Positions 1-32,000 of a DNA stretch of 32,000 bases are shown here, one piece after another. Within the stretch, counting starts at the first letter, position 1. Each line of letters starts with the position of its first letter. The notes beneath the pieces were generated by a model. It saw nothing but the letters and a program-made list of their open reading frames with translations, was not told the origin of the DNA and made no database searches. The stretch covers positions 2,683 through 34,682 of the forward strand of contig VXNP01000060.1 in assembly GCA_009840525.1 (NCBI GenBank), in the 5' to 3' direction. The DNA is from Gammaproteobacteria bacterium. GTDB lineage: Bacteria > Gemmatimonadota > Gemmatimonadetes > Longimicrobiales > Gaopeijiaceae. The position numbers and the translations under genes are program-made.

Positions 1-1413
1 CCCGCGCGCGACCAGTTGGCGGAACACCGAACGCCACTCGTAGGCGCTCAGATCGGCGCCCACCCCGTGAGTCGGGATGCGGTCGTGCCCGAAGCGCTGG
101 ATACGTTCCGTTTCCCTGCCCCGCAACACATCGATGAGATACGCGGCGCCGAAGCGCTGACCGGTGCGATACACGCACGACATGGCCTTCCGGGACGCCT
201 CGGTTGCGTCCCAGGCATCGACGGGCGTGAGGCAGTTGTCGCAGTTGCCGCAGGCCTCGGGGAGGGTCTCGCCGAAGTAGGCGAGCAAAGTCTGGCGGCG
301 GCAGGTGGTGAGCTCGCAGTAGCCCAGCATCGCATCGAGCTTGCGCACCTCCAGTCGCTTGCGCGCCTCCCCCGCGTCCGATCCCTCCACCATGCTGCGC
401 AGGGTCACGACCTCCTTCAGCCCGTACACCATCCACGCGCTGGCCGGGAGCCCGTCGCGTCCCCCGCGTCCCGTCTCCTGGTAGTAGGCCTCGATGCTCT
501 TGGGCAGATCGAGATGGGCCACGAAGCGGACGTTGGACTTGTCGATGCCCATGCCGAAGGCGATGGTCGCCACCATGACCACGCCTTCGTCGCGCTGGAA
601 GCGGTCCTGGTTGCGCCGGCGCTCGGCGGCCCCGAGCCCAGCGTGGTAGGGGAGGGCGTCGACTCCCTCGCCCTGAAGCCATTCCGCGGTGGCGTCCACC
701 TTCTTGCGCGACAGGCAGTAGACGATGCCCGCGTCGCCCCTGTGATGTTGGTCGAGAAAGCGCCGGAACTGGGCGCGCGCATTGTTCTTCGGGACCACGC
801 TGTAGCGGATGTTGGGCCGGTCGAAGCCGCTCACGAACACGGGGGCGCCCCGGAGCCCCAGGCGGTCGACGATCTCGCGCCGGGTGAGTTCGTCGGCGGT
901 GGCGGTGAGCGCGATGCGAGGCACGTCGGGGAAGTGCTCGCGCAGGGCGGAGAGCTGGAGATATTCGGGGCGAAAATCGTGCCCCCACTGCGACACGCAG
1001 TGCGCCTCGTCGATGGCGAAAAGCGACAGCCGGGCCTCGGCCAGGAGGTTCAGCGTGCGCTCGCCGAGCAGGCGTTCGGGCGCGACGTAGAGCAGGTCCA
1101 ACCGACCCGCGCGCACGGCGGCTTCCGCCTCCAGCACCTCCCGATAGGAGAGGGAGGAGTTCAGGCAGGCGGCGCGCACGCCCAACTGGCGGAGCGCCTC
1201 GACCTGGTCGCGCATCAGGGCGATGAGCGGAGAGACCACGACCCCGGTGCCCTCGCGCACGATGCCGGGAATCTGGTAACAGAGCGACTTGCCGCCGCCG
1301 GTGGGCATGAGCACCAGGCAGTCGCCCCCGTCCACCGTGTGGCGGATGACTTCTTCCTGCTGTCCCCGGAATCCGGAGTAGCCGAAGGTGCGCTCGAGGA
1401 CGCGTCGGATCAT
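1..1413 (-). CDS. recQ: ATP-dependent DNA helicase RecQ (N-terminal 471 codons; C-terminus lies beyond the left edge)
   Basis: Absent from the ORF track because it runs off the window. Hand translation of the reverse complement from the ATG (cat at 1411-1413) gives [23 protein letters not shown]. It continues with [15 protein letters not shown] (motif I), [20 protein letters not shown] (DEAH box), LTATA, and [41 protein letters not shown] (motifs V/VI). A Zn-finger-like CGNCDNC follows. The frame stays open to position 1. Track ORF 16..1551(+) is its antisense artefact. Confidence 0.93.
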
Positions 1414-1481
1414 CGTGCGCTCACCTCAGCCCCTCCAGACCGCGGTGGGCGCTGCTGCCGGATGCGGCGGTCCCGCCCGGG

Positions 1482-3125
1482 TCAACGATGCGCGAGCTCC
1501 GGGAACCCCGGCGGCGGGCGCCGATGGAGCGTCCCCTGCTCGTACGCGTAGGCGAGGCGGAAGAGCAGGCCCTCGTCGTACGGGCGTGCCAGAATCTGCA
1601 GTCCCGCCGGGTGCGTGCCCTCGGTGAACCCCATGGGCACCGTGATGGCGGGCATCCCGGTGGCGGGCGCGACCCGCTGGCTGTTGTCGCCGCTGTATTC
1701 CTCGTTGCCGCGGTCGATGTGCGCCGGTGGGCTCAGCCAGGTGGGATAGACGACGGCGTCCACCCCCGCGGCATCCATGGCCTCGGTCAGGTCGGCCAGG
1801 TAGCCCTGCCGCTGCTGGTTGTCGAGGTAGTCCGGGCAGGGCGGATCCCACTCGGCCGGGGGGACGTCCAGCGGCATGCCCTCCGACCGGCGCAGCCCGC
1901 TCTCGGCGTCGCCCCCGAACTCCCCGGTCTCGAGCACGGCCAGCACGTCGGTGAACGGGGCCGCGTCTCCCAGCGACTGCAGATAGACATGCATGTCGTA
2001 GCGAAAGCGCCGGCACGACATGCCCTCGCGTTCCAGTTGCGCCTGCAGGTCGAAGCCGAGCGGATCGACGATCTCGGCGCCGAGCCCGGCCAGCTCCGCG
2101 AGCGCGTTCCCGAAGACGGCGACGACCTCCTCGTCCGCTTCTTCGGTGTCGACCAGGGCCCGCAGGACCCCGATGCGCGCGCCCTCGAGGCCGTTCGGGT
2201 CGAGGAAGCTGGTGTAGTCGCCCTCCTCGCGCCCGCGCCCGGCCTCGGTGTAAGGATCGGCCGGGTCGTAGCCCGCCACCACGTTGAAGAGCCGGGCCAC
2301 GTCCTCCACGGTGCGCCCCATCGGGCCGGCGATGTCGCGGTCGAAGGCGAGCGGCACCACGCCGTCCCGGCTGGTGAGGCCTATGGTCGAACGGATGCCC
2401 ACCAGCGCCAGGCGCGAGGACGGGCCGCGGATTGAGTTGCCGGTATCGCTGCCGAGCCCGATCAGGCCGAAGCTGGCCGCGACCCCCGAGGCGGTGCCGC
2501 CGCTCGACCCGGCCGGAACGCGGTCCAGCGCGTAGGCGTTGCGGGTGGTGTCGAACGACGAGCTCACCGACTGGCGCGGGCTGAAGGCCCACTCGGCCAT
2601 GTTGGTCTTGGCCACCACGATGGCGCCTTCCTCGCGGATGCGGCGCACCATGAACGCGTCGTCGGGCGGCACGCTCGCGGCGAGGCCGACCGAGCCGGCC
2701 GTGGTCACCATGTCGTGGGTGTCGAAGTTGTCCTTCACCAGGACGGGCACGCAGAAGAGGGGGCCCGGCTCCTCGCCGGCGGCCAGCGCCGCGTCCAGTT
2801 CGTCGGCGCGGTCGAGGGCGGCGGGGTTCACCACCGTGATCGCGTTGATGCGGTCCTCATAGGCCTCGATGCGGTCGAGGTGTGCCTGCACCACCAGGCG
2901 GCAGGTGGTCGCGCCCGAGAAGACGGCCTCCTGGACGCCCGCGATGGTGGCCTCCACCACGTCGATGGGGGGGGGGGCGGGGGCATCGCAGGTGGTCGCG
3001 GCCAGCGCGGCCGCCAGGGCGGCGGCCGAGAGTGCGAGAGGGGGTACCTTCACCTGCCCTGCCTTCGCCCTCGCGCGCGGACGGGCGCGTCTTGTCTTCC
3101 CTGCGATCAGTTGCTCCCCTGCCAT
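1482..3125 (-). CDS. Secreted (probably lipoprotein) amidase, amidase-signature family
   Basis: This is the C-terminal 547 codons of track ORF 1482..3995. It carries the AS signature GSSGGTASGVAASFGLIGLGSDTGNSIRGPS and the VLVKDNFDT block. The N-terminus has a hydrophobic signal ending LAAALAATTC. The ATG at 3123-3125 overlaps the TGA of the upstream gene (ATGA). An alternative GTG at 3053 gives a cleaner signal peptide (VKVPPLALSAAAL...). The first ~290 codons of the track ORF are out-of-frame read-through across the oxidoreductase gene. Confidence 0.9.
   Translation of the reverse strand: MAGEQLIAGKTRRARPRARAKAGQVKVPPLALSAAALAAALAATTCDAPAPPPIDVVEATIAGVQEAVFSGATTCRLVVQAHLDRIEAYEDRINAITVVNPAALDRADELDAALAAGEEPGPLFCVPVLVKDNFDTHDMVTTAGSVGLAASVPPDDAFMVRRIREEGAIVVAKTNMAEWAFSPRQSVSSSFDTTRNAYALDRVPAGSSGGTASGVAASFGLIGLGSDTGNSIRGPSSRLALVGIRSTIGLTSRDGVVPLAFDRDIAGPMGRTVEDVARLFNVVAGYDPADPYTEAGRGREEGDYTSFLDPNGLEGARIGVLRALVDTEEADEEVVAVFGNALAELAGLGAEIVDPLGFDLQAQLEREGMSCRRFRYDMHVYLQSLGDAAPFTDVLAVLETGEFGGDAESGLRRSEGMPLDVPPAEWDPPCPDYLDNQQRQGYLADLTEAMDAAGVDAVVYPTWLSPPAHIDRGNEEYSGDNSQRVAPATGMPAITVPMGFTEGTHPAGLQILARPYDEGLLFRLAYAYEQGTLHRRPPPGFPELAHR
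2967..2977. repeat. 11-nt G/C homopolymer inside the amidase CDS
   Basis: The plus strand reads gtcgat-ggggggggggg-c-ggggg. On the coding (minus) strand this is C11 and encodes ...DAPAPPPIDV just after the putative lipobox Cys. Confidence 0.9.
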
Positions 3126-4099
3126 CAGTTGATCTCCTCCAGCAGTTCCACGTTTCGGAGGCCCTCGCGCGCGTCGACCGCCGGCGGCCGCCCGTTGCGC
3201 ACCGCCGCGGCAAAGTCCGCCAGCTCGCCCACGTAGGGGTTCTGGACCACGTAGGGCACCATCCCGGTCCTGGTGAAGACCGTCCCCGCACCCCGCGGTC
3301 CCAGGGTGTGGTTGCCGATGACGTATCCCTGGTCGCCGTAGACCTCGACCCGCGAAGGCGATTCGAACTGCACCGAGGAGCAGAACTCCGCCGTGGCGCC
3401 CGACTCGAAGGTCAGCGCCACCAGGGCGGTCTCGTCGCGGGGCCCGCCCCACACCGCACTGCTCGTGGCGGACCGCACCTCCACGACCTCGCCGCAGCCC
3501 GGCACCATGAACCAGCGGATCATGTCCAGGCAGTGGGTGCCCACCCCGGCGAGGCTCCACCAGCGTCCCACATCCGACCCCGCGCGCCAGTTGGAGTCGT
3601 CGGGGGCGGGCCAGGTCCACTGCACCCGCATGTGCCGGAGCGCCCCGAGAGCCCCGCCCCTGATGAGCCGCTCCATCGCGCGGTGGCCCCCGTGCCAGCG
3701 CAGGTGGTAGGCGACCCCCACGGTCACGCCGGCGGCCTCGGCCGCCTCCGCCACGCGGCGCCCGTCGGCCGAGGAGGTCACCATCGGCTTTTCCACGAAG
3801 ACGTGCTTGCCCGCCGCGATGGCCGCCAGCGCCTGGTCGGCGTGCAGCGCGTCGGGTGTTGCGATCAGCACGGCGTCGAGCCCCGGGTCGGCCAGCACTT
3901 CGTCCAGACGGTCGAAGCCCGGCTCCGGCGCCCTCGCCCGATGGCGTCGCGCGAAGTCGGCGGCGCGCCTGCGGTCCCGGCTCAGCACGCTCCACAGCCG
4001 CAGCCCGGAGGCGGAGGCCAGAGCCGGGGCCAACTGGGTCTCCGAAATGCGGCCGGTGCCCAGCAGCGCAACGCTGAGCGGCTTCGGCTTCATGCCCAT
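3125..4099 (-). CDS. Gfo/Idh/MocA-family NAD(P)-dependent oxidoreductase
   Basis: Track ORF, 324 aa. N-terminal Rossmann motif VALLGTGRIS. Family-typical blocks AVLIATPDALHADQALAAIAAGKHVFVEKP and GVAYHLRWH. The start is 1 nt after the stop of the upstream RidA gene, and the stop overlaps the amidase ATG. Confidence 0.85.
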   Translation of the reverse strand: MGMKPKPLSVALLGTGRISETQLAPALASASGLRLWSVLSRDRRRAADFARRHRARAPEPGFDRLDEVLADPGLDAVLIATPDALHADQALAAIAAGKHVFVEKPMVTSSADGRRVAEAAEAAGVTVGVAYHLRWHGGHRAMERLIRGGALGALRHMRVQWTWPAPDDSNWRAGSDVGRWWSLAGVGTHCLDMIRWFMVPGCGEVVEVRSATSSAVWGGPRDETALVALTFESGATAEFCSSVQFESPSRVEVYGDQGYVIGNHTLGPRGAGTVFTRTGMVPYVVQNPYVGELADFAAAVRNGRPPAVDAREGLRNVELLEEIN

Positions 4100-4100
4100 G

Positions 4101-5279
4101 TCAGCGGACCGCCATCATCTGAATCTCTACGCCGAGACGCCCCACGAGCGGCAGGCCCGCCACCGTCGGCTCCGGGGCTCCCTCGGGCATCACCTCGCCC
4201 AGAACCTCCAGCACCACCTCGGCGTCCCGCACGTCCGTGAGGTACACCCAGACGTTGGCTACGTTGGAAAAATCCAACCCGGCAGCTTCCAGCGTTGCAT
4301 TTAACCTGTCCAGCGTGTTGCGCGTCTCCGCCGGAATGTCCTCCCCTGCCGCCAGCATCCCCGACAGCCACAGCCGCTCGCCCGTGTCGATGGCCGGCGA
4401 AAGCGGCGCCCGACCGGGGCCCTGTCCCGCGGGACGAACCACGGCGCGCGCGTCGGAAGCCTCCGCGACGCACTGGATCTCGACCAGGAAATCGGAGTTC
4501 ATGAGCCCGCCGCGCACCGCTGCACGGGCGGGCGGATCGTCCGCGGTCACGAACTCGCGGTAGGCCTCGTTCATGTCGCCCCAGAGCCGCACGTCGTCGA
4601 GGAAGACCTGGCAGCTGACCAGGTCTCCGTAGTCCATGCCCGCCGACTCGAGAATCATCCCGATGTTGCCGAACACGCGCCGGGTCTGCACCTGCACGTC
4701 GCCCCGCACTGGCTGGTAGGTGTCGGGATCGCGGCTCGTGGCGCCCGCGATGAAGAGGACGTCGCCCGCCCGGACTCCCCACGAGTAGGGCAGCGCCGGC
4801 GACTGCAGCCCCGACGGAGAAATGACCTCGGTGTCGTCCGGGGTGGCTACGGCAGATATCTGAATCAGCGCGCCCACGTCGGGAAGGTCCGCCCTCACGG
4901 TCGCACGCGTGGGCGCATTCTCCGCGAAATAGGTGCGATAGACGCCGTTCATCCCCTGGAAATGACGGGTATCCCGCAGGAAGACGTTGACGGCGACGAC
5001 ATCCTCGTATCCGAGCCCGTGCCCGGAGAGCTCCGCCCCCAATGCATCCAGCGTGGCCGTGGTCTGCTCCTCGATGGTGGTGAGGGCGCGGTCGCCGTCC
5101 GTCGTCCCCGTGATGTTGGAAAGGAACACGAGTTCGGGCGCCTGCGCGGAGGCCGGCGGCGCGCATGAGAGCGCGAGCGGAAGGGCCAGAAGGACGAGCG
5201 GGAGAGGGCTCGCGGGTCCGGTGCGGACGCGCGATCTCGGGCTCCGGACGTGGAGAAGGCGCGAGGCGGAAGGGTTCAT
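4101..5279 (-). CDS. Secreted protein with three tandem RidA/YjgF/L-PSP domains
   Basis: Track ORF, 392 aa. The N-terminal signal is PLPLVLLALPLALSCAPPASA-QA. Three successive ~110-aa units each show the RidA pattern. Unit 1: QTTATLDALGAELSGHGLGYEDVVAVNVFLRD..MNGVY. Unit 2: QTRRVFGNIGMILESAGMDYGDLVSCQVFLDD..MNEAY. Unit 3: ETRNTLDRLNATLEAAGLDFSNVANVWVYLTD. Confidence 0.8.
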   Translation of the reverse strand: MNPSASRLLHVRSPRSRVRTGPASPLPLVLLALPLALSCAPPASAQAPELVFLSNITGTTDGDRALTTIEEQTTATLDALGAELSGHGLGYEDVVAVNVFLRDTRHFQGMNGVYRTYFAENAPTRATVRADLPDVGALIQISAVATPDDTEVISPSGLQSPALPYSWGVRAGDVLFIAGATSRDPDTYQPVRGDVQVQTRRVFGNIGMILESAGMDYGDLVSCQVFLDDVRLWGDMNEAYREFVTADDPPARAAVRGGLMNSDFLVEIQCVAEASDARAVVRPAGQGPGRAPLSPAIDTGERLWLSGMLAAGEDIPAETRNTLDRLNATLEAAGLDFSNVANVWVYLTDVRDAEVVLEVLGEVMPEGAPEPTVAGLPLVGRLGVEIQMMAVR

Positions 5280-5469
5280 CGGGTGACCTCCGGGATAGGC
5301 GATGGAAGGCTCGCAGTCCTGATGGTAGCCGCAGCGGGCGCGCGCGCAAAGGGAACCGGCCGAAGTCGTCCCAACGGCCCATGAATGCGCCCTTTTGGGG
5401 GTGGCGTGAACCCTCGGAAGGATGCCCCATTCACACTTGGCGACGCCCCGCGCGAGGACGCCCGCCCGC

Positions 5470-5498
5470 TTGACTTGATCCGGCGCCCTCCCTACATC
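5470..5498 (+). promoter_or_regulatory. Candidate sigma70-like promoter for the transporter gene
   Basis: TTGACT (5470-5475), a 17-nt spacer, then TACATC (5493-5498), in the divergent intergenic region. The -10 is weak. This rests on pattern match only. Confidence 0.2.
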
Positions 5499-5613
5499 GA
5501 ACCCACATCACCGCCGGGGCCTTCCGGGACGGCCATCCAGACCTCCCGGCGTGCTTCGCTTTCCAGACGGGGCACGGCGCGAGGCGGCACTGTCGCGGAG
5601 GATCGGGGGGCGC

Positions 5614-6984
5614 ATGGCAGACTCGACGACGCAGGATCAGGGCATCGCGGCGCGCCTTCTCAACATGGAGCGTGGCGAACTGCCTCTGGCCGTCCTCTCC
5701 GCGATCTTCTTCTTCTTCGTTCTCTGCGGGTACTTCTTCCTGCGGCCGGTGCGCGAAGCCATGGGCGTCGCCCGCGGAATGGACGAACTGCGCTGGCTCT
5801 TCGTCGTCACCTCGATCATTTCCCTGGTGGCGGTGCTCGCCTTCGGCGGAGTGGTGGCGCGCATGAACCGGCGCCGTTTCATACCCGTGGCCTTCCTCTT
5901 CGTGATCGGGTGCCTGTTCGTCTTCTCGGGGCTGATCATCCAGGACGTGCGGGCCGGCGGCGGGCTCATCGGCACCGATGCCGAAACCGCCCTTGCACGC
6001 GGCGTCGGCTACACCTTCTTCGTGTGGCTGACGGTGATCAACCTCTTCACCACCAGTCTCTTCTGGGCCTTCATGGTCGACATCTTCGACGTGGACCAGG
6101 GGAAGAGGATGTTCGCCTTCATCGGCATCGGCGGCACCCTGGGCGCGCTGGCCGGGGCGGAGGCCACCAGCATCATCAGCGGGATGACGGAGTCGTCCTA
6201 CCTGCCCGCCGGGCTGATGCTGCTCGCCTGCGCCTGCTACGGCATCGCGATCGCGACGGTGCTGTGGCTGGACCGGATGGCCCTCCGGTCGCGCGCCTCC
6301 CGCCTGGAGGCGCTCCCGAAGGGTCGCCGCGACATCGCCGCGCCCGACGGCAGCACCCGGATCGGCGGCACCTTCTGGGAGGGCGCCAAGGCGGTCGTGG
6401 CCTCCCCGTACCTGCTGGGCGTCGGGCTGTGGGTGGTGTTCATGGCCATCTCCAACACCATGATCTACTTCACCCAGGCCAACATCATCCAGCAGGCCAC
6501 CGACACCTTCAGCCAGCGGGTGGAGAGCTTCGCCAACTTCGACTTCCTGGCCCAGTTCGCGACGCTCCTGACCCAGATCTTCATCACAACGCGCATCATC
6601 AAGAAGCTGGGCGTGGGCTGGACCCTCGCGATCCTGCCGCTGGTGACGGTCGCCGGGTTCGCGGTGCTGGCGGTGTGGCCCGTGTACGGGGTCATCCTGA
6701 TCTTCCAGGCGGTGCACCGGGCGACCCGTTACGCCATCTCACGGCCCTCGCGGGAGACGCTGTTCAGCGTCGTCACACCCTCCGAGAAGTACAAGGCGAA
6801 GCCCGTGGTCGACGTGTTCCTCTATCGCGCGGGGGATGCCACCGGCGCGGGGATCGACGCCACCTTTGCGGCCCTCGGCATGACGCTGGCGCTGGTGGCG
6901 GCCTCGACCGTGCCGCTTGCGGGCATCTGGATCGCGCTCTCCATCGGGATGGGGCGGGCGCAGGCCAGGCGGGTCGGGGAGTAG
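5614..6984 (+). CDS. TLC / ATP:ADP antiporter (AAA) family-like MFS transporter
   Basis: In track ORF 5551..6984 I prefer the ATG at 5614, with GGAGGA 11 nt upstream. The protein is polytopic. Its N-terminal block LSAIFFFFVLCGYFFLRPVREAMGV..LRWLFVVT..MNRRRFIP matches what I recall for COG3202/TLC-type carriers. About 12 hydrophobic segments. Confidence 0.65.
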   Translation: MADSTTQDQGIAARLLNMERGELPLAVLSAIFFFFVLCGYFFLRPVREAMGVARGMDELRWLFVVTSIISLVAVLAFGGVVARMNRRRFIPVAFLFVIGCLFVFSGLIIQDVRAGGGLIGTDAETALARGVGYTFFVWLTVINLFTTSLFWAFMVDIFDVDQGKRMFAFIGIGGTLGALAGAEATSIISGMTESSYLPAGLMLLACACYGIAIATVLWLDRMALRSRASRLEALPKGRRDIAAPDGSTRIGGTFWEGAKAVVASPYLLGVGLWVVFMAISNTMIYFTQANIIQQATDTFSQRVESFANFDFLAQFATLLTQIFITTRIIKKLGVGWTLAILPLVTVAGFAVLAVWPVYGVILIFQAVHRATRYAISRPSRETLFSVVTPSEKYKAKPVVDVFLYRAGDATGAGIDATFAALGMTLALVAASTVPLAGIWIALSIGMGRAQARRVGE

Positions 6985-7016
6985 CAGCCCGCAGACCGCA
7001 GCACGGCGAGGCCCGG

Positions 7017-8111
7017 CTACAGCCCGAAGAAGACTTTCGCCGCCACCCTTCGGAACATGCTCCGGGTGAGCAGCCCGGCCTCGAGCGCCCGCGCCACCGG
7101 AAGGCGGTCGTAGCCCCAGCGCGCGGCGTGCTTCCAGACCAGTTTCGGGTATGCGCGCCGCACCACCGGACCGGGATGCGCTCCGCCCGCGAGATGGTCG
7201 GCCAGGGCGTCTCCGGCGATCTTGCCGAACCGCCAGGCGTGGTGGATGCCCCCGGCCGTCAGCGGGGACACCATCCCAGCGGCGTCCCCGATGAGCATCA
7301 CCCGTTCCCCGAAGAAGTTGCGAAGCAGTCCCCCGAACGGGATCACACCGCCGCGCTTCTCCACCACCGTCTTCCGCGACAGCCCGAAGAGCGGGTCGAG
7401 CCTTGCGACGAACCCCGGCAGGTCGGCCTGCCGGTCGCGGTGCAGCGCCAGCCCGACCTGCGTCGTCGCCACCCCCGGCACCACCCACCCGATGTACCCG
7501 GGGGCGAACTCGGGATCGATGAAGCAGTGCAGGCAGTCGGCGACGCCGTCCACGGGCTCGAATTCCCATTCGACCCCCTTCAGGAGGCGGCGGTTGCGGT
7601 CGAGGCCGAAGCTCCCCGCCACTGCGGAGCGCGCACCATCGGCTCCGACGAGGAATCGGCAGGTGACCCCGGAAGCCTGGAGCAGCAATGGACCCGGTCC
7701 CGGCGTCACACCGCGGTATCCTTGTCCGAATCGGATCTCGACACCCGCGCGTCGGGTCTCCCGGGCCAGATGGTGCATGAGCCGGGCCGTATCGGTGGCC
7801 ATGAAGAAGTACCCGTTCCGCTCCAGCTCGATATGGTCGTGGGCGGGCGTATAGACTCTGACCCGGTCGATTCGCCGTACCAGCGGGGCCGGCACCTTCC
7901 ACTCGGTCCACGCCTCATGCACGAGAATTCCGGTGGTGTGGATGCGGGCGCCGGGTCCGGACTGCCGCTCCAGCACCAGGACCGAGAGGCCCCGCCGGGC
8001 CGCCTGGCGTGCGCAGGCCAGACCCGCGAAGCCGGCCCCCACCACCACCACGTCGTATTTCTCGGGCAAGCCATCTCTCCTGTTGCGACCGACGCTGTCG
8101 GAATCATGCAT
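7017..8111 (-). CDS. FAD-dependent oxidoreductase, geranylgeranyl-reductase family
   Basis: Track ORF, 364 aa. Dinucleotide fold YDVVVVGAGFAGLACA, a GADG block (FLVGADGARS), and LIGDAAGMVSPLTAGGI typical of the GGR/ChlP-like family. Confidence 0.75.
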   Translation of the reverse strand: MHDSDSVGRNRRDGLPEKYDVVVVGAGFAGLACARQAARRGLSVLVLERQSGPGARIHTTGILVHEAWTEWKVPAPLVRRIDRVRVYTPAHDHIELERNGYFFMATDTARLMHHLARETRRAGVEIRFGQGYRGVTPGPGPLLLQASGVTCRFLVGADGARSAVAGSFGLDRNRRLLKGVEWEFEPVDGVADCLHCFIDPEFAPGYIGWVVPGVATTQVGLALHRDRQADLPGFVARLDPLFGLSRKTVVEKRGGVIPFGGLLRNFFGERVMLIGDAAGMVSPLTAGGIHHAWRFGKIAGDALADHLAGGAHPGPVVRRAYPKLVWKHAARWGYDRLPVARALEAGLLTRSMFRRVAAKVFFGL

Positions 8112-8258
8112 CGCGGCGCCCGGCGCGACACCGCCACAGAAGATATGTCACGGAGGGTTCCGGGTTCCTGAAACGGGTTGCGGCGACGTCGCCGCGTGGG
8201 CCACCTTCAGCCGCATCCGCCATCCCGCCTCACCGGCGCCCGTTCCCAGGAGCCAGCC

Positions 8259-10796
8259 ATGAACCCGCACAGCCGCCCCCGACCTTCGACCTGGATACCG
8301 GCGATCGGCCTGTTTCTGACGCAGTTCTGCCTGATATCGCCGCTTTTCGCCCAGGATTCCGGCGACGGACTCGACATCGACCGGGGATACATCCTCCCCG
8401 ACCAGGCCATCCAGGACCTCTTCGCGACGGATCCGAACTACGCCACCCTGAACCACGTCAGCCCCGACGGCGACCACTTCGTCATTCCGCTTTCGACCGA
8501 GCTGTCGACGCTCGAGGAGGTCGGCGAGGAGACCCTGCGCCTGGCCATGCTCGAACTCCGGGCCGCCACCGACCGGCCCTGGCACCTCGACATCTACGGG
8601 CTCTACGGGTTCCGCTTCTATTCGCTGAGCGAGCGCTCGTTTACGGATTTGGAACTGCCCGACGGGATCTACGTGAGCGACCTGATGTGGTCTCCGGAAG
8701 GTGACCGGCTGGCGTTCCTCGCGCACCTGGAGGCACGGACCGAGGTCTGGGTCGCGTCGGCCGAGGACGGCAGCGTGACCGCGGCGGGCGACGCGCGCGT
8801 GATCGCCAGCCTGGGCACCTCGTCGGGGGGCCAGGGATCGGCGCCGTCCCGGATGCTCCAGTGGACGCCCGCGGGGTCGATCGTCACCCTTGCGGAGCCA
8901 GGGGACCGCGGCGCCGCACCTCCCACGCCCTCTCTGCCCGACGGGCCCACCATCCGGCACACCCGCTCGGCGGCCACGCCCACGCGCACGATGCCGTTCC
9001 TGCTGGAGGGCGATCACGACTCCGACCTGTTCGAGTACTACACGCGCAGTCAGATCGTCGAGCTGGTGCCCGGCCGGACTCCCCGCCCGATCGGGGACGC
9101 GGGGATGTACGAATCGGTCTCGCTCAGCCCCGACGGACGCCACCTGATCGCCACCCGCATCGAGCGGCCCTTCTCCTTCATCGCCAGCTACACCGGCTTC
9201 CCGCGCGTGACCGAGGTACTGGACGTCGAGAGCGGCGATGTGCTGGCGACCCTCGAGGAGCGCGACCTGCGGGAAGGCCGCGGTGGCGGCCCGAGCAGTG
9301 GCCCGCGCGACTGGCAGTGGCGCCCGGACGGGGCCGGTGTCGCGTACCTGCATCGCGCCGCCCCCGACGATGACGCCGGCTCGGACGCGCCGCGTCCCGA
9401 CCGCATCATGCTGCTGCGCGCCCCCTTCGGCGACGGCGACGAGGAAGAGGTGGCGTCGAGCGACGACCCGATCAGCGAGGTGACGTACTCGCTGGACGGC
9501 CGCCACGCCTTCGCCTCGGTGCGCCGGGACGGGGAGAACGCGCTTGCCCACTTCGCACTGGACGACGGGTCCCAGGGCAACATCATCGTGCCCTTCCACG
9601 ATCCCGCCGACGCGGTCTCGCTCCCCGGCGACCTGCTCACCGCGCGCACCGCCAACGGGCTCGACCATGCCTGGGTGTCCTCCGACGGCGAGAGCGCCTA
9701 CCTGCGCGGCGGCGGGTTGAAAGAGGACTTCCGCCCCCAACCCTTCGTCGACCGGGTCTCCCTTGCCGACGGATCCACCGAGCGGCTCTTCGAAGGCTCG
9801 CGCGACAGCTTCGACCGGCCGCTGGTCCCGCTGGACCCCGACCTCGAGCGCATGATCGTGAGCCGCGAGGGCAGGAACACCTTCCCCGACAGCTATCTCT
9901 GGACGGGGGGCGGCGAGATGGAGAATCTGACCCGCAACGTGGACCCCTTCCCCCAGCTCACCGCCGCGCGCCGCATCGACTTCGAGTTCACGCGCCGCGA
10001 CGGCCTCGAGATCCAGGGCCGGGTTTCGCTCCCCATCGACTATGTCGAGGGCACCAGGGTGCCGGCCATCTTCTGGACCTATCCGCGCGAGTACAGGAGC
10101 GAGGAGGCCTTCAACAACGCCACCATCCGCGCGCGCAACCACAACGCGTACACCCGCCTGACCTGGCTCCGCTGGTCCGACCTATGGCTGACCCAGGGAT
10201 ACGCGCTCGTATATCCGGATATTCCCATCGTAGGCGAGAACTATAATGACTACTATATATCAAATATGGTAGACGCGATGTACGCGGCGATGCGCGCGGT
10301 GGATGGCCTCGGGGTGATCGACATGGACCGGATCGGACACGGCGGCCACAGCTACGGGGCCTTCGCGACCGCCAACTTCCTGGCCCACACCCCCTTCTTC
10401 AGCGCGGGCATCGCCGGCGACGGCGCCTACAACCGCTCGCTCACGCCGATGGGCTTCCAGGCCGAGCCGCGCGACATCTGGGAGGCGCCCCACGTCTACA
10501 TGGAGATGTCGCCGTTCTTCAAGGCGGACCAGATCAACACGCCGCTCCTCCTCTACCACGGGGCGGACGACAACAACTCGGGCACCTATCCCATCCAGTC
10601 GCGGCGCATGATCCAGGCGCTCACCGGGCTGGGGAAGACGGCGGCGCTCTTCGAGTATCCGTTCGAGTCGCACACCCCGCGCGCCATCGAGAACAACCTC
10701 GATATGTGGGCGCGCTGGGTCGACTGGTTCGACACGTACGTGAAAGGCGAGGGAGCGGAGACGCGGCCGGTGTCGGAAGGAGGATCGACGCGCTAG
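8259..10796 (+). CDS. Secreted S9 (prolyl-oligopeptidase family) serine peptidase with N-terminal beta-propeller region
   Basis: In track ORF 8178..10796 I prefer the ATG at 8259, with AGGAG at 8248-8252. Signal peptide: WIPAIGLFLTQFCLISPLFAQD. Nucleophile elbow GHGGHSYGAF (Ser codon at 10350). The C-terminal hydrolase blocks PLLLYHGADDNN and FESHTP supply the Asp and His. Confidence 0.85.
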   Translation: MNPHSRPRPSTWIPAIGLFLTQFCLISPLFAQDSGDGLDIDRGYILPDQAIQDLFATDPNYATLNHVSPDGDHFVIPLSTELSTLEEVGEETLRLAMLELRAATDRPWHLDIYGLYGFRFYSLSERSFTDLELPDGIYVSDLMWSPEGDRLAFLAHLEARTEVWVASAEDGSVTAAGDARVIASLGTSSGGQGSAPSRMLQWTPAGSIVTLAEPGDRGAAPPTPSLPDGPTIRHTRSAATPTRTMPFLLEGDHDSDLFEYYTRSQIVELVPGRTPRPIGDAGMYESVSLSPDGRHLIATRIERPFSFIASYTGFPRVTEVLDVESGDVLATLEERDLREGRGGGPSSGPRDWQWRPDGAGVAYLHRAAPDDDAGSDAPRPDRIMLLRAPFGDGDEEEVASSDDPISEVTYSLDGRHAFASVRRDGENALAHFALDDGSQGNIIVPFHDPADAVSLPGDLLTARTANGLDHAWVSSDGESAYLRGGGLKEDFRPQPFVDRVSLADGSTERLFEGSRDSFDRPLVPLDPDLERMIVSREGRNTFPDSYLWTGGGEMENLTRNVDPFPQLTAARRIDFEFTRRDGLEIQGRVSLPIDYVEGTRVPAIFWTYPREYRSEEAFNNATIRARNHNAYTRLTWLRWSDLWLTQGYALVYPDIPIVGENYNDYYISNMVDAMYAAMRAVDGLGVIDMDRIGHGGHSYGAFATANFLAHTPFFSAGIAGDGAYNRSLTPMGFQAEPRDIWEAPHVYMEMSPFFKADQINTPLLLYHGADDNNSGTYPIQSRRMIQALTGLGKTAALFEYPFESHTPRAIENNLDMWARWVDWFDTYVKGEGAETRPVSEGGSTR

Positions 10797-10914
10797 TCAC
10801 ATCGCGGCCATGACCGCGGCCGAAGCTGGACCATCTGCCGCGGCCCGAGCCCGGGCATCGCCCGCGGCGGCCACCAACAAACCGGCAGGGATTTGGGGGA
10901 GGAGGAGATACCGC

Positions 10915-12675
10915 ATGGCATCGCACGAAGGCGGGTCCGGGTCCACCGTTCGCTACCAGCCCGACGAGAGTCCGCCGTGGCCGCTGGCGATCGGGCTGGC
11001 GCTCCAGTACAGCATCCTGGCGCTCGGGGGCGTCGTTCTCACCGTCGCCATCGTGCTTCGGAGCGCCGAGAGCAGTGACGCGTACCTCGCCTGGGGCGCG
11101 TTCGGCGCGCTCATGGTGAGCGGCCTGACCAGCATCGTCCAGGTCATCCGGCTGGGACGCCTGGGGTCGGGATACGTCCTCATCATGGGCACTTCGGGCG
11201 CCTTCATCGCCGTCTCGGTGGCCGCGCTGGTGCAGGGGGGCCCTGCCCTGCTGACGACGCTCGTGATCGCCTCGTCGCTCTTCCAGTTCCTCCTCGCCGG
11301 GCGCCTCTCCATTCTGCGCCGCATCATCACGCCGACGGTCGCCGGGACCGTGATCATGCTGATCGCCGTCAACGTGATGCCCTTCCTGTTCGATTTTCAG
11401 GACAACGCCCCGCCCGGCGCCTCACCCTTTGCGGCGCCCGTCACCGTCCTGGCCACCCTCGCCGTAACCCTCGCAGTGATGCTCAAGTTCACCGGGCCGG
11501 TCCGCCTCTGGGGGCCGATCATCGGCATCGCGGCCGGGTGCGTGGCCGCCGCCTCGTTCGATCTGATCGATACCACCGCGCTCGCGCAGGCCGCGTGGGT
11601 GGGCGTGCCCGCTGCCGGCTGGCCGGGGCTGGGTTTCGATTTCAGCGCCGCCTTCTGGGCGATCCTCCCCGGCTACACCTTCGTCACCCTCGTGGGCGCG
11701 ATCGAAACCGTGGGCGACGCGGTGGCGATCCAGCGGGTGTCGTGGCGGGAACCGCAGGCCACGGACTACCGCGCGGTCCAGGGAGCGGTGGCCGCCGATG
11801 GCCTGGGGAACCTGCTTTCCGGACTCTTCGCAACCGTCCCCAACACCACCTACTCGAGCAGCGTCTCCATCGTCGAGATCACGGGGATCGCGGCACGGCG
11901 GGTGGGCATCTGCATCGGATTGATCTTCTGCGCACTGGCCTTCCTTCCGAAGCTGACGGCACTGCTGCTCATCATCCCCGATCCCGTGATCGGCGCCTAC
12001 GCCATGGTGATCATCGCCGTGCTGTTCGTGCTGGGGACCCGGATCGTCCTCCAGGACGGCATGGATTACCGCAAGGCCACGATCGTGGGGGTGTCGTTCT
12101 GGGTCGGGGTCGGGTGCCAGAGCGGCGAGATCTCGACGGCGGCGCTGAACCCCTTCCTGCAGCAACTGCTCGGCAACGGCATGACGGCGGGAGGGCTGAC
12201 GGCGCTCGTGCTGACGGCGTTCATGGAGCTGACCGGGCCGAGGCGCGTGCGCATGCAGACGACGCTCGATGTGCAGTCGCTGCCGAAGATCCAGGAGTTC
12301 CTGGAGAGCTTCGCCAGCCGCAAGCGCCTCGGGGCCGAGACCGGGCTCCGGCTCGGGCACGCCGCCGAGGAAACGCTGCTGCTGCTCATCGAGCAGGGCG
12401 AGGGCGAGCCGTCGGCCGGACAACGGCGCCTGAGGCTGACGGCGCGCACCGATTCGGGCGGGGTCGAGATGGAGTTTCTGGCCGCCAGCGGCGAGGGCAA
12501 CATCGAGGACCGCATGGCCGTGCTCGGCGGGCGCGCCGCCGAGGAGCCCGGGGAGCACGAGATCTCGCTGCGGCTCCTTCGCCACCTCGCGACATCGGTG
12601 CACCACCACAAGTACGAGGATGCCGACATCGTGACGGTGCGGGTGGACGCCGCTCCGGCCCGGGCCGGGGCGTAG
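10915..12675 (+). CDS. NCS2 (xanthine/uracil/nucleobase:cation symporter) family permease with ~145-aa extra cytoplasmic C-terminal domain
   Basis: In track ORF 10810..12675 I prefer the ATG at 10915, preceded by GGAGGAGG. NCS2-like blocks present: LALQYSILALGG, FVTLVGAIETVGD and ADGLGNLLSGLFATVPNTTYSSSVS. The soluble tail starts near 12235. Confidence 0.8.
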   Translation: MASHEGGSGSTVRYQPDESPPWPLAIGLALQYSILALGGVVLTVAIVLRSAESSDAYLAWGAFGALMVSGLTSIVQVIRLGRLGSGYVLIMGTSGAFIAVSVAALVQGGPALLTTLVIASSLFQFLLAGRLSILRRIITPTVAGTVIMLIAVNVMPFLFDFQDNAPPGASPFAAPVTVLATLAVTLAVMLKFTGPVRLWGPIIGIAAGCVAAASFDLIDTTALAQAAWVGVPAAGWPGLGFDFSAAFWAILPGYTFVTLVGAIETVGDAVAIQRVSWREPQATDYRAVQGAVAADGLGNLLSGLFATVPNTTYSSSVSIVEITGIAARRVGICIGLIFCALAFLPKLTALLLIIPDPVIGAYAMVIIAVLFVLGTRIVLQDGMDYRKATIVGVSFWVGVGCQSGEISTAALNPFLQQLLGNGMTAGGLTALVLTAFMELTGPRRVRMQTTLDVQSLPKIQEFLESFASRKRLGAETGLRLGHAAEETLLLLIEQGEGEPSAGQRRLRLTARTDSGGVEMEFLAASGEGNIEDRMAVLGGRAAEEPGEHEISLRLLRHLATSVHHHKYEDADIVTVRVDAAPARAGA

Positions 12676-12733
12676 CCGTCGCTTCAGGCCTTGCGCCGCC
12701 GAAGGCTCGCGCCGGACCCACGCTGGGCGAGGT

Positions 12734-13570
12734 TCAGCGCATCCTGATGGCCGCCCCCACGCCCGCAAAGAAGTCTTCGGCGGCATCGTTCAGCCCGACG
12801 CCGACCCGGACATCCCATTGCGAATCGTCGGCTGTGAGCCAGGTCAGGCCCGCGTTGAAGTAGTGTTCCTGCGGGGCATCGGCCCCCGTGGGGAAGAACG
12901 CGTACCATTCGCCGTACACGCCCCCGCGCGTCCCGACGCCGGCGCCCGCGACCGCCGACTGGGCCCACTCCGGGTAGCTGTCCTCGCCATCCGCGACGGC
13001 CAGGTTGACCTGCGTGCTGCCCGCCAGGGAGAGTCCTCCGGGCGCCTCCCAACTGTAGACGAGATTCACGCCCGGCAGCGCGCGTCCGCCGGAGAACAGC
13101 GTGCTGCCCGTGGGCAGGGTCATCTGCGGCAGGACCGCGAGCGCCGGAAGGCGACCCGTCTGCCGGGTGAGTTCGACCTTGGCCCCCAGGTAGAGGTCCT
13201 CGATCCCGCTGTCGCTGGCTCCGCTGCCCGCGGAGCTCACGCGGGTCACCGGGCTGGCCGCCACCCGGAGTTCGAGCCAGTCCGCCGCAACCCCCGCGCG
13301 CAGCAGCAGTTCGCCCAGCGTATGCGTCTGGACCGAATTGCCGTCGGACCAGTCTCCGCCGAACGTGTAACCGAACTCGATCTGGAGAACGCCCCGGCCC
13401 ACGGCGGATGCCGCTTCCGTGAAATCGGGGCGATCGGCAGTCAGGGGACGGGACGCCGGGGCAGCCGGTGCCCCCACGGGCTCCTGCGCGGACCCATTCA
13501 TCGGGCGCCCGAGCATCGTGCCGACCGCCAGGGCGGCGAGCAGAACGCCCGGAGCCGGTCGAGTCGTCAT
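12734..13570 (-). CDS. Outer-membrane beta-barrel, MetA-pathway/phenol-degradation-like transporter family
   Basis: In track ORF 12734..13672 I prefer the ATG at 13570, which gives the signal MTTRPAPGVLLAALAVGTML. Family-typical TADRPDFTEAAS motif. Alternating beta-strand pattern. Aromatic-rich C-terminal region (DFFAGVGAAIRMR). Confidence 0.6.
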   Translation of the reverse strand: MTTRPAPGVLLAALAVGTMLGRPMNGSAQEPVGAPAAPASRPLTADRPDFTEAASAVGRGVLQIEFGYTFGGDWSDGNSVQTHTLGELLLRAGVAADWLELRVAASPVTRVSSAGSGASDSGIEDLYLGAKVELTRQTGRLPALAVLPQMTLPTGSTLFSGGRALPGVNLVYSWEAPGGLSLAGSTQVNLAVADGEDSYPEWAQSAVAGAGVGTRGGVYGEWYAFFPTGADAPQEHYFNAGLTWLTADDSQWDVRVGVGLNDAAEDFFAGVGAAIRMR

Positions 13571-13822
13571 CTCCAGCAGCTCTCCCAGGTAGTTGGGACA
13601 CGAAACGTACCGGAACGCGCCCCCTCCTGGAACCAGAGGGCTGGCGGCTGGTTTGGGGGCAGTAGCCGACATGAAGCGGCGACCCCTGTTGCCGCCCCTT
13701 GCGCCGCCTGCCCATCGCTATCGCCGTCCCCCTTGCCTGAAGGCACCGTGTACCTTCACCTTGATTCGCGCCAAACAACCGTTGCGGACGACTTTAACGC
13801 CAGTGCCTCTCCAGGACCTGCC

Positions 13823-14866
13823 ATGCCTCTGCGTCGACTATCCGATGGACTGAAGGCCGCGTTCGGCGAAACGAACGTCAGCCGTCGCGTGCGGGATTTC
13901 GAAGGATGGACGGACAGAGCGTTCGGCGCGGATGGCGGCGCAGCCGACTACGACCACACCCGGACCGTAACGGAGTACTACGACCTTTGCAACGAATTGA
14001 TGGTCTTCCACTGGGGAGAATCCCTGCACTTCGCGCCGCTGTCGCCCGACGAGAGCCTGAAGGACTCAAAGATTCGGCACCAGCGGCAGATGATCGCCAA
14101 GCTGGAACTGCGTGAAGGCATGACGGTGGCCGACATCGGTTGCGGCGTCGGGGGTCCAATGCGCCGCGTCGCCCGCGAGGCCGGGGTCCGGGTATTGGGA
14201 ATCAACAGCAATGAAGTCCAACTGAGCAGGGCCAGGTCGCTGAATGCCGAGGCGGGGCTCGATCACCTGGTTGACTGCCTCGCTTGCAGCTTCATGAATA
14301 TGAGCTCCATCGCAGACGCCACCTTCGACCGGGGCTACGCGATCGAATCGACCTGCCATGCTCCCGACAAGGCGGGCGCGTTTGCCGAAATCCACCGTAT
14401 CCTCAAGCCCGGAGCCCTTTTCTGGGGCCAGGAAATGTGCATGACGGATATGTACAATCCCGACGACGATCGCCACCGGGCCATCAAGCGGGAACTGATG
14501 CACGGCATCGCGCTTCAGGACATTGCAACGTTCGGTGAGGTAGACCGGGCCCTCGAAGCCGCGGGATTCGAGGTCCTCGAGGCGACAGACCTCGCTGTCG
14601 ACGAGACCGGTCCGGCGACGCCGTGGTATCGGCCCCTGGAAACCCGGCACGGATGGCTCGGCACCGCTCTCTTCCGGACTCCCATGGGCCGCAAGGTGTT
14701 TTCCTGGGGAACCCGGCTGGCCGAGCTTCTGCGGGTGTTCCCAAAGGGATCGGCGGAGGTTGCCAAACTCATGGATCGGACTGCAGACGCCTATGTCGAC
14801 GGCGGCAGGACCGGGATCTTCACGCCGCTCTACTGCTTCCTGGCGCGCAAGCCTCTTCAGGGCTAG
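13823..14866 (+). CDS. Sterol C-24-methyltransferase (ERG6/SMT1)-type SAM-dependent methyltransferase homologue
   Basis: This is the C-terminal 347 codons of track ORF 12818..14866, from the ATG at 13823. Several blocks align by eye with yeast Erg6. YYDLCNELMVFHWGESLHFAP matches YYDL..YEYGWG.SFHF. VADIGCGVGGPMRRVA is the SAM motif I. YAIESTCHAPDKAGAFAEIHRILKPG matches YAIEATCHAP. The Sterol_MT_C-like tail is PWYRPL...GIFTPLYCFLARKP. The upstream part of the track ORF is antisense to the barrel gene. Confidence 0.85.
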   Translation: MPLRRLSDGLKAAFGETNVSRRVRDFEGWTDRAFGADGGAADYDHTRTVTEYYDLCNELMVFHWGESLHFAPLSPDESLKDSKIRHQRQMIAKLELREGMTVADIGCGVGGPMRRVAREAGVRVLGINSNEVQLSRARSLNAEAGLDHLVDCLACSFMNMSSIADATFDRGYAIESTCHAPDKAGAFAEIHRILKPGALFWGQEMCMTDMYNPDDDRHRAIKRELMHGIALQDIATFGEVDRALEAAGFEVLEATDLAVDETGPATPWYRPLETRHGWLGTALFRTPMGRKVFSWGTRLAELLRVFPKGSAEVAKLMDRTADAYVDGGRTGIFTPLYCFLARKPLQG

Positions 14867-17800
14867 GAGCCCCGGGTGGTCAAGTGCAGGCGCAGCGAGG
14901 AAAGCGCGGGCACCAGGAACATCAGGATGGCCGTGGTGAAGAGGATGCCGCACCCGATCGAGGCGGAGAAGGGGACGAAGAACTGCGCCTGAATGGCGTC
15001 TTCGAGAATCAGCGGCGTAAAGCCGAGGAAGGTGGTGAGCGAAGTCAGCATGATCGGGCGAAAACGGCCCTTGGCCCCCTCGATGATCGCCTCGCGCGCC
15101 GGAAGGCCCTCCTCAAGTTCCTGATCGATGAAGTCCATCATGACCAGGGAATCGTTCACCACCACGCCGGCCAGGCCGAATATCCCGACAAAGGACTCCG
15201 CGCTCACCGCCACTCCCAGGATCCAGTGGCCCAGGATCACGCCGACGAACCCGAACGGGATGATGGCCATGATGATGAACGGCTTGGTATAGGAACGCAG
15301 CGGAATGGCCAGCAGCGCGAAGATAATCAGCAACGCTATCGCGAAGCCGCGGTAGAGCGCACCCAGAGAGTCGATCTGCTGCTGTTGTTCGCCACCAAAG
15401 GCGTAGGTCAGGTCAGGCTCCGTATCGACCAGTCCCGCGAGGATGGTGTTCTCCAGAATGCCATTGGCTTCCCCGGCGGAAATCACACTTGCGTCTACAT
15501 CGGCAGTGACCGTGGCGACGCGTTGGCCGTCCTGGCGACGGATGGCCGGCGGCGACATGGCCGCGCTCAGTGAAGCCACGCGGCTCACCGGCACCTCGGC
15601 GCCGGTTGCCGTACGGACGAGGTAGCTCTCGATGTCGGTGATCGAGTTGCGCTGCTCCTCGGGCAGCCGGACGTAGACCCGGACTTCGTCGCGTCCCCGC
15701 TGCACCCGCAGGGCCTCCGCGCCAAAGAAGGCGGCTCTCGTCTGCCGGGCAAGCGCGTCGAGCGTGAGGCCGAGGGTTCGTGCTTCGGGCAGCAATCCCA
15801 ACTGGACTTCCGGGATGCCGGGCGTGTGGTCCGAGCGAATGTCGAAGACACCCCCCACTCGACGGAGCTCATCGACCACGGACGATGCAATCGTAACCAG
15901 GCGCTCCGGATCCGGATGGGACAGCACGGCTTCCACCGGGTTGCCCAGCGTGTAGATCTCGCTCATGAAGGTGATCCCGCGCACATGGGGCAGGATGCCC
16001 ACCTCCTCACGCCAGGCCTGCATGACTTCTCCCGACGTGATGCGCCGCTGCTGCGCCGGCAGGAGCTTGAACTCGATGGTGGCGATGTTGGCTTCGGGGT
16101 TCAGCGTGGGCGAGGGGTTGAGACCTCCGGTCTCGATCCGCGACCGCTGGCCGACGACAACCGTAACGCCGGACAGAAGCGGAGACGCATCTTCGGGCCG
16201 GCCCTCGGAAAGACGCTGGATGACCCGGTGACCGGCCGCCTCCAGTTCCCGTGCCACCGCATCCGTCTGCTGCGCGGTGGTTCCGTCCGGCATCTGAAGG
16301 GTGGCGGTTACGAAGTCCCCCTCGACCTCGGTCGCGAAGGTGGTCGGTACGATGCCGGCCGGCAGCAGGGAAACGGTGAGTATGAAGAGAGCGACGGCTG
16401 CGGAGAGCGTCACGCCGGGTCGATCGGTCGCGAACCGCATCCCGTGATCCAGGGGGCCCTGTATGAAACTGTTCAGCAGGGAGTCGACCCGACCCTGGAT
16501 GCGGCCGACGAACCGCTCCGCGCCGGTGCGGGGCGCCCAGTCCGGACCGTGCAGATGGTGCGACAGGTGGTTGGGCAGCACCAGCAGCGATTCGATCAGC
16601 GAGATCACCAGCATGGCGATGACGATGATGGGCAGCGCCTTCCAGACTTCTCCGAACCCCGCGGGAATGAAGAGCAGGGGAACGAACGCAACGATGGTGG
16701 TGAGCACCGCGAAGATCAGCGGCACCTTGATCCGCCGCGCACCGCGGATGGCGGCGACAGTGCCCGGCGTCCCTCGCATTCGTTCCAGATGAATATGTTC
16801 GGCGACGACGATCGCATCGTCCACGATGATTCCGATGGCGAGTACGAACGAGAAGAGCGAGACAGCGTGGATCGGGATGTCGAACACCATCATGGCGGCC
16901 AGGGCGCCGATCCCCGCAACGCCAAGGCCGACGGCTACCCAGAAGGCCAGCCGGACTTCCAGAAACAGGCCCAGCGCGATCAACACCAGCAGCAGCCCCA
17001 GAGCCCCGTTCTTGAGGAGGAGGGCGCCACGCTCCGAGAACGCCGTGGAATCGTCGTTCCAGATGGTCACGCCCACGCCGCCGGGGAGTGAAGGCACCAC
17101 CTCGTTCGCCACATGCTCCTTGACGGCACGGGCCACGCTCATGACCCTTTCGCCCTCCGCCCGGGATACCTCGACGAAGACGGCGGGCCGGCCCTGATGC
17201 CGCACGATCAGATCGGAGTCCTGGAAACCGTCGCGCACCTCGGCGACGTCACCCAGACGCACGACCGTGCCGTCGTCCCGGCTGAGGAGAACGATTTCCT
17301 CGAAATCCTGTTGGTCGTAGCTCTGGCCAAGTGTGCGCACCCGCACCTGGGACTCCCGGGTATCGATGCTCCCCGCGGACAGGTCCAGTGAGTTACTGCG
17401 AATCGTGTTCGCGATGTCGGTCAGGGTCAGGCCGAGAGCCCTGAGACGCTGCAGCGGCACCTCGATCGAAACCTCGTAGTTGCGCACTCCGCTGGTCACG
17501 ACCTGGGAGACGGAGGGAAGCGCAGCGAGTTCGTCTTCGATCCGGTACGCGAGTTCCTTCAGCGAGCGCTCGGGAACGTCGCCGTAGACGATCAGCCGAA
17601 TCATGCTCTGGGCGTTGGTCATCTCGCGTATCTGGGGCCGCTCGGCTCCGCCCGGAAACGTCTGAATACGCCCGACCGCCGACTCGATCTCGTCCTTCTT
17701 GGCGCCCATGTCCGTGCCGGAGTTGACTTCAACCCTGACGGACGCCATCCCCGGGGCGGCTATGGACCTGACCGCCTTCACATCGGCGAGTCCCCTGACC

Positions 17801-18042
17801 TGGTCCTCGATCTTGACGACGATGGCCTCTTCAACCTCCTCGGGGGTTGCGCCGGGGAAGGGCACGGAGATCTCGAACTGGTTGAAGGGTACCTCGGGCC
17901 ATCCCTCCTGCTCGAGACCGGTCAGCGACACCAGGCCCGCTGCGATGATCCCGAGCATCAGCAGATTGGCGGCGACGCTGTTGCTCGCCATATAGGCAAT
18001 GGGGCCGCCCGGTTCGCCGTGGTTGTCTGGGTTCCGACTCAT
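14863..18042 (-). CDS. RND-superfamily inner-membrane permease (AcrB/HAE-like), no cognate adaptor or outer-membrane factor adjacent
   Basis: Track ORF, 1059 aa. The N-terminus PIAYMASNSVAANLLMLGIIAAGL is typical of RND permeases. It has 12 TM segments in a 1+large loop+5 repeat architecture. Conserved TM4 region: AIGIIVDDAIVVAEHI. Its stop overlaps the methyltransferase stop in the palindrome CTAG (14863-14866). Confidence 0.9.
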   Translation of the reverse strand: MSRNPDNHGEPGGPIAYMASNSVAANLLMLGIIAAGLVSLTGLEQEGWPEVPFNQFEISVPFPGATPEEVEEAIVVKIEDQVRGLADVKAVRSIAAPGMASVRVEVNSGTDMGAKKDEIESAVGRIQTFPGGAERPQIREMTNAQSMIRLIVYGDVPERSLKELAYRIEDELAALPSVSQVVTSGVRNYEVSIEVPLQRLRALGLTLTDIANTIRSNSLDLSAGSIDTRESQVRVRTLGQSYDQQDFEEIVLLSRDDGTVVRLGDVAEVRDGFQDSDLIVRHQGRPAVFVEVSRAEGERVMSVARAVKEHVANEVVPSLPGGVGVTIWNDDSTAFSERGALLLKNGALGLLLVLIALGLFLEVRLAFWVAVGLGVAGIGALAAMMVFDIPIHAVSLFSFVLAIGIIVDDAIVVAEHIHLERMRGTPGTVAAIRGARRIKVPLIFAVLTTIVAFVPLLFIPAGFGEVWKALPIIVIAMLVISLIESLLVLPNHLSHHLHGPDWAPRTGAERFVGRIQGRVDSLLNSFIQGPLDHGMRFATDRPGVTLSAAVALFILTVSLLPAGIVPTTFATEVEGDFVTATLQMPDGTTAQQTDAVARELEAAGHRVIQRLSEGRPEDASPLLSGVTVVVGQRSRIETGGLNPSPTLNPEANIATIEFKLLPAQQRRITSGEVMQAWREEVGILPHVRGITFMSEIYTLGNPVEAVLSHPDPERLVTIASSVVDELRRVGGVFDIRSDHTPGIPEVQLGLLPEARTLGLTLDALARQTRAAFFGAEALRVQRGRDEVRVYVRLPEEQRNSITDIESYLVRTATGAEVPVSRVASLSAAMSPPAIRRQDGQRVATVTADVDASVISAGEANGILENTILAGLVDTEPDLTYAFGGEQQQQIDSLGALYRGFAIALLIIFALLAIPLRSYTKPFIIMAIIPFGFVGVILGHWILGVAVSAESFVGIFGLAGVVVNDSLVMMDFIDQELEEGLPAREAIIEGAKGRFRPIMLTSLTTFLGFTPLILEDAIQAQFFVPFSASIGCGILFTTAILMFLVPALSSLRLHLTTRGS

Positions 18043-18230
18043 TTGTGCTGGATCGGCCTGGGTGTGGACGAGGGACGCGCACGGACAGGATACTCATTGG
18101 GTACTCGCCGTGCACCGTCAAGGCACCCCGCGGTGCCCGCGATACCGCCGGCGAACGCGATCCGGGGATCGGCCCTCGAAGAACCGTCCGGTGTTGCGTC
18201 ACAACGACGCTTTCTCGCGACAGATTCCGT

Positions 18231-18260
18231 TTGACGCAGCCGTGCCCGTGGAGCTATGCT
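18231..18260 (+). promoter_or_regulatory. Candidate sigma70-like promoter upstream of the P450 gene
   Basis: TTGACG (18231-18236), an 18-nt spacer, then TATGCT (18255-18260). It lies in a locally AT-richer patch of the 377-bp divergent intergenic region between the RND and P450 genes. Confidence 0.3.
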
Positions 18261-18419
18261 CATGCTCAAGTGTATCTTAGCTGTAGCAAGCTCGGGTTTG
18301 GGCGACCGCCGAAACGGGGCTGAACCTTCCGTCCCGGCGTCTGACGAAGAGAAACGGAGCATGAGGTTGCCGAGGTTGGTGAGGCAGTCTTCCCGTATCG
18401 AGACGAGGGGCCAACGCTG

Positions 18420-20447
18420 ATGGCCGTTGCGACAGAGAATGTCTCCACCCAGGCGCTGACGCTGCCCGAGGAGCTCATCCTGATGCTCCTCAACGAGGAA
18501 AACGGCTACTTCCACCAGGTACCCGGCTGGCGGCTGCATTGCGCCGTCATCGGCGCGGTGCTCGCGGAACTCTCGCTCCTGACGCGCATCGACACGGACA
18601 TGGAGTCGCTGTTCCTGGTGGACGCGACGGAAACGGGCGACCCCGCACTGGACCCCATTCTGGAGGAAATCGCAGGCGAGCAAGTTCAACGGAACGCCCA
18701 GTACTGGATCGAGCGCCTCGCGCACCGTGCCGAATCGATCATCGATCTGACGCTGGACCGGCTGGTTGAACTCAAGATCCTGGAACATCACGACGGCGAG
18801 TTCTGGACCTTGGCTCGCAGGGTCTGGCAGACGGAACTGTACGGCGGCACCGAGGAAGGCACCGCGCGCCAGTTCATCAGGACGCGCATCGGCAAGGTCA
18901 TCTTCACCGAGGAGATCCCCGACCCGAGAGACATCATCATCATCTGCCTGGTGAACTCGTGTGATGTCTTTCGTTTCATATTCCAACTGGACGACGAGGC
19001 CCACGAGCGCATCGAGCTCATCTGCAAGATGGACCTGATCGGCCGCTCGATCGCGGCCGCGGTGGTGACCAACCTCGGTGGCCCGGTGGTTCAACGGTCC
19101 CGCCTCGCGAAGCAGATTCCGCGTGCCTCGCTGCGCAAGTTGCTGTCGAACCCTCACCTGCGTAGTGGCAACCTGCCCGCGCTCGTCGCGGATCTGGCCA
19201 GGGAGTACGGCCCGGTGTTCGAGCTCCGGCCGCCGTTCTCGCAACCCATGGTCTTCCTTGCCGGACCACGGGCAAACCGCGGGGTGAATCGGCACGGGCG
19301 CAGATATCTGAGAGCCAGGGACTATTTCGCCGACTTCGAGCAAGTCTATGGTGCGTCCGGAGTCCTGCCCTCCCTGGATGGCGCAGACCACTTCCGGCTT
19401 CGCAGGGCCATGGCGCCAGGCGTCTCGCGCGCGAGGCTGGCGGGACAGGGAGACCTGTTGTTTCGTCAGGCCCGTGCATACATGGCGGATTGGGCGGTGG
19501 GTGACACCTACCCGGCAAGACGCCTTTGCCGACGCATGATCAACAGCCAGATCTCTCCTCTCATGTTGAGCGTGGATTCGCAGGATATCATCGACGATCT
19601 GATCGTGTTCAAGGAACGCGCACTCAACGTCCACATCCTGAACGGCCTTCCCAAGTTCATGCTGAAGACCCCGGGAATGAAGCGCCGGGCGCAGGCCGTG
19701 GAGACGTTGCTGGAACGGGTCTACAGCGTCCATACTCCCGCCCAGCGGGCCGGCTGCCCGCGCAGCCTTGCCGATGACTGGCTGAGCCTGCACGCGAGCG
19801 ATCCACAGTTCGTACCGGAGTCGAATCTGCGGTTCGCCCTGTCGGCCGCGCTGGTTGCCAGCGTGTATCTCGGGGATGGATTCAACTGCGCGCTCTATGC
19901 CATGGCGTCACAGCCAGAGCTCTATGCCAGAATCCGGGATGAGGCCGGTGTGTTCTTCCAAAACGGGGAACCGGATGGCGACGACCTCAACCTTTCCGCG
20001 ATGGACGTCACCCGCCGTTTCATCAAGGAATGCCTGCGGCTGTACCCGATCGTCCCGATGTCCATGCGGAACGTGATGAACACCTGGGTGGTCGAGAACT
20101 ACGAGATACCGATTGGAACGCGGGTCGCCATCGCCCAGACAGCCTCGCATTTCATGGAGGATGTTTTCCCGGACCCCTTCACCTTCGATATCGACCGCTA
20201 CAAGGATCCCCGCAATGAGCACCGCAGCCCGGGGTACGCTCCCTATGGCCTGGGCACACACAGGTGCCTCGGCTCCCGGTGGATGGAGTTGCAACTGGGC
20301 GTCAACCTCCTTCTGGTCGCGCACTACTTCACGATCGAGGTGTCCCCGGCGAACTACAAGTTCCGATTCAGCCCCTTTCCGTCGATGAAGCCGAGCAAGG
20401 ACCTCAAGTTCCGCATCGCAGAGCAGGTGCGCGAGCTGCCGTCCTGA
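18420..20447 (+). CDS. Fusion protein: N-terminal GPP34/GOLPH3-family domain + C-terminal cytochrome P450
   Basis: Track ORF, 675 aa. Residues ~10-225 follow the GPP34 pattern: LTLPEELILMLLNEENGYF, GAVLAELSLLTRI, TGDPALDPILEEI, DPRDIIIICLVNSCDV. The C-terminal ~430 aa is a P450. It has the K-helix ExxR (KECLRLYP), a PERF-like FDIDRY, and the haem loop YAPYGLGTHRCLGSRW (Cys codon at 20265). Confidence 0.85.
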   Translation: MAVATENVSTQALTLPEELILMLLNEENGYFHQVPGWRLHCAVIGAVLAELSLLTRIDTDMESLFLVDATETGDPALDPILEEIAGEQVQRNAQYWIERLAHRAESIIDLTLDRLVELKILEHHDGEFWTLARRVWQTELYGGTEEGTARQFIRTRIGKVIFTEEIPDPRDIIIICLVNSCDVFRFIFQLDDEAHERIELICKMDLIGRSIAAAVVTNLGGPVVQRSRLAKQIPRASLRKLLSNPHLRSGNLPALVADLAREYGPVFELRPPFSQPMVFLAGPRANRGVNRHGRRYLRARDYFADFEQVYGASGVLPSLDGADHFRLRRAMAPGVSRARLAGQGDLLFRQARAYMADWAVGDTYPARRLCRRMINSQISPLMLSVDSQDIIDDLIVFKERALNVHILNGLPKFMLKTPGMKRRAQAVETLLERVYSVHTPAQRAGCPRSLADDWLSLHASDPQFVPESNLRFALSAALVASVYLGDGFNCALYAMASQPELYARIRDEAGVFFQNGEPDGDDLNLSAMDVTRRFIKECLRLYPIVPMSMRNVMNTWVVENYEIPIGTRVAIAQTASHFMEDVFPDPFTFDIDRYKDPRNEHRSPGYAPYGLGTHRCLGSRWMELQLGVNLLLVAHYFTIEVSPANYKFRFSPFPSMKPSKDLKFRIAEQVRELPS

Positions 20448-20452
20448 CCGCG

Positions 20453-21490
20453 TTGGGTGATGCGGGCGGGCGGCGGGCATCGACCTCCGTCCACAGCCAC
20501 GGCCTCCCGCCCCTCCTCCGAAGCATCCCCGTCATTGCGGCGCTGGCCGCCTGCGGCGGTGACTCCGGTACCGAGCCGCCCGGGGAGCCGCCACGCGCCC
20601 CCGCCGCCATTGTGGTCGTGTCGGGGGGCGGGCAGGAGGGGATGGCGGGCAGCCCGCTCGCCGAGCCCGTGGTGGTGCGGGTGGACGACGCGGGCGGCTC
20701 GCCGTTCGCGGGCGTCACCGTGACCTTCTCCGCCGCCGCCGGGCACGGATCCGCCGACCCGGCCACCGCGGCCACCGACGCGGCCGGCCTGGCCCGCACG
20801 ACCTGGACGCTCGGCGATGCGGCCGGCGCCCAGACCCTCACGGCGTCGGTGGCCGGGGGAGTGTCGACCGACATCCGTGCGGCCGCGGGAGAGCTTCCCT
20901 CCCCGCCCGACTCCGCCGTCTACAGCGTCGTCTTCAACGCCACCTGGAGCGCCGCCACCCACCCGACCGACTACCCGGGCGGCGCGCACTTCTCGCCGCT
21001 CATCGGCGCGGTGCACGACGACGGCGTCCGCTTCTGGGCGAGCGGCGAGACGGCCACCCCCGGCATCGAGAGCATGGCCGAGACGGGAGGGACCAGCACG
21101 CTCAGGTCGGAAATCCGCGCGCACCTCCCGGCCGCCGTCCTCTCCGTCATCAGCGGACCCGGCCTCGGCACCAGCCCCGCCAGCGCGACCGTCTCCCGCG
21201 TCGTCGTCCGGGGGGACTACCCCCTCGTCACCCTGGTCACCATGATCGCGCCGAGCCCCGACTGGTTCGTGGGCGTTTCCGCGCTGTCGCTGATGGACGA
21301 CCTGGGGCTGTGGGTGGACGAACTCCAGGTCACCCTCTATCCCTACGACTCGGGCACCGACGACGGAACCACCTGCACCTCCGCCAACGCCGACTCCTCG
21401 CCCAGGCAGCCCATCCGCAGCCTCCGCGGCATGACCCCGTTCTCGGACGCGCCCATCGGAACGTTCACGTTCACGCGAGTCGGGGGCTAG
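20453..21490 (+). CDS. Lipoprotein with Ig-like (Big-type) domain + Spondin_N domain
   Basis: Same frame as track ORF 20264..21490, but that ORF start overlaps the P450 3' end. The first in-frame start after the P450 stop is the TTG at 20453, so the start is tentative. Lipobox: IPVIAALAAC-GGDSG. Ig-like unit: IVVVSGGGQEGMAGSPLAEPVVVRVDDAGGSPFAGVTVTF. Spondin_N blocks: YSVVFNATWSAATHP, HFSPLIGAVHD, IAPSPDWFVGVS, LYPYDSGTDDG. Confidence 0.8.
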   Translation: MGDAGGRRASTSVHSHGLPPLLRSIPVIAALAACGGDSGTEPPGEPPRAPAAIVVVSGGGQEGMAGSPLAEPVVVRVDDAGGSPFAGVTVTFSAAAGHGSADPATAATDAAGLARTTWTLGDAAGAQTLTASVAGGVSTDIRAAAGELPSPPDSAVYSVVFNATWSAATHPTDYPGGAHFSPLIGAVHDDGVRFWASGETATPGIESMAETGGTSTLRSEIRAHLPAAVLSVISGPGLGTSPASATVSRVVVRGDYPLVTLVTMIAPSPDWFVGVSALSLMDDLGLWVDELQVTLYPYDSGTDDGTTCTSANADSSPRQPIRSLRGMTPFSDAPIGTFTFTRVGG

Positions 21491-21523
21491 GCGCAGGCCT
21501 GGTGTCGCTGGCCGGGACCCGAT

Positions 21524-22735
21524 CTACCAGTCCGACGAGTGCTCGTCGTGCAGCGCGGTCGGCAACCGGTACGAGTACCTCAGCTTCTCGAAGCCGGCGA
21601 ACTCCATGAGGGTGTCGAACCGGGCGCGATCCTGCTTCGCCCCCAAGCGGGGAAGCACCTTGCGGATGACGCCCCGGGACCGGTTCTGAATCCGCATCCA
21701 GGGGATCACCTTCCGCCTGCGGGTGGGAAACAGGAATGAATCGGCGAGCTTCTCGCCGATCAGCTCCCGTGACGCCTGGGTCACGACGCGGGCCATTTTC
21801 CGGCGCTCTGCGGGGTCCGTGACACCGATGATGACGGGCGCGCTGTTCACGATGCTGTTGGCCATGATGATGGCGTCCAGGTCCGCGGGAGGTTCGCACA
21901 TGGAGCCGATCTCGAACGCCCGGCAAGCCGAGGCTTCGTCGTCGAAGATGAGATCCTCCGGGATGCCCATCAGCAGCCCCGTGTAGCGCCAGACGTGGAT
22001 GTAGGCCTCCCGCTCCTCCGTGCTGAAGTCGCCCCCCAGCGTGGCCACGTGCCGCATCAGCCGGCCCGAGAAGGCCGCCCCGGCCAGGAGCACGTGCGCG
22101 GCGCTGATCGGCTCTCCCAGCCGGTCGTGATCCCATTCATCGGACTGGTTGATCAGGTATCGGGACTGAGCGTGCACCAGCCGGACGCGCAGGGTGAGCC
22201 TCCATCCGTCCCCCCCGGGTTCCATTCCACCCGGCAGGTACTGCTCGACAAGCTGCATCCCGTTCTGCTTGAGGCGCCGCACACCCGAGTTGGTGACCCG
22301 TCCCCGGATCCGGAACGACTTGCTGATCAGGGTGGAGAACCCCTCGACGATGCTGCCGCCCACCAGGGCCGCGAGAACGATGTCCGAGTTTCGCAGAAAG
22401 GCGCGCGAGGCCATGCGGGCGATGTCGGCATCGAACCAGTCCGGCACGGCGGTCGAGTACTCCACGAACTCGACGAGGGAATCGGGGGCGCCCGTCTGCG
22501 GTGCGTGGGGATTGTCCAGTGCCTGCGCCAGCGTCTGGTGCAGTTCCCCGGGATCCAGGTCCGAAAGATCCCGAACGACGGCATCCGCCAGCGGATCGCC
22601 GATCATCGTGTTGCGGACGTAGGCCTCCGCGAGCTCCGGATCGTGCTGGCGGGCGGCCTCGTATCCCGCGACGTAGGCACCGGGTACTTCCAAACCCTCT
22701 CCCGAACCGGCTCGCAGCGGCGGCTGGCGGATCAT
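21524..22735 (-). CDS. MpaB / Lcp (rubber-oxygenase catalytic domain, ex-DUF2236) family oxygenase
   Basis: Track ORF, 403 aa. Family-like blocks: GDPLADAVV near the N-terminus, VPDWFD, RLTLRVRLVHA, and HVWRYTGLLMGIPE. It is the last cistron of the minus-strand Rieske operon, with a 25-nt gap after the P450-tail ORF. Confidence 0.7.
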   Translation of the reverse strand: MIRQPPLRAGSGEGLEVPGAYVAGYEAARQHDPELAEAYVRNTMIGDPLADAVVRDLSDLDPGELHQTLAQALDNPHAPQTGAPDSLVEFVEYSTAVPDWFDADIARMASRAFLRNSDIVLAALVGGSIVEGFSTLISKSFRIRGRVTNSGVRRLKQNGMQLVEQYLPGGMEPGGDGWRLTLRVRLVHAQSRYLINQSDEWDHDRLGEPISAAHVLLAGAAFSGRLMRHVATLGGDFSTEEREAYIHVWRYTGLLMGIPEDLIFDDEASACRAFEIGSMCEPPADLDAIIMANSIVNSAPVIIGVTDPAERRKMARVVTQASRELIGEKLADSFLFPTRRRKVIPWMRIQNRSRGVIRKVLPRLGAKQDRARFDTLMEFAGFEKLRYSYRLPTALHDEHSSDW

Positions 22736-22760
22736 CGTCTTCCGAGGATGAATCCGCGTC

Positions 22761-22928
22761 TCAGACCGGCACCTCGCAGACCCTCCCGGCGATGCGGAAC
22801 TCCGGCTTCCGGCTCGGCTTCATCGACGGGAAGGGGCTGACACGGTGCTCGTAGTTCTTCGGCGCCACCTCGAGCGTAAAGTGATGCGCCATCATCAGTA
22901 CGTTCACCATGAGCTTCAGTTCCATCAT
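22761..22928 (-). pseudogene. Relic of a second cytochrome P450 (C-terminal 54 residues only), preserved as a 55-codon ORF translationally coupled to the Rieske gene
   Basis: It encodes MMELKLMVNVLMMAHHFTLEVAPKNYEHRVSPFPSMKPSRKPEFRIAGRVCEVPV. This aligns without gaps to the last 54 aa of the P450 at 18420..20447 (MELQLGVNLLLVAHYFTIEVSPANYKFRFSPFPSMKPSKDLKFRIAEQVRELPS). By hand alignment 33 of 54 residues are identical. No haem-Cys loop lies upstream. Its first ATG (22926-22928) overlaps the Rieske TGA (22925-22927) as ATGA. Confidence 0.75.
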
Positions 22929-24055
22929 GTCCCGTTCCCCTCCGGCAGATGCCCGGATCCGATTCGATCCGCCCACGCGCGGCGCAGCTCACGATCCGAA
23001 GCTGGACCGGCGGTCTTACTCATACCTATGTCGGAGTAGAACTGACGGCAATACAGCCGGTACTTGCCGATGGGCCCGTCGGCCCGGCAGAGACGCGGCG
23101 GGGACTGGTAGCGCTTCCGCTCCCAGATCACCACGTCCTGCGCCACGAACCGCCGCTCCTCGTAGATCAGGATGCGGTTCATCAGCCTGTTGCGGAGCTT
23201 CTTCGGCAGGAACCCCAGCCCGGCGATGTAGCGCCCGGGCCTGGCGACTTCGCGCGCCTGGCTGACCAGCGTCAACTCGACGAACTCGCCGTCGACCGGA
23301 GTCGAGAGGACCCACAGCCTGGAATCCATGCCGATCGTCTTCTCGTGAACCTCGACGAACGAGTAGCCCAGCCCATGGACGTGGGTGACGGCCGAGACCT
23401 CGGATACGATGTCGATCAGCCCCGCGACGGTGCGGACGTTCGTGAACTCGAAGCAGCTCTTCAGGTAGGCGCCGTCGATGGAAAAGGCTGTCGGTTCCAC
23501 ATCCCGGTAGCCGTGCGTGTACTCCAGATGCTCCACGTCCACGGAGTTCTCGGTCGTCTCCTGGGGATGGCCACGGAAGCGCATGGTGGTGGAACGCAGC
23601 CCGCTCCAGTCCGCGCCCGTGGGGGGCTCCTCCGGCAGATCCCACTGCGGCGCCCGCCCACCGGCGCCATACCAGGCGAAGACCATGCCCAGGATCTCCC
23701 GGGTCTCGTAGAGCTTGAGCTTCGCGGCCCTGGGGGCCGGGGCGTTGGGCGTGGCGACGCACTGGCCGGTGGCATCGAAGGTGAAGCCGTGGAAGGGACA
23801 CACCAGGCAGCCGTCCCGGATGGTGCCGCCGGCCGTCGGCCCCAGGTGCGAGCCCAGGTGGGGGCAGAACGCGTCCGCCACGCAGACGCGGCCGTCGTCG
23901 TCGCACCAGGCGACGATCTGCTCGCCCATCCAGGTCTTCTCGATGAGCTTTTCCGTCAGCAGGGTGTCGCGCGTCGCGATGAAGTACCACCCCTCCGGGA
24001 ACGGAGGCAGTCGATCGACGCGGCGCGGGATCCGCCCGTTGGCTTTCGGGATCAT
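22925..24055 (-). CDS. Rieske [2Fe-2S] non-haem-iron oxygenase (KshA / Neverland / SdmA-like class)
   Basis: Track ORF, 376 aa. Rieske ligands: CPHLGSHL...CPFHGF. Mononuclear-iron motif: ENSVDVEHLEYTH (D-x2-H-x4-H). The C-terminal block QDVVIWERKRY..P.L..ADGPIGKYRLYCRQFY resembles what I recall from Neverland-type steroid desaturases. Confidence 0.85.
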   Translation of the reverse strand: MIPKANGRIPRRVDRLPPFPEGWYFIATRDTLLTEKLIEKTWMGEQIVAWCDDDGRVCVADAFCPHLGSHLGPTAGGTIRDGCLVCPFHGFTFDATGQCVATPNAPAPRAAKLKLYETREILGMVFAWYGAGGRAPQWDLPEEPPTGADWSGLRSTTMRFRGHPQETTENSVDVEHLEYTHGYRDVEPTAFSIDGAYLKSCFEFTNVRTVAGLIDIVSEVSAVTHVHGLGYSFVEVHEKTIGMDSRLWVLSTPVDGEFVELTLVSQAREVARPGRYIAGLGFLPKKLRNRLMNRILIYEERRFVAQDVVIWERKRYQSPPRLCRADGPIGKYRLYCRQFYSDIGMSKTAGPASDRELRRAWADRIGSGHLPEGNGT

Positions 24056-24089
24056 GTGGCTCCAGCTAACTGCTGCCTTCTTCCGCCGT

Positions 24090-24189
24090 TACGGACTCTG
24101 CAAATGTCGCGCCGAGGGCGAGGTTTGGCAAATGCGTGTGCGACAAAACGACGAAAATCTGCGACGATTTTGTGTAGAGGCACGGCGTT
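24090..24189 (-). promoter_or_regulatory. Candidate promoter/operator region upstream of the Rieske operon
   Basis: On the minus strand, TTGACC (plus 24184-24189), a 17-nt spacer, then TACACA (plus 24161-24166). Downstream is an AT-rich segment with the inverted repeat AAAATC-tgcgac-GATTTT (24143-24160). GCGAC occurs twice. The direct repeat GCAAATG occurs at 24090-24096 and 24118-24124. Confidence 0.3.
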
Positions 24190-24195
24190 CGGGGG

Positions 24196-25248
24196 TCAAC
24201 ACGGTCCTTCTCCCTTACCCGCATGCGATGCCTGCGTGGTCGCTTTGGGCTTCAGGACGACGACGGGAACTCCGCTCGACTCGTTTTCCGGCAGGGGAGA
24301 CTTGCCCAGCTTCTGCCCCATCGCCTTCACGCTCTTGAGTCCGGCCAGTTCCTCGGCACCGGCGATCGCCTCGTGATCCGCATCGTAGTAGTCGAACCAC
24401 GGTAGTCCGGCCTTGGCATACTGTCTTGCCGTCGGCGGGACGGTGGGAGGATGCTCTCCGGTAATGGCCATCCACTGTGCCGAGTTCGCCATCGTGACGA
24501 AGCATCGGCTGCCGTGCTCCTGGTCCCAGACGTCCAGTCCATGAGGATCGTCGTAGATCTCCTGGCGCATGCGGCCGCCGGGGGCCAGACCCATCTCCTT
24601 GGCGGGCGGGCTGCAGACCATATCGAACCCGTCGGGCGGTGGCGAACGCCGCATCTCGTCCGCCAACGACTCTTCGTACCTCCTCAGCAACTCGTCGAAG
24701 ACCTTCCGCTTCATCGGGTACGCCGCAATCTGGAGCCCACCGTGCACCGCTTCGCCGGTGAGCTGTTCCTCGGCCGTGTATCCATCGCCCAGCGGCATCG
24801 CTACGAACTGCCGGATGACGCCCTCCTCGACGCAGTAGCCGTCCAGCCACGGCTGCTCGGGCAGCACGACATAGTTCTGCGGATCCTGGCTCAGGCCTTC
24901 TTCCCACGGCTGACCGCTGATCGCGCAGATCTTTCCAGTGGCGATCTTCACGGCCACCGGGTATGGGTGCCTGAAGCGCTCGTCGTATCCCACATCGAAG
25001 CTGATCCAGAGTGCCTCGGCCTGGTGAATCGGCATCACGACACCGCCGCGACGCACCATCTCGCGCTTAAGGCGATCCTCGAAGTCGTCGAGGTGGCGCA
25101 GCGGAAACCGCCCCAGCCCCGGCGGCAGGTAGTAGGTCCGGTCATCGTCCGGAATCCGCAGGGTTCTCTGGAACTCGATGCTGCACCGGGCGTCGGCATG
25201 TACGTCCGGGAACCGGAACGTCAACTGATCGTGCTCGAGTGTGATCAT
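24196..25248 (-). CDS. Conserved-looking hypothetical protein (350 aa), family not recognised
   Basis: In track ORF 24196..25269 (TTG start) I prefer the ATG at 25248, with AGGAG 11 nt upstream. It has no TM segment or signal peptide. Distinctive blocks: FQRTLRIPDDDRTYYLPPGLGRFPLRHLDDF, PQNYVVLPEQPWLDGYCVEEGVIRQFVAMPLGDGYTAEEQLTG, and AGLPWFDYYD. It lies 32 nt downstream of the XRE gene stop. Confidence 0.6.
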   Translation of the reverse strand: MITLEHDQLTFRFPDVHADARCSIEFQRTLRIPDDDRTYYLPPGLGRFPLRHLDDFEDRLKREMVRRGGVVMPIHQAEALWISFDVGYDERFRHPYPVAVKIATGKICAISGQPWEEGLSQDPQNYVVLPEQPWLDGYCVEEGVIRQFVAMPLGDGYTAEEQLTGEAVHGGLQIAAYPMKRKVFDELLRRYEESLADEMRRSPPPDGFDMVCSPPAKEMGLAPGGRMRQEIYDDPHGLDVWDQEHGSRCFVTMANSAQWMAITGEHPPTVPPTARQYAKAGLPWFDYYDADHEAIAGAEELAGLKSVKAMGQKLGKSPLPENESSGVPVVVLKPKATTQASHAGKGEGPC

Positions 25249-25280
25249 TGCGTTTGGTGCTCCTGTCAAAGGGTGAGTGT

Positions 25281-25634
25281 CTACCAGTCTCCGTCCCGCA
25301 CGACCCGCACGACCCGGAAGATCGCTTCGTCCGGCGCCTCCCGGAGTTGCCGGATCAAATCCGCGAAGAGCTTCGGTCTCTTTCGGATGATCTCCTGCAG
25401 ATCGCTCGAAACCTTTCCCGCCATCGCCAGGAAGACGTCCGGATCCTGACCCAGCTCGCGGGCGAGCCGCACCGTGGTGGCCTCCGAGGGCGGCGCAACC
25501 ACGCCGCGCTCGATCTTGCTCAGGTAGGCCGGCTCCACCCCCACGCGCCGAGCGACCTGGCGCAGGGAAAAACGTCGATCGCTCTCACGGAGTCGTTCGC
25601 GGATCTGTCTTGCCGTCGTACCGAATTGGGGCAT
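25281..25634 (-). CDS. XRE-family helix-turn-helix transcriptional regulator
   Basis: Track ORF 25281..25745. HTH: RFSLRQVARRVGVEPAYLSKIERG. I prefer the ATG at 25634 because the candidate -10 sits at 25667-25672, which excludes the ATG at 25664 and anything upstream of it. The C-terminal helical extension is ~60 aa. Confidence 0.8.
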   Translation of the reverse strand: MPQFGTTARQIRERLRESDRRFSLRQVARRVGVEPAYLSKIERGVVAPPSEATTVRLARELGQDPDVFLAMAGKVSSDLQEIIRKRPKLFADLIRQLREAPDEAIFRVVRVVRDGDW

Positions 25635-25666
25635 CGCAAGTCGGAGGTGTGAGTAGTGTGTCATAC

Positions 25667-25700
25667 ATAGTACACGCTCATAGGTGGTTCGGCAACCACC
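25667..25700 (-). promoter_or_regulatory. Candidate promoter of the XRE gene with a perfect palindrome over the -35
   Basis: On the minus strand, TTGCCG (plus 25690-25695), a 17-nt spacer, then TACTAT (plus 25667-25672). A perfect inverted repeat GGTGGTT-cggc-AACCACC (25683-25700) is centred on the -35 hexamer. The surrounding patch is locally AT-rich. Confidence 0.4.
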
Positions 25701-25875
25701 CAGCGGGTTGAGTGCGAACCCGAACGACAGCTGGCGCTGTCTCAACGCTCGCGAAGATGGGCCGGATCACCCGCGGAGATGTTGCCTGAACGTCACGCCG
25801 AACTCACCGTGGATGTTCAGCCGCTACGCTTGTGGAAGCGGCTGGCGAGACCGGCTTGACCGCACGAGGTGATCC

Positions 25876-27552
25876 ATGTCCGAAATGAATCGACGCACGT
25901 TTCTCGGCACCGGCGCGGCAGCCGGCGCTCTGGTCGCGCTCGGGGGCTGCGAGGCTCCGGGCGGCGACTCTGGTCTGGGGCGCGGTGGAGCGGGGCAGGA
26001 GAGCACCCCGGGCAGTGTGCCGGACTTCGCCCTCGACGAGATCACGATCGACGAAGTCCACGAGGGCATGCGGACGGGAGAGTACACCTGCCGCTCGATC
26101 ACGGAGATGTACCTCGACCGCATCGAGGCGCTGAACCGGCAGGGGCCGCGGCTGTTCGCGGTGCTCGAGGTGAACCCGGACGCCCTCGAGATCGCCGACG
26201 CGCTCGACCGCGAGTTCCAGGCCTCGGGGCCCCGGGGGCCGCTGCACGGCATCCCCCTTCTCCTGAAGGACAACATCGATACGGCGGACGGGATGACGAC
26301 CACCGCTGGCTCGACGGCGCTGCTTGGGTCGATCGCGCCGCAGGACGCCTTCGTGGCCGCGCGGCTGCGCGAGGCGGGCGCGCTGCTGCTCGGCAAGGCG
26401 AACATGAGCGAGTGGGCGGGCTGGAAGTCGTTCGAGTTCGGGGCGTCCGGCTGGAGCGGCCGCGGCTGGGACGGCGGCCGGGGCGGCTTCTGCAAGAACC
26501 CCTACGCGCTCGACCGCACCCCGGGCGGATCCAGCTCGGGGTCCGGGGCGGGCGCGGCGGCCAACCTGGCGGTCGCGACGATCGGCTCCGAGACCGACGG
26601 CTCGATCGTCGGCCCGTCCTCGCGCAACTGCCTTGTCGGCATCAAGCCCACGATCGGCCTGCACAGCCGGGGCGGGGTCATCCCCATCGCCCACAGCCAG
26701 GACAGCACCGGCCCGATGGCTCGCACCGTGCGCGACGCAACGATCATGCTCGGGACGATGGTCGGCGTCGACCCTCGCGACCCGCTCACCGCCGCGAGCG
26801 CGGGCAACTTCCTCACCGACTACACCGGCGCGCTGGACCCCGCCGGCCTCGGCGGCGCCCGGGTCGGCGTGCTGCACGAGTACGCCGGTTTCGACAGCCG
26901 CGTCGACGCGCTGTTCGAGGAGGCGCTCGACGTCATGCGCGCGGAAGGCGCGACGGTGGTCGATCCGGTCACGCTCCCCGGGGAGCTGCGCTTCGGCAAC
27001 GAGTACGAGATGGAGGTGCTGTACCACGAGTTCAAGGCCGATCTGAACGCCTATCTCGCATCGCTCGGCCCCGACGCGCCGATCAAGTCGCTCGCCGAGC
27101 TCATCGAATACAACGAGGCGAACGCTGATCTGGAGCTGGCCCTCTACGGGCAGGAGCTCCATGTGCGCTCCCAAGAGCGGGGGCCGCTGACCGACCAGCG
27201 CTACATCGACGCGCTGGCCACCAGCCATCGGCTCTCGCGCGACGAGGGGATCGACCGCGCGATGGACGAGCACGAGCTGGACGCTCTCGTGGGGATCACG
27301 TCGGGGATTCCCGCCATGCAGGATCCGCTGGACGCGTCGGGCGGAGGCGGGGGCGGATGCTCGACCCCCCCGGCCATGGCGGCCTATCCCAACATGTCGG
27401 TGCCCATGGGGTTCATCCACGGGCTGCCGATCGGGATGTCGCTCTGCGGCCGCGCCTGGAGCGAGGCGACGCTGATCCGGCTCGCGTATGCGTTCGAGCA
27501 GGCGACGAACGTGCGGCAGCCGCCGACGTTTCAGGCGACGGTGCGGGTGTGA
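25876..27552 (+). CDS. Tat-exported lipoprotein amidase (amidase-signature family)
   Basis: Track ORF, 558 aa. GAGGTG lies 4 nt before the ATG. Twin-arginine signal NRRTFLGTGAAAGALVALGGC with a lipobox. AS signature GGSSSGSGAGAAANLAVATIGSETDGSIVGPS and the LLLKDNIDT block. Confidence 0.9.
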   Translation: MSEMNRRTFLGTGAAAGALVALGGCEAPGGDSGLGRGGAGQESTPGSVPDFALDEITIDEVHEGMRTGEYTCRSITEMYLDRIEALNRQGPRLFAVLEVNPDALEIADALDREFQASGPRGPLHGIPLLLKDNIDTADGMTTTAGSTALLGSIAPQDAFVAARLREAGALLLGKANMSEWAGWKSFEFGASGWSGRGWDGGRGGFCKNPYALDRTPGGSSSGSGAGAAANLAVATIGSETDGSIVGPSSRNCLVGIKPTIGLHSRGGVIPIAHSQDSTGPMARTVRDATIMLGTMVGVDPRDPLTAASAGNFLTDYTGALDPAGLGGARVGVLHEYAGFDSRVDALFEEALDVMRAEGATVVDPVTLPGELRFGNEYEMEVLYHEFKADLNAYLASLGPDAPIKSLAELIEYNEANADLELALYGQELHVRSQERGPLTDQRYIDALATSHRLSRDEGIDRAMDEHELDALVGITSGIPAMQDPLDASGGGGGGCSTPPAMAAYPNMSVPMGFIHGLPIGMSLCGRAWSEATLIRLAYAFEQATNVRQPPTFQATVRV

Positions 27553-27578
27553 GGGGAGGCGATTGACGACCTGCAAAC

Positions 27579-27611
27579 GGGAAAATCGAAAGTTGCGCTT
27601 TTGATTTTCCC
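27579..27611 (+). terminator. AT-rich hairpin downstream of the amidase (possible intrinsic terminator without a U-tract)
   Basis: GGGAAAATCGAAA-gttgcgc-TTTTGATTTTCCC forms a 13-bp stem with one G-U pair. It starts 27 nt after the amidase stop. No T-run follows it, so terminator function is uncertain. Confidence 0.4.
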
Positions 27612-27642
27612 GGTTGGGCGCACCCAGGGAGGGAGCTACACG

Positions 27643-27758
27643 GTGACTCGCTTGGAGCCGGTTCACCCCGGCGAAGTCCTGAAGCACGGTTTCGGGCGCA
27701 GCAAGACGCTGAGGTAGGGGCCCCGAGGGTGGACATCCCTCGAGGCTCTTGTGATTAA
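27643..27758 (+). pseudogene. Decayed HigA/VapI-type antitoxin (HTH) relic
   Basis: A GTG at 27643 is preceded by AGGGAGGGAG. The frame reads VTRLEPVHPGEVLKHGFGRSKTLR*, and its start resembles the HigA N-terminal ..IHPGEIL.EEF.. block. A shifted frame continues ..AQQDAEVGAPRVDIPRGS.., which is faintly HTH-like (LSQ.ELA..LGV.R..I). No toxin partner is adjacent. Confidence 0.4.
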
Positions 27759-27843
27759 GACTGCAGGGAGTCGGCGGCGTGGTCACGGCCTCTACGCCGA
27801 CACCCCCGAAACAGCCCCGACCGCCGGCTCGTAGGCTGGCCCT

Positions 27844-28761
27844 ATGCAAGCCGGTACAGCGCATAGCCCTGCCCTCGCCAGCCTCTCGCGCGTAACACAT
27901 CGATACGGAACGGTGCTGGCGCTGGACGATCTGGATCTGGCGGTCCGGCGTGGCGAGGTGCTGGGAGTGCTCGGTCCCAACGGCGCCGGGAAGACCACCG
28001 CCATCAGTCTGCTCCTCGGGAGCCTGCAGGTGCAGGAGGGCGCGGCGAGCGTCTTCGGCTTCGCTCCGGGAGCACCGGAAGTGCGGGTGCGCCGGGGGGC
28101 GATGCTCCAGATCTCGGGCATCTCCGCGAATCTGACCGTCCGCGAGCACATCGAACTCTTCCGCGCCTACTACCCGGCACCGATCCCGGCCGCGCGCCTG
28201 CTCGCAATGGCGGGCCTCGAGGATCTCGCCCGGCGCAGGTACGGGAAGCTCTCCGGAGGCCAGAAGCAGCGGGTGATGTTCGCGCTGGCGCTGGCGGGCG
28301 ATCCGGAACTCCTGTTCCTGGACGAACCCACCACGGGGCTCGACATCGATGCCCGGCACCGGCTGTGGAGCGAGATCCGGGCGCTCAGAGAGTCCGGACG
28401 CACCACGGTCCTCACGACGCACAACCTGGACGAGGCCGACGCACTGGCGGACCGCGTGGTGGTGATCCACAACGGGCGGCGGATCGCGGAGGGCACCCCG
28501 GCGGAGATCAAGTCGCGCACGGCGGGCCGTCTGGTGCGCTGCGTCACCCGGATCGCGCCCGACGAGGTGGCGAGCCTGCCGGGCGTGGTCGAGGCCAGGG
28601 CGCGGGGACAGCATCTGGAGGCGCTGACGACGCAGCCCGAGGCCCTGGTCCGGGTGCTGCTCGCACGTGACGAGGCGCTGGCGGATCTCACGGTCGTGGC
28701 CGCGGGGCTCGAAGAGGCGTTTCTCGCGCTCACGCGGGATGGGGAGGAGGACGCGGCATGA
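27844..28761 (+). CDS. ABC transporter ATP-binding protein (ABC-2/DrrA-like)
   Basis: Track ORF, 305 aa. Walker A GPNGAGKTT, signature LSGGQKQRV, Walker B LLFLDEPTTGLD, H-loop TTHNLDEA. Confidence 0.92.
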   Translation: MQAGTAHSPALASLSRVTHRYGTVLALDDLDLAVRRGEVLGVLGPNGAGKTTAISLLLGSLQVQEGAASVFGFAPGAPEVRVRRGAMLQISGISANLTVREHIELFRAYYPAPIPAARLLAMAGLEDLARRRYGKLSGGQKQRVMFALALAGDPELLFLDEPTTGLDIDARHRLWSEIRALRESGRTTVLTTHNLDEADALADRVVVIHNGRRIAEGTPAEIKSRTAGRLVRCVTRIAPDEVASLPGVVEARARGQHLEALTTQPEALVRVLLARDEALADLTVVAAGLEEAFLALTRDGEEDAA

Positions 28762-28795
28762 CCGGCGGCGCGGCAACGACTGGCGAGGGCGTGGA

Positions 28796-29644
28796 ATGAG
28801 CGGGAAGGCGGCAGACGCCGCAGCCCCTGCCGAGGGCGCTTCGATGCAAGCTCGCGACACCCATCGCATGACCCCTGCCCGCCGCTTCCGCATCTACCTG
28901 CTGGAAGCCCGCTTCCAGTTCGTGGAGGTGTTGCGGGAGCCCATGTTCGCCATCCCCACGCTGGCGTTCCCGCTCATCTTCTATCTGTTCTTCGGCGTGA
29001 TCATGGGCGCCCGCGGGGTGTCGCTGGCCGTGCCGACCTACGTGCTGGCGACCTACGGGGTCTTCGGCGTCCTCGGGCCGGCGCTCTTCGGCTTCGGAGC
29101 CGGGCTCGCGAACGAGCGCGACACCGGTGTCCTGCTTCTGAAGCAGACCACGCCCATGCCGGCGGGCGCCTACCTGTTTGCCAAGGTCATGGCGGCGCTG
29201 ATCTTCGGCGCGGTCGTCGTGGCGGCGCTGTTCCTGATGGCCGCCCACGCGGCGGGGGTGGCGCTCTACCGCTGGCAGTGGTTCGCGCTGGCCGCGGTGC
29301 TGCTCGCGGGCGTGATCCCGTTCTGCGCCCTGGGGCTGGCGATCGGCGCATGGGCCAGGGGACGCTCGGCCGTCGCCGTGGTCAACCTCGTCTTCCTGCC
29401 CATGGCCATGCTCTCCGGGCTCTGGCTCCCCATCTACATGTTCCCGGATGTCATGCAGGACATCGCGCTCGCGCTTCCCGCCTATCACCACGCGCAGCTC
29501 GCGCTCAGGGTCATCGCGATGGATGCCGGGCAGCCGGTCCCGATGCACCTGGCGGTTCTGGCGGGCGAAACGCTCGTCTTCCTCGCCGTGGCGGCGCTCG
29601 GGTTCCGCCGCGCGGACAGTTTCTCGATGAGGAGATCCCGATGA
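28796..29644 (+). CDS. ABC-2 type transporter permease
   Basis: In track ORF 28667..29644 I prefer the ATG at 28796, the first ATG after the ATPase stop. Six hydrophobic segments. Its stop overlaps the next ATG (ATGA at 29641-29644). Confidence 0.75.
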   Translation: MSGKAADAAAPAEGASMQARDTHRMTPARRFRIYLLEARFQFVEVLREPMFAIPTLAFPLIFYLFFGVIMGARGVSLAVPTYVLATYGVFGVLGPALFGFGAGLANERDTGVLLLKQTTPMPAGAYLFAKVMAALIFGAVVVAALFLMAAHAAGVALYRWQWFALAAVLLAGVIPFCALGLAIGAWARGRSAVAVVNLVFLPMAMLSGLWLPIYMFPDVMQDIALALPAYHHAQLALRVIAMDAGQPVPMHLAVLAGETLVFLAVAALGFRRADSFSMRRSR

Positions 29645-31461
29645 AGAGTGCACGTCATCTCGTTGGCCGCAGCCTGACCTGGCTCGTGGTCGGGGTCGCG
29701 GTCTTCACCGGCGTGCTCGCAACGCTGCCGGTGCCGGAGGCCGCGGAGGGCCCGGCCCGGGGCGTTCCCGAGGAAACGTTCGCGATCGTCGACGTCACGG
29801 CGTTCGACGGCGAGGCCTTCCGGCAGGGATGGGACGTGTGGGTCGAGGACGGGAGGATCCGGCACGCCGGCCAGAGGCTGGACCTGCCCGAGGAGCTCCC
29901 GCGCGTGGACGGGCGGGGCCACACGCTGATCCCGGGGCTCGTCGACGGCCACGTGCACAGCTTCCTCTCCTCGCTGAGAGACGCGCTCCGCTTCGGGGTG
30001 ACGACGGTGCTGGACCAGTCCACGGACCCGGCCTTCGCCGCGGCGATGCGGCCCGCGCGCGAGGAGGTGGCGCGCGGCGCCCAGGCGGACCTCTTCTCCG
30101 CCGGCATGACCGCGACCGCCCCGGACGGGCACGGCACGCAGTACGGGATGCCCGTGGAGACGCTGACCGGCCCGGACGAGGCCGCTCGGTGGGTGAGGGC
30201 GCGCAAGGCCGAGGGCTCCGACTGGATCAAGATCATCTACGAGGACGGCAGCGCCTTCGACATGGAGATCGCGTCGCTCGATGGGGAGACGGTCGCCGCG
30301 GTCATCGCGGCCGCGCACGCGGAGGGACTCGCAGCCGTGGTGCACGTGAGCACCCTCGAAACCGCTCTCGAGGCGATGGCCTTCGGTGCCGACGGGCTGG
30401 TGCACGTGTGGCGCGACGAGGTCGTCTCTGAGGAGGATGCCCGGCGCTTCGCGGAGGCGGACATCTTCGTGGTCCCGACGCTCTCGGTCATGGCTTCAGC
30501 CGATGACCCCGCGGTGGCGGAACTGGTGCGCGACACCGACGACGCGATGCTCTCGCCAATCCAGCGGCAGACGCTCGACGGTCGCTTCCCGGGCGGGCTC
30601 GGGGAGGGCGGAGACGTGGCGATGGAGAACGTCCGCAGGCTGCGCGCAGCCGGAGTGCGGCTGATCGCGGGCACGGACGCCCCGAACCCGGGCACCGGGG
30701 CGGGAATCTCCATGCACGGGGAGCTGCGTCTGCTCGCGCGCGCCGGCATGGGAAGCGCGGAGGCGCTGGCGGCTGCGACTTCGGTGGCGGCGGACGCATT
30801 CGGCGTCGCGGAGCGCGGCCGGATCGCCGAAGGCCATCTCGCCGACCTGGTGCTGGTGCGCGGCGACCTCGAGGAAGACGTGTCGCGCAGCCACGACATC
30901 GTCGGGATCTGGAAGGATGGGTACGTCGTGGATCGTGCAGCCGCCTCCGCAGGGGCCGGGCCGCAGGCCGAGATTGCGCGCGCACCCGCGGAAACCCTGG
31001 TCGCGGACTTCGAGGACGGGTTCGAGGCGAGCTTCGGCGCATGGGACGTGACGACGGACCAACTGACCGGGGGCTCCTCCACCGCCAGCGTAGCTGTGCG
31101 CGACGGCGCGCTCGTGGTCACCGGCGAGATCGCCCCGGGAGTCCCCTTCCCCTGGGCGGGCGTGATCTGGATGCCCGGCGCGCAGCCCATGCAGCCCGTG
31201 GACTTCTCCGGCCGCGAGGCCATCCGCTTCCGGACGCGCGGGGATGGGCGGCAGTACTCCGTGATGCTGATCGGCAGCGCGGAGCCGGCCGGGCCGCCGC
31301 CCACCGTGACGTTCATCGCGCCGGAGGATTGGATGCAGGTGGAGATCCGGCTGGAGGACTTCCCGACAGCCACGCCGGAAATCATTGCGGGACTGGCGTT
31401 TGTGTCGGAGGGGCCGGTGGGGGGTTTCTTTTTCGAGTTGGATGAGGTCGAGGTTAGGTGA
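29641..31461 (+). CDS. Secreted metal-dependent amidohydrolase fused to a C-terminal CIA30-like domain
   Basis: This is the C-terminal 606 codons of track ORF 29278..31461, from the ATG at 29641, with GAGGAG 6 nt upstream. N-terminal signal/anchor: LTWLVVGVAVFTGVLATLPVPEA. Amidohydrolase motifs: LIPGLVDGHVHS (HxH), AVVHV, IAGTDAPNPG and ADLVLV. The tail carries CIA30-like blocks DQLTGGSSTASV and IRFRTRGDGRQYSVML. Confidence 0.8.
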   Translation: MKSARHLVGRSLTWLVVGVAVFTGVLATLPVPEAAEGPARGVPEETFAIVDVTAFDGEAFRQGWDVWVEDGRIRHAGQRLDLPEELPRVDGRGHTLIPGLVDGHVHSFLSSLRDALRFGVTTVLDQSTDPAFAAAMRPAREEVARGAQADLFSAGMTATAPDGHGTQYGMPVETLTGPDEAARWVRARKAEGSDWIKIIYEDGSAFDMEIASLDGETVAAVIAAAHAEGLAAVVHVSTLETALEAMAFGADGLVHVWRDEVVSEEDARRFAEADIFVVPTLSVMASADDPAVAELVRDTDDAMLSPIQRQTLDGRFPGGLGEGGDVAMENVRRLRAAGVRLIAGTDAPNPGTGAGISMHGELRLLARAGMGSAEALAAATSVAADAFGVAERGRIAEGHLADLVLVRGDLEEDVSRSHDIVGIWKDGYVVDRAAASAGAGPQAEIARAPAETLVADFEDGFEASFGAWDVTTDQLTGGSSTASVAVRDGALVVTGEIAPGVPFPWAGVIWMPGAQPMQPVDFSGREAIRFRTRGDGRQYSVMLIGSAEPAGPPPTVTFIAPEDWMQVEIRLEDFPTATPEIIAGLAFVSEGPVGGFFFELDEVEVR

Positions 31462-31658
31462 GGTCGCGTCAGGGACCCACCGACCGCGTTCACGGGCTTC
31501 GTCCAGTCCGTCGATGAAGAGTGTCTCGGCACGCCACACGCAGGCGTGTTCGGAGCGGAATTCGGCCAGCGGGGCGGAGCGGCACATGCCGGATCGCCTT
31601 AGTTTCCACGCGAAGGAACCCCCATTGCTTCTCAACTCCGGGAGTTGGCCGCGCAGCC

Positions 31659-32000
31659 ATGGCCGAATACCATCTTCCCGCAGGCCCGGCCGAACTCTTG
31701 GAGACTGCGCGGCAGACGATCGGCAAGTACCTGGGCGGTGAGCACCACCTGCGTCTAGGCGGGGGCACGGCTCTTGCCGCCCGCTGGGGCCACCGTCACA
31801 GCACTGACGTCGATCTCTTCGTGACCCCCAGGGCCTTCAAGGGGCTCTTCGAGCATCGCGATGCCTTTCGGCGGGAGCTGTATGCGATGGTGGCGGAGCC
31901 CGCCAGTATCCACGTCAACGAAGGATTCGCGAAAATAGTCGTCGGCAAAACCGGGGACGAGATCAGCATCGACACCAGTGAGCCGCGGGGCGGGCGTTAG
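31659..32000 (+). CDS. Short Pol-beta-superfamily nucleotidyltransferase (AbiEii/MNT-like), 113 aa
   Basis: In track ORF 31521..32000 I prefer the ATG at 31659. The NTase motif LGGGTALAARWGHRHSTDVDLFV fits G-[GS]-x(9-13)-D-x-D. The in-frame TAG falls exactly at 31998-32000. The protein is much shorter than typical AbiEii toxins, so it may be an MNT-type minimal NTase or a truncation. Confidence 0.5.
   Translation: MAEYHLPAGPAELLETARQTIGKYLGGEHHLRLGGGTALAARWGHRHSTDVDLFVTPRAFKGLFEHRDAFRRELYAMVAEPASIHVNEGFAKIVVGKTGDEISIDTSEPRGGR

Follow-up and report, generated by a model that had tools for sequence, protein, structure and literature searches.

A recurrent gene module of sponge-symbiont-type bacteria, built around a GPP34-fused P450, may tailor and move sterol-like lipids

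The 32-kb stretch of DNA analysed here (the window) contains a gene module that proved to be conserved in a comparison with about 170 related loci. Its invariant core is made up of three genes, for a GPP34-fused P450, a Rieske oxygenase of the KshA_C type and a transporter of the RND superfamily; a sterol-methyltransferase (SMT) homologue and a flavin amine-oxidase-like protein are often added to it. The module enzymes are distinct in sequence from CYP51, SdmA and canonical SMTs, and the module probably tailors and moves sterol-like lipids, as judged from its relatives and its genomic context.

Genes were checked across the window using GC3 frame analysis and Pfam profiles. All genes described in the first-pass annotation are present at the positions it gave, and the profiles of the families it had named (Sterol_MT_C, GPP34, P450, Rieske, MPAB_Lcp_cat, ACR_tran and Phenol_MetA_deg) each matched their gene. 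The features are:

12734..13672, minus strand: outer-membrane beta-barrel, Phenol_MetA_deg family (Pfam 92.8 bits; also called as a gene in L001)
13823..14866, plus strand: SMT homologue, 347 aa (Sterol_MT_C 60.3 bits and class-I methyltransferase domains)
14863..18042, minus strand: AcrB-type (HAE1) RND permease (ACR_tran 516.7 bits)
18043..18419, no strand: divergent spacer of 377 bp between the RND and GPP34-P450 genes (from coordinates)
18420..20447, plus strand: GPP34-P450 fusion (Pfam GPP34 101.8 bits, P450 121.3 bits)
20453..21490, plus strand: Big_1 and Spondin_N lipoprotein (Pfam Spond_N 159.5 bits, Big_1 35.5 bits; NCBIfam spondin domain; gene call)
21524..22735, minus strand: MpaB/Lcp-family oxygenase homologue (MPAB_Lcp_cat 61.9 bits)
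22761..22928, minus strand: 55-aa mini-ORF, P450 tail (similarity to the window fusion; called as a gene in L001)
22925..24055, minus strand: Rieske [2Fe-2S] oxygenase (Pfam Rieske 58.8 bits, KshA_C 80.9 bits)

The SMT and RND genes are convergent, the 3' end of the former sharing 4 bp with the latter, and the RND gene is in turn divergent from the GPP34-P450 gene; the 377 bp separating these two are presumed to be a shared regulatory region. The barrel gene is divergent from the SMT gene, and the MpaB gene is the final gene of the minus-strand Rieske operon. The lipoprotein gene, the one gene that had been overlooked before, starts 5 bp 3' of the fusion gene. Pfam and further searches of the 32-kb window found neither an oxidosqualene cyclase (OSC) nor a squalene epoxidase, in agreement with the first-pass annotation, and no CYP51, ERG24 or SdmAB; ferredoxin or reductase partner genes are absent from the vicinity of the module genes. 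The GC content dips to 0.62-0.66 over 14-20 kb of the window, with flanks at 0.68-0.73, and the SMT-RND pair shows 89-95% nucleotide identity to Gemmatimonadota loci with unrelated flanks. We consider it rather likely that the module is mobile by horizontal transfer and that the locus represents a rearranged copy.

An SMT-anchored scan using one genome per species yielded at least 583 matching stretches, of which the best 80 loci were tabulated. Among these 80, a transporter is located at most 400 bp from the SMT gene in 58 (41 MMPL, 17 AcrB), a P450 is present in 60 (with contiguous GPP34 in 57), a Rieske gene accompanies the fusion gene in 58 and a flavin amine-oxidase-like protein occurs in 36, while transporter, P450 and Rieske are found together in 51. 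Seven loci sampled with the P450 as anchor all contained a Rieske/KshA_C protein and an RND-superfamily transporter, four the flavin oxidase and only two the SMT; the SMT, initially described as part of the cluster, is thus a frequent companion outside the invariant core. Gene order and strand vary among lineages and the content is retained. Since the same families recur jointly in dozens of independent genomes, the combination is not due to chance.

This conservation of the neighbourhood applies to the P450, Rieske and RND genes and does not extend to the MpaB and barrel genes, which had been counted among the cluster and are essentially confined to the lineage of the window. The barrel gene, whose translation has a visible signal peptide (N-terminus MTTRPAPGVLLAALAVGTMLGRPMNGSAQE) and which may instead start at 13570, giving 278 aa, was found only in that lineage and in L094, a related lineage from the metagenome set with the same chromosomal site. 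The spondin protein (lipobox LAAC) occurs in these two and in L055, the sole extra among the genome loci. MpaB homologues were found only in L001, L003, L009 and L013, plus L128, in which a distant copy (39% identical) lies 3.5 kb from the module; the window protein matches the rubber oxygenase Lcp with 52 bits. All three genes are additions of the window lineage and not conserved partners.

Genomes with the module carry at least 11 phylum labels, and the module was found only in sponge-symbiont-type MAGs and metagenomes. In the metagenome scan, all SMTs with at least 58% identity belonged to accession series, four of them documented sponge series (Petrosia, Sarcotragus, Aplysina), and every contig with a module-type SMT from a placeable series was of sponge origin; the next matches, with at most 47% identity, were canonical SMTs from other series. 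Bacterial SMTs of sponge symbionts have already been published (PMC10070321), as has the GPP34-P450 architecture, which was found in sponge symbionts only and is transcribed in Aplysina; the flanks of the long form were outside the scope of that study, and sterols and methyltransferases are unmentioned (PMC11706023). The view that the gene combination was unknown is correct in that it matches no characterised pathway, and has to be corrected for these individually published parts. Their linkage appears to be unpublished so far and, if our interpretation is true, the module joins two findings that have hitherto been treated apart.

A physical link to sterol synthesis is present in some lineages. 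In the Binatia locus L068, the module adjoins genes for SdmB-like and SdmA-like proteins (the latter 407.6 bits), a canonical SMT, an SMO-OSC fusion, a true CYP51 (363 bits) and ERG24. The same situation, with the module within a canonical de novo sterol cluster, was observed in three Nitrospira-type contigs (L083, L084 and L092), and L154 matches this arrangement in part. Three contigs, matched by size, carry both the GPP34-P450 fusion and SMO-OSC. Few of the related loci have sterol-cluster genes within 10 kb. Each module enzyme has sterol-active proteins as its closest known relatives (ERG6, CYP51, KshA/KshA_C), and since genuine CYP51, SdmA/SdmB and ERG6-like SMT are encoded alongside, the module enzymes are best regarded as extra sterol-type paralogues. 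The earlier proposal that the genes act jointly on a sterol-like lipid is thus supported for the core by linkage and sterol-cluster context; it does not carry over to MpaB and the barrel.

In the fusion protein, GPP34 spans residues 15-215 and the P450 residues about 236-675, and both domains are present in all 120 top homologues. The heme-cysteine loop (YGLGTHRCLG), ExxR and PERF are all intact. The I-helix, mapped by MAFFT and phmmer, reads ASVYLGD without the acid-threonine pair, which is missing in all 64 P450 copies tabulated. Because these usual oxygen-activation residues are missing, ordinary hydroxylation by this P450 is not to be assumed. The closest solved structure is the CYP51 of Methylococcus with just 83-84 bits. 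The mini-ORF, already noted as a P450 tail, is real: it shares 62% identity (E 6e-20) with the C-terminal 53 residues (622-674) of the window fusion, and its similarity to the CYP51 tail is not significant (E 4.6), which marks it as the C-terminal remnant of a second module-type GPP34-P450 gene. In L094 the order is Rieske, AcrB and then an intact GPP34-P450. The Rieske oxygenase has intact CxH...CxxH and DxxHxxxxH motifs, as read from its sequence; it scores 78.8 bits against the N-terminal half of KshA and 34 bits against the SdmA model, for which the cut-off is 600.

The window SMT has an intact SAM motif and is 34% identical to yeast ERG6 over the full length. With more than 100 SMTs of related genome and sponge-metagenome loci it shares 58-93% identity, and with canonical bacterial SMTs 41-47%. 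Identity to ERG6 is 30-39% for module-type and 39-47% for canonical SMTs, and Region I, which in the window protein reads YYDLCNELMVFHWGESLHF, differs; the module-type SMTs belong to a separate clade with an altered sterol-binding Region I. They lack Phe89 of the GWGxxFHF motif, which according to a 2025 preprint is conserved in every SMT active on desmosterol or 24-methylenecholesterol. The "second" SMT copies listed as analysed by Brown et al. are module-type, judged on synteny and identity, and thus, without Phe89, are probably inactive on both sterols. The substrate of module-type SMTs may be different from these two.

The window RND is an AcrB-type permease by its profile scores, and an assignment to the BstA/HpnN type was rejected. 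Its NCBIfam RND_permease_2 score is 404.7 bits (cut-off 1250), and its best solved relatives are the multidrug efflux permeases MdtB, MexK and MexB (204-236 bits). Membrane-fusion and outer-membrane-factor genes are absent across the full 32 kb, so the permease is partnerless here, as had been described; its orthologues (72-73% identical), however, are located in OMF-MFP-RND-GPP34-P450 operons. Chloroflexota, Alphaproteobacteria and Dadabacteria have an MMPL-type partner with Sterol-sensing and Patched domains (TIGRFAM HpnN 107.5 bits, cut-off 751.85), and other lineages an AcrB-type transporter, mostly within OMF-MFP-RND operons. MMPL and AcrB are swapped at the equivalent position between loci.

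From these data we infer a substrate class, an order of steps, a role for GPP34 and a direction of transport. The substrate would be a sterol or a near polycyclic triterpenoid in the cytoplasmic membrane, supplied by the bacterium itself if it has an OSC cluster and by the sponge host otherwise. The GPP34 domain might keep the otherwise soluble cytoplasmic P450 at the membrane, or pass the lipid to it. The P450 and the Rieske oxygenase would oxidise the lipid, the SMT homologue, where present, would methylate it SAM-dependently, and the product would leave the inner membrane via the RND transporter, the type of which depends on the lineage. In the window, the barrel and the lipoprotein beside the partnerless pump may supply the outer-membrane and periplasmic steps, and the MpaB-type oxygenase would replace the second P450 copy.

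It is also conceivable, albeit unlikely, that the module detoxifies and expels non-sterol lipophilic sponge metabolites, such as terpenoid defence compounds, which the P450, Rieske and flavin oxidase would alter and a tripartite RND pump would remove. P450, oxygenase and efflux pump form a pattern of detoxification systems too, the window RND is closest to multidrug pumps among solved structures, and the operons of its orthologues, immediately 5' of the fusion gene, have efflux-pump architecture; moreover, the SMT is missing in five of the seven P450-anchored loci, and the probable inactivity of module-type SMTs on two common sterols points the same way. Against this stand the sterol-active nearest relatives of each enzyme, the HpnN-type MMPL with its sterol-sensing domain as alternative transporter, the adjacent SMT homologue in most loci found, and the position that the module has in Binatia and Nitrospira-type contigs, inside de novo sterol clusters. 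A published hypothesis sees GPP34-P450 as an effector of eukaryote-like type which, by binding phosphatidylinositol-4-phosphate of the host, disturbs phagosome maturation, its neighbours being unrelated. The GPP34 domain is bona fide by Pfam (101.8 bits), and the fusion is expressed and reported from sponge symbionts only (PMC11706023). Yet that study leaves aside the flanks of the long form, sterols and methyltransferases, neither a signal peptide nor a secretion motif is seen at the N-terminus of the translation, the protein belongs to the heme proteins and has kept its P450 motifs, GPP34-Rieske fusions exist as well, and the fusion is kept beside a cytoplasmic Rieske, often a flavin oxidase and a SAM methyltransferase, and a transporter across at least 11 phylum labels. 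The residue at the position of the GOLPH3 arginine R90 is Ile or Ala when the protein is aligned, with low confidence, to Vps74. An effector function seems improbable to us.

Domain families alone would allow the enzymes to be an ERG6 orthologue, a CYP51 14-demethylase and an SdmA C-4 demethylase, so that the cluster would be part of the sterol cluster already known from sponge symbionts; KEGG-style annotation leads to SMT1/ERG6 and possibly CYP51 (PMC9531527), and CYP51 is the best solved match of the P450. This is very improbable, and contradicted by the genuine copies side by side: in L068 the score of the true CYP51 is 363 bits versus 83-84 for the module P450, and that of the SdmA-like protein is 407.6 versus 27-34 for the module Rieske; the SMTs differ in Region I and in ERG6 identity (39-47% canonical, 30-39% module type). 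A chance juxtaposition without functional unity would fit the lineage-specific MpaB, barrel and spondin genes and the visible rearrangement of the locus, but hardly any weight is left for it by the core genes, which recur jointly and in varying order across many phyla, in dozens of species-level genomes.

CYP51 has an I-helix His-Thr that the module P450 lacks. Eukaryotic sterol P450s have an N-terminal membrane anchor, whereas the module P450 has an N-terminal GPP34 domain, which might act as a substitute. In Methylococcus, sterol genes share an operon with genes for an inner-membrane RND protein (BstA), a periplasmic and an outer-membrane protein (PMC10942540); this is a precedent for the combination of an RND protein with sterol genes.

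The order of the genes in the window, which has a G+C content of 68%, was derived from GC3 frame analysis together with Pfam and NCBIfam searches.

Genes of the window (positions in nucleotides, strand, product)
1-1425, minus: RecQ
1482-3995 (ORF), minus: amidase, domain in the C-terminal ~470 aa
3125-4099, minus: GFO/IDH/MocA oxidoreductase
4101-5279, minus: triple RidA-like protein
5551-6984, plus: weak TLC/MFS-like transporter
7017-8111, minus: FAD protein
8178-10796, plus: S9 peptidase
10810-12675, plus: xanthine permease
12734-13672, minus: Phenol_MetA_deg outer-membrane barrel
13823-14866, plus: sterol methyltransferase (SMT) homologue
14863-18042, minus: AcrB-type RND permease
18420-20447, plus: GPP34-P450 fusion
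20453-21490, plus: Big_1/Spondin_N lipoprotein
21524-22735, minus: MpaB/Lcp homologue
22761-22928, minus: 55-aa ORF
22925-24055, minus: Rieske/KshA_C oxygenase
24196-25269, minus: 357-aa protein without family
25281-25745, minus: HTH regulator
25876-27552, plus: TAT-signal amidase
27844-28761, plus: ABC ATPase
28667-29644, plus: ABC-2 permease
29278-31461 (ORF), plus: amidohydrolase/CIA30

The first-pass annotation had proposed a cluster for sterol tailoring and trafficking at 12734-24055. All genes that it listed were recovered by the frame analysis and the Pfam and NCBIfam searches, but the list was not complete, as the spondin lipoprotein had been overlooked. Its statement that the window contains neither an oxidosqualene cyclase nor a squalene epoxidase agrees with our domain searches of the whole window; CYP51, ERG24 and SdmAB are likewise absent from the genes of the window, and core sterol biosynthetic genes are missing there. 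The MpaB/Lcp homologue matches MPAB_Lcp_cat in Pfam with 61.9 bits and the rubber oxygenase Lcp with 52 bits. The transporter at 5551-6984 reaches 34.6 bits to TLC ATP/ADP translocases, which are typical of host-dependent bacteria, and is kept in the lineage of the window and in the related metagenome locus L094. Immediately upstream of the Rieske gene, and on the same strand as it, is the gene for the 357-aa protein, with that of the XRE-type HTH regulator next to it; neither Pfam nor NCBIfam matches this protein, and none of the related loci examined has a homologue. L094, which reaches the far-side amidase gene, lacks both this protein and the regulator and has an AAA-ATPase-like ORF there.

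Linkage of these genes in other genomes was determined with two scans. The first was anchored on the SMT, with an SMT alignment as query and one genome per species, and gave at least 583 matching stretches. On the best 80 of these we mapped the window proteins and newly recognised neighbours, using per-locus maps; single-linkage clustering of all ORFs merges families through shadow ORFs. The labels of these 80 loci comprise Gemmatimonadota, Gammaproteobacteria, Alphaproteobacteria, Dehalococcoidia/Chloroflexota, Dadabacteria, Rhodothermales, Thermodesulfobacteriota, Acidobacteriota, Binatia, Acidimicrobiales and Nitrospinota; among homologues of the fusion protein there are also labels of Nitrospira, Opitutae and Latescibacteria. 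An RND-superfamily transporter is located at most 400 bp from the SMT in 58 of the 80 loci, 41 of these being MMPL proteins with Sterol-sensing/Patched domains and 17 AcrB-type. A P450 is present in 60 of the 80 (with a contiguous GPP34 domain in 57 of these 60), a Rieske protein in 58 and a flavin amine-oxidase-like protein in 36, whereas the SMT stands alone in 11 of the 80. Gene order and orientation differ by lineage, but the content is constant. Conservation of the neighbourhood in related genomes had been named as a check by the first-pass annotation: transporter, P450 and Rieske protein occur together in 51 of the 80 SMT-anchored loci, and all seven loci of the second, P450-anchored scan contain an RND-superfamily transporter and a KshA_C-type Rieske gene beside the fusion, with a flavin oxidase in four and an SMT in two of the seven. 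These counts show that GPP34-P450, Rieske protein and RND transporter form the invariant core of what we here call the module, and that SMT and flavin oxidase are frequent additions. The gene set originally proposed as one unit thus stands for P450, Rieske and RND, with the SMT as a frequent addition, but not for MpaB and the barrel. Among the genome loci, these two are restricted to the lineage of the window, and the spondin protein has a single additional occurrence in L055; all three were therefore rejected as core members. A distant MpaB lies near the module in one locus of the metagenome scan (L128). At one of the P450-anchored loci (L170, 4925-6261), a Methyltransf_21 protein and a weak member of the FA_hydroxylase family (the ERG3/ERG25 family) are encoded beside two SMT homologues and the module.

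The fusion protein carries a nearly complete GPP34 domain (Pfam 101.8 bits, profile positions 1-198 of 201) and a P450 domain (Pfam p450 121.3 bits), and both domains are present in 120 of the 120 best homologues listed. Direct similarity of the GPP34 domain to Vps74/GOLPH3 is weak (E 0.02-0.3). The PI4P-binding residues of GOLPH3 are W81, R90, R171 and R174; a short alignment to Vps74, of low confidence, places Ile or Ala at the R90 position and a Trp 3 residues out of register. The P450 domain was searched for the marks of the superfamily, the heme-thiolate loop FxxGxxxCxG, ExxR and PERF: the heme loop is present as YGLGTHRCLG, and E302/R305 as well as F354/D357/R358 are invariant. Over the whole P450 domain the closest solved relative is CYP51, with 83-84 bits to the Methylococcus enzyme and 22% identity in a MAFFT alignment, compared with 363 bits for the genuine CYP51 of the Binatia locus L068. 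In two independent alignments, the I-helix AGHHTS of CYP51 (signature A-G-x-H-T-S) aligns to ASVYLG of the module P450. This ASxYLG-type segment, with Tyr followed by Leu, Val or Met, is found in 63 of 64 copies and the remaining copy reads ACESMGN; the acid-threonine pair was found in none of the 64 I-helices, nor was the threonine itself. The lower score and the missing His-Thr rule out that the module P450 is a CYP51. An AlphaFold2 model of the fusion built from 34 homologues (pLDDT 63, pTM 0.50) was not good enough to search for similar folds or to judge the domain interface.

What had been called a P450-tail mini-ORF in the window, the 55-aa ORF at 22761-22928, aligns to the C-terminal 53 residues of the window's own fusion with 62% identity (E 6e-20). 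Similarity also extends to the tails of other module P450s, whereas that to CYP51 is not significant. By its sequence match it is what remains of a second GPP34-P450 that was lost. Duplicate GPP34-P450 genes, in tandem or close together, were observed in L039, L055, L088, L120/L126 and L068, and since some of them are only 31-47% identical to that of the window, several paralogous clades of the fusion exist.

The Rieske protein matches the Rieske (58.8 bits) and, over the full profile, the KshA_C (80.9 bits) models of Pfam, and its metal motifs CPHLGSHL...CPFHG and DVEHLEYTH are present and intact. Domain searches of the 32-kb window revealed no reductase gene and thus no KshB-type reductase. 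With the NCBIfam SdmA equivalog NF052579 (cut-off 600) the window Rieske scores 34 bits and the module Rieskes 27-34 bits, compared with 407.6 bits for an SdmA-like neighbour in L068, which has VanA_C instead of KshA_C; identity of the module Rieske with SdmA is thereby ruled out. The subfamily has 452 representatives at E <= 1e-30 in a search of 1.84 billion representatives, and the ten clusters looked up carry informative names that are only generic, such as 'Rieske 2Fe-2S domain-containing protein'. For the flavin oxidase the best solved match is LkcE (100 bits), and the NCBIfam match covers the dinucleotide-binding N-terminus only.

The transporter of the window is of the AcrB type (ACR_tran) and not an MMPL; it reaches 20 bits with HpnN, and the NCBIfam BstA model gave no match to it. 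Domain searches of the whole 32-kb window found no genes for a membrane-fusion protein or an outer-membrane factor. The earlier description of an RND permease lacking adaptor and outer-membrane partner is therefore correct for the window but does not extend to its 72-73% identical orthologues, which have OEP and BSH_RND partners (L165, L167, L170 and L171). In the P450-anchored loci, six of the seven transporters are orthologues of the window RND (72-73% identity where measured), encoded immediately upstream of the fusion gene in operons of the MFP-RND or OMF-MFP-RND type. The remaining locus, L168, has an MMPL instead, together with a LolA-like protein and an outer-membrane barrel. MMPL partners from other lineages bear Sterol-sensing/Patched domains. 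The module MMPLs score 107.5 bits with the TIGRFAM HpnN model (cut-off 751.85), 67 bits with the NCBIfam HpnN model (cut-off 1100) and 32 bits with BstA (cut-off 1400), and no BstB or BstC homologues were seen at module loci. An MFS transporter together with a weak, sub-threshold LppX/LprG-like protein is added in 13 of the 80 SMT-anchored loci. In these 13 loci, among them L063 (15646-17939), the transporter is of the DHA2 type and the LppX/LprG-family match has 20.7 bits (cut-off 24), a pairing that recalls the mycobacterial LprG-MFS lipid transport pair.

A connection to sterols comes from loci in which the module is contiguous with genes of de novo sterol clusters (SMO-OSC, CYP51, ERG24, SdmAB), namely L068, L083/L092 and L154. 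In L068 the module adjoins an SdmB-like protein (300 bits), the SdmA-like protein, a canonical SMT (the ERG6-like type of de novo clusters), an SMO-OSC fusion, the true CYP51 and ERG24. The Nitrospira-type contig MKWU01000439.1 (L083/L084/L092) has the order sdmB, sdmA, ERG24, CYP51, SMO-OSC, canonical SMT, module SMT, GPP34-P450. Among the matches listed, at least three contigs, judged by their equal lengths, are common to the SMT, fusion and SMO-OSC searches. Since the module enzymes are found alongside genuine CYP51, SdmA and ERG6-like SMT, they are additional paralogues.

The SMT of the window was annotated at first pass as an ERG6/SMT1-type homologue, in agreement with an end-to-end match to yeast ERG6 of 198 bits (34% identity over 348 columns), compared with 81 bits and partial coverage for the best non-SMT methyltransferase in the PDB. 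The numbering of the ERG6 sequence used agrees with the motif positions of a 2025 preprint. In Pfam, the protein reaches 60.3 bits with Sterol_MT_C (cut-off 21.7; profile positions 5-65 of 66) and 56.9 bits with Methyltransf_11. Of the motifs expected for an SMT, the Region II SAM motif DxGxGxxGP and Region III YAIE(A/S)TCHAP, both are present in the alignment with ERG6, as DIGCGVGGP and YAIESTCHAP. Canonical SMTs are 39-47% identical to ERG6 and 41-47% to the window SMT, whereas the values for module-type SMTs are 30-39% and, in related loci, 58-93%. The two types differ in Region I, which reads YYDLVTDFYE[YF]GWGxSFHF in canonical and YYDLC[SNG]E[FL]MV[FY][GH]W[GS]ESLHF in module-type proteins. 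According to the 2025 preprint, every SMT with activity on desmosterol or 24-methylenecholesterol conserves 84-GWGxxFHF-91, T78 and L341. The window SMT has HWGESLHF at this place and the clade consensus is GWGESLHF; Leu89 is found in every module-type SMT that matches the Region I search pattern, while the canonical neighbouring SMTs keep GWGxSFHF. Position 78 is Ser, Asn or Gly in module-type SMTs, and position 341 is Met in the window SMT. The window SMT (residue 63) furthermore has His where ERG6 has Gly84, a position reported as conserved in all SMTs assayed by the Welander group; the same His occurs in L003 as the sole related genome locus and in ~12 of roughly 120 close homologues, about 10%.

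For the Aplysina contig of Brown et al. (PMC10070321), Supplementary Data 1 gives a '2 of 2' SMT that is 35.16% identical to ERG6. The comparison with the SMTs tested there was made by synteny with MKWU01000439.1, as contig JGIcombinedJ30088_10000835 was not returned by the metagenome scan. The gene order of MKWU01000439.1 reproduces that of the Aplysina contig, so that by synteny and identity the '2 of 2' SMT is of the module type; its unlabelled neighbour presumably encodes the fusion. The module-type copies listed as analysed by Brown et al. are probably inactive on desmosterol and 24-methylenecholesterol, since they have Leu89 and an altered position 78 in place of the motif residues of active SMTs, to which the window SMT adds Met341. 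Contigs with a canonical SMT only, from accession series other than the sponge ones, were also seen (L139-L164, for example L140 6938-9021 and L152 9938-12023). In at least 14 of them the gene immediately after the canonical SMT (43-47% identity to ERG6) encodes a Rieske and KshA_C protein of 327 aa with 24-29% identity to the window Rieske; the SMT-Rieske pairing appears to reach beyond the sponge accession series.

Among the matches listed for the metagenome collection, which are indicative only, all SMTs at least 58% identical to the query are from the series LXNJ, LXNI, MKWU, JGIcombinedJ30088, Ga0209021, Ga0209022, Ga0209754, Ga0209544 and JGI2479x, and the next matches are canonical, at most 47% identical and from other accession series. 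Four of the former series are documented as Petrosia, Sarcotragus and Aplysina metagenomes, and the remaining ones are presumably from sponges as well. An SMT identical to that of the window is present on two ENA metagenome scaffolds. The fusion architecture has been reported in 76-93% of sponge-symbiont genomes of several phyla and in none of their free-living relatives, and is reported to be transcribed (PMC11706023), whereas an OSC-containing cluster was found in 21% of MAGs by Kelly et al. 2022 (PMC9531527). The two datasets cannot be compared in detail, but the difference suggests that sterol synthesis is lacking in many bacteria with the module.

Parts of the module seem to have moved recently. 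The SMT-RND pair (13823-18042) has 89-95% nucleotide identity to the Gemmatimonadota MAG loci L004 and L006, although the flanks are unrelated and the P450 shows only ~73-75% protein identity to the same loci. Within the window's lineage, the SMT/barrel region (12.5-14.9 kb) is 84-96% identical compared with 94-100% for the adjoining RND and permease genes, and the GC content dips to 0.62-0.66 across 14-20 kb of the window. The near-identity despite unrelated flanks, the SMT/barrel divergence and the GC dip suggest a recent horizontal exchange of the SMT-RND pair. L094 occupies the same chromosomal site as the window, with flanks (TLC-like transporter, FAD protein, peptidase, permease, amidase) that are 88-94% identical; its operon is intact and runs Rieske, AcrB, GPP34-P450, SMT. 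L094 also contains, at 11052-11168, a 39-aa relic that is 90% identical to the window-type RND. The relics are thus reciprocal, a P450 tail in the window and an RND fragment in L094, showing that module copies were replaced or exchanged at one site; MpaB in the window occupies the place of the former second P450. L003 on the one hand and L009, L012 and L013 on the other show mostly 90-99% protein identity to the window and carry conflicting labels, Gemmatimonadetes (one MAG) versus Gammaproteobacteria (three).

The best-supported reading is that the module would be a tailoring-and-export unit for a sterol-like lipid. The GPP34 domain would serve as a membrane tether or as a lipid-presenting domain for the P450, and the analogy with BstABC and HpnN suggests an outward movement of the product through the RND or MMPL component. 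The main rival explanation is detoxification and efflux of non-sterol metabolites. The published idea that GPP34-P450 is a PI4P effector fits poorly, as the protein is a heme enzyme without signal peptide that is locked in a metabolic operon. That the module consists of ordinary CYP51, SdmA and ERG6 enzymes is contradicted by the direct score and motif tests, and genuine copies coexist beside the module.

A tailoring-and-export unit could also be part of a wider, and in our view improbable, scenario, in which the module would be a near-universal symbiosis trait in microbe-rich sponges that takes up host or community sterols, remodels them by unusual chemistry (with a P450 lacking the oxygen-activation threonine and an SMT clade with a de-aromatised Region I) and exports them to the cell surface or the host. 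The SMT clade may methylate away from C-24; candidates are C-26, as the missing '26-SMT' of the 26-methylstigmastane sponge biomarker, or the sterol nucleus, as for nematode STRM-1. If the symbiosis scenario were true, bacteria and not the animal would make some 'sponge-specific' sterols, and the GPP34 'phagocytosis-evasion' factor would be a lipid-metabolic enzyme.

Two findings that were previously read separately, the enrichment of sterol genes and SMTs and the sponge-only GPP34-P450, here belong to one conserved neighbourhood, and their joint occurrence with a steroid-type Rieske protein and lipid transporters gives GPP34-P450 a testable biochemical role. Since the cited survey finds GPP34-P450 in the majority of symbiont genomes of several phyla, the lipid handled by the module, whatever it is, is likely to be of central importance for bacterial life within sponges. 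The discrete module-type SMT clade, whose members probably failed in the published standard-sterol assays, bears on the debated bacterial origin of the 'sponge' sterane biomarkers 24-isopropylcholestane and 26-methylstigmastane. A full-text literature search found no paper linking GPP34 with sterols in sponges and none describing the module, consistent with the initial remark that the arrangement matches no characterised pathway. While the parts are known, their linkage and its implications appear to be new; in kind, the module would belong to the bacterial sterol-related clusters of sponge symbionts, with a function predicted from sequence.

The individual components can be compared with several known systems. 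The window Rieske shares the Rieske and KshA_C architecture of KshA, the 3-ketosteroid 9-alpha-hydroxylase, but it resembles KshA itself over the N-terminal ~160 residues only (phmmer match at residues 19-181 only, 78.8 bits). Heme loop, ExxR and PERF are kept in both CYP51 and the window fusion, which has an N-terminal GPP34 domain in place of a membrane helix or a ferredoxin fusion. Nematodes employ STRM-1 (an SMT-family C-4 methylase), DAF-36 (a Rieske 7-desaturase) and DAF-9 (a P450). These are the same three enzyme families as in the module, and the nematode set works on acquired sterol and not in de novo synthesis; this analogy at the family level suggests methylation of the sterol nucleus as a possible alternative activity of the SMT homologue.

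With BstABC and HpnN (PMC10942540) the module shares an RND-superfamily inner-membrane protein encoded with triterpenoid-tailoring enzymes, and periplasmic and outer-membrane components alongside: the LolA-like protein and barrel in L168, the lipoprotein and barrel in the window. The module MMPLs belong to the same MMPL family and have a sterol-sensing domain, but they score far below the BstA and HpnN cut-offs, and the window transporter is ACR_tran. The sponge-symbiont sterol clusters (PMC10070321; 'CSGs' in PMC9531527) occur in the same bacterial groups and sponge hosts, with SMT homologues that are enriched and horizontally transferred. The window differs in that it lacks the core biosynthetic genes and that its P450 and Rieske protein are not CYP51 and SdmA; the searched parts of those papers mention no GPP34, RND or MMPL, and no P450 or Rieske protein beyond CYP51 and SdmA. 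GPP34_L, the GPP34 and cytochrome P450 fusion of sponge symbionts (PMC11706023, Microbiome 2025), has exactly the architecture of the window protein. It was proposed to bind PI4P and to evade phagocytosis; flanking genes were analysed for the short form only, and sterols and methyltransferases are unmentioned. Here, in contrast, the fusion is linked to Rieske proteins, RND/MMPL transporters, flavin oxidases and SMT homologues and, in some lineages, to sterol clusters.

Follow-up and report, generated by a model that had tools for sequence, protein, structure and literature searches.

A Divergent Sterol Methyltransferase-Family Paralogue Predicted within a Gene Module of Sponge-Symbiotic Bacteria

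Introduction

Bacterial sterol methyltransferases (SMTs) bear on the reading of side-chain-alkylated steranes as animal or algal biomarkers, and the 32,000-nucleotide stretch of DNA analysed here (the window) raises the corresponding question for a single locus: is the gene at positions 13823–14866 an SMT of the ERG6/SMT1 type, as a sequence-only reading had proposed, and, if not, what might it do in the organism that carries it? The same reading had described bacterial SMT homologues as rare, a view that is difficult to sustain given the 2450 proteins recovered by homology search at E ≤ 1e-10, the presence of up to 589 relative-encoding stretches in species-level genomes, the 7966 homologues reported in IMG, and the reported enrichment of SMT1/ERG6 in sponge-symbiont MAGs (Kelly et al. 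2022, PMC9531527). Among those 589 stretches, all relatives with a traceable origin were located in sponge-symbiont MAGs, and the source of the window is a sponge-symbiotic bacterium.

Results

Coding Evidence and Family Membership

Translation of the plus strand from 13823 to 14866 confirmed an uninterrupted 347-residue protein that begins MPLRRLSDGLKAAF and closes on a stop codon, and established that each of the motifs previously quoted from it is real, the strings VFHWGESLHFAP, ADIGCGVGGP, YAIESTCHAP, PWYRPL and FTPLYCFLARKP all being present. GC values at the three codon positions (0.65, 0.47 and 0.77) follow the pattern of a coding frame, and the ATG at 13823 agrees with the start of full-length homologues (MQLRRLS...). 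A longer stop-to-stop ORF running from 12818 was rejected as a high-GC artefact, its upstream portion exhibiting a non-coding GC pattern. Scanning for promoters and terminators around the gene returned none.

The protein matched the Pfam model Sterol_MT_C (PF08498) over residues 283–344 at 61.8 bits (cut-off 21.7; E = 6.5e-17), class-I methyltransferase domains were also matched, and BLASTP alignment with ERG6 of the yeast S. cerevisiae extended over the full length (348 residues) with 34% identity and an E value of 1e-64. The ERG6 sequence used is consistent with each of the 34 residue numbers that published work gives for it. These values fall inside the thresholds by which Brown et al. (2023) collected SMTs, namely E ≤ 1e-50 and at least 30% identity to ERG6. 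The Region II SAM motif, 125-DxGxGxxGP-133 in yeast, appears as D104-I-G-C-G-V-G-G-P112, while Region III, described in the literature as unique to SMTs, reads YAIESTCHAP (as against YAIEATCHAP), with E175 aligned to yeast E195. As judged from these sequence features, the gene is that of a genuine SMT-family enzyme with a Sterol_MT_C tail, as the sequence-only reading had held.

The Pfam CMAS model scored 60 bits, close to the value for Sterol_MT_C, a domain that is in itself insufficient to prove a sterol substrate. Best homologues outside the SMTs had been named in advance as grounds for abandoning the assignment; the nearest named matches in NCBIfam and the PDB were indeed non-SMT methyltransferases, but all lay far under their family cut-offs (the cyclopropane and mycolate models at 34–48 bits against 390–650), and they ranked first only for want of a bona fide SMT model or structure among the matches from either library, leaving the assignment unrefuted. 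Comparison of a predicted model with the PDB, which holds no SMT structure, recovered only the general fold of class-I olefin and natural-product methyltransferases, the nearest folds including TleD, GPP and FPP methyltransferases and CFA synthase; the model was of moderate quality (pLDDT 80), with the Region I loop poorly modelled.

Region I and Phylogenetic Position

The aromatic-rich Region I that the sequence-only reading had recognised is present, though not in its canonical form: 81-YEYGWGSSFHF-91 of ERG6 aligns with MVFHWGESLHF, such that Y81 is replaced by M, G84 by H and F89 by L (M60, F62, H63, L68 and I229 of the window protein correspond to yeast positions 81, 83, 84, 89 and 249). 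Of 25 residues conserved in functional C-24 SMTs (Brown & Welander 2025), the window protein keeps 21, including all of the SAM-binding residues (D125, G127, G129 and P133), H90 and E195, and deviates by T78N, G84H, F89L and L341M. The arrangement 84-GWGxxFHF-91 plus Y74 and T78 is accordingly interrupted by H84, L89 and N78. L89, and S, G or N at position 78, characterise the whole of the divergent clade to which the protein belongs; the clade's Region I is M-V-F-G/H-W-G-E-S-L-H-F, with H84 confined to the window's sub-lineage, whereas all 46 clade sequences compared have M60, L68 and I229, signature residues that do not vary between phyla. In the literature, G84 was kept by every SMT tested, whether functional or not.

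Glycine at 249 has been reported as necessary for propylating (24-isopropyl-forming) bacterial SMTs, and at this position the window protein has I229. Phenylalanine at 81 and/or 83, a further feature of propylating SMTs that is reported as not sufficient alone for propylation, is provided by F62 at position 83, position 81 being M. A G249I mutant of a Chlamydiae SMT still made C28 sterols, and leucine in place of the Region I aromatics of soybean SMT1 abolished the second methylation only. The earlier caution that neither the number nor the position of methylations could be read from the sequence is upheld.

Comparison with canonical SMTs (ERG6, plant SMT1/SMT2 and the functional bacterial enzymes of Brown et al. 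2023, PMC10070321) indicated a common fold, the same pairing of a class-I methyltransferase domain with Sterol_MT_C, and common possession of DxGxGxxGP, YAIE(A/S)TCHAP, H90, E195 and most of the conserved C-terminal residues. By way of contrast, canonical Region I is Y-E-Y-G-W-G-x-x-F-H-F, whereas the window's clade lacks T78, F89 and L341 and has I at 249, the window protein additionally lacking G84. In a neighbour-joining tree the core clade received a bootstrap value of 100, as did a superclade with P0122, P0124 and P0125, and the clade stood apart from every canonical YYGWG..FHF SMT, ERG6 included. Within a 50%-identity library only four representatives exceeded 50% identity, after which identity dropped to 41–45%. 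By its tree position and its four missing functional residues out of 25, the gene is placed in a tight paralogous SMT clade, and the label ERG6/SMT1-type does not apply to it.

Gene Neighbourhood

Convergent with the SMT gene, the two stop codons overlapping by 4 bp, lies a minus-strand gene (14863–18042) for an RND (AcrB-family) permease (Pfam ACR_tran, 516.7 bits) with no adjoining adaptor gene; a score of 405 bits with NCBIfam RND_permease_2, the cut-off for which is 1250, marks the permease as divergent. The same convergent pair recurs in Gemmatimonadota loci. At 3.6 kb downstream of the SMT gene, the plus strand (18420–20447) encodes GPP34_L, a 675-residue fusion of GPP34 (Pfam, residues 15–215) with a cytochrome P450 (p450, residues 489–645), and at 8.1 kb the minus strand (22925–24055) encodes a KshA-like oxygenase with Rieske [2Fe-2S] and KshA_C domains (Pfam). 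Between these lie genes for a Big_1 plus Spondin_N domain protein (20453–21490, plus strand) and an MpaB/Lcp-type oxygenase domain protein (21524–22735, minus strand), each conserved in the closest relatives only, as is an outer-membrane Phenol_MetA_deg-family protein (12734–13570, minus strand) encoded divergently from the SMT. A 55-residue minus-strand ORF (22761–22928) encodes just the C-terminal end of a GPP34_L-type P450, matches the C-terminal consensus of the GPP34_L alignment, and is probably the relic of a second GPP34_L copy. Searches of the 32-kb window by tblastn and Pfam found no OSC, CYP51, ERG24 or SdmA/B, and no inverted repeats were found flanking a 1.6-kb insertion.

The nearest solved relatives of the two oxygenases touch on the sterol role proposed below. 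For the P450 this is CYP51, that of M. capsulatus giving a full-length P450 alignment of 84 bits at low identity; for the Rieske protein it is KshA (4qdc, 79 bits, the best PDB match). Identification of the P450 as a CYP51 orthologue was rejected (26% identity over 163 residues to a true CYP51, and an I-helix without the AGxxT motif), as was identification of the Rieske protein as SdmA (NCBIfam SdmA, 34 bits against a cut-off of 600; 24% identity to a real SdmA-like protein).

Linkage was counted at 69 species-level loci, each flanked on either side by 5 kb or more of sequence, partners being sought within 10 kb. A GPP34-P450 gene was located near the clade SMT at 52 of these, a Rieske/KshA_C gene at 55 and an amine-oxidase-like flavoprotein gene at 34; Rieske-bearing loci usually also had an RND/MMPL transporter, and nine loci had no module gene nearby. 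In the reverse direction, a clade SMT was present at 14 of 25 GPP34_L loci, and at least one module gene at 24. The sponge-symbiont GPP34_L module, defined as a GPP34-P450 fusion and a Rieske/KshA_C gene no more than 10 kb from a clade SMT, is present in the window. Some of the MMPL transporters at clade loci gave Patched or sterol-sensing matches; identification of the MMPL partner as HpnN was rejected (104 bits against 752).

The GPP34-P450 architecture has been published as exclusive to sponge symbionts, GPP34 being a phosphoinositide-binding domain in eukaryotes, and GPP34_L has been proposed to be secreted and to bind PI4P, acting as an effector that keeps phagosomes from maturing (PMC11706023, Microbiome 2025). 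The published architecture is identical to that of 18420–20447, and its restriction to sponge symbionts matches the traceable related loci; sterols and methyltransferases are never mentioned in that paper, whereas here the fusion is tied by its genomic position to an SMT paralogue, a KshA-like oxygenase and, in two lineages, genes of sterol biosynthesis. A habitat and phyla in common also link the window's module to the ERG24-CYP51-LSS steroid clusters of Ircinia symbiont MAGs, which SMT1/ERG6 sometimes flanks, horizontal transfer among symbionts having also been reported (Kelly et al. 2022, PMC9531527). However, the window's module is without ERG24, CYP51 and LSS, and the GPP34-P450, KshA-like Rieske and RND/MMPL components go unmentioned in that study.

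Selection and Horizontal Exchange

Clade SMT genes gave dN/dS values of 0.22–0.43, and the window gene is under purifying selection. Compared with its syntenic relatives, its dN/dS was 0.38–0.43, as against 0.05–0.26 for neighbour genes, its dN was 5–8 times that of neighbouring genes, and its dS was 0.17, as against about 0.07–0.14 for the neighbours, an elevation that recombinational replacement of the allele would explain no less well than relaxed selection. Twelve substitutions were unique to the window SMT (1–2 in relatives), and H63 was fixed in at least five clusters at 90% identity, all with intact ORFs. The possibility of a pseudogene was rejected in view of the intact ORF, a dN/dS of less than 0.45 and the fixation of H63 in several lineages.

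The block carrying the SMT and RND genes (13830–18072) exhibited 92–93% nucleotide identity by blastn with Gemmatimonadota-labelled MAGs, as against 77–80% for the genes around it, a disparity which makes horizontal transfer of the block probable. The GC content of the block was 0.64, compared with 0.68–0.71 upstream.

Sterol Clusters and an Assayed Relative

De novo sterol genes, sought by tblastn, adjoined the clade SMT at just 3 of 157 loci, and in two lineages the module abuts a complete sterol cluster. One is a Nitrospira sp. living as a symbiont in A. aerophoba (L126/L089), where the order is GPP34_L, clade SMT, KshA_C fragment, canonical SMT, SE-OSC fusion, P450, ERG4/ERG24 and SdmA-like; in the other, a member of the Binatia (L072), the clade SMT accompanies SdmA-like (408 bits) and SdmB-like (301 bits) genes, a canonical SMT, OSC, CYP51 and ERG24. 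At three loci (L006, L072 and L126) the clade SMT is a second copy beside a canonical SMT within one cluster.

The canonical SMT of L126 corresponds to the propylating enzyme of Brown et al. (2023), 299 of 343 residues being covered by exact 7-mers, and the gene order of that enzyme's cluster identifies the clade-type neighbour in L126 as the assayed protein 'Aplysina aerophoba JGIcombinedJ30088_10000835 2 of 2' (35.16% ERG6 identity, cluster gene 9; Brown et al. 2023, PMC10070321). The L126 clade SMT, which has MVYGWGESLHF and I249, aligns with the window protein at 69.6% identity and with ERG6 at 34.9%. From this correspondence, we infer that an assayed clade member ('2 of 2') was inactive on both desmosterol and 24-methylenecholesterol. 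The clade signature and an adjoining GPP34-P450 gene are features that '2 of 2' has in common with the window; it adjoins a full de novo sterol cluster, whereas the window copy adjoins an AcrB-type RND pump, and its L126 counterpart has G at position 84 where the window protein has H84.

Discussion

The reading that we prefer, and to which we attach about even confidence, is that the window gene encodes a sterol-tailoring SMT paralogue acting, with a remodelled side-chain pocket, within an exchanged sponge-symbiont module. It sets out from the observed family membership, the distinctness of the clade, the gene linkage, the adjacency to sterol clusters in two lineages and the purifying selection; sterol as the substrate, the role of the transporter and all regiochemistry are its inferred parts. 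The enzyme would be a SAM-dependent olefin C-methyltransferase that split from the canonical C-24 SMTs, with a sterol side-chain pocket reshaped by M81, L89 and I249, and by H84 in the window's sub-lineage, and its chemistry would likely be that of the family, namely passage of the SAM methyl group to a side-chain double bond via a carbocation, followed by deprotonation. The module, in which the enzyme would work with the GPP34-P450 fusion, the KshA-like Rieske oxygenase, an RND/MMPL transporter and, in many cases, an LkcE-like flavoprotein, would tailor and move sterols, whether of the bacterium's own making or acquired from its sponge host. Desmosterol and 24-methylenecholesterol would probably not be substrates; a different sterol intermediate is the likelier one, and the neighbouring oxygenases might act on it beforehand.

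It seems rather unlikely that the gene serves instead as an ordinary C-24 SMT, converting a delta-24 sterol once to a 24-methyl(ene) sterol with its Region I changes neutral. Full-length homology to ERG6 and the 21 retained functional residues speak for such an enzyme, as do the mutational precedents, the Chlamydiae G249I result indicating that I249 is compatible with single methylation and the soybean leucine mutants having lost the second methylation only. However, the clade forms a separate lineage with full bootstrap support, the presence of a canonical SMT in the same cluster, with the clade gene as a second copy, points to a different role, the assayed member appears inactive on desmosterol, and the glycine at 84 that is universal among tested SMTs is histidine in the window. 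That apparent inactivity would also suit a decaying or non-catalytic paralogue, perhaps one that binds sterols or SAM and is held by linkage to the transporter, and of which the window copy, with G84H, would be furthest along; the raised dN and dN/dS relative to neighbouring genes and the 12 unique substitutions point the same way. We nevertheless regard decay as very improbable, since dN/dS is far lower than 1, the intact ORF has the length usual for the family, the SAM-binding and catalytic residues are all kept, H63 persists in at least five diverged clusters, the clade signature is invariant across phyla, and the higher dS equally fits replacement of the allele by recombination.

The enzyme might instead act on an olefin other than a sterol, such as an unsaturated acyl chain of a phospholipid or an acyclic or hopanoid triterpene, the flavoprotein then reducing the exomethylene product, much as 10-methyl fatty acids are made by a methyltransferase and flavin reductase pair. 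The near-equal CMAS and Sterol_MT_C scores, the loss of two Region I aromatics (Y81 to M and F89 to L), the phosphoinositide binding of GPP34 in eukaryotes, the flavoprotein at 34 of the 69 loci, the varied lipids moved by MMPL transporters, and the terpene and fatty-acid olefin C-methyltransferases that appear among the nearest folds of the moderate-quality model would all be compatible with this. Canonical SMTs match CMAS too, however, that of L072 at 56 bits; the cyclopropane and mycolate models reach at most 48 bits, far from their cut-offs of 390–650, Region III is intact, and the clade adjoins OSC, CYP51, ERG24 and SdmA/B in two lineages, all of which leaves a non-sterol substrate clearly improbable.

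A more specific and frankly speculative proposal, which we consider a long shot, is that sponge holobionts owe their missing, unconventional side-chain methyltransferase to this clade, for example as a hypothetical 26-SMT. Its substrates would be codisterol-type delta-25(27) sterols and its products aplysterol or 26-methyl skeletons, while the GPP34-P450 fusion would serve to modify sterols, instead of or besides being a phagosome effector. 26-SMTs are still undiscovered, and their presumed precursor is made by sponge and bacterial SMTs alike (Brown et al.). The clade member identified above was, on that identification, assayed on two substrates only, and the pocket residues of the clade were altered and then strictly conserved. 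Were this proposal true, part of the side-chain structure relied on in Neoproterozoic 'sponge' biomarkers would originate with bacterial symbionts and not with the sponge.

Among the SMT homologues of sponge symbionts, the commonest is a separate paralogue without residues common to all enzymes of demonstrated activity, and counts of 'SMT genes' in symbiont genomes therefore overstate proven C-24 alkylation capacity, while also hiding a different enzyme. The interesting part of this locus is the sponge-symbiont gene module around the SMT, which the sequence-only reading had missed. Few genomic markers reported for sponge symbiosis are as strong as the GPP34-P450 fusion, and no paper linking it to sterols or to an SMT was found in the literature searched; its coupling to the SMT, a Rieske oxygenase resembling steroid hydroxylases, lipid transporters and sometimes sterol genes suggests, as an alternative to the effector role, that it may modify or handle sterols. 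The module moves between phyla, in keeping with selection for its function within sponges.

Identification and family membership

The open reading frame at 13823-14866 (+) yields an unbroken translation of 347 residues, and its codon-position GC pattern (0.65/0.47/0.77) identifies it as a real coding frame; a longer stop-to-stop frame from 12818 was rejected as a high-GC artefact, its upstream part not looking coding. Pfam searches located Sterol_MT_C on residues 283-344 (61.8 bits against a cut-off of 21.7) together with several class-I methyltransferase domains, and BLASTP gave 34% identity to yeast ERG6 over 348 residues (E = 1e-64), the reference being a sequence in which all 34 literature-quoted residue numbers land on the right amino acids. 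The protein is captured by the criterion with which Brown et al. (2023, PMC10070321) collected sterol methyltransferase (SMT) homologues. Its NCBIfam and PDB matches were non-SMT methyltransferases only, all far under family cut-offs, with no bona fide SMT returned; the sole PDB chain named as an SMT, 6f5z, matched weakly (E = 4e-07). Every motif quoted in the sequence-only reading is present in the translation and, with the Sterol_MT_C and ERG6 scores, confirmed its claim of an SMT-family gene; it was also right that the product cannot be read from the sequence.

In ERG6 numbering, the SAM motif is kept, as are H90, E195 and G217 and the majority of the conserved residues of the C-terminus. 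Region I reads MVFHWGESLHF as against YEYGWGSSFHF in ERG6, and four of the 25 residues reportedly shared by all functional SMTs (Brown and Welander, 2025 preprint) are altered (T78N, G84H, F89L and L341M), while position 249, at which glycine is reportedly required for 24-isopropyl formation, holds isoleucine. Because clade members from the fetched loci have a common Region I pattern (EFMVFGWGESLHF), and because M60, L68 and I229 do not vary across 46 aligned sequences (70-100% identity), these deviations are lineage features and not errors. Among them only the histidine at 84 is special to the window SMT, and since it is common to four further 90%-identity clusters, 91-93% identical and all full length, it is fixed in a sub-lineage.

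Neighbour-joining analysis of 121 sequences resolved the clade with a bootstrap of 100, within a superclade (bootstrap 100) including three other L89 sequences and lying apart from all canonical YYGWG..FHF-motif sequences, ERG6 included; given this separation and the four altered residues, the earlier label 'ERG6/SMT1-type' had to be abandoned. Of 1.84 billion representatives of 50%-identity clusters that were searched, just four were more than 50% identical to the window SMT, followed by a drop to 41-45%. In some symbionts the clade SMT is accompanied, no more than a few kb away, by another SMT of fully canonical type with all 25 conserved residues (loci L006 at 17223-18251 (-), L026, L046, L067, L072 and L126); that of L006 has the glycine at 249.

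Gene neighbourhood and linkage

An AcrB-family RND permease lies 3' of the SMT in convergent orientation, the two overlapping by 4 bp, and downstream of the pair lies a 675-residue GPP34-cytochrome P450 fusion. The latter has the GPP34_L architecture, reported as exclusive to sponge symbionts and interpreted as a PI4P-binding anti-phagocytosis effector (Microbiome 2025, PMC11706023). That paper makes no mention of sterols or methyltransferases, the SMT papers make none of GPP34 or P450, and further literature searches found no GPP34_L-SMT link. A protein with Big_1 and eukaryote-like Spondin_N domains (20453-21490, +) and an MpaB/Lcp-type oxygenase (21524-22735, -), both limited to the window lineage and its closest relatives, separate the fusion from a Rieske/KshA_C oxygenase gene downstream. 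Overlapping the stop of the latter by 4 bp is a 55-residue frame (22761-22928, -; MMELKLMVNVLMMAHHFTLEV...SPFPSMKPS...) matching the extreme C-terminus of GPP34-P450 fusions, which looks like the relic of a second GPP34_L copy; a KshA_C fragment at 13192-13530 of L126 is its analogue.

Elsewhere in the window, a segment of ~1.6 kb (24171-25747) has no counterpart in L018 and L014, the nearest syntenic relatives; a search for terminal inverted repeats found none, and its 350-residue hypothetical protein (24196-25269, -) had no Pfam or NCBIfam match. A membrane protein at 5551-6984 (+) scored weakly, at 34.6 bits (cut-off 21), as a TLC ATP/ADP transporter, a family also named by a second annotation and characteristic of bacteria that depend on a host.

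Species-level loci in which a clade SMT has 5 kb or more of sequence on each side numbered 69; the GPP34-P450 fusion lay within 10 kb in 52 of them, mostly immediately adjacent. A Rieske/KshA_C gene was present in 55, an LkcE-like amine-oxidase flavoprotein in 34, an RND or MMPL transporter in at least 22 and a second, canonical SMT in five; nine had no module gene, transporter or second SMT. In the reverse direction, 14 of 25 well-flanked GPP34_L loci from sponge metagenomes carried a clade SMT and 24 at least one module gene. The P450 fusion was absent from the Dadabacteria and Thermodesulfobacteriota loci. In the Dadabacteria loci L004/L005 (interval 12140-13821, +) the SMT occurs with a Rieske oxygenase, an MMPL transporter, an FA_hydroxylase of the ERG3/ERG25 family and a 3-beta-HSD/epimerase-like protein scoring best against OleD-type reductase models.

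Distribution and probable horizontal transfer

An identical protein is encoded on two ENA contigs. Three Gammaproteobacteria-labelled MAGs (SB0661_bin_31, SB0675_bin_31 and RHO1_bin_70) show synteny with the window and match it at 94-96% nucleotide identity, the SB06xx bins being Ircinia ramosa symbionts. When prokaryotic genomes were scanned, one for each species, relatives proved to be encoded on 589 stretches. The best 80 of these (69-91% identity) are all from MAGs, the traceable ones sponge-derived, labelled Gemmatimonadota, Gamma- and Alphaproteobacteria, Dehalococcoidia/SAR202, Dadabacteria, Rhodothermales, Acidobacteriota, Binatia, Acidimicrobiales, Nitrospinota and Thermodesulfobacteriota. 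The supposed rarity of bacterial SMT homologues thus does not extend to the sponge-symbiont habitat, in agreement with Kelly et al. (2022, PMC9531527) and with the 7966 homologues recorded in IMG by Brown et al. Identities of 70-75% between phyla imply that the clade SMT has been exchanged horizontally.

The block comprising SMT and RND genes (13830-18072) has 92-93% DNA identity to Gemmatimonadota-labelled loci, adjacent genes 77-80%, and a GC content below that of its upstream flank; the window flanks instead resemble Gammaproteobacteria-labelled MAGs (94-96% DNA identity). Either a recent cross-phylum transfer or a binning error in one MAG set would account for the block. Directly upstream of, and in frame with, the likely start of an outer-membrane protein, the peptide FRYVSCPNYLGELLE (13571-13636, -) weakly matched Steroid_dh, a steroid 5-alpha-reductase family motif (21.4 bits, just under the 22.6 cut-off); the match may be fortuitous, or the peptide may be what is left of a gene where the transferred block ends.

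Possible connection with sterol metabolism

The P450 domain of the fusion has CYP51s as its nearest solved relatives (84 bits, full length), and the window Rieske protein has KshA steroid hydroxylases. Assignment of the former as a CYP51 orthologue was rejected (26% identity to genuine CYP51, usual I-helix motif absent), as was that of the latter as SdmA. The strongest evidence for a tie between module and sterols comes from two loci. L126/L089, from Aplysina aerophoba metagenomes with proteins annotated as Nitrospira sp. in NCBI, encodes in order GPP34_L, the clade SMT, the KshA_C fragment, a canonical SMT, a squalene epoxidase-oxidosqualene cyclase fusion, a full P450, ERG4/ERG24 and an SdmA-like oxygenase. 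L072 (Binatia) carries a run of clade SMT, SdmB-like (301 bits) and SdmA-like (408 bits) proteins, canonical SMT and two GPP34_L genes, with OSC, CYP51 and ERG24 nearby.

Published activity assays have probably already included a member of the clade. Exact 7-mers of the published codon-optimised DNA, machine-read with errors, cover 299 of 343 residues of the L126 canonical SMT and, since the N-terminus and G225D primer context likewise agree, this is the propylating enzyme 'A. aerophoba JGIcombinedJ30088_10000835 1 of 2'. The published cluster comprises SMTs 35.16% (gene 9, named '2 of 2' in Supplementary Table 4) and 42.36% (gene 11) identical to ERG6, then SMO/OSC, ERG11, ERG24, sdmA and sdmB as genes 12-16 (Brown et al., PMC10070321). 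L126 fits these gene numbers exactly, its clade and canonical SMTs being 34.9% and 42.0% identical to ERG6.

Candidate activities

That the window SMT is a non-catalytic or decaying paralogue is very improbable. Against its syntenic relatives it shows a dN of 0.066-0.074 (5-8 times that of neighbouring genes), a dS of 0.16-0.18, a dN/dS of 0.38-0.43 (neighbouring genes 0.05-0.39) and 12 unique substitutions, G63H among them. In sequence the protein is nearer some Gemmatimonadota-labelled copies (about 90%) than those of its syntenic relatives (86-87%). The pattern fits allele replacement or faster evolution, not pseudogenisation.

Ordinary single C-24 methylation is unlikely. According to the assay authors, no functional SMT lacks T78 or F89, both altered here, and 7 of the 11 inactive SMTs deviate at conserved positions. 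We infer that the clade-type '2 of 2' was among the inactive enzymes which, as those authors remarked, may need other substrates. A non-sterol olefin, to be weighed against the sterol genes of L126/L089 and L072, is an improbable substrate, and equally improbable is an unconventional side-chain methyltransferase, acting for example at C-26, despite the divergent Region I. The reading preferred, with about even confidence, is that of a sterol-tailoring paralogue within a mobile, sponge-symbiont-specific module comprising GPP34-P450, a KshA-like oxygenase and a lipid transporter. Outside L126/L089 and L072, no de novo sterol genes adjoin the clade SMT, the window included, and therefore the sterols used by most carriers would come either from biosynthesis encoded at a distant locus or from the host.

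Follow-up and report, generated by a model that had tools for sequence, protein, structure and literature searches.

A GPP34–cytochrome P450 fusion of the GPP34_L family within a conserved gene set of putative sterol modification and transport

Eukaryotic GOLPH3 binds PI4P, and it also binds the basic tails of Golgi enzymes. Among bacteria, the closest described counterpart of the protein considered here is the GPP34_L family of Ferreira et al. (2025, Microbiome 13:4, PMC11706023), in which a GPP34 domain and a cytochrome P450 are carried on one polypeptide. As described there, the family comprises 656 proteins, all of them from sponge symbionts, ranks among the most widespread of the gene families specific to these symbionts, and is reported in most symbiont phyla; members are described from sponge and coral symbionts only, and not from free-living relatives, and are expressed in hospite. 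The article puts forward the only published idea regarding their role, namely that they are secreted PI4P-binding effectors, and does not appear to report a test of the PI4P pocket residues; sterols are mentioned nowhere in it. Rare fusions of GPP34 to a Rieske protein or to an ABC ATPase are also noted there, as are separate P450 genes which adjoin short GPP34 genes in some symbionts. Brown et al. (2023, PMC10070321) and Kelly et al. (2022, PMC9531527) studied bacterial sterol clusters in the same sponge- and coral-associated organisms, and the former found eight of ten symbiont sterol methyltransferases (SMTs) to be active; neither paper mentions a gene for a GPP34-P450 protein or the genes that accompany it (KshA-like Rieske, amine oxidase, RND). 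Bacterial P450s covalently joined to a second domain are represented by P450 BM3 and P450RhF, and by the CYP51-ferredoxin of M. capsulatus (PDB 6mcw, 7snm), which, with CYP51 enzymes generally, also shares the sterol-pathway context discussed below.

The protein examined here is encoded in a window, by which we mean the whole stretch of 32,000 nucleotides (contig VXNP01000060.1) that was analysed. It has the architecture of GPP34_L (GPP34 followed by P450, ~660–690 aa) and the same ecological distribution, both domains lie on one chain, and its nearest loci are contigs of metagenome-assembled genomes (MAGs) with names of the SB06xx type. As such, the object is identical to that described by Ferreira et al. 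and only the interpretation differs, a secreted effector in their account and a sterol enzyme in ours. The fusion architecture is already known; what looks new is its place in a conserved gene set for sterol modification and transport, together with the loss of the residues with which GOLPH3 binds PI4P. The features to which the text refers are as follows.

12734–13672, minus strand: 'putative MetA-pathway of phenol degradation' family protein (Phenol_MetA_deg, E 4.5e-26)
13823–14866, plus strand: sterol C-methyltransferase 'SMT-a', 347 aa (Sterol_MT_C, E 6.5e-17; CMAS; Methyltransf_11)
14863–18042, minus strand: AcrB-type RND transporter, 1059 aa (ACR_tran, E 1.4e-154)
18420–20447, plus strand: GPP34–cytochrome P450 fusion gene, GPP34_L member, 675 aa (uninterrupted ORF with ATG start, both Pfam domains, full-length homologues)
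18462–19064, plus strand: GPP34 (GOLPH3/Vps74-like) domain, aa 15–215 (Pfam, profile against GOLPH3, hhalign)
19065–19115, plus strand: inter-domain linker, aa 216–232 (aa 222–228 of low confidence in the AF2 model)
19116–20444, plus strand: P450 catalytic domain, aa 233–675 (Pfam, PDB phmmer, Foldseek)
19866–19871, plus strand: Tyr483-Leu484 of the I-helix, in place of the acid-alcohol pair (D/E-T) (clade alignment)
20241–20273, plus strand: haem-binding loop PYGLGTHRCLG, aa 608–618, with the axial ligand Cys616 at 20265–20267
21524–22735, minus strand: MpaB/Lcp-like oxygenase, placed between the genes for the fusion and the Rieske protein (MPAB_Lcp_cat, E 1.2e-16)
22925–24055, minus strand: KshA-like Rieske non-haem-iron oxygenase, 376 aa (Rieske and KshA_C domains)

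The original prediction held that this single ORF is a genuine fusion of the two named domains, and on each of these points it stands. The GPP34 family (PF05719) matches aa 15–215 over profile positions 1–198 of 201 with E 7e-29 and 101.8 bits (cut-off 29.1), thereby supporting the N-terminal homology, the failure of which in HMM searches would have refuted the prediction, and the P450 family (PF00067) matches with E 6.2e-35 and 121.3 bits (cut-off 22.8). More than 120 protein clusters of ~675 aa, at 70–98% identity to the window protein, carry both domains, this clade being highly conserved across phyla, and dozens of further fusion clades (23–57% identity) can be aligned from end to end. Relatives are encoded in 201 stretches of species-representative genomes, of which the best 80, many on chromosome-titled records, span almost the whole protein; the carriers are mostly MAGs with names that point to sponge or coral hosts, and the window itself shares 94–96% DNA identity with MAG contigs of Aplysina type (SB0661_bin_31, SB0675_bin_31). 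An assembly or sequencing error that joined two separate genes at about 19.05–19.15 kb, the other weakness which had been named beforehand, has already been refuted and is given practically no weight: the same single ORF recurs among the species-representative genomes, in several cases on a record whose title denotes a chromosome, and more than 240 protein clusters among the matches listed have it too, with the linker region (aa 216–232) aligned throughout. The GC3 of the ORF (0.81) is usual for genes of the window; a promoter and terminator scan returned one weak sigma-70-like site at 18231–18260 and no terminator, an outcome that carries little information. It had further been held that no characterised example of such a fusion was known, which is accurate insofar as no member has been characterised biochemically, while the architecture itself had been described as GPP34_L.

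The N-terminal domain belongs to the same homologous fold family as GOLPH3 and Vps74 (PDB 3kn1, 9qpq, 2zih), with a family profile that matches GOLPH3 at E 1.6e-12 and Vps74 at 1e-10 (hhalign probability 98%) and a predicted structure that shares a helical core and a beta-hairpin of the same kind. Unlike these proteins, the domain of the window is joined to an enzyme, and the segment equivalent to residues 159–168 of GOLPH3 is deleted. In two independent alignments W81, R90, R171 and R174 of GOLPH3 fall opposite P35, I44, E105 and I108, such that three of the four PI4P-contact residues are clearly lost; the W81 site is ambiguous because W37 lies only two residues away. Within the clade, the positions of I44 (I/V/M) and I108 stay hydrophobic. 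The net charge of the N-domain is -19, compared with about +1 for the GOLPH3 core, and across the family it has a median of -17 (range -24 to -9). The predicted hairpin at aa 136–147, WQTELYGGTEEG, which aligns roughly with the 'NFLLFD' segment of GOLPH3 (AF2, hhalign), is polar and acidic, and, with net charge and hairpin sequence taken as proxies, the domain presents neither a basic surface nor a hydrophobic hairpin tip. A PI4P-binding module of the GOLPH3 type is therefore an improbable description of this domain, as judged from its replaced pocket residues and acidic character, and the earlier suggestion of a phosphoinositide-binding recruitment module is not borne out. No transmembrane segment is predicted in the N-domain, and no hydrophobic or twin-arginine segment of a Sec or Tat signal was found at the N-terminus, where the GPP34 domain begins at residue 15. 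The proposal that the domain occupies the position of an anchor does agree with what we observe, as it lies precisely N-terminal, where P450s of the eukaryotic type carry theirs.

At ~aa 233 the P450 part sets in with an N-terminal segment that contains Pro, as is usual, and then runs into 'EYGPVF'; its place in the cytochrome P450 superfamily is supported by the profile match, the Cys loop, the ExxR motif (ECLR, E537–R540) and a PERF-like motif (FDIDRY, 589–594). The I-helix departs from this regularity. Its A-S-V-Y-L-G-D segment is essentially invariant in the clade and carries a one-residue deletion relative to the canonical A/G-G-x-D/E-T, and the window P450 thus does not have the acid-alcohol pair of a canonical monooxygenase, while canonical-class fusion paralogues retain AGx[DE]T. 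The replacement by Tyr483-Leu484 suggests, from sequence, a non-standard route of oxygen activation or a non-standard type of reaction. The corresponding motif of CYP51 is of the AGQHTS type. By sequence, the closest solved relatives of the domain are CYP51 enzymes (PDB 6mi0/6mcw; E 1.6e-22, 82.8 bits, aa 252–650, phmmer), a similarity that is remote. An identity as CYP51 was considered and rejected given the modest score of this best match, the identity of ~21% (Foldseek), the ASVYLGD I-helix and the presence of a separate P450 in the Nitrospira locus described below; in addition, the fused domain of the window protein is N-terminal and has no redox centre, in which it differs from the CYP51-ferredoxin. 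The structure prediction that had been called for was obtained with AF2 from an alignment of 72 sequences that included divergent clades (pLDDT 84, pTM 0.74), a model from 27 close homologues having been discarded at pLDDT 51. Compared with the PDB by Foldseek, the model matched P450 BM3, CYP184A1 and M. capsulatus CYP51 with a target-normalised TM of ~0.8; only P450 chains were returned, and none spanned both domains. No P450 equivalog in NCBIfam came near its cut-off for the fusion.

The haem domain of BM3 is thus among the top structural matches, and it is reasonable to ask whether the fusion is likewise a self-sufficient enzyme. Unlike the partner domains of BM3 and P450RhF, GPP34, which is the sole N-terminal Pfam family, has no flavin or iron-sulphur motif, and therefore the enzyme cannot be self-sufficient through it; this candidate was rejected. 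The original prediction had also remarked that no ferredoxin or reductase is encoded nearby, and we concur: a regular-expression scan over the six frames of the window found no ferredoxin-type Cys motif besides the Rieske protein's own centre, and Pfam annotation of the main ORFs found no reductase. The absent Thr, taken together with the missing redox partner, could mean that the enzyme catalyses something other than an oxygenation.

Within the window, SMT-a and the RND transporter lie on one side of the fusion gene and the Rieske oxygenase on the other, the RND and fusion genes being divergent about a 377-bp intergenic region. This company, which is the most informative of the observations and was overlooked in the original prediction, is conserved. 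Across the 81 loci carrying the fusion gene, which come from at least six phyla, an SMT is a neighbour in 50, a KshA-like Rieske protein in 58 and an RND-superfamily protein of AcrB or MMPL/SSD type in 67, and at least one of the three is present in 71, with an order and strand that vary between phyla; the ten loci that have none of them within 8 kb include some that are incomplete. A flavoprotein of the amine-oxidase type recurs as well, as do proteins of the LppX family or of the outer membrane. Orthologues of SMT-a are the genes that most often adjoin the fusion directly (median gap of 40 bp where downstream), and SMT-a is 69.6% identical to the fusion-adjacent SMT of the Nitrospira locus L017. 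The Rieske neighbour has KshA as its best PDB match (E 3.8e-21) and a weak SdmA match as its only one in NCBIfam (34 bits against a cut-off of 600), and the MMPL neighbour matches Patched and Sterol-sensing in Pfam and HpnN and BstA in NCBIfam; neither the fusion nor the SMT, the Rieske protein or the flavoprotein could be named by an NCBIfam equivalog.

An oxidosqualene cyclase (OSC) lies within 8 kb of the fusion in only three of 80 loci, such that the module of most genomes is detached from de novo synthesis, and from the OSC/CYP51 core, unlike the clusters of Brown et al. and Kelly et al. In Nitrospirales, however, the fusion directly adjoins such a cluster, being contiguous with genes for de novo sterol synthesis (two SMTs, a squalene epoxidase-OSC fusion, a separate P450 and an SdmB-like protein). 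The order in L017 is fusion, SMT, SMT, squalene epoxidase-OSC fusion and a separate P450 of 490 aa; in the second locus, L040, it is fusion, SMT-a, Rieske, outer-membrane protein, amine oxidase, SMT-b and SdmB-like. The latter order agrees with the numbering that Brown et al. (2023) gave for the scaffold they call 'Nitrospira sp., coral reef', and the Nitrospirales fusion gene sits one gene outside the cluster which those authors annotated. By gene order, SMT-a corresponds to the second SMT of the published clusters, the one distant from ERG6 (~35% identity), and the '2 of 2' SMT of Brown et al. appears, on the same grounds, to be of the fusion-adjacent type. The linkage of the fusion to sterol enzymes is thus evident both in the Sterol_MT_C genes near 50 of the 81 loci and in the contiguity with the sterol pathway in L017 and L040. 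Paralogues of the Y class that were sampled again have neighbours of this kind (Rieske/KshA_C, IspH with two SQS_PSY, polyprenyl synthase, DUF1295, SDR, and MMPL or ACR_tran), a KshA-like Rieske gene adjoining three of the four, while two sampled canonical-class paralogues and the 'GLHT' one have other gene contexts, the canonical-class ones adjoining EcKL kinase-MFS genes, sulfatases and a thiolase.

The functional reading of the family draws wholly on gene neighbourhood and homology. On balance, and with modest confidence, we favour a cytoplasmic P450 of the GPP34_L family, with a role in the tailoring of sterols or of triterpenoids close to them, over a secreted effector. The P450 would oxidise or desaturate a sterol intermediate drawn from the cytoplasmic membrane, as one of several successive steps that also include those of SMT-a and the Rieske oxygenase; the substrate or the product would be carried across the envelope by the RND system. 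Electrons would be supplied by a housekeeping ferredoxin and reductase, given that neither is encoded in the cluster. In place of a membrane anchor, GPP34 would dock the enzyme by protein-protein contact, which we consider the most likely mode given the loss of the PI4P pocket and the strongly acidic character of the domain. By analogy with GOLPH3 on the tails of Golgi enzymes, a candidate partner would be a basic stretch on the cytoplasmic side of the transporter or of some other protein in the pathway; binding to an anionic lipid is less likely. We infer this adaptor role from the lost residues and the charge, and the published GPP34-Rieske and GPP34-ABC-ATPase fusions, along with the short GPP34 genes that adjoin P450s, fit an adaptor that serves the enzymes and transporters of one pathway.

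Several other explanations merit consideration. As in the original prediction, GPP34 might itself be a membrane anchor that binds lipid, be it a phosphoinositide or a different anionic lipid, and stands in for a transmembrane helix, delivers lipid to the P450, or does both; its location directly before the P450 start, in the anchor position of microsomal P450s, and a substrate that is probably a membrane lipid would both suit this role, but the lost pocket, the negative charge throughout the family and the polar, acidic hairpin render it rather improbable. The proposal of Ferreira et al. (2025) would have the protein exported into the sponge phagocyte, where it binds phagosomal PI4P and blocks maturation, with the role of the P450 left open. 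The same losses of contact residues and the N-domain charge of -19 weigh against it, as do the lack of a Sec or Tat signal ahead of a GPP34 domain that starts at residue 15, the oddity of a reductant-dependent haem enzyme as cargo, and conserved neighbours that are sterol enzymes and RND transporters and not secretion systems, no genes of which were seen in the window or in those locus contexts that were annotated. Although the PI4P binding of eukaryotic GOLPH3 and the reported restriction of an in hospite-expressed family to symbionts speak for an effector, we regard this as very improbable.

If the sterol neighbours are taken at face value, they could also denote the breakdown of host sterols. 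CYP125 oxidises the sterol side chain, and a P450 with a KshA-like oxygenase and a transporter resembles the first steps of actinobacterial cholesterol degradation. In catabolism or detoxification of this sort the P450 would attack the side chain, the KshA-like oxygenase the rings, and the RND system would act in import; the gene trio and the catabolic KshA as best solved relative of the Rieske neighbour are in keeping with it. The most tightly linked gene, however, encodes a sterol methyltransferase and so belongs to biosynthesis, the module joins a biosynthetic cluster in Nitrospirales, and genes for beta-oxidation, KstD and Hsa were not seen in the window or the annotated loci, such that we deem catabolism unlikely. 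Finally, the P450 may be meant for a xenobiotic, or for a natural product other than a sterol, and may share a genomic island but no pathway with its sterol-type neighbours. Secondary metabolism is well developed in sponge symbionts, and the contexts of the canonical-class paralogues noted above would be compatible with such an enzyme. That the linkage to SMT, Rieske and RND genes outlasts rearrangement across at least six phyla, and that sampled Y-class paralogues are again found with isoprenoid, KshA-like Rieske or RND genes, argues otherwise, and we hold this explanation to be quite unlikely.

Returning to the favoured reading of a sterol-tailoring enzyme, a bolder version of it, which we offer tentatively and would not ourselves bet upon, is that the fusion, SMT-a, the KshA-like Rieske protein and RND/MMPL form a horizontally spread module for unconventional sterols that, in sponge and coral symbionts from numerous phyla, couples their making or remodelling to envelope transport, with the Y-for-acid P450 performing a non-standard step and GPP34 docking the enzyme. 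This step may be, for example, a desaturation which readies the side chain for methylation, and the products would possibly include the multiply alkylated side chains of 'sponge biomarkers'. The acidic GPP34 may dock the enzyme on the transporter or on a partner enzyme, and would then be a bacterial metabolon adaptor and a new use of the GOLPH3 fold. The evidence recasts GPP34_L as part of bacterial sterol chemistry and names candidate substrates and partner genes; it bears on the persistence of symbionts in sponges, and on the bacterial share in the unusual sponge sterols on which the disputed 'sponge biomarker' record of early animals is based. If correct, the reading would for the first time place a bacterial domain of the GOLPH3 fold in a functional context, and would exemplify a P450 that bears a soluble adaptor domain at the anchor position.

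Some content of the window is more local. A 1.58-kb segment at 24171–25747 is specific to it, with no family matches and no clear terminal repeats. The MpaB/Lcp-like gene is lineage-specific, occurring in the window and in two related loci (L001 and L003) only, and its membership of the sterol module is uncertain. The Phenol_MetA_deg gene is likewise confined to one lineage, clustering with L001–L003 only, and its product may be part of the same transport route; in L040 an OMP_b-brl gene lies inside the cluster in its place.

The open reading frame at 18420-20447 (+) opens with ATG and runs through 675 codons without interruption, and its third-position GC of 0.81 is similar to that of the other genes of the window (window GC 64-73%). 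A GPP34 domain (PF05719) is found at aa 15-215 (profile positions 1-198 of 201, E 7e-29, 101.8 bits, where the Pfam cut-off is 29.1 bits), which supports the GPP34 homology predicted for the N-terminal part, and a p450 domain (PF00067, E 6.2e-35) fills the rest, with the ExxR pair E537-R540, FDIDRY at 589-594 and a haem loop, PYGLGTHRCLG, that contains Cys616. As such, the original prediction of a GPP34–cytochrome P450 fusion described this gene correctly. It had also raised the prospect of two genes joined in error near 19.05-19.15 kb, which is not borne out. More than 120 clusters of ~675 aa, 70-98% identical and each with both Pfam domains, were recovered from 5.8 billion proteins, and scanning a single genome for each species gave 201 stretches encoding a relative, the best 80 of which show near-whole-protein coverage at 65-97% identity, many on records titled as chromosomes. 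Full-length relatives across protein clusters and species-representative genomes rule out an assembly artefact. A further 120 clusters came from a profile search, and HMMER, run exhaustively over 1.84 billion cluster representatives, added dozens more fusion clades, 655-690 aa long and alignable over their whole length at only 23-57% identity. This is an old and diversified fusion that is under selection, with a genuine junction at 19.07-19.12 kb. Variants were also encountered: protein P0131 (872 aa) has an extra N-terminal region of ~216 aa, P0193 (444 aa) carries its GPP34 domain at the C-terminal end, and locus L087 (8001-12295) holds tandem paralogues, the second seemingly in two pieces, a GPP34 fragment of 97 aa and a remainder of 551 aa, that adjoin an ankyrin-repeat acyltransferase and two ABC transporters.

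The same architecture has already been published as GPP34_L (Ferreira et al. 2025, Microbiome 13:4, PMC11706023), and the novelty of the bare fusion finding is accordingly low. Its authors count 656 GPP34+P450 proteins, exclusively in sponge-symbiont genomes of many phyla, show expression in Aplysina aerophoba, and describe rare GPP34-Rieske and GPP34-ABC-ATPase variants as well as separate P450 genes at most five genes from short GPP34 genes; in their hypothesis GPP34 is secreted as an effector, binds PI4P and halts phagosome maturation, and no role is assigned to the P450. Sterols and steroids are mentioned nowhere in PMC11706023, the fusion and its Rieske and RND companions are absent from Brown et al. 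2023 (PMC10070321) and Kelly et al. 2022 (PMC9531527), and our literature search found no publication linking GPP34 to bacterial sterol metabolism. The genomes retrieved here fit the ecology of Ferreira et al., many being MAGs named SB06xx_bin, RHO1_bin, Plut_, Poriferihabitaceae or Spongiisociaceae. Over 10-18 kb the window itself shares 94-96% DNA identity with contigs from SB0661_bin_31, SB0675_bin_31 and a "Gemmatimonadetes" MAG, and its fusion protein falls inside the Gemmatimonadota group of a neighbour-joining tree of fusion proteins. Loci L001, L002 and L003 ('Gammaproteobacteria bacterium SB0661_bin_31 / SB0675_bin_31', 'Gemmatimonadetes bacterium jk18x27bins.12') lie in the same group, and the Gammaproteobacteria label of the two SB contigs is probably a mis-classification.

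What we add to the published GPP34_L description is not the architecture itself, but a testable re-interpretation in which the window's clade is part of a conserved module to modify and transport sterols, contiguous with de novo sterol biosynthesis in Nitrospirales. We hold the link of the fusion to sterols or related triterpenoids with moderate confidence. The members in the window are as follows, SMT-a being the type of sterol C-methyltransferase (SMT) that adjoins the fusion.

Members of the module in the window
13823-14866 (+), sterol C-methyltransferase SMT-a
14863-18042 (-), AcrB-type RND transporter
18420-20447 (+), GPP34–P450 fusion
22925-24055 (-), Rieske oxygenase

When the ORFs of 80 loci and the window were clustered by all-against-all BLASTP and the recurrent families annotated, an RND-superfamily transporter was present in 67 of the 81 loci, of either the AcrB type, as in the window, or the MMPL type, which has Patched/sterol-sensing matches and similarity to HpnN/BstA. 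A KshA-like Rieske oxygenase with Rieske and KshA_C domains (58 of 81) had KshA as its top PDB match (3.8e-21) and a weak match to SdmA as its sole NCBIfam match; the sterol C-methyltransferase of ~345 aa (50 of 81; Pfam Sterol_MT_C, 6.5e-17) follows at a median gap of 40 bp when downstream of the fusion. Amine-oxidase-type flavoproteins (31 loci), MFS transporters (17) and LppX/LprAFG-family lipoproteins (17) recur less often. At least one of SMT, Rieske and MMPL occurs in 71 of the 81 loci, some of the others being truncated. Neighbour order and strand vary by phylum: the SMT is downstream and convergent in Dehalococcoidia, upstream beyond the divergent AcrB gene in the window's lineage, and on the fusion's own strand in some Latescibacterota, which argues that the linkage has been kept through rearrangement and not merely inherited.

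In Nitrospirales the module adjoins the genes of de novo sterol synthesis. Locus L017 (Nitrospira sp. bin75) reads fusion, SMT-a, a small ORF, a second methyltransferase (SMT-b), a squalene epoxidase–oxidosqualene cyclase fusion of 1219 aa and a separate P450 of 490 aa. The window SMT is 69.6% identical to the SMT-a of this locus and only 43.5% to SMT-b, which marks SMT-a as a type of its own that accompanies the fusion. Locus L040 (cluster region 7959-17670) reads fusion, SMT-a, KshA-like Rieske, outer-membrane beta-barrel protein, amine oxidase, SMT-b and an SdmB-like 3beta-HSD/epimerase. This order agrees with the numbering of the "Nitrospira sp., coral reef" scaffold in Brown et al. 2023 (PMC10070321; 270 SMT, 274 SMT, 275 sdmB, 276 sdmA, 277 ERG24, 278 ERG11, 279 ERG1/ERG7), whose sterol cluster has been probed by experiment. 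Judged by gene order, the fusion would be the gene immediately preceding the first SMT listed there (Supplementary Data 1), and the KshA-like Rieske, beta-barrel and amine oxidase genes would be the three unlisted genes between the two SMTs.

The nearest solved structures to the P450 domain by sequence are CYP51 sterol 14alpha-demethylases (6mi0/6mcw, E 1.6e-22, aa 252-650), and a second AlphaFold model of the fusion (pLDDT 84, pTM 0.74) superposes on P450 BM3, CYP184A1 and Methylococcus CYP51 with TM ~0.8 normalised to target; no solved chain spanning both domains was among the structural matches. Assignment as a CYP51 was rejected on the grounds of ~21% identity, no NCBIfam equivalog being approached, and the separate P450 beside the cyclase in L017. 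In the window's clade the unusual I-helix motif is A-S-V-Y483-L484-G-D, essentially without variation and with one residue deleted, the canonical form being A-G-x-D/E-T. Two main classes make up the superfamily, with a few sequences showing H-T or other variants: the Y class, A-[SG]-x-Y-[LTM]-G, comprises the window's clade and clades ~37-57% identical to it, and the canonical class, AGx[DE]T, stands at ~27-38% identity. The contexts of sampled paralogues are listed below, and in this small sample of four Y-class paralogues the association with isoprenoid and sterol genes looks like a Y-class property.

Neighbours of sampled paralogues
P0327, Y class: KshA-like Rieske, RND adaptor, IspH, two squalene/phytoene synthases, MMPL
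P0342, Y class: polyprenyl synthase, tripartite RND pump, amine oxidase
P0373, Y class: epimerase, DUF1295, KshA-like Rieske, two TetR
P0300, Y class: KshA-like Rieske, SDR, ACR_tran
P0272, canonical class: EcKL kinase/MFS genes, sulfatases
P0285, canonical class: EcKL kinase/MFS genes, another P450, thiolase
P0317, GLHT: tandem fusion copies, ankyrin-acyltransferase, two ABC transporters, ACR_tran

As originally noted for the P450 and the Rieske protein, the window encodes no ferredoxin or reductase gene, nor was one seen in the annotated clusters, where the analysis was ORF-based and short genes may be missed. Both oxygenases would therefore need housekeeping partners; alternatively, the P450 may not need normal proton-relay chemistry, the acid-alcohol pair being absent.

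With respect to the GPP34 domain, a profile built from 20 divergent N-domains matches human GOLPH3 (E 1.6e-12) and yeast Vps74 (1e-10), and hhalign, in which the window served as reference row, yields a probability of 98%. The GOLPH3 PI4P contacts W81, R90, R171 and R174 lie opposite P35, I44, E105 and I108 in both alignments, and a single-sequence Vps74 alignment is concordant for R97. The W81 site is ambiguous because W37, invariant in the clade though not in the superfamily, lies two residues away; the three PI4P-contact arginines are clearly lost in the window's clade. Canonical-class paralogues mostly keep Arg at the R174 position. The domain has a net charge of -19 (the family runs from -24 to -9, with a median of -17) versus ~+1 for the aligned GOLPH3 core, the hairpin predicted at aa 136-147 has a polar, acidic sequence, and no signal peptide, twin-arginine motif or transmembrane segment was found in the N-terminal part of the fusion. 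Canonical PI4P binding and simple electrostatic attachment to anionic membranes are both disfavoured by these observations, which also make Sec- or Tat-dependent secretion unlikely; the domain in this clade has lost the features underlying the published secreted-effector hypothesis. Of the proposal that GPP34 replaces a membrane anchor as a phosphoinositide module, the position stands, as the domain occupies the place of the N-terminal anchor of eukaryote-type P450s with the P450 part starting from ~aa 233, and phosphoinositide binding does not, given the lost pocket residues and the charge. GOLPH3 recognises basic cytoplasmic tails of Golgi enzymes, and by analogy the GPP34 domain might act as a docking adaptor through protein-protein contact. 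Such a role, in which we place less confidence than in the sterol link, would fit with the acidity of the domain, the rare GPP34-Rieske and GPP34-ABC-ATPase fusions and an RND transporter as constant neighbour.

Several further features of the window were observed. The SMT-AcrB block (13830-18072) is 92-93% identical in DNA to loci L005 and L007 of two other Gemmatimonadota lineages, where it is inverted and on the opposite side of the fusion, and for the fusion gene identity is only 78%, which suggests that the block was recently exchanged or relocated. A Phenol_MetA_deg-family protein (12734-13672, -) adjoins SMT-a, where the L040 cluster has its beta-barrel gene instead; together they hint that a hydrophobic molecule may have a route across the envelope. 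A Spondin_N and bacterial Ig-like (Big_1) protein (20264-21490, +), which looks like a eukaryote-like domain protein, is encoded directly downstream of the fusion; the ORF as listed overlaps the fusion's 3' end and its real start is probably further on. A Spond_N protein also lies near a paralogous fusion in locus L081 (2058-4157). An MpaB/Lcp-like oxygenase (21524-22735, -) between the fusion and the Rieske gene occurs only in the window's lineage (window, L001 and L003). The ~1.58 kb at 24171-25747, of slightly lower GC (0.63-0.65), are missing from L001 and L003, which are elsewhere 94-96% identical to the window, and may be a strain-specific insertion; neither of its ORFs (24451-25449, +; 24196-25269, -) matches Pfam or NCBIfam, and a search for clear terminal repeats found none. 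Last, a 392-aa protein at 4101-5279 (-) carries three RidA/L-PSP (Ribonuc_L-PSP) domains in a row on a single chain.
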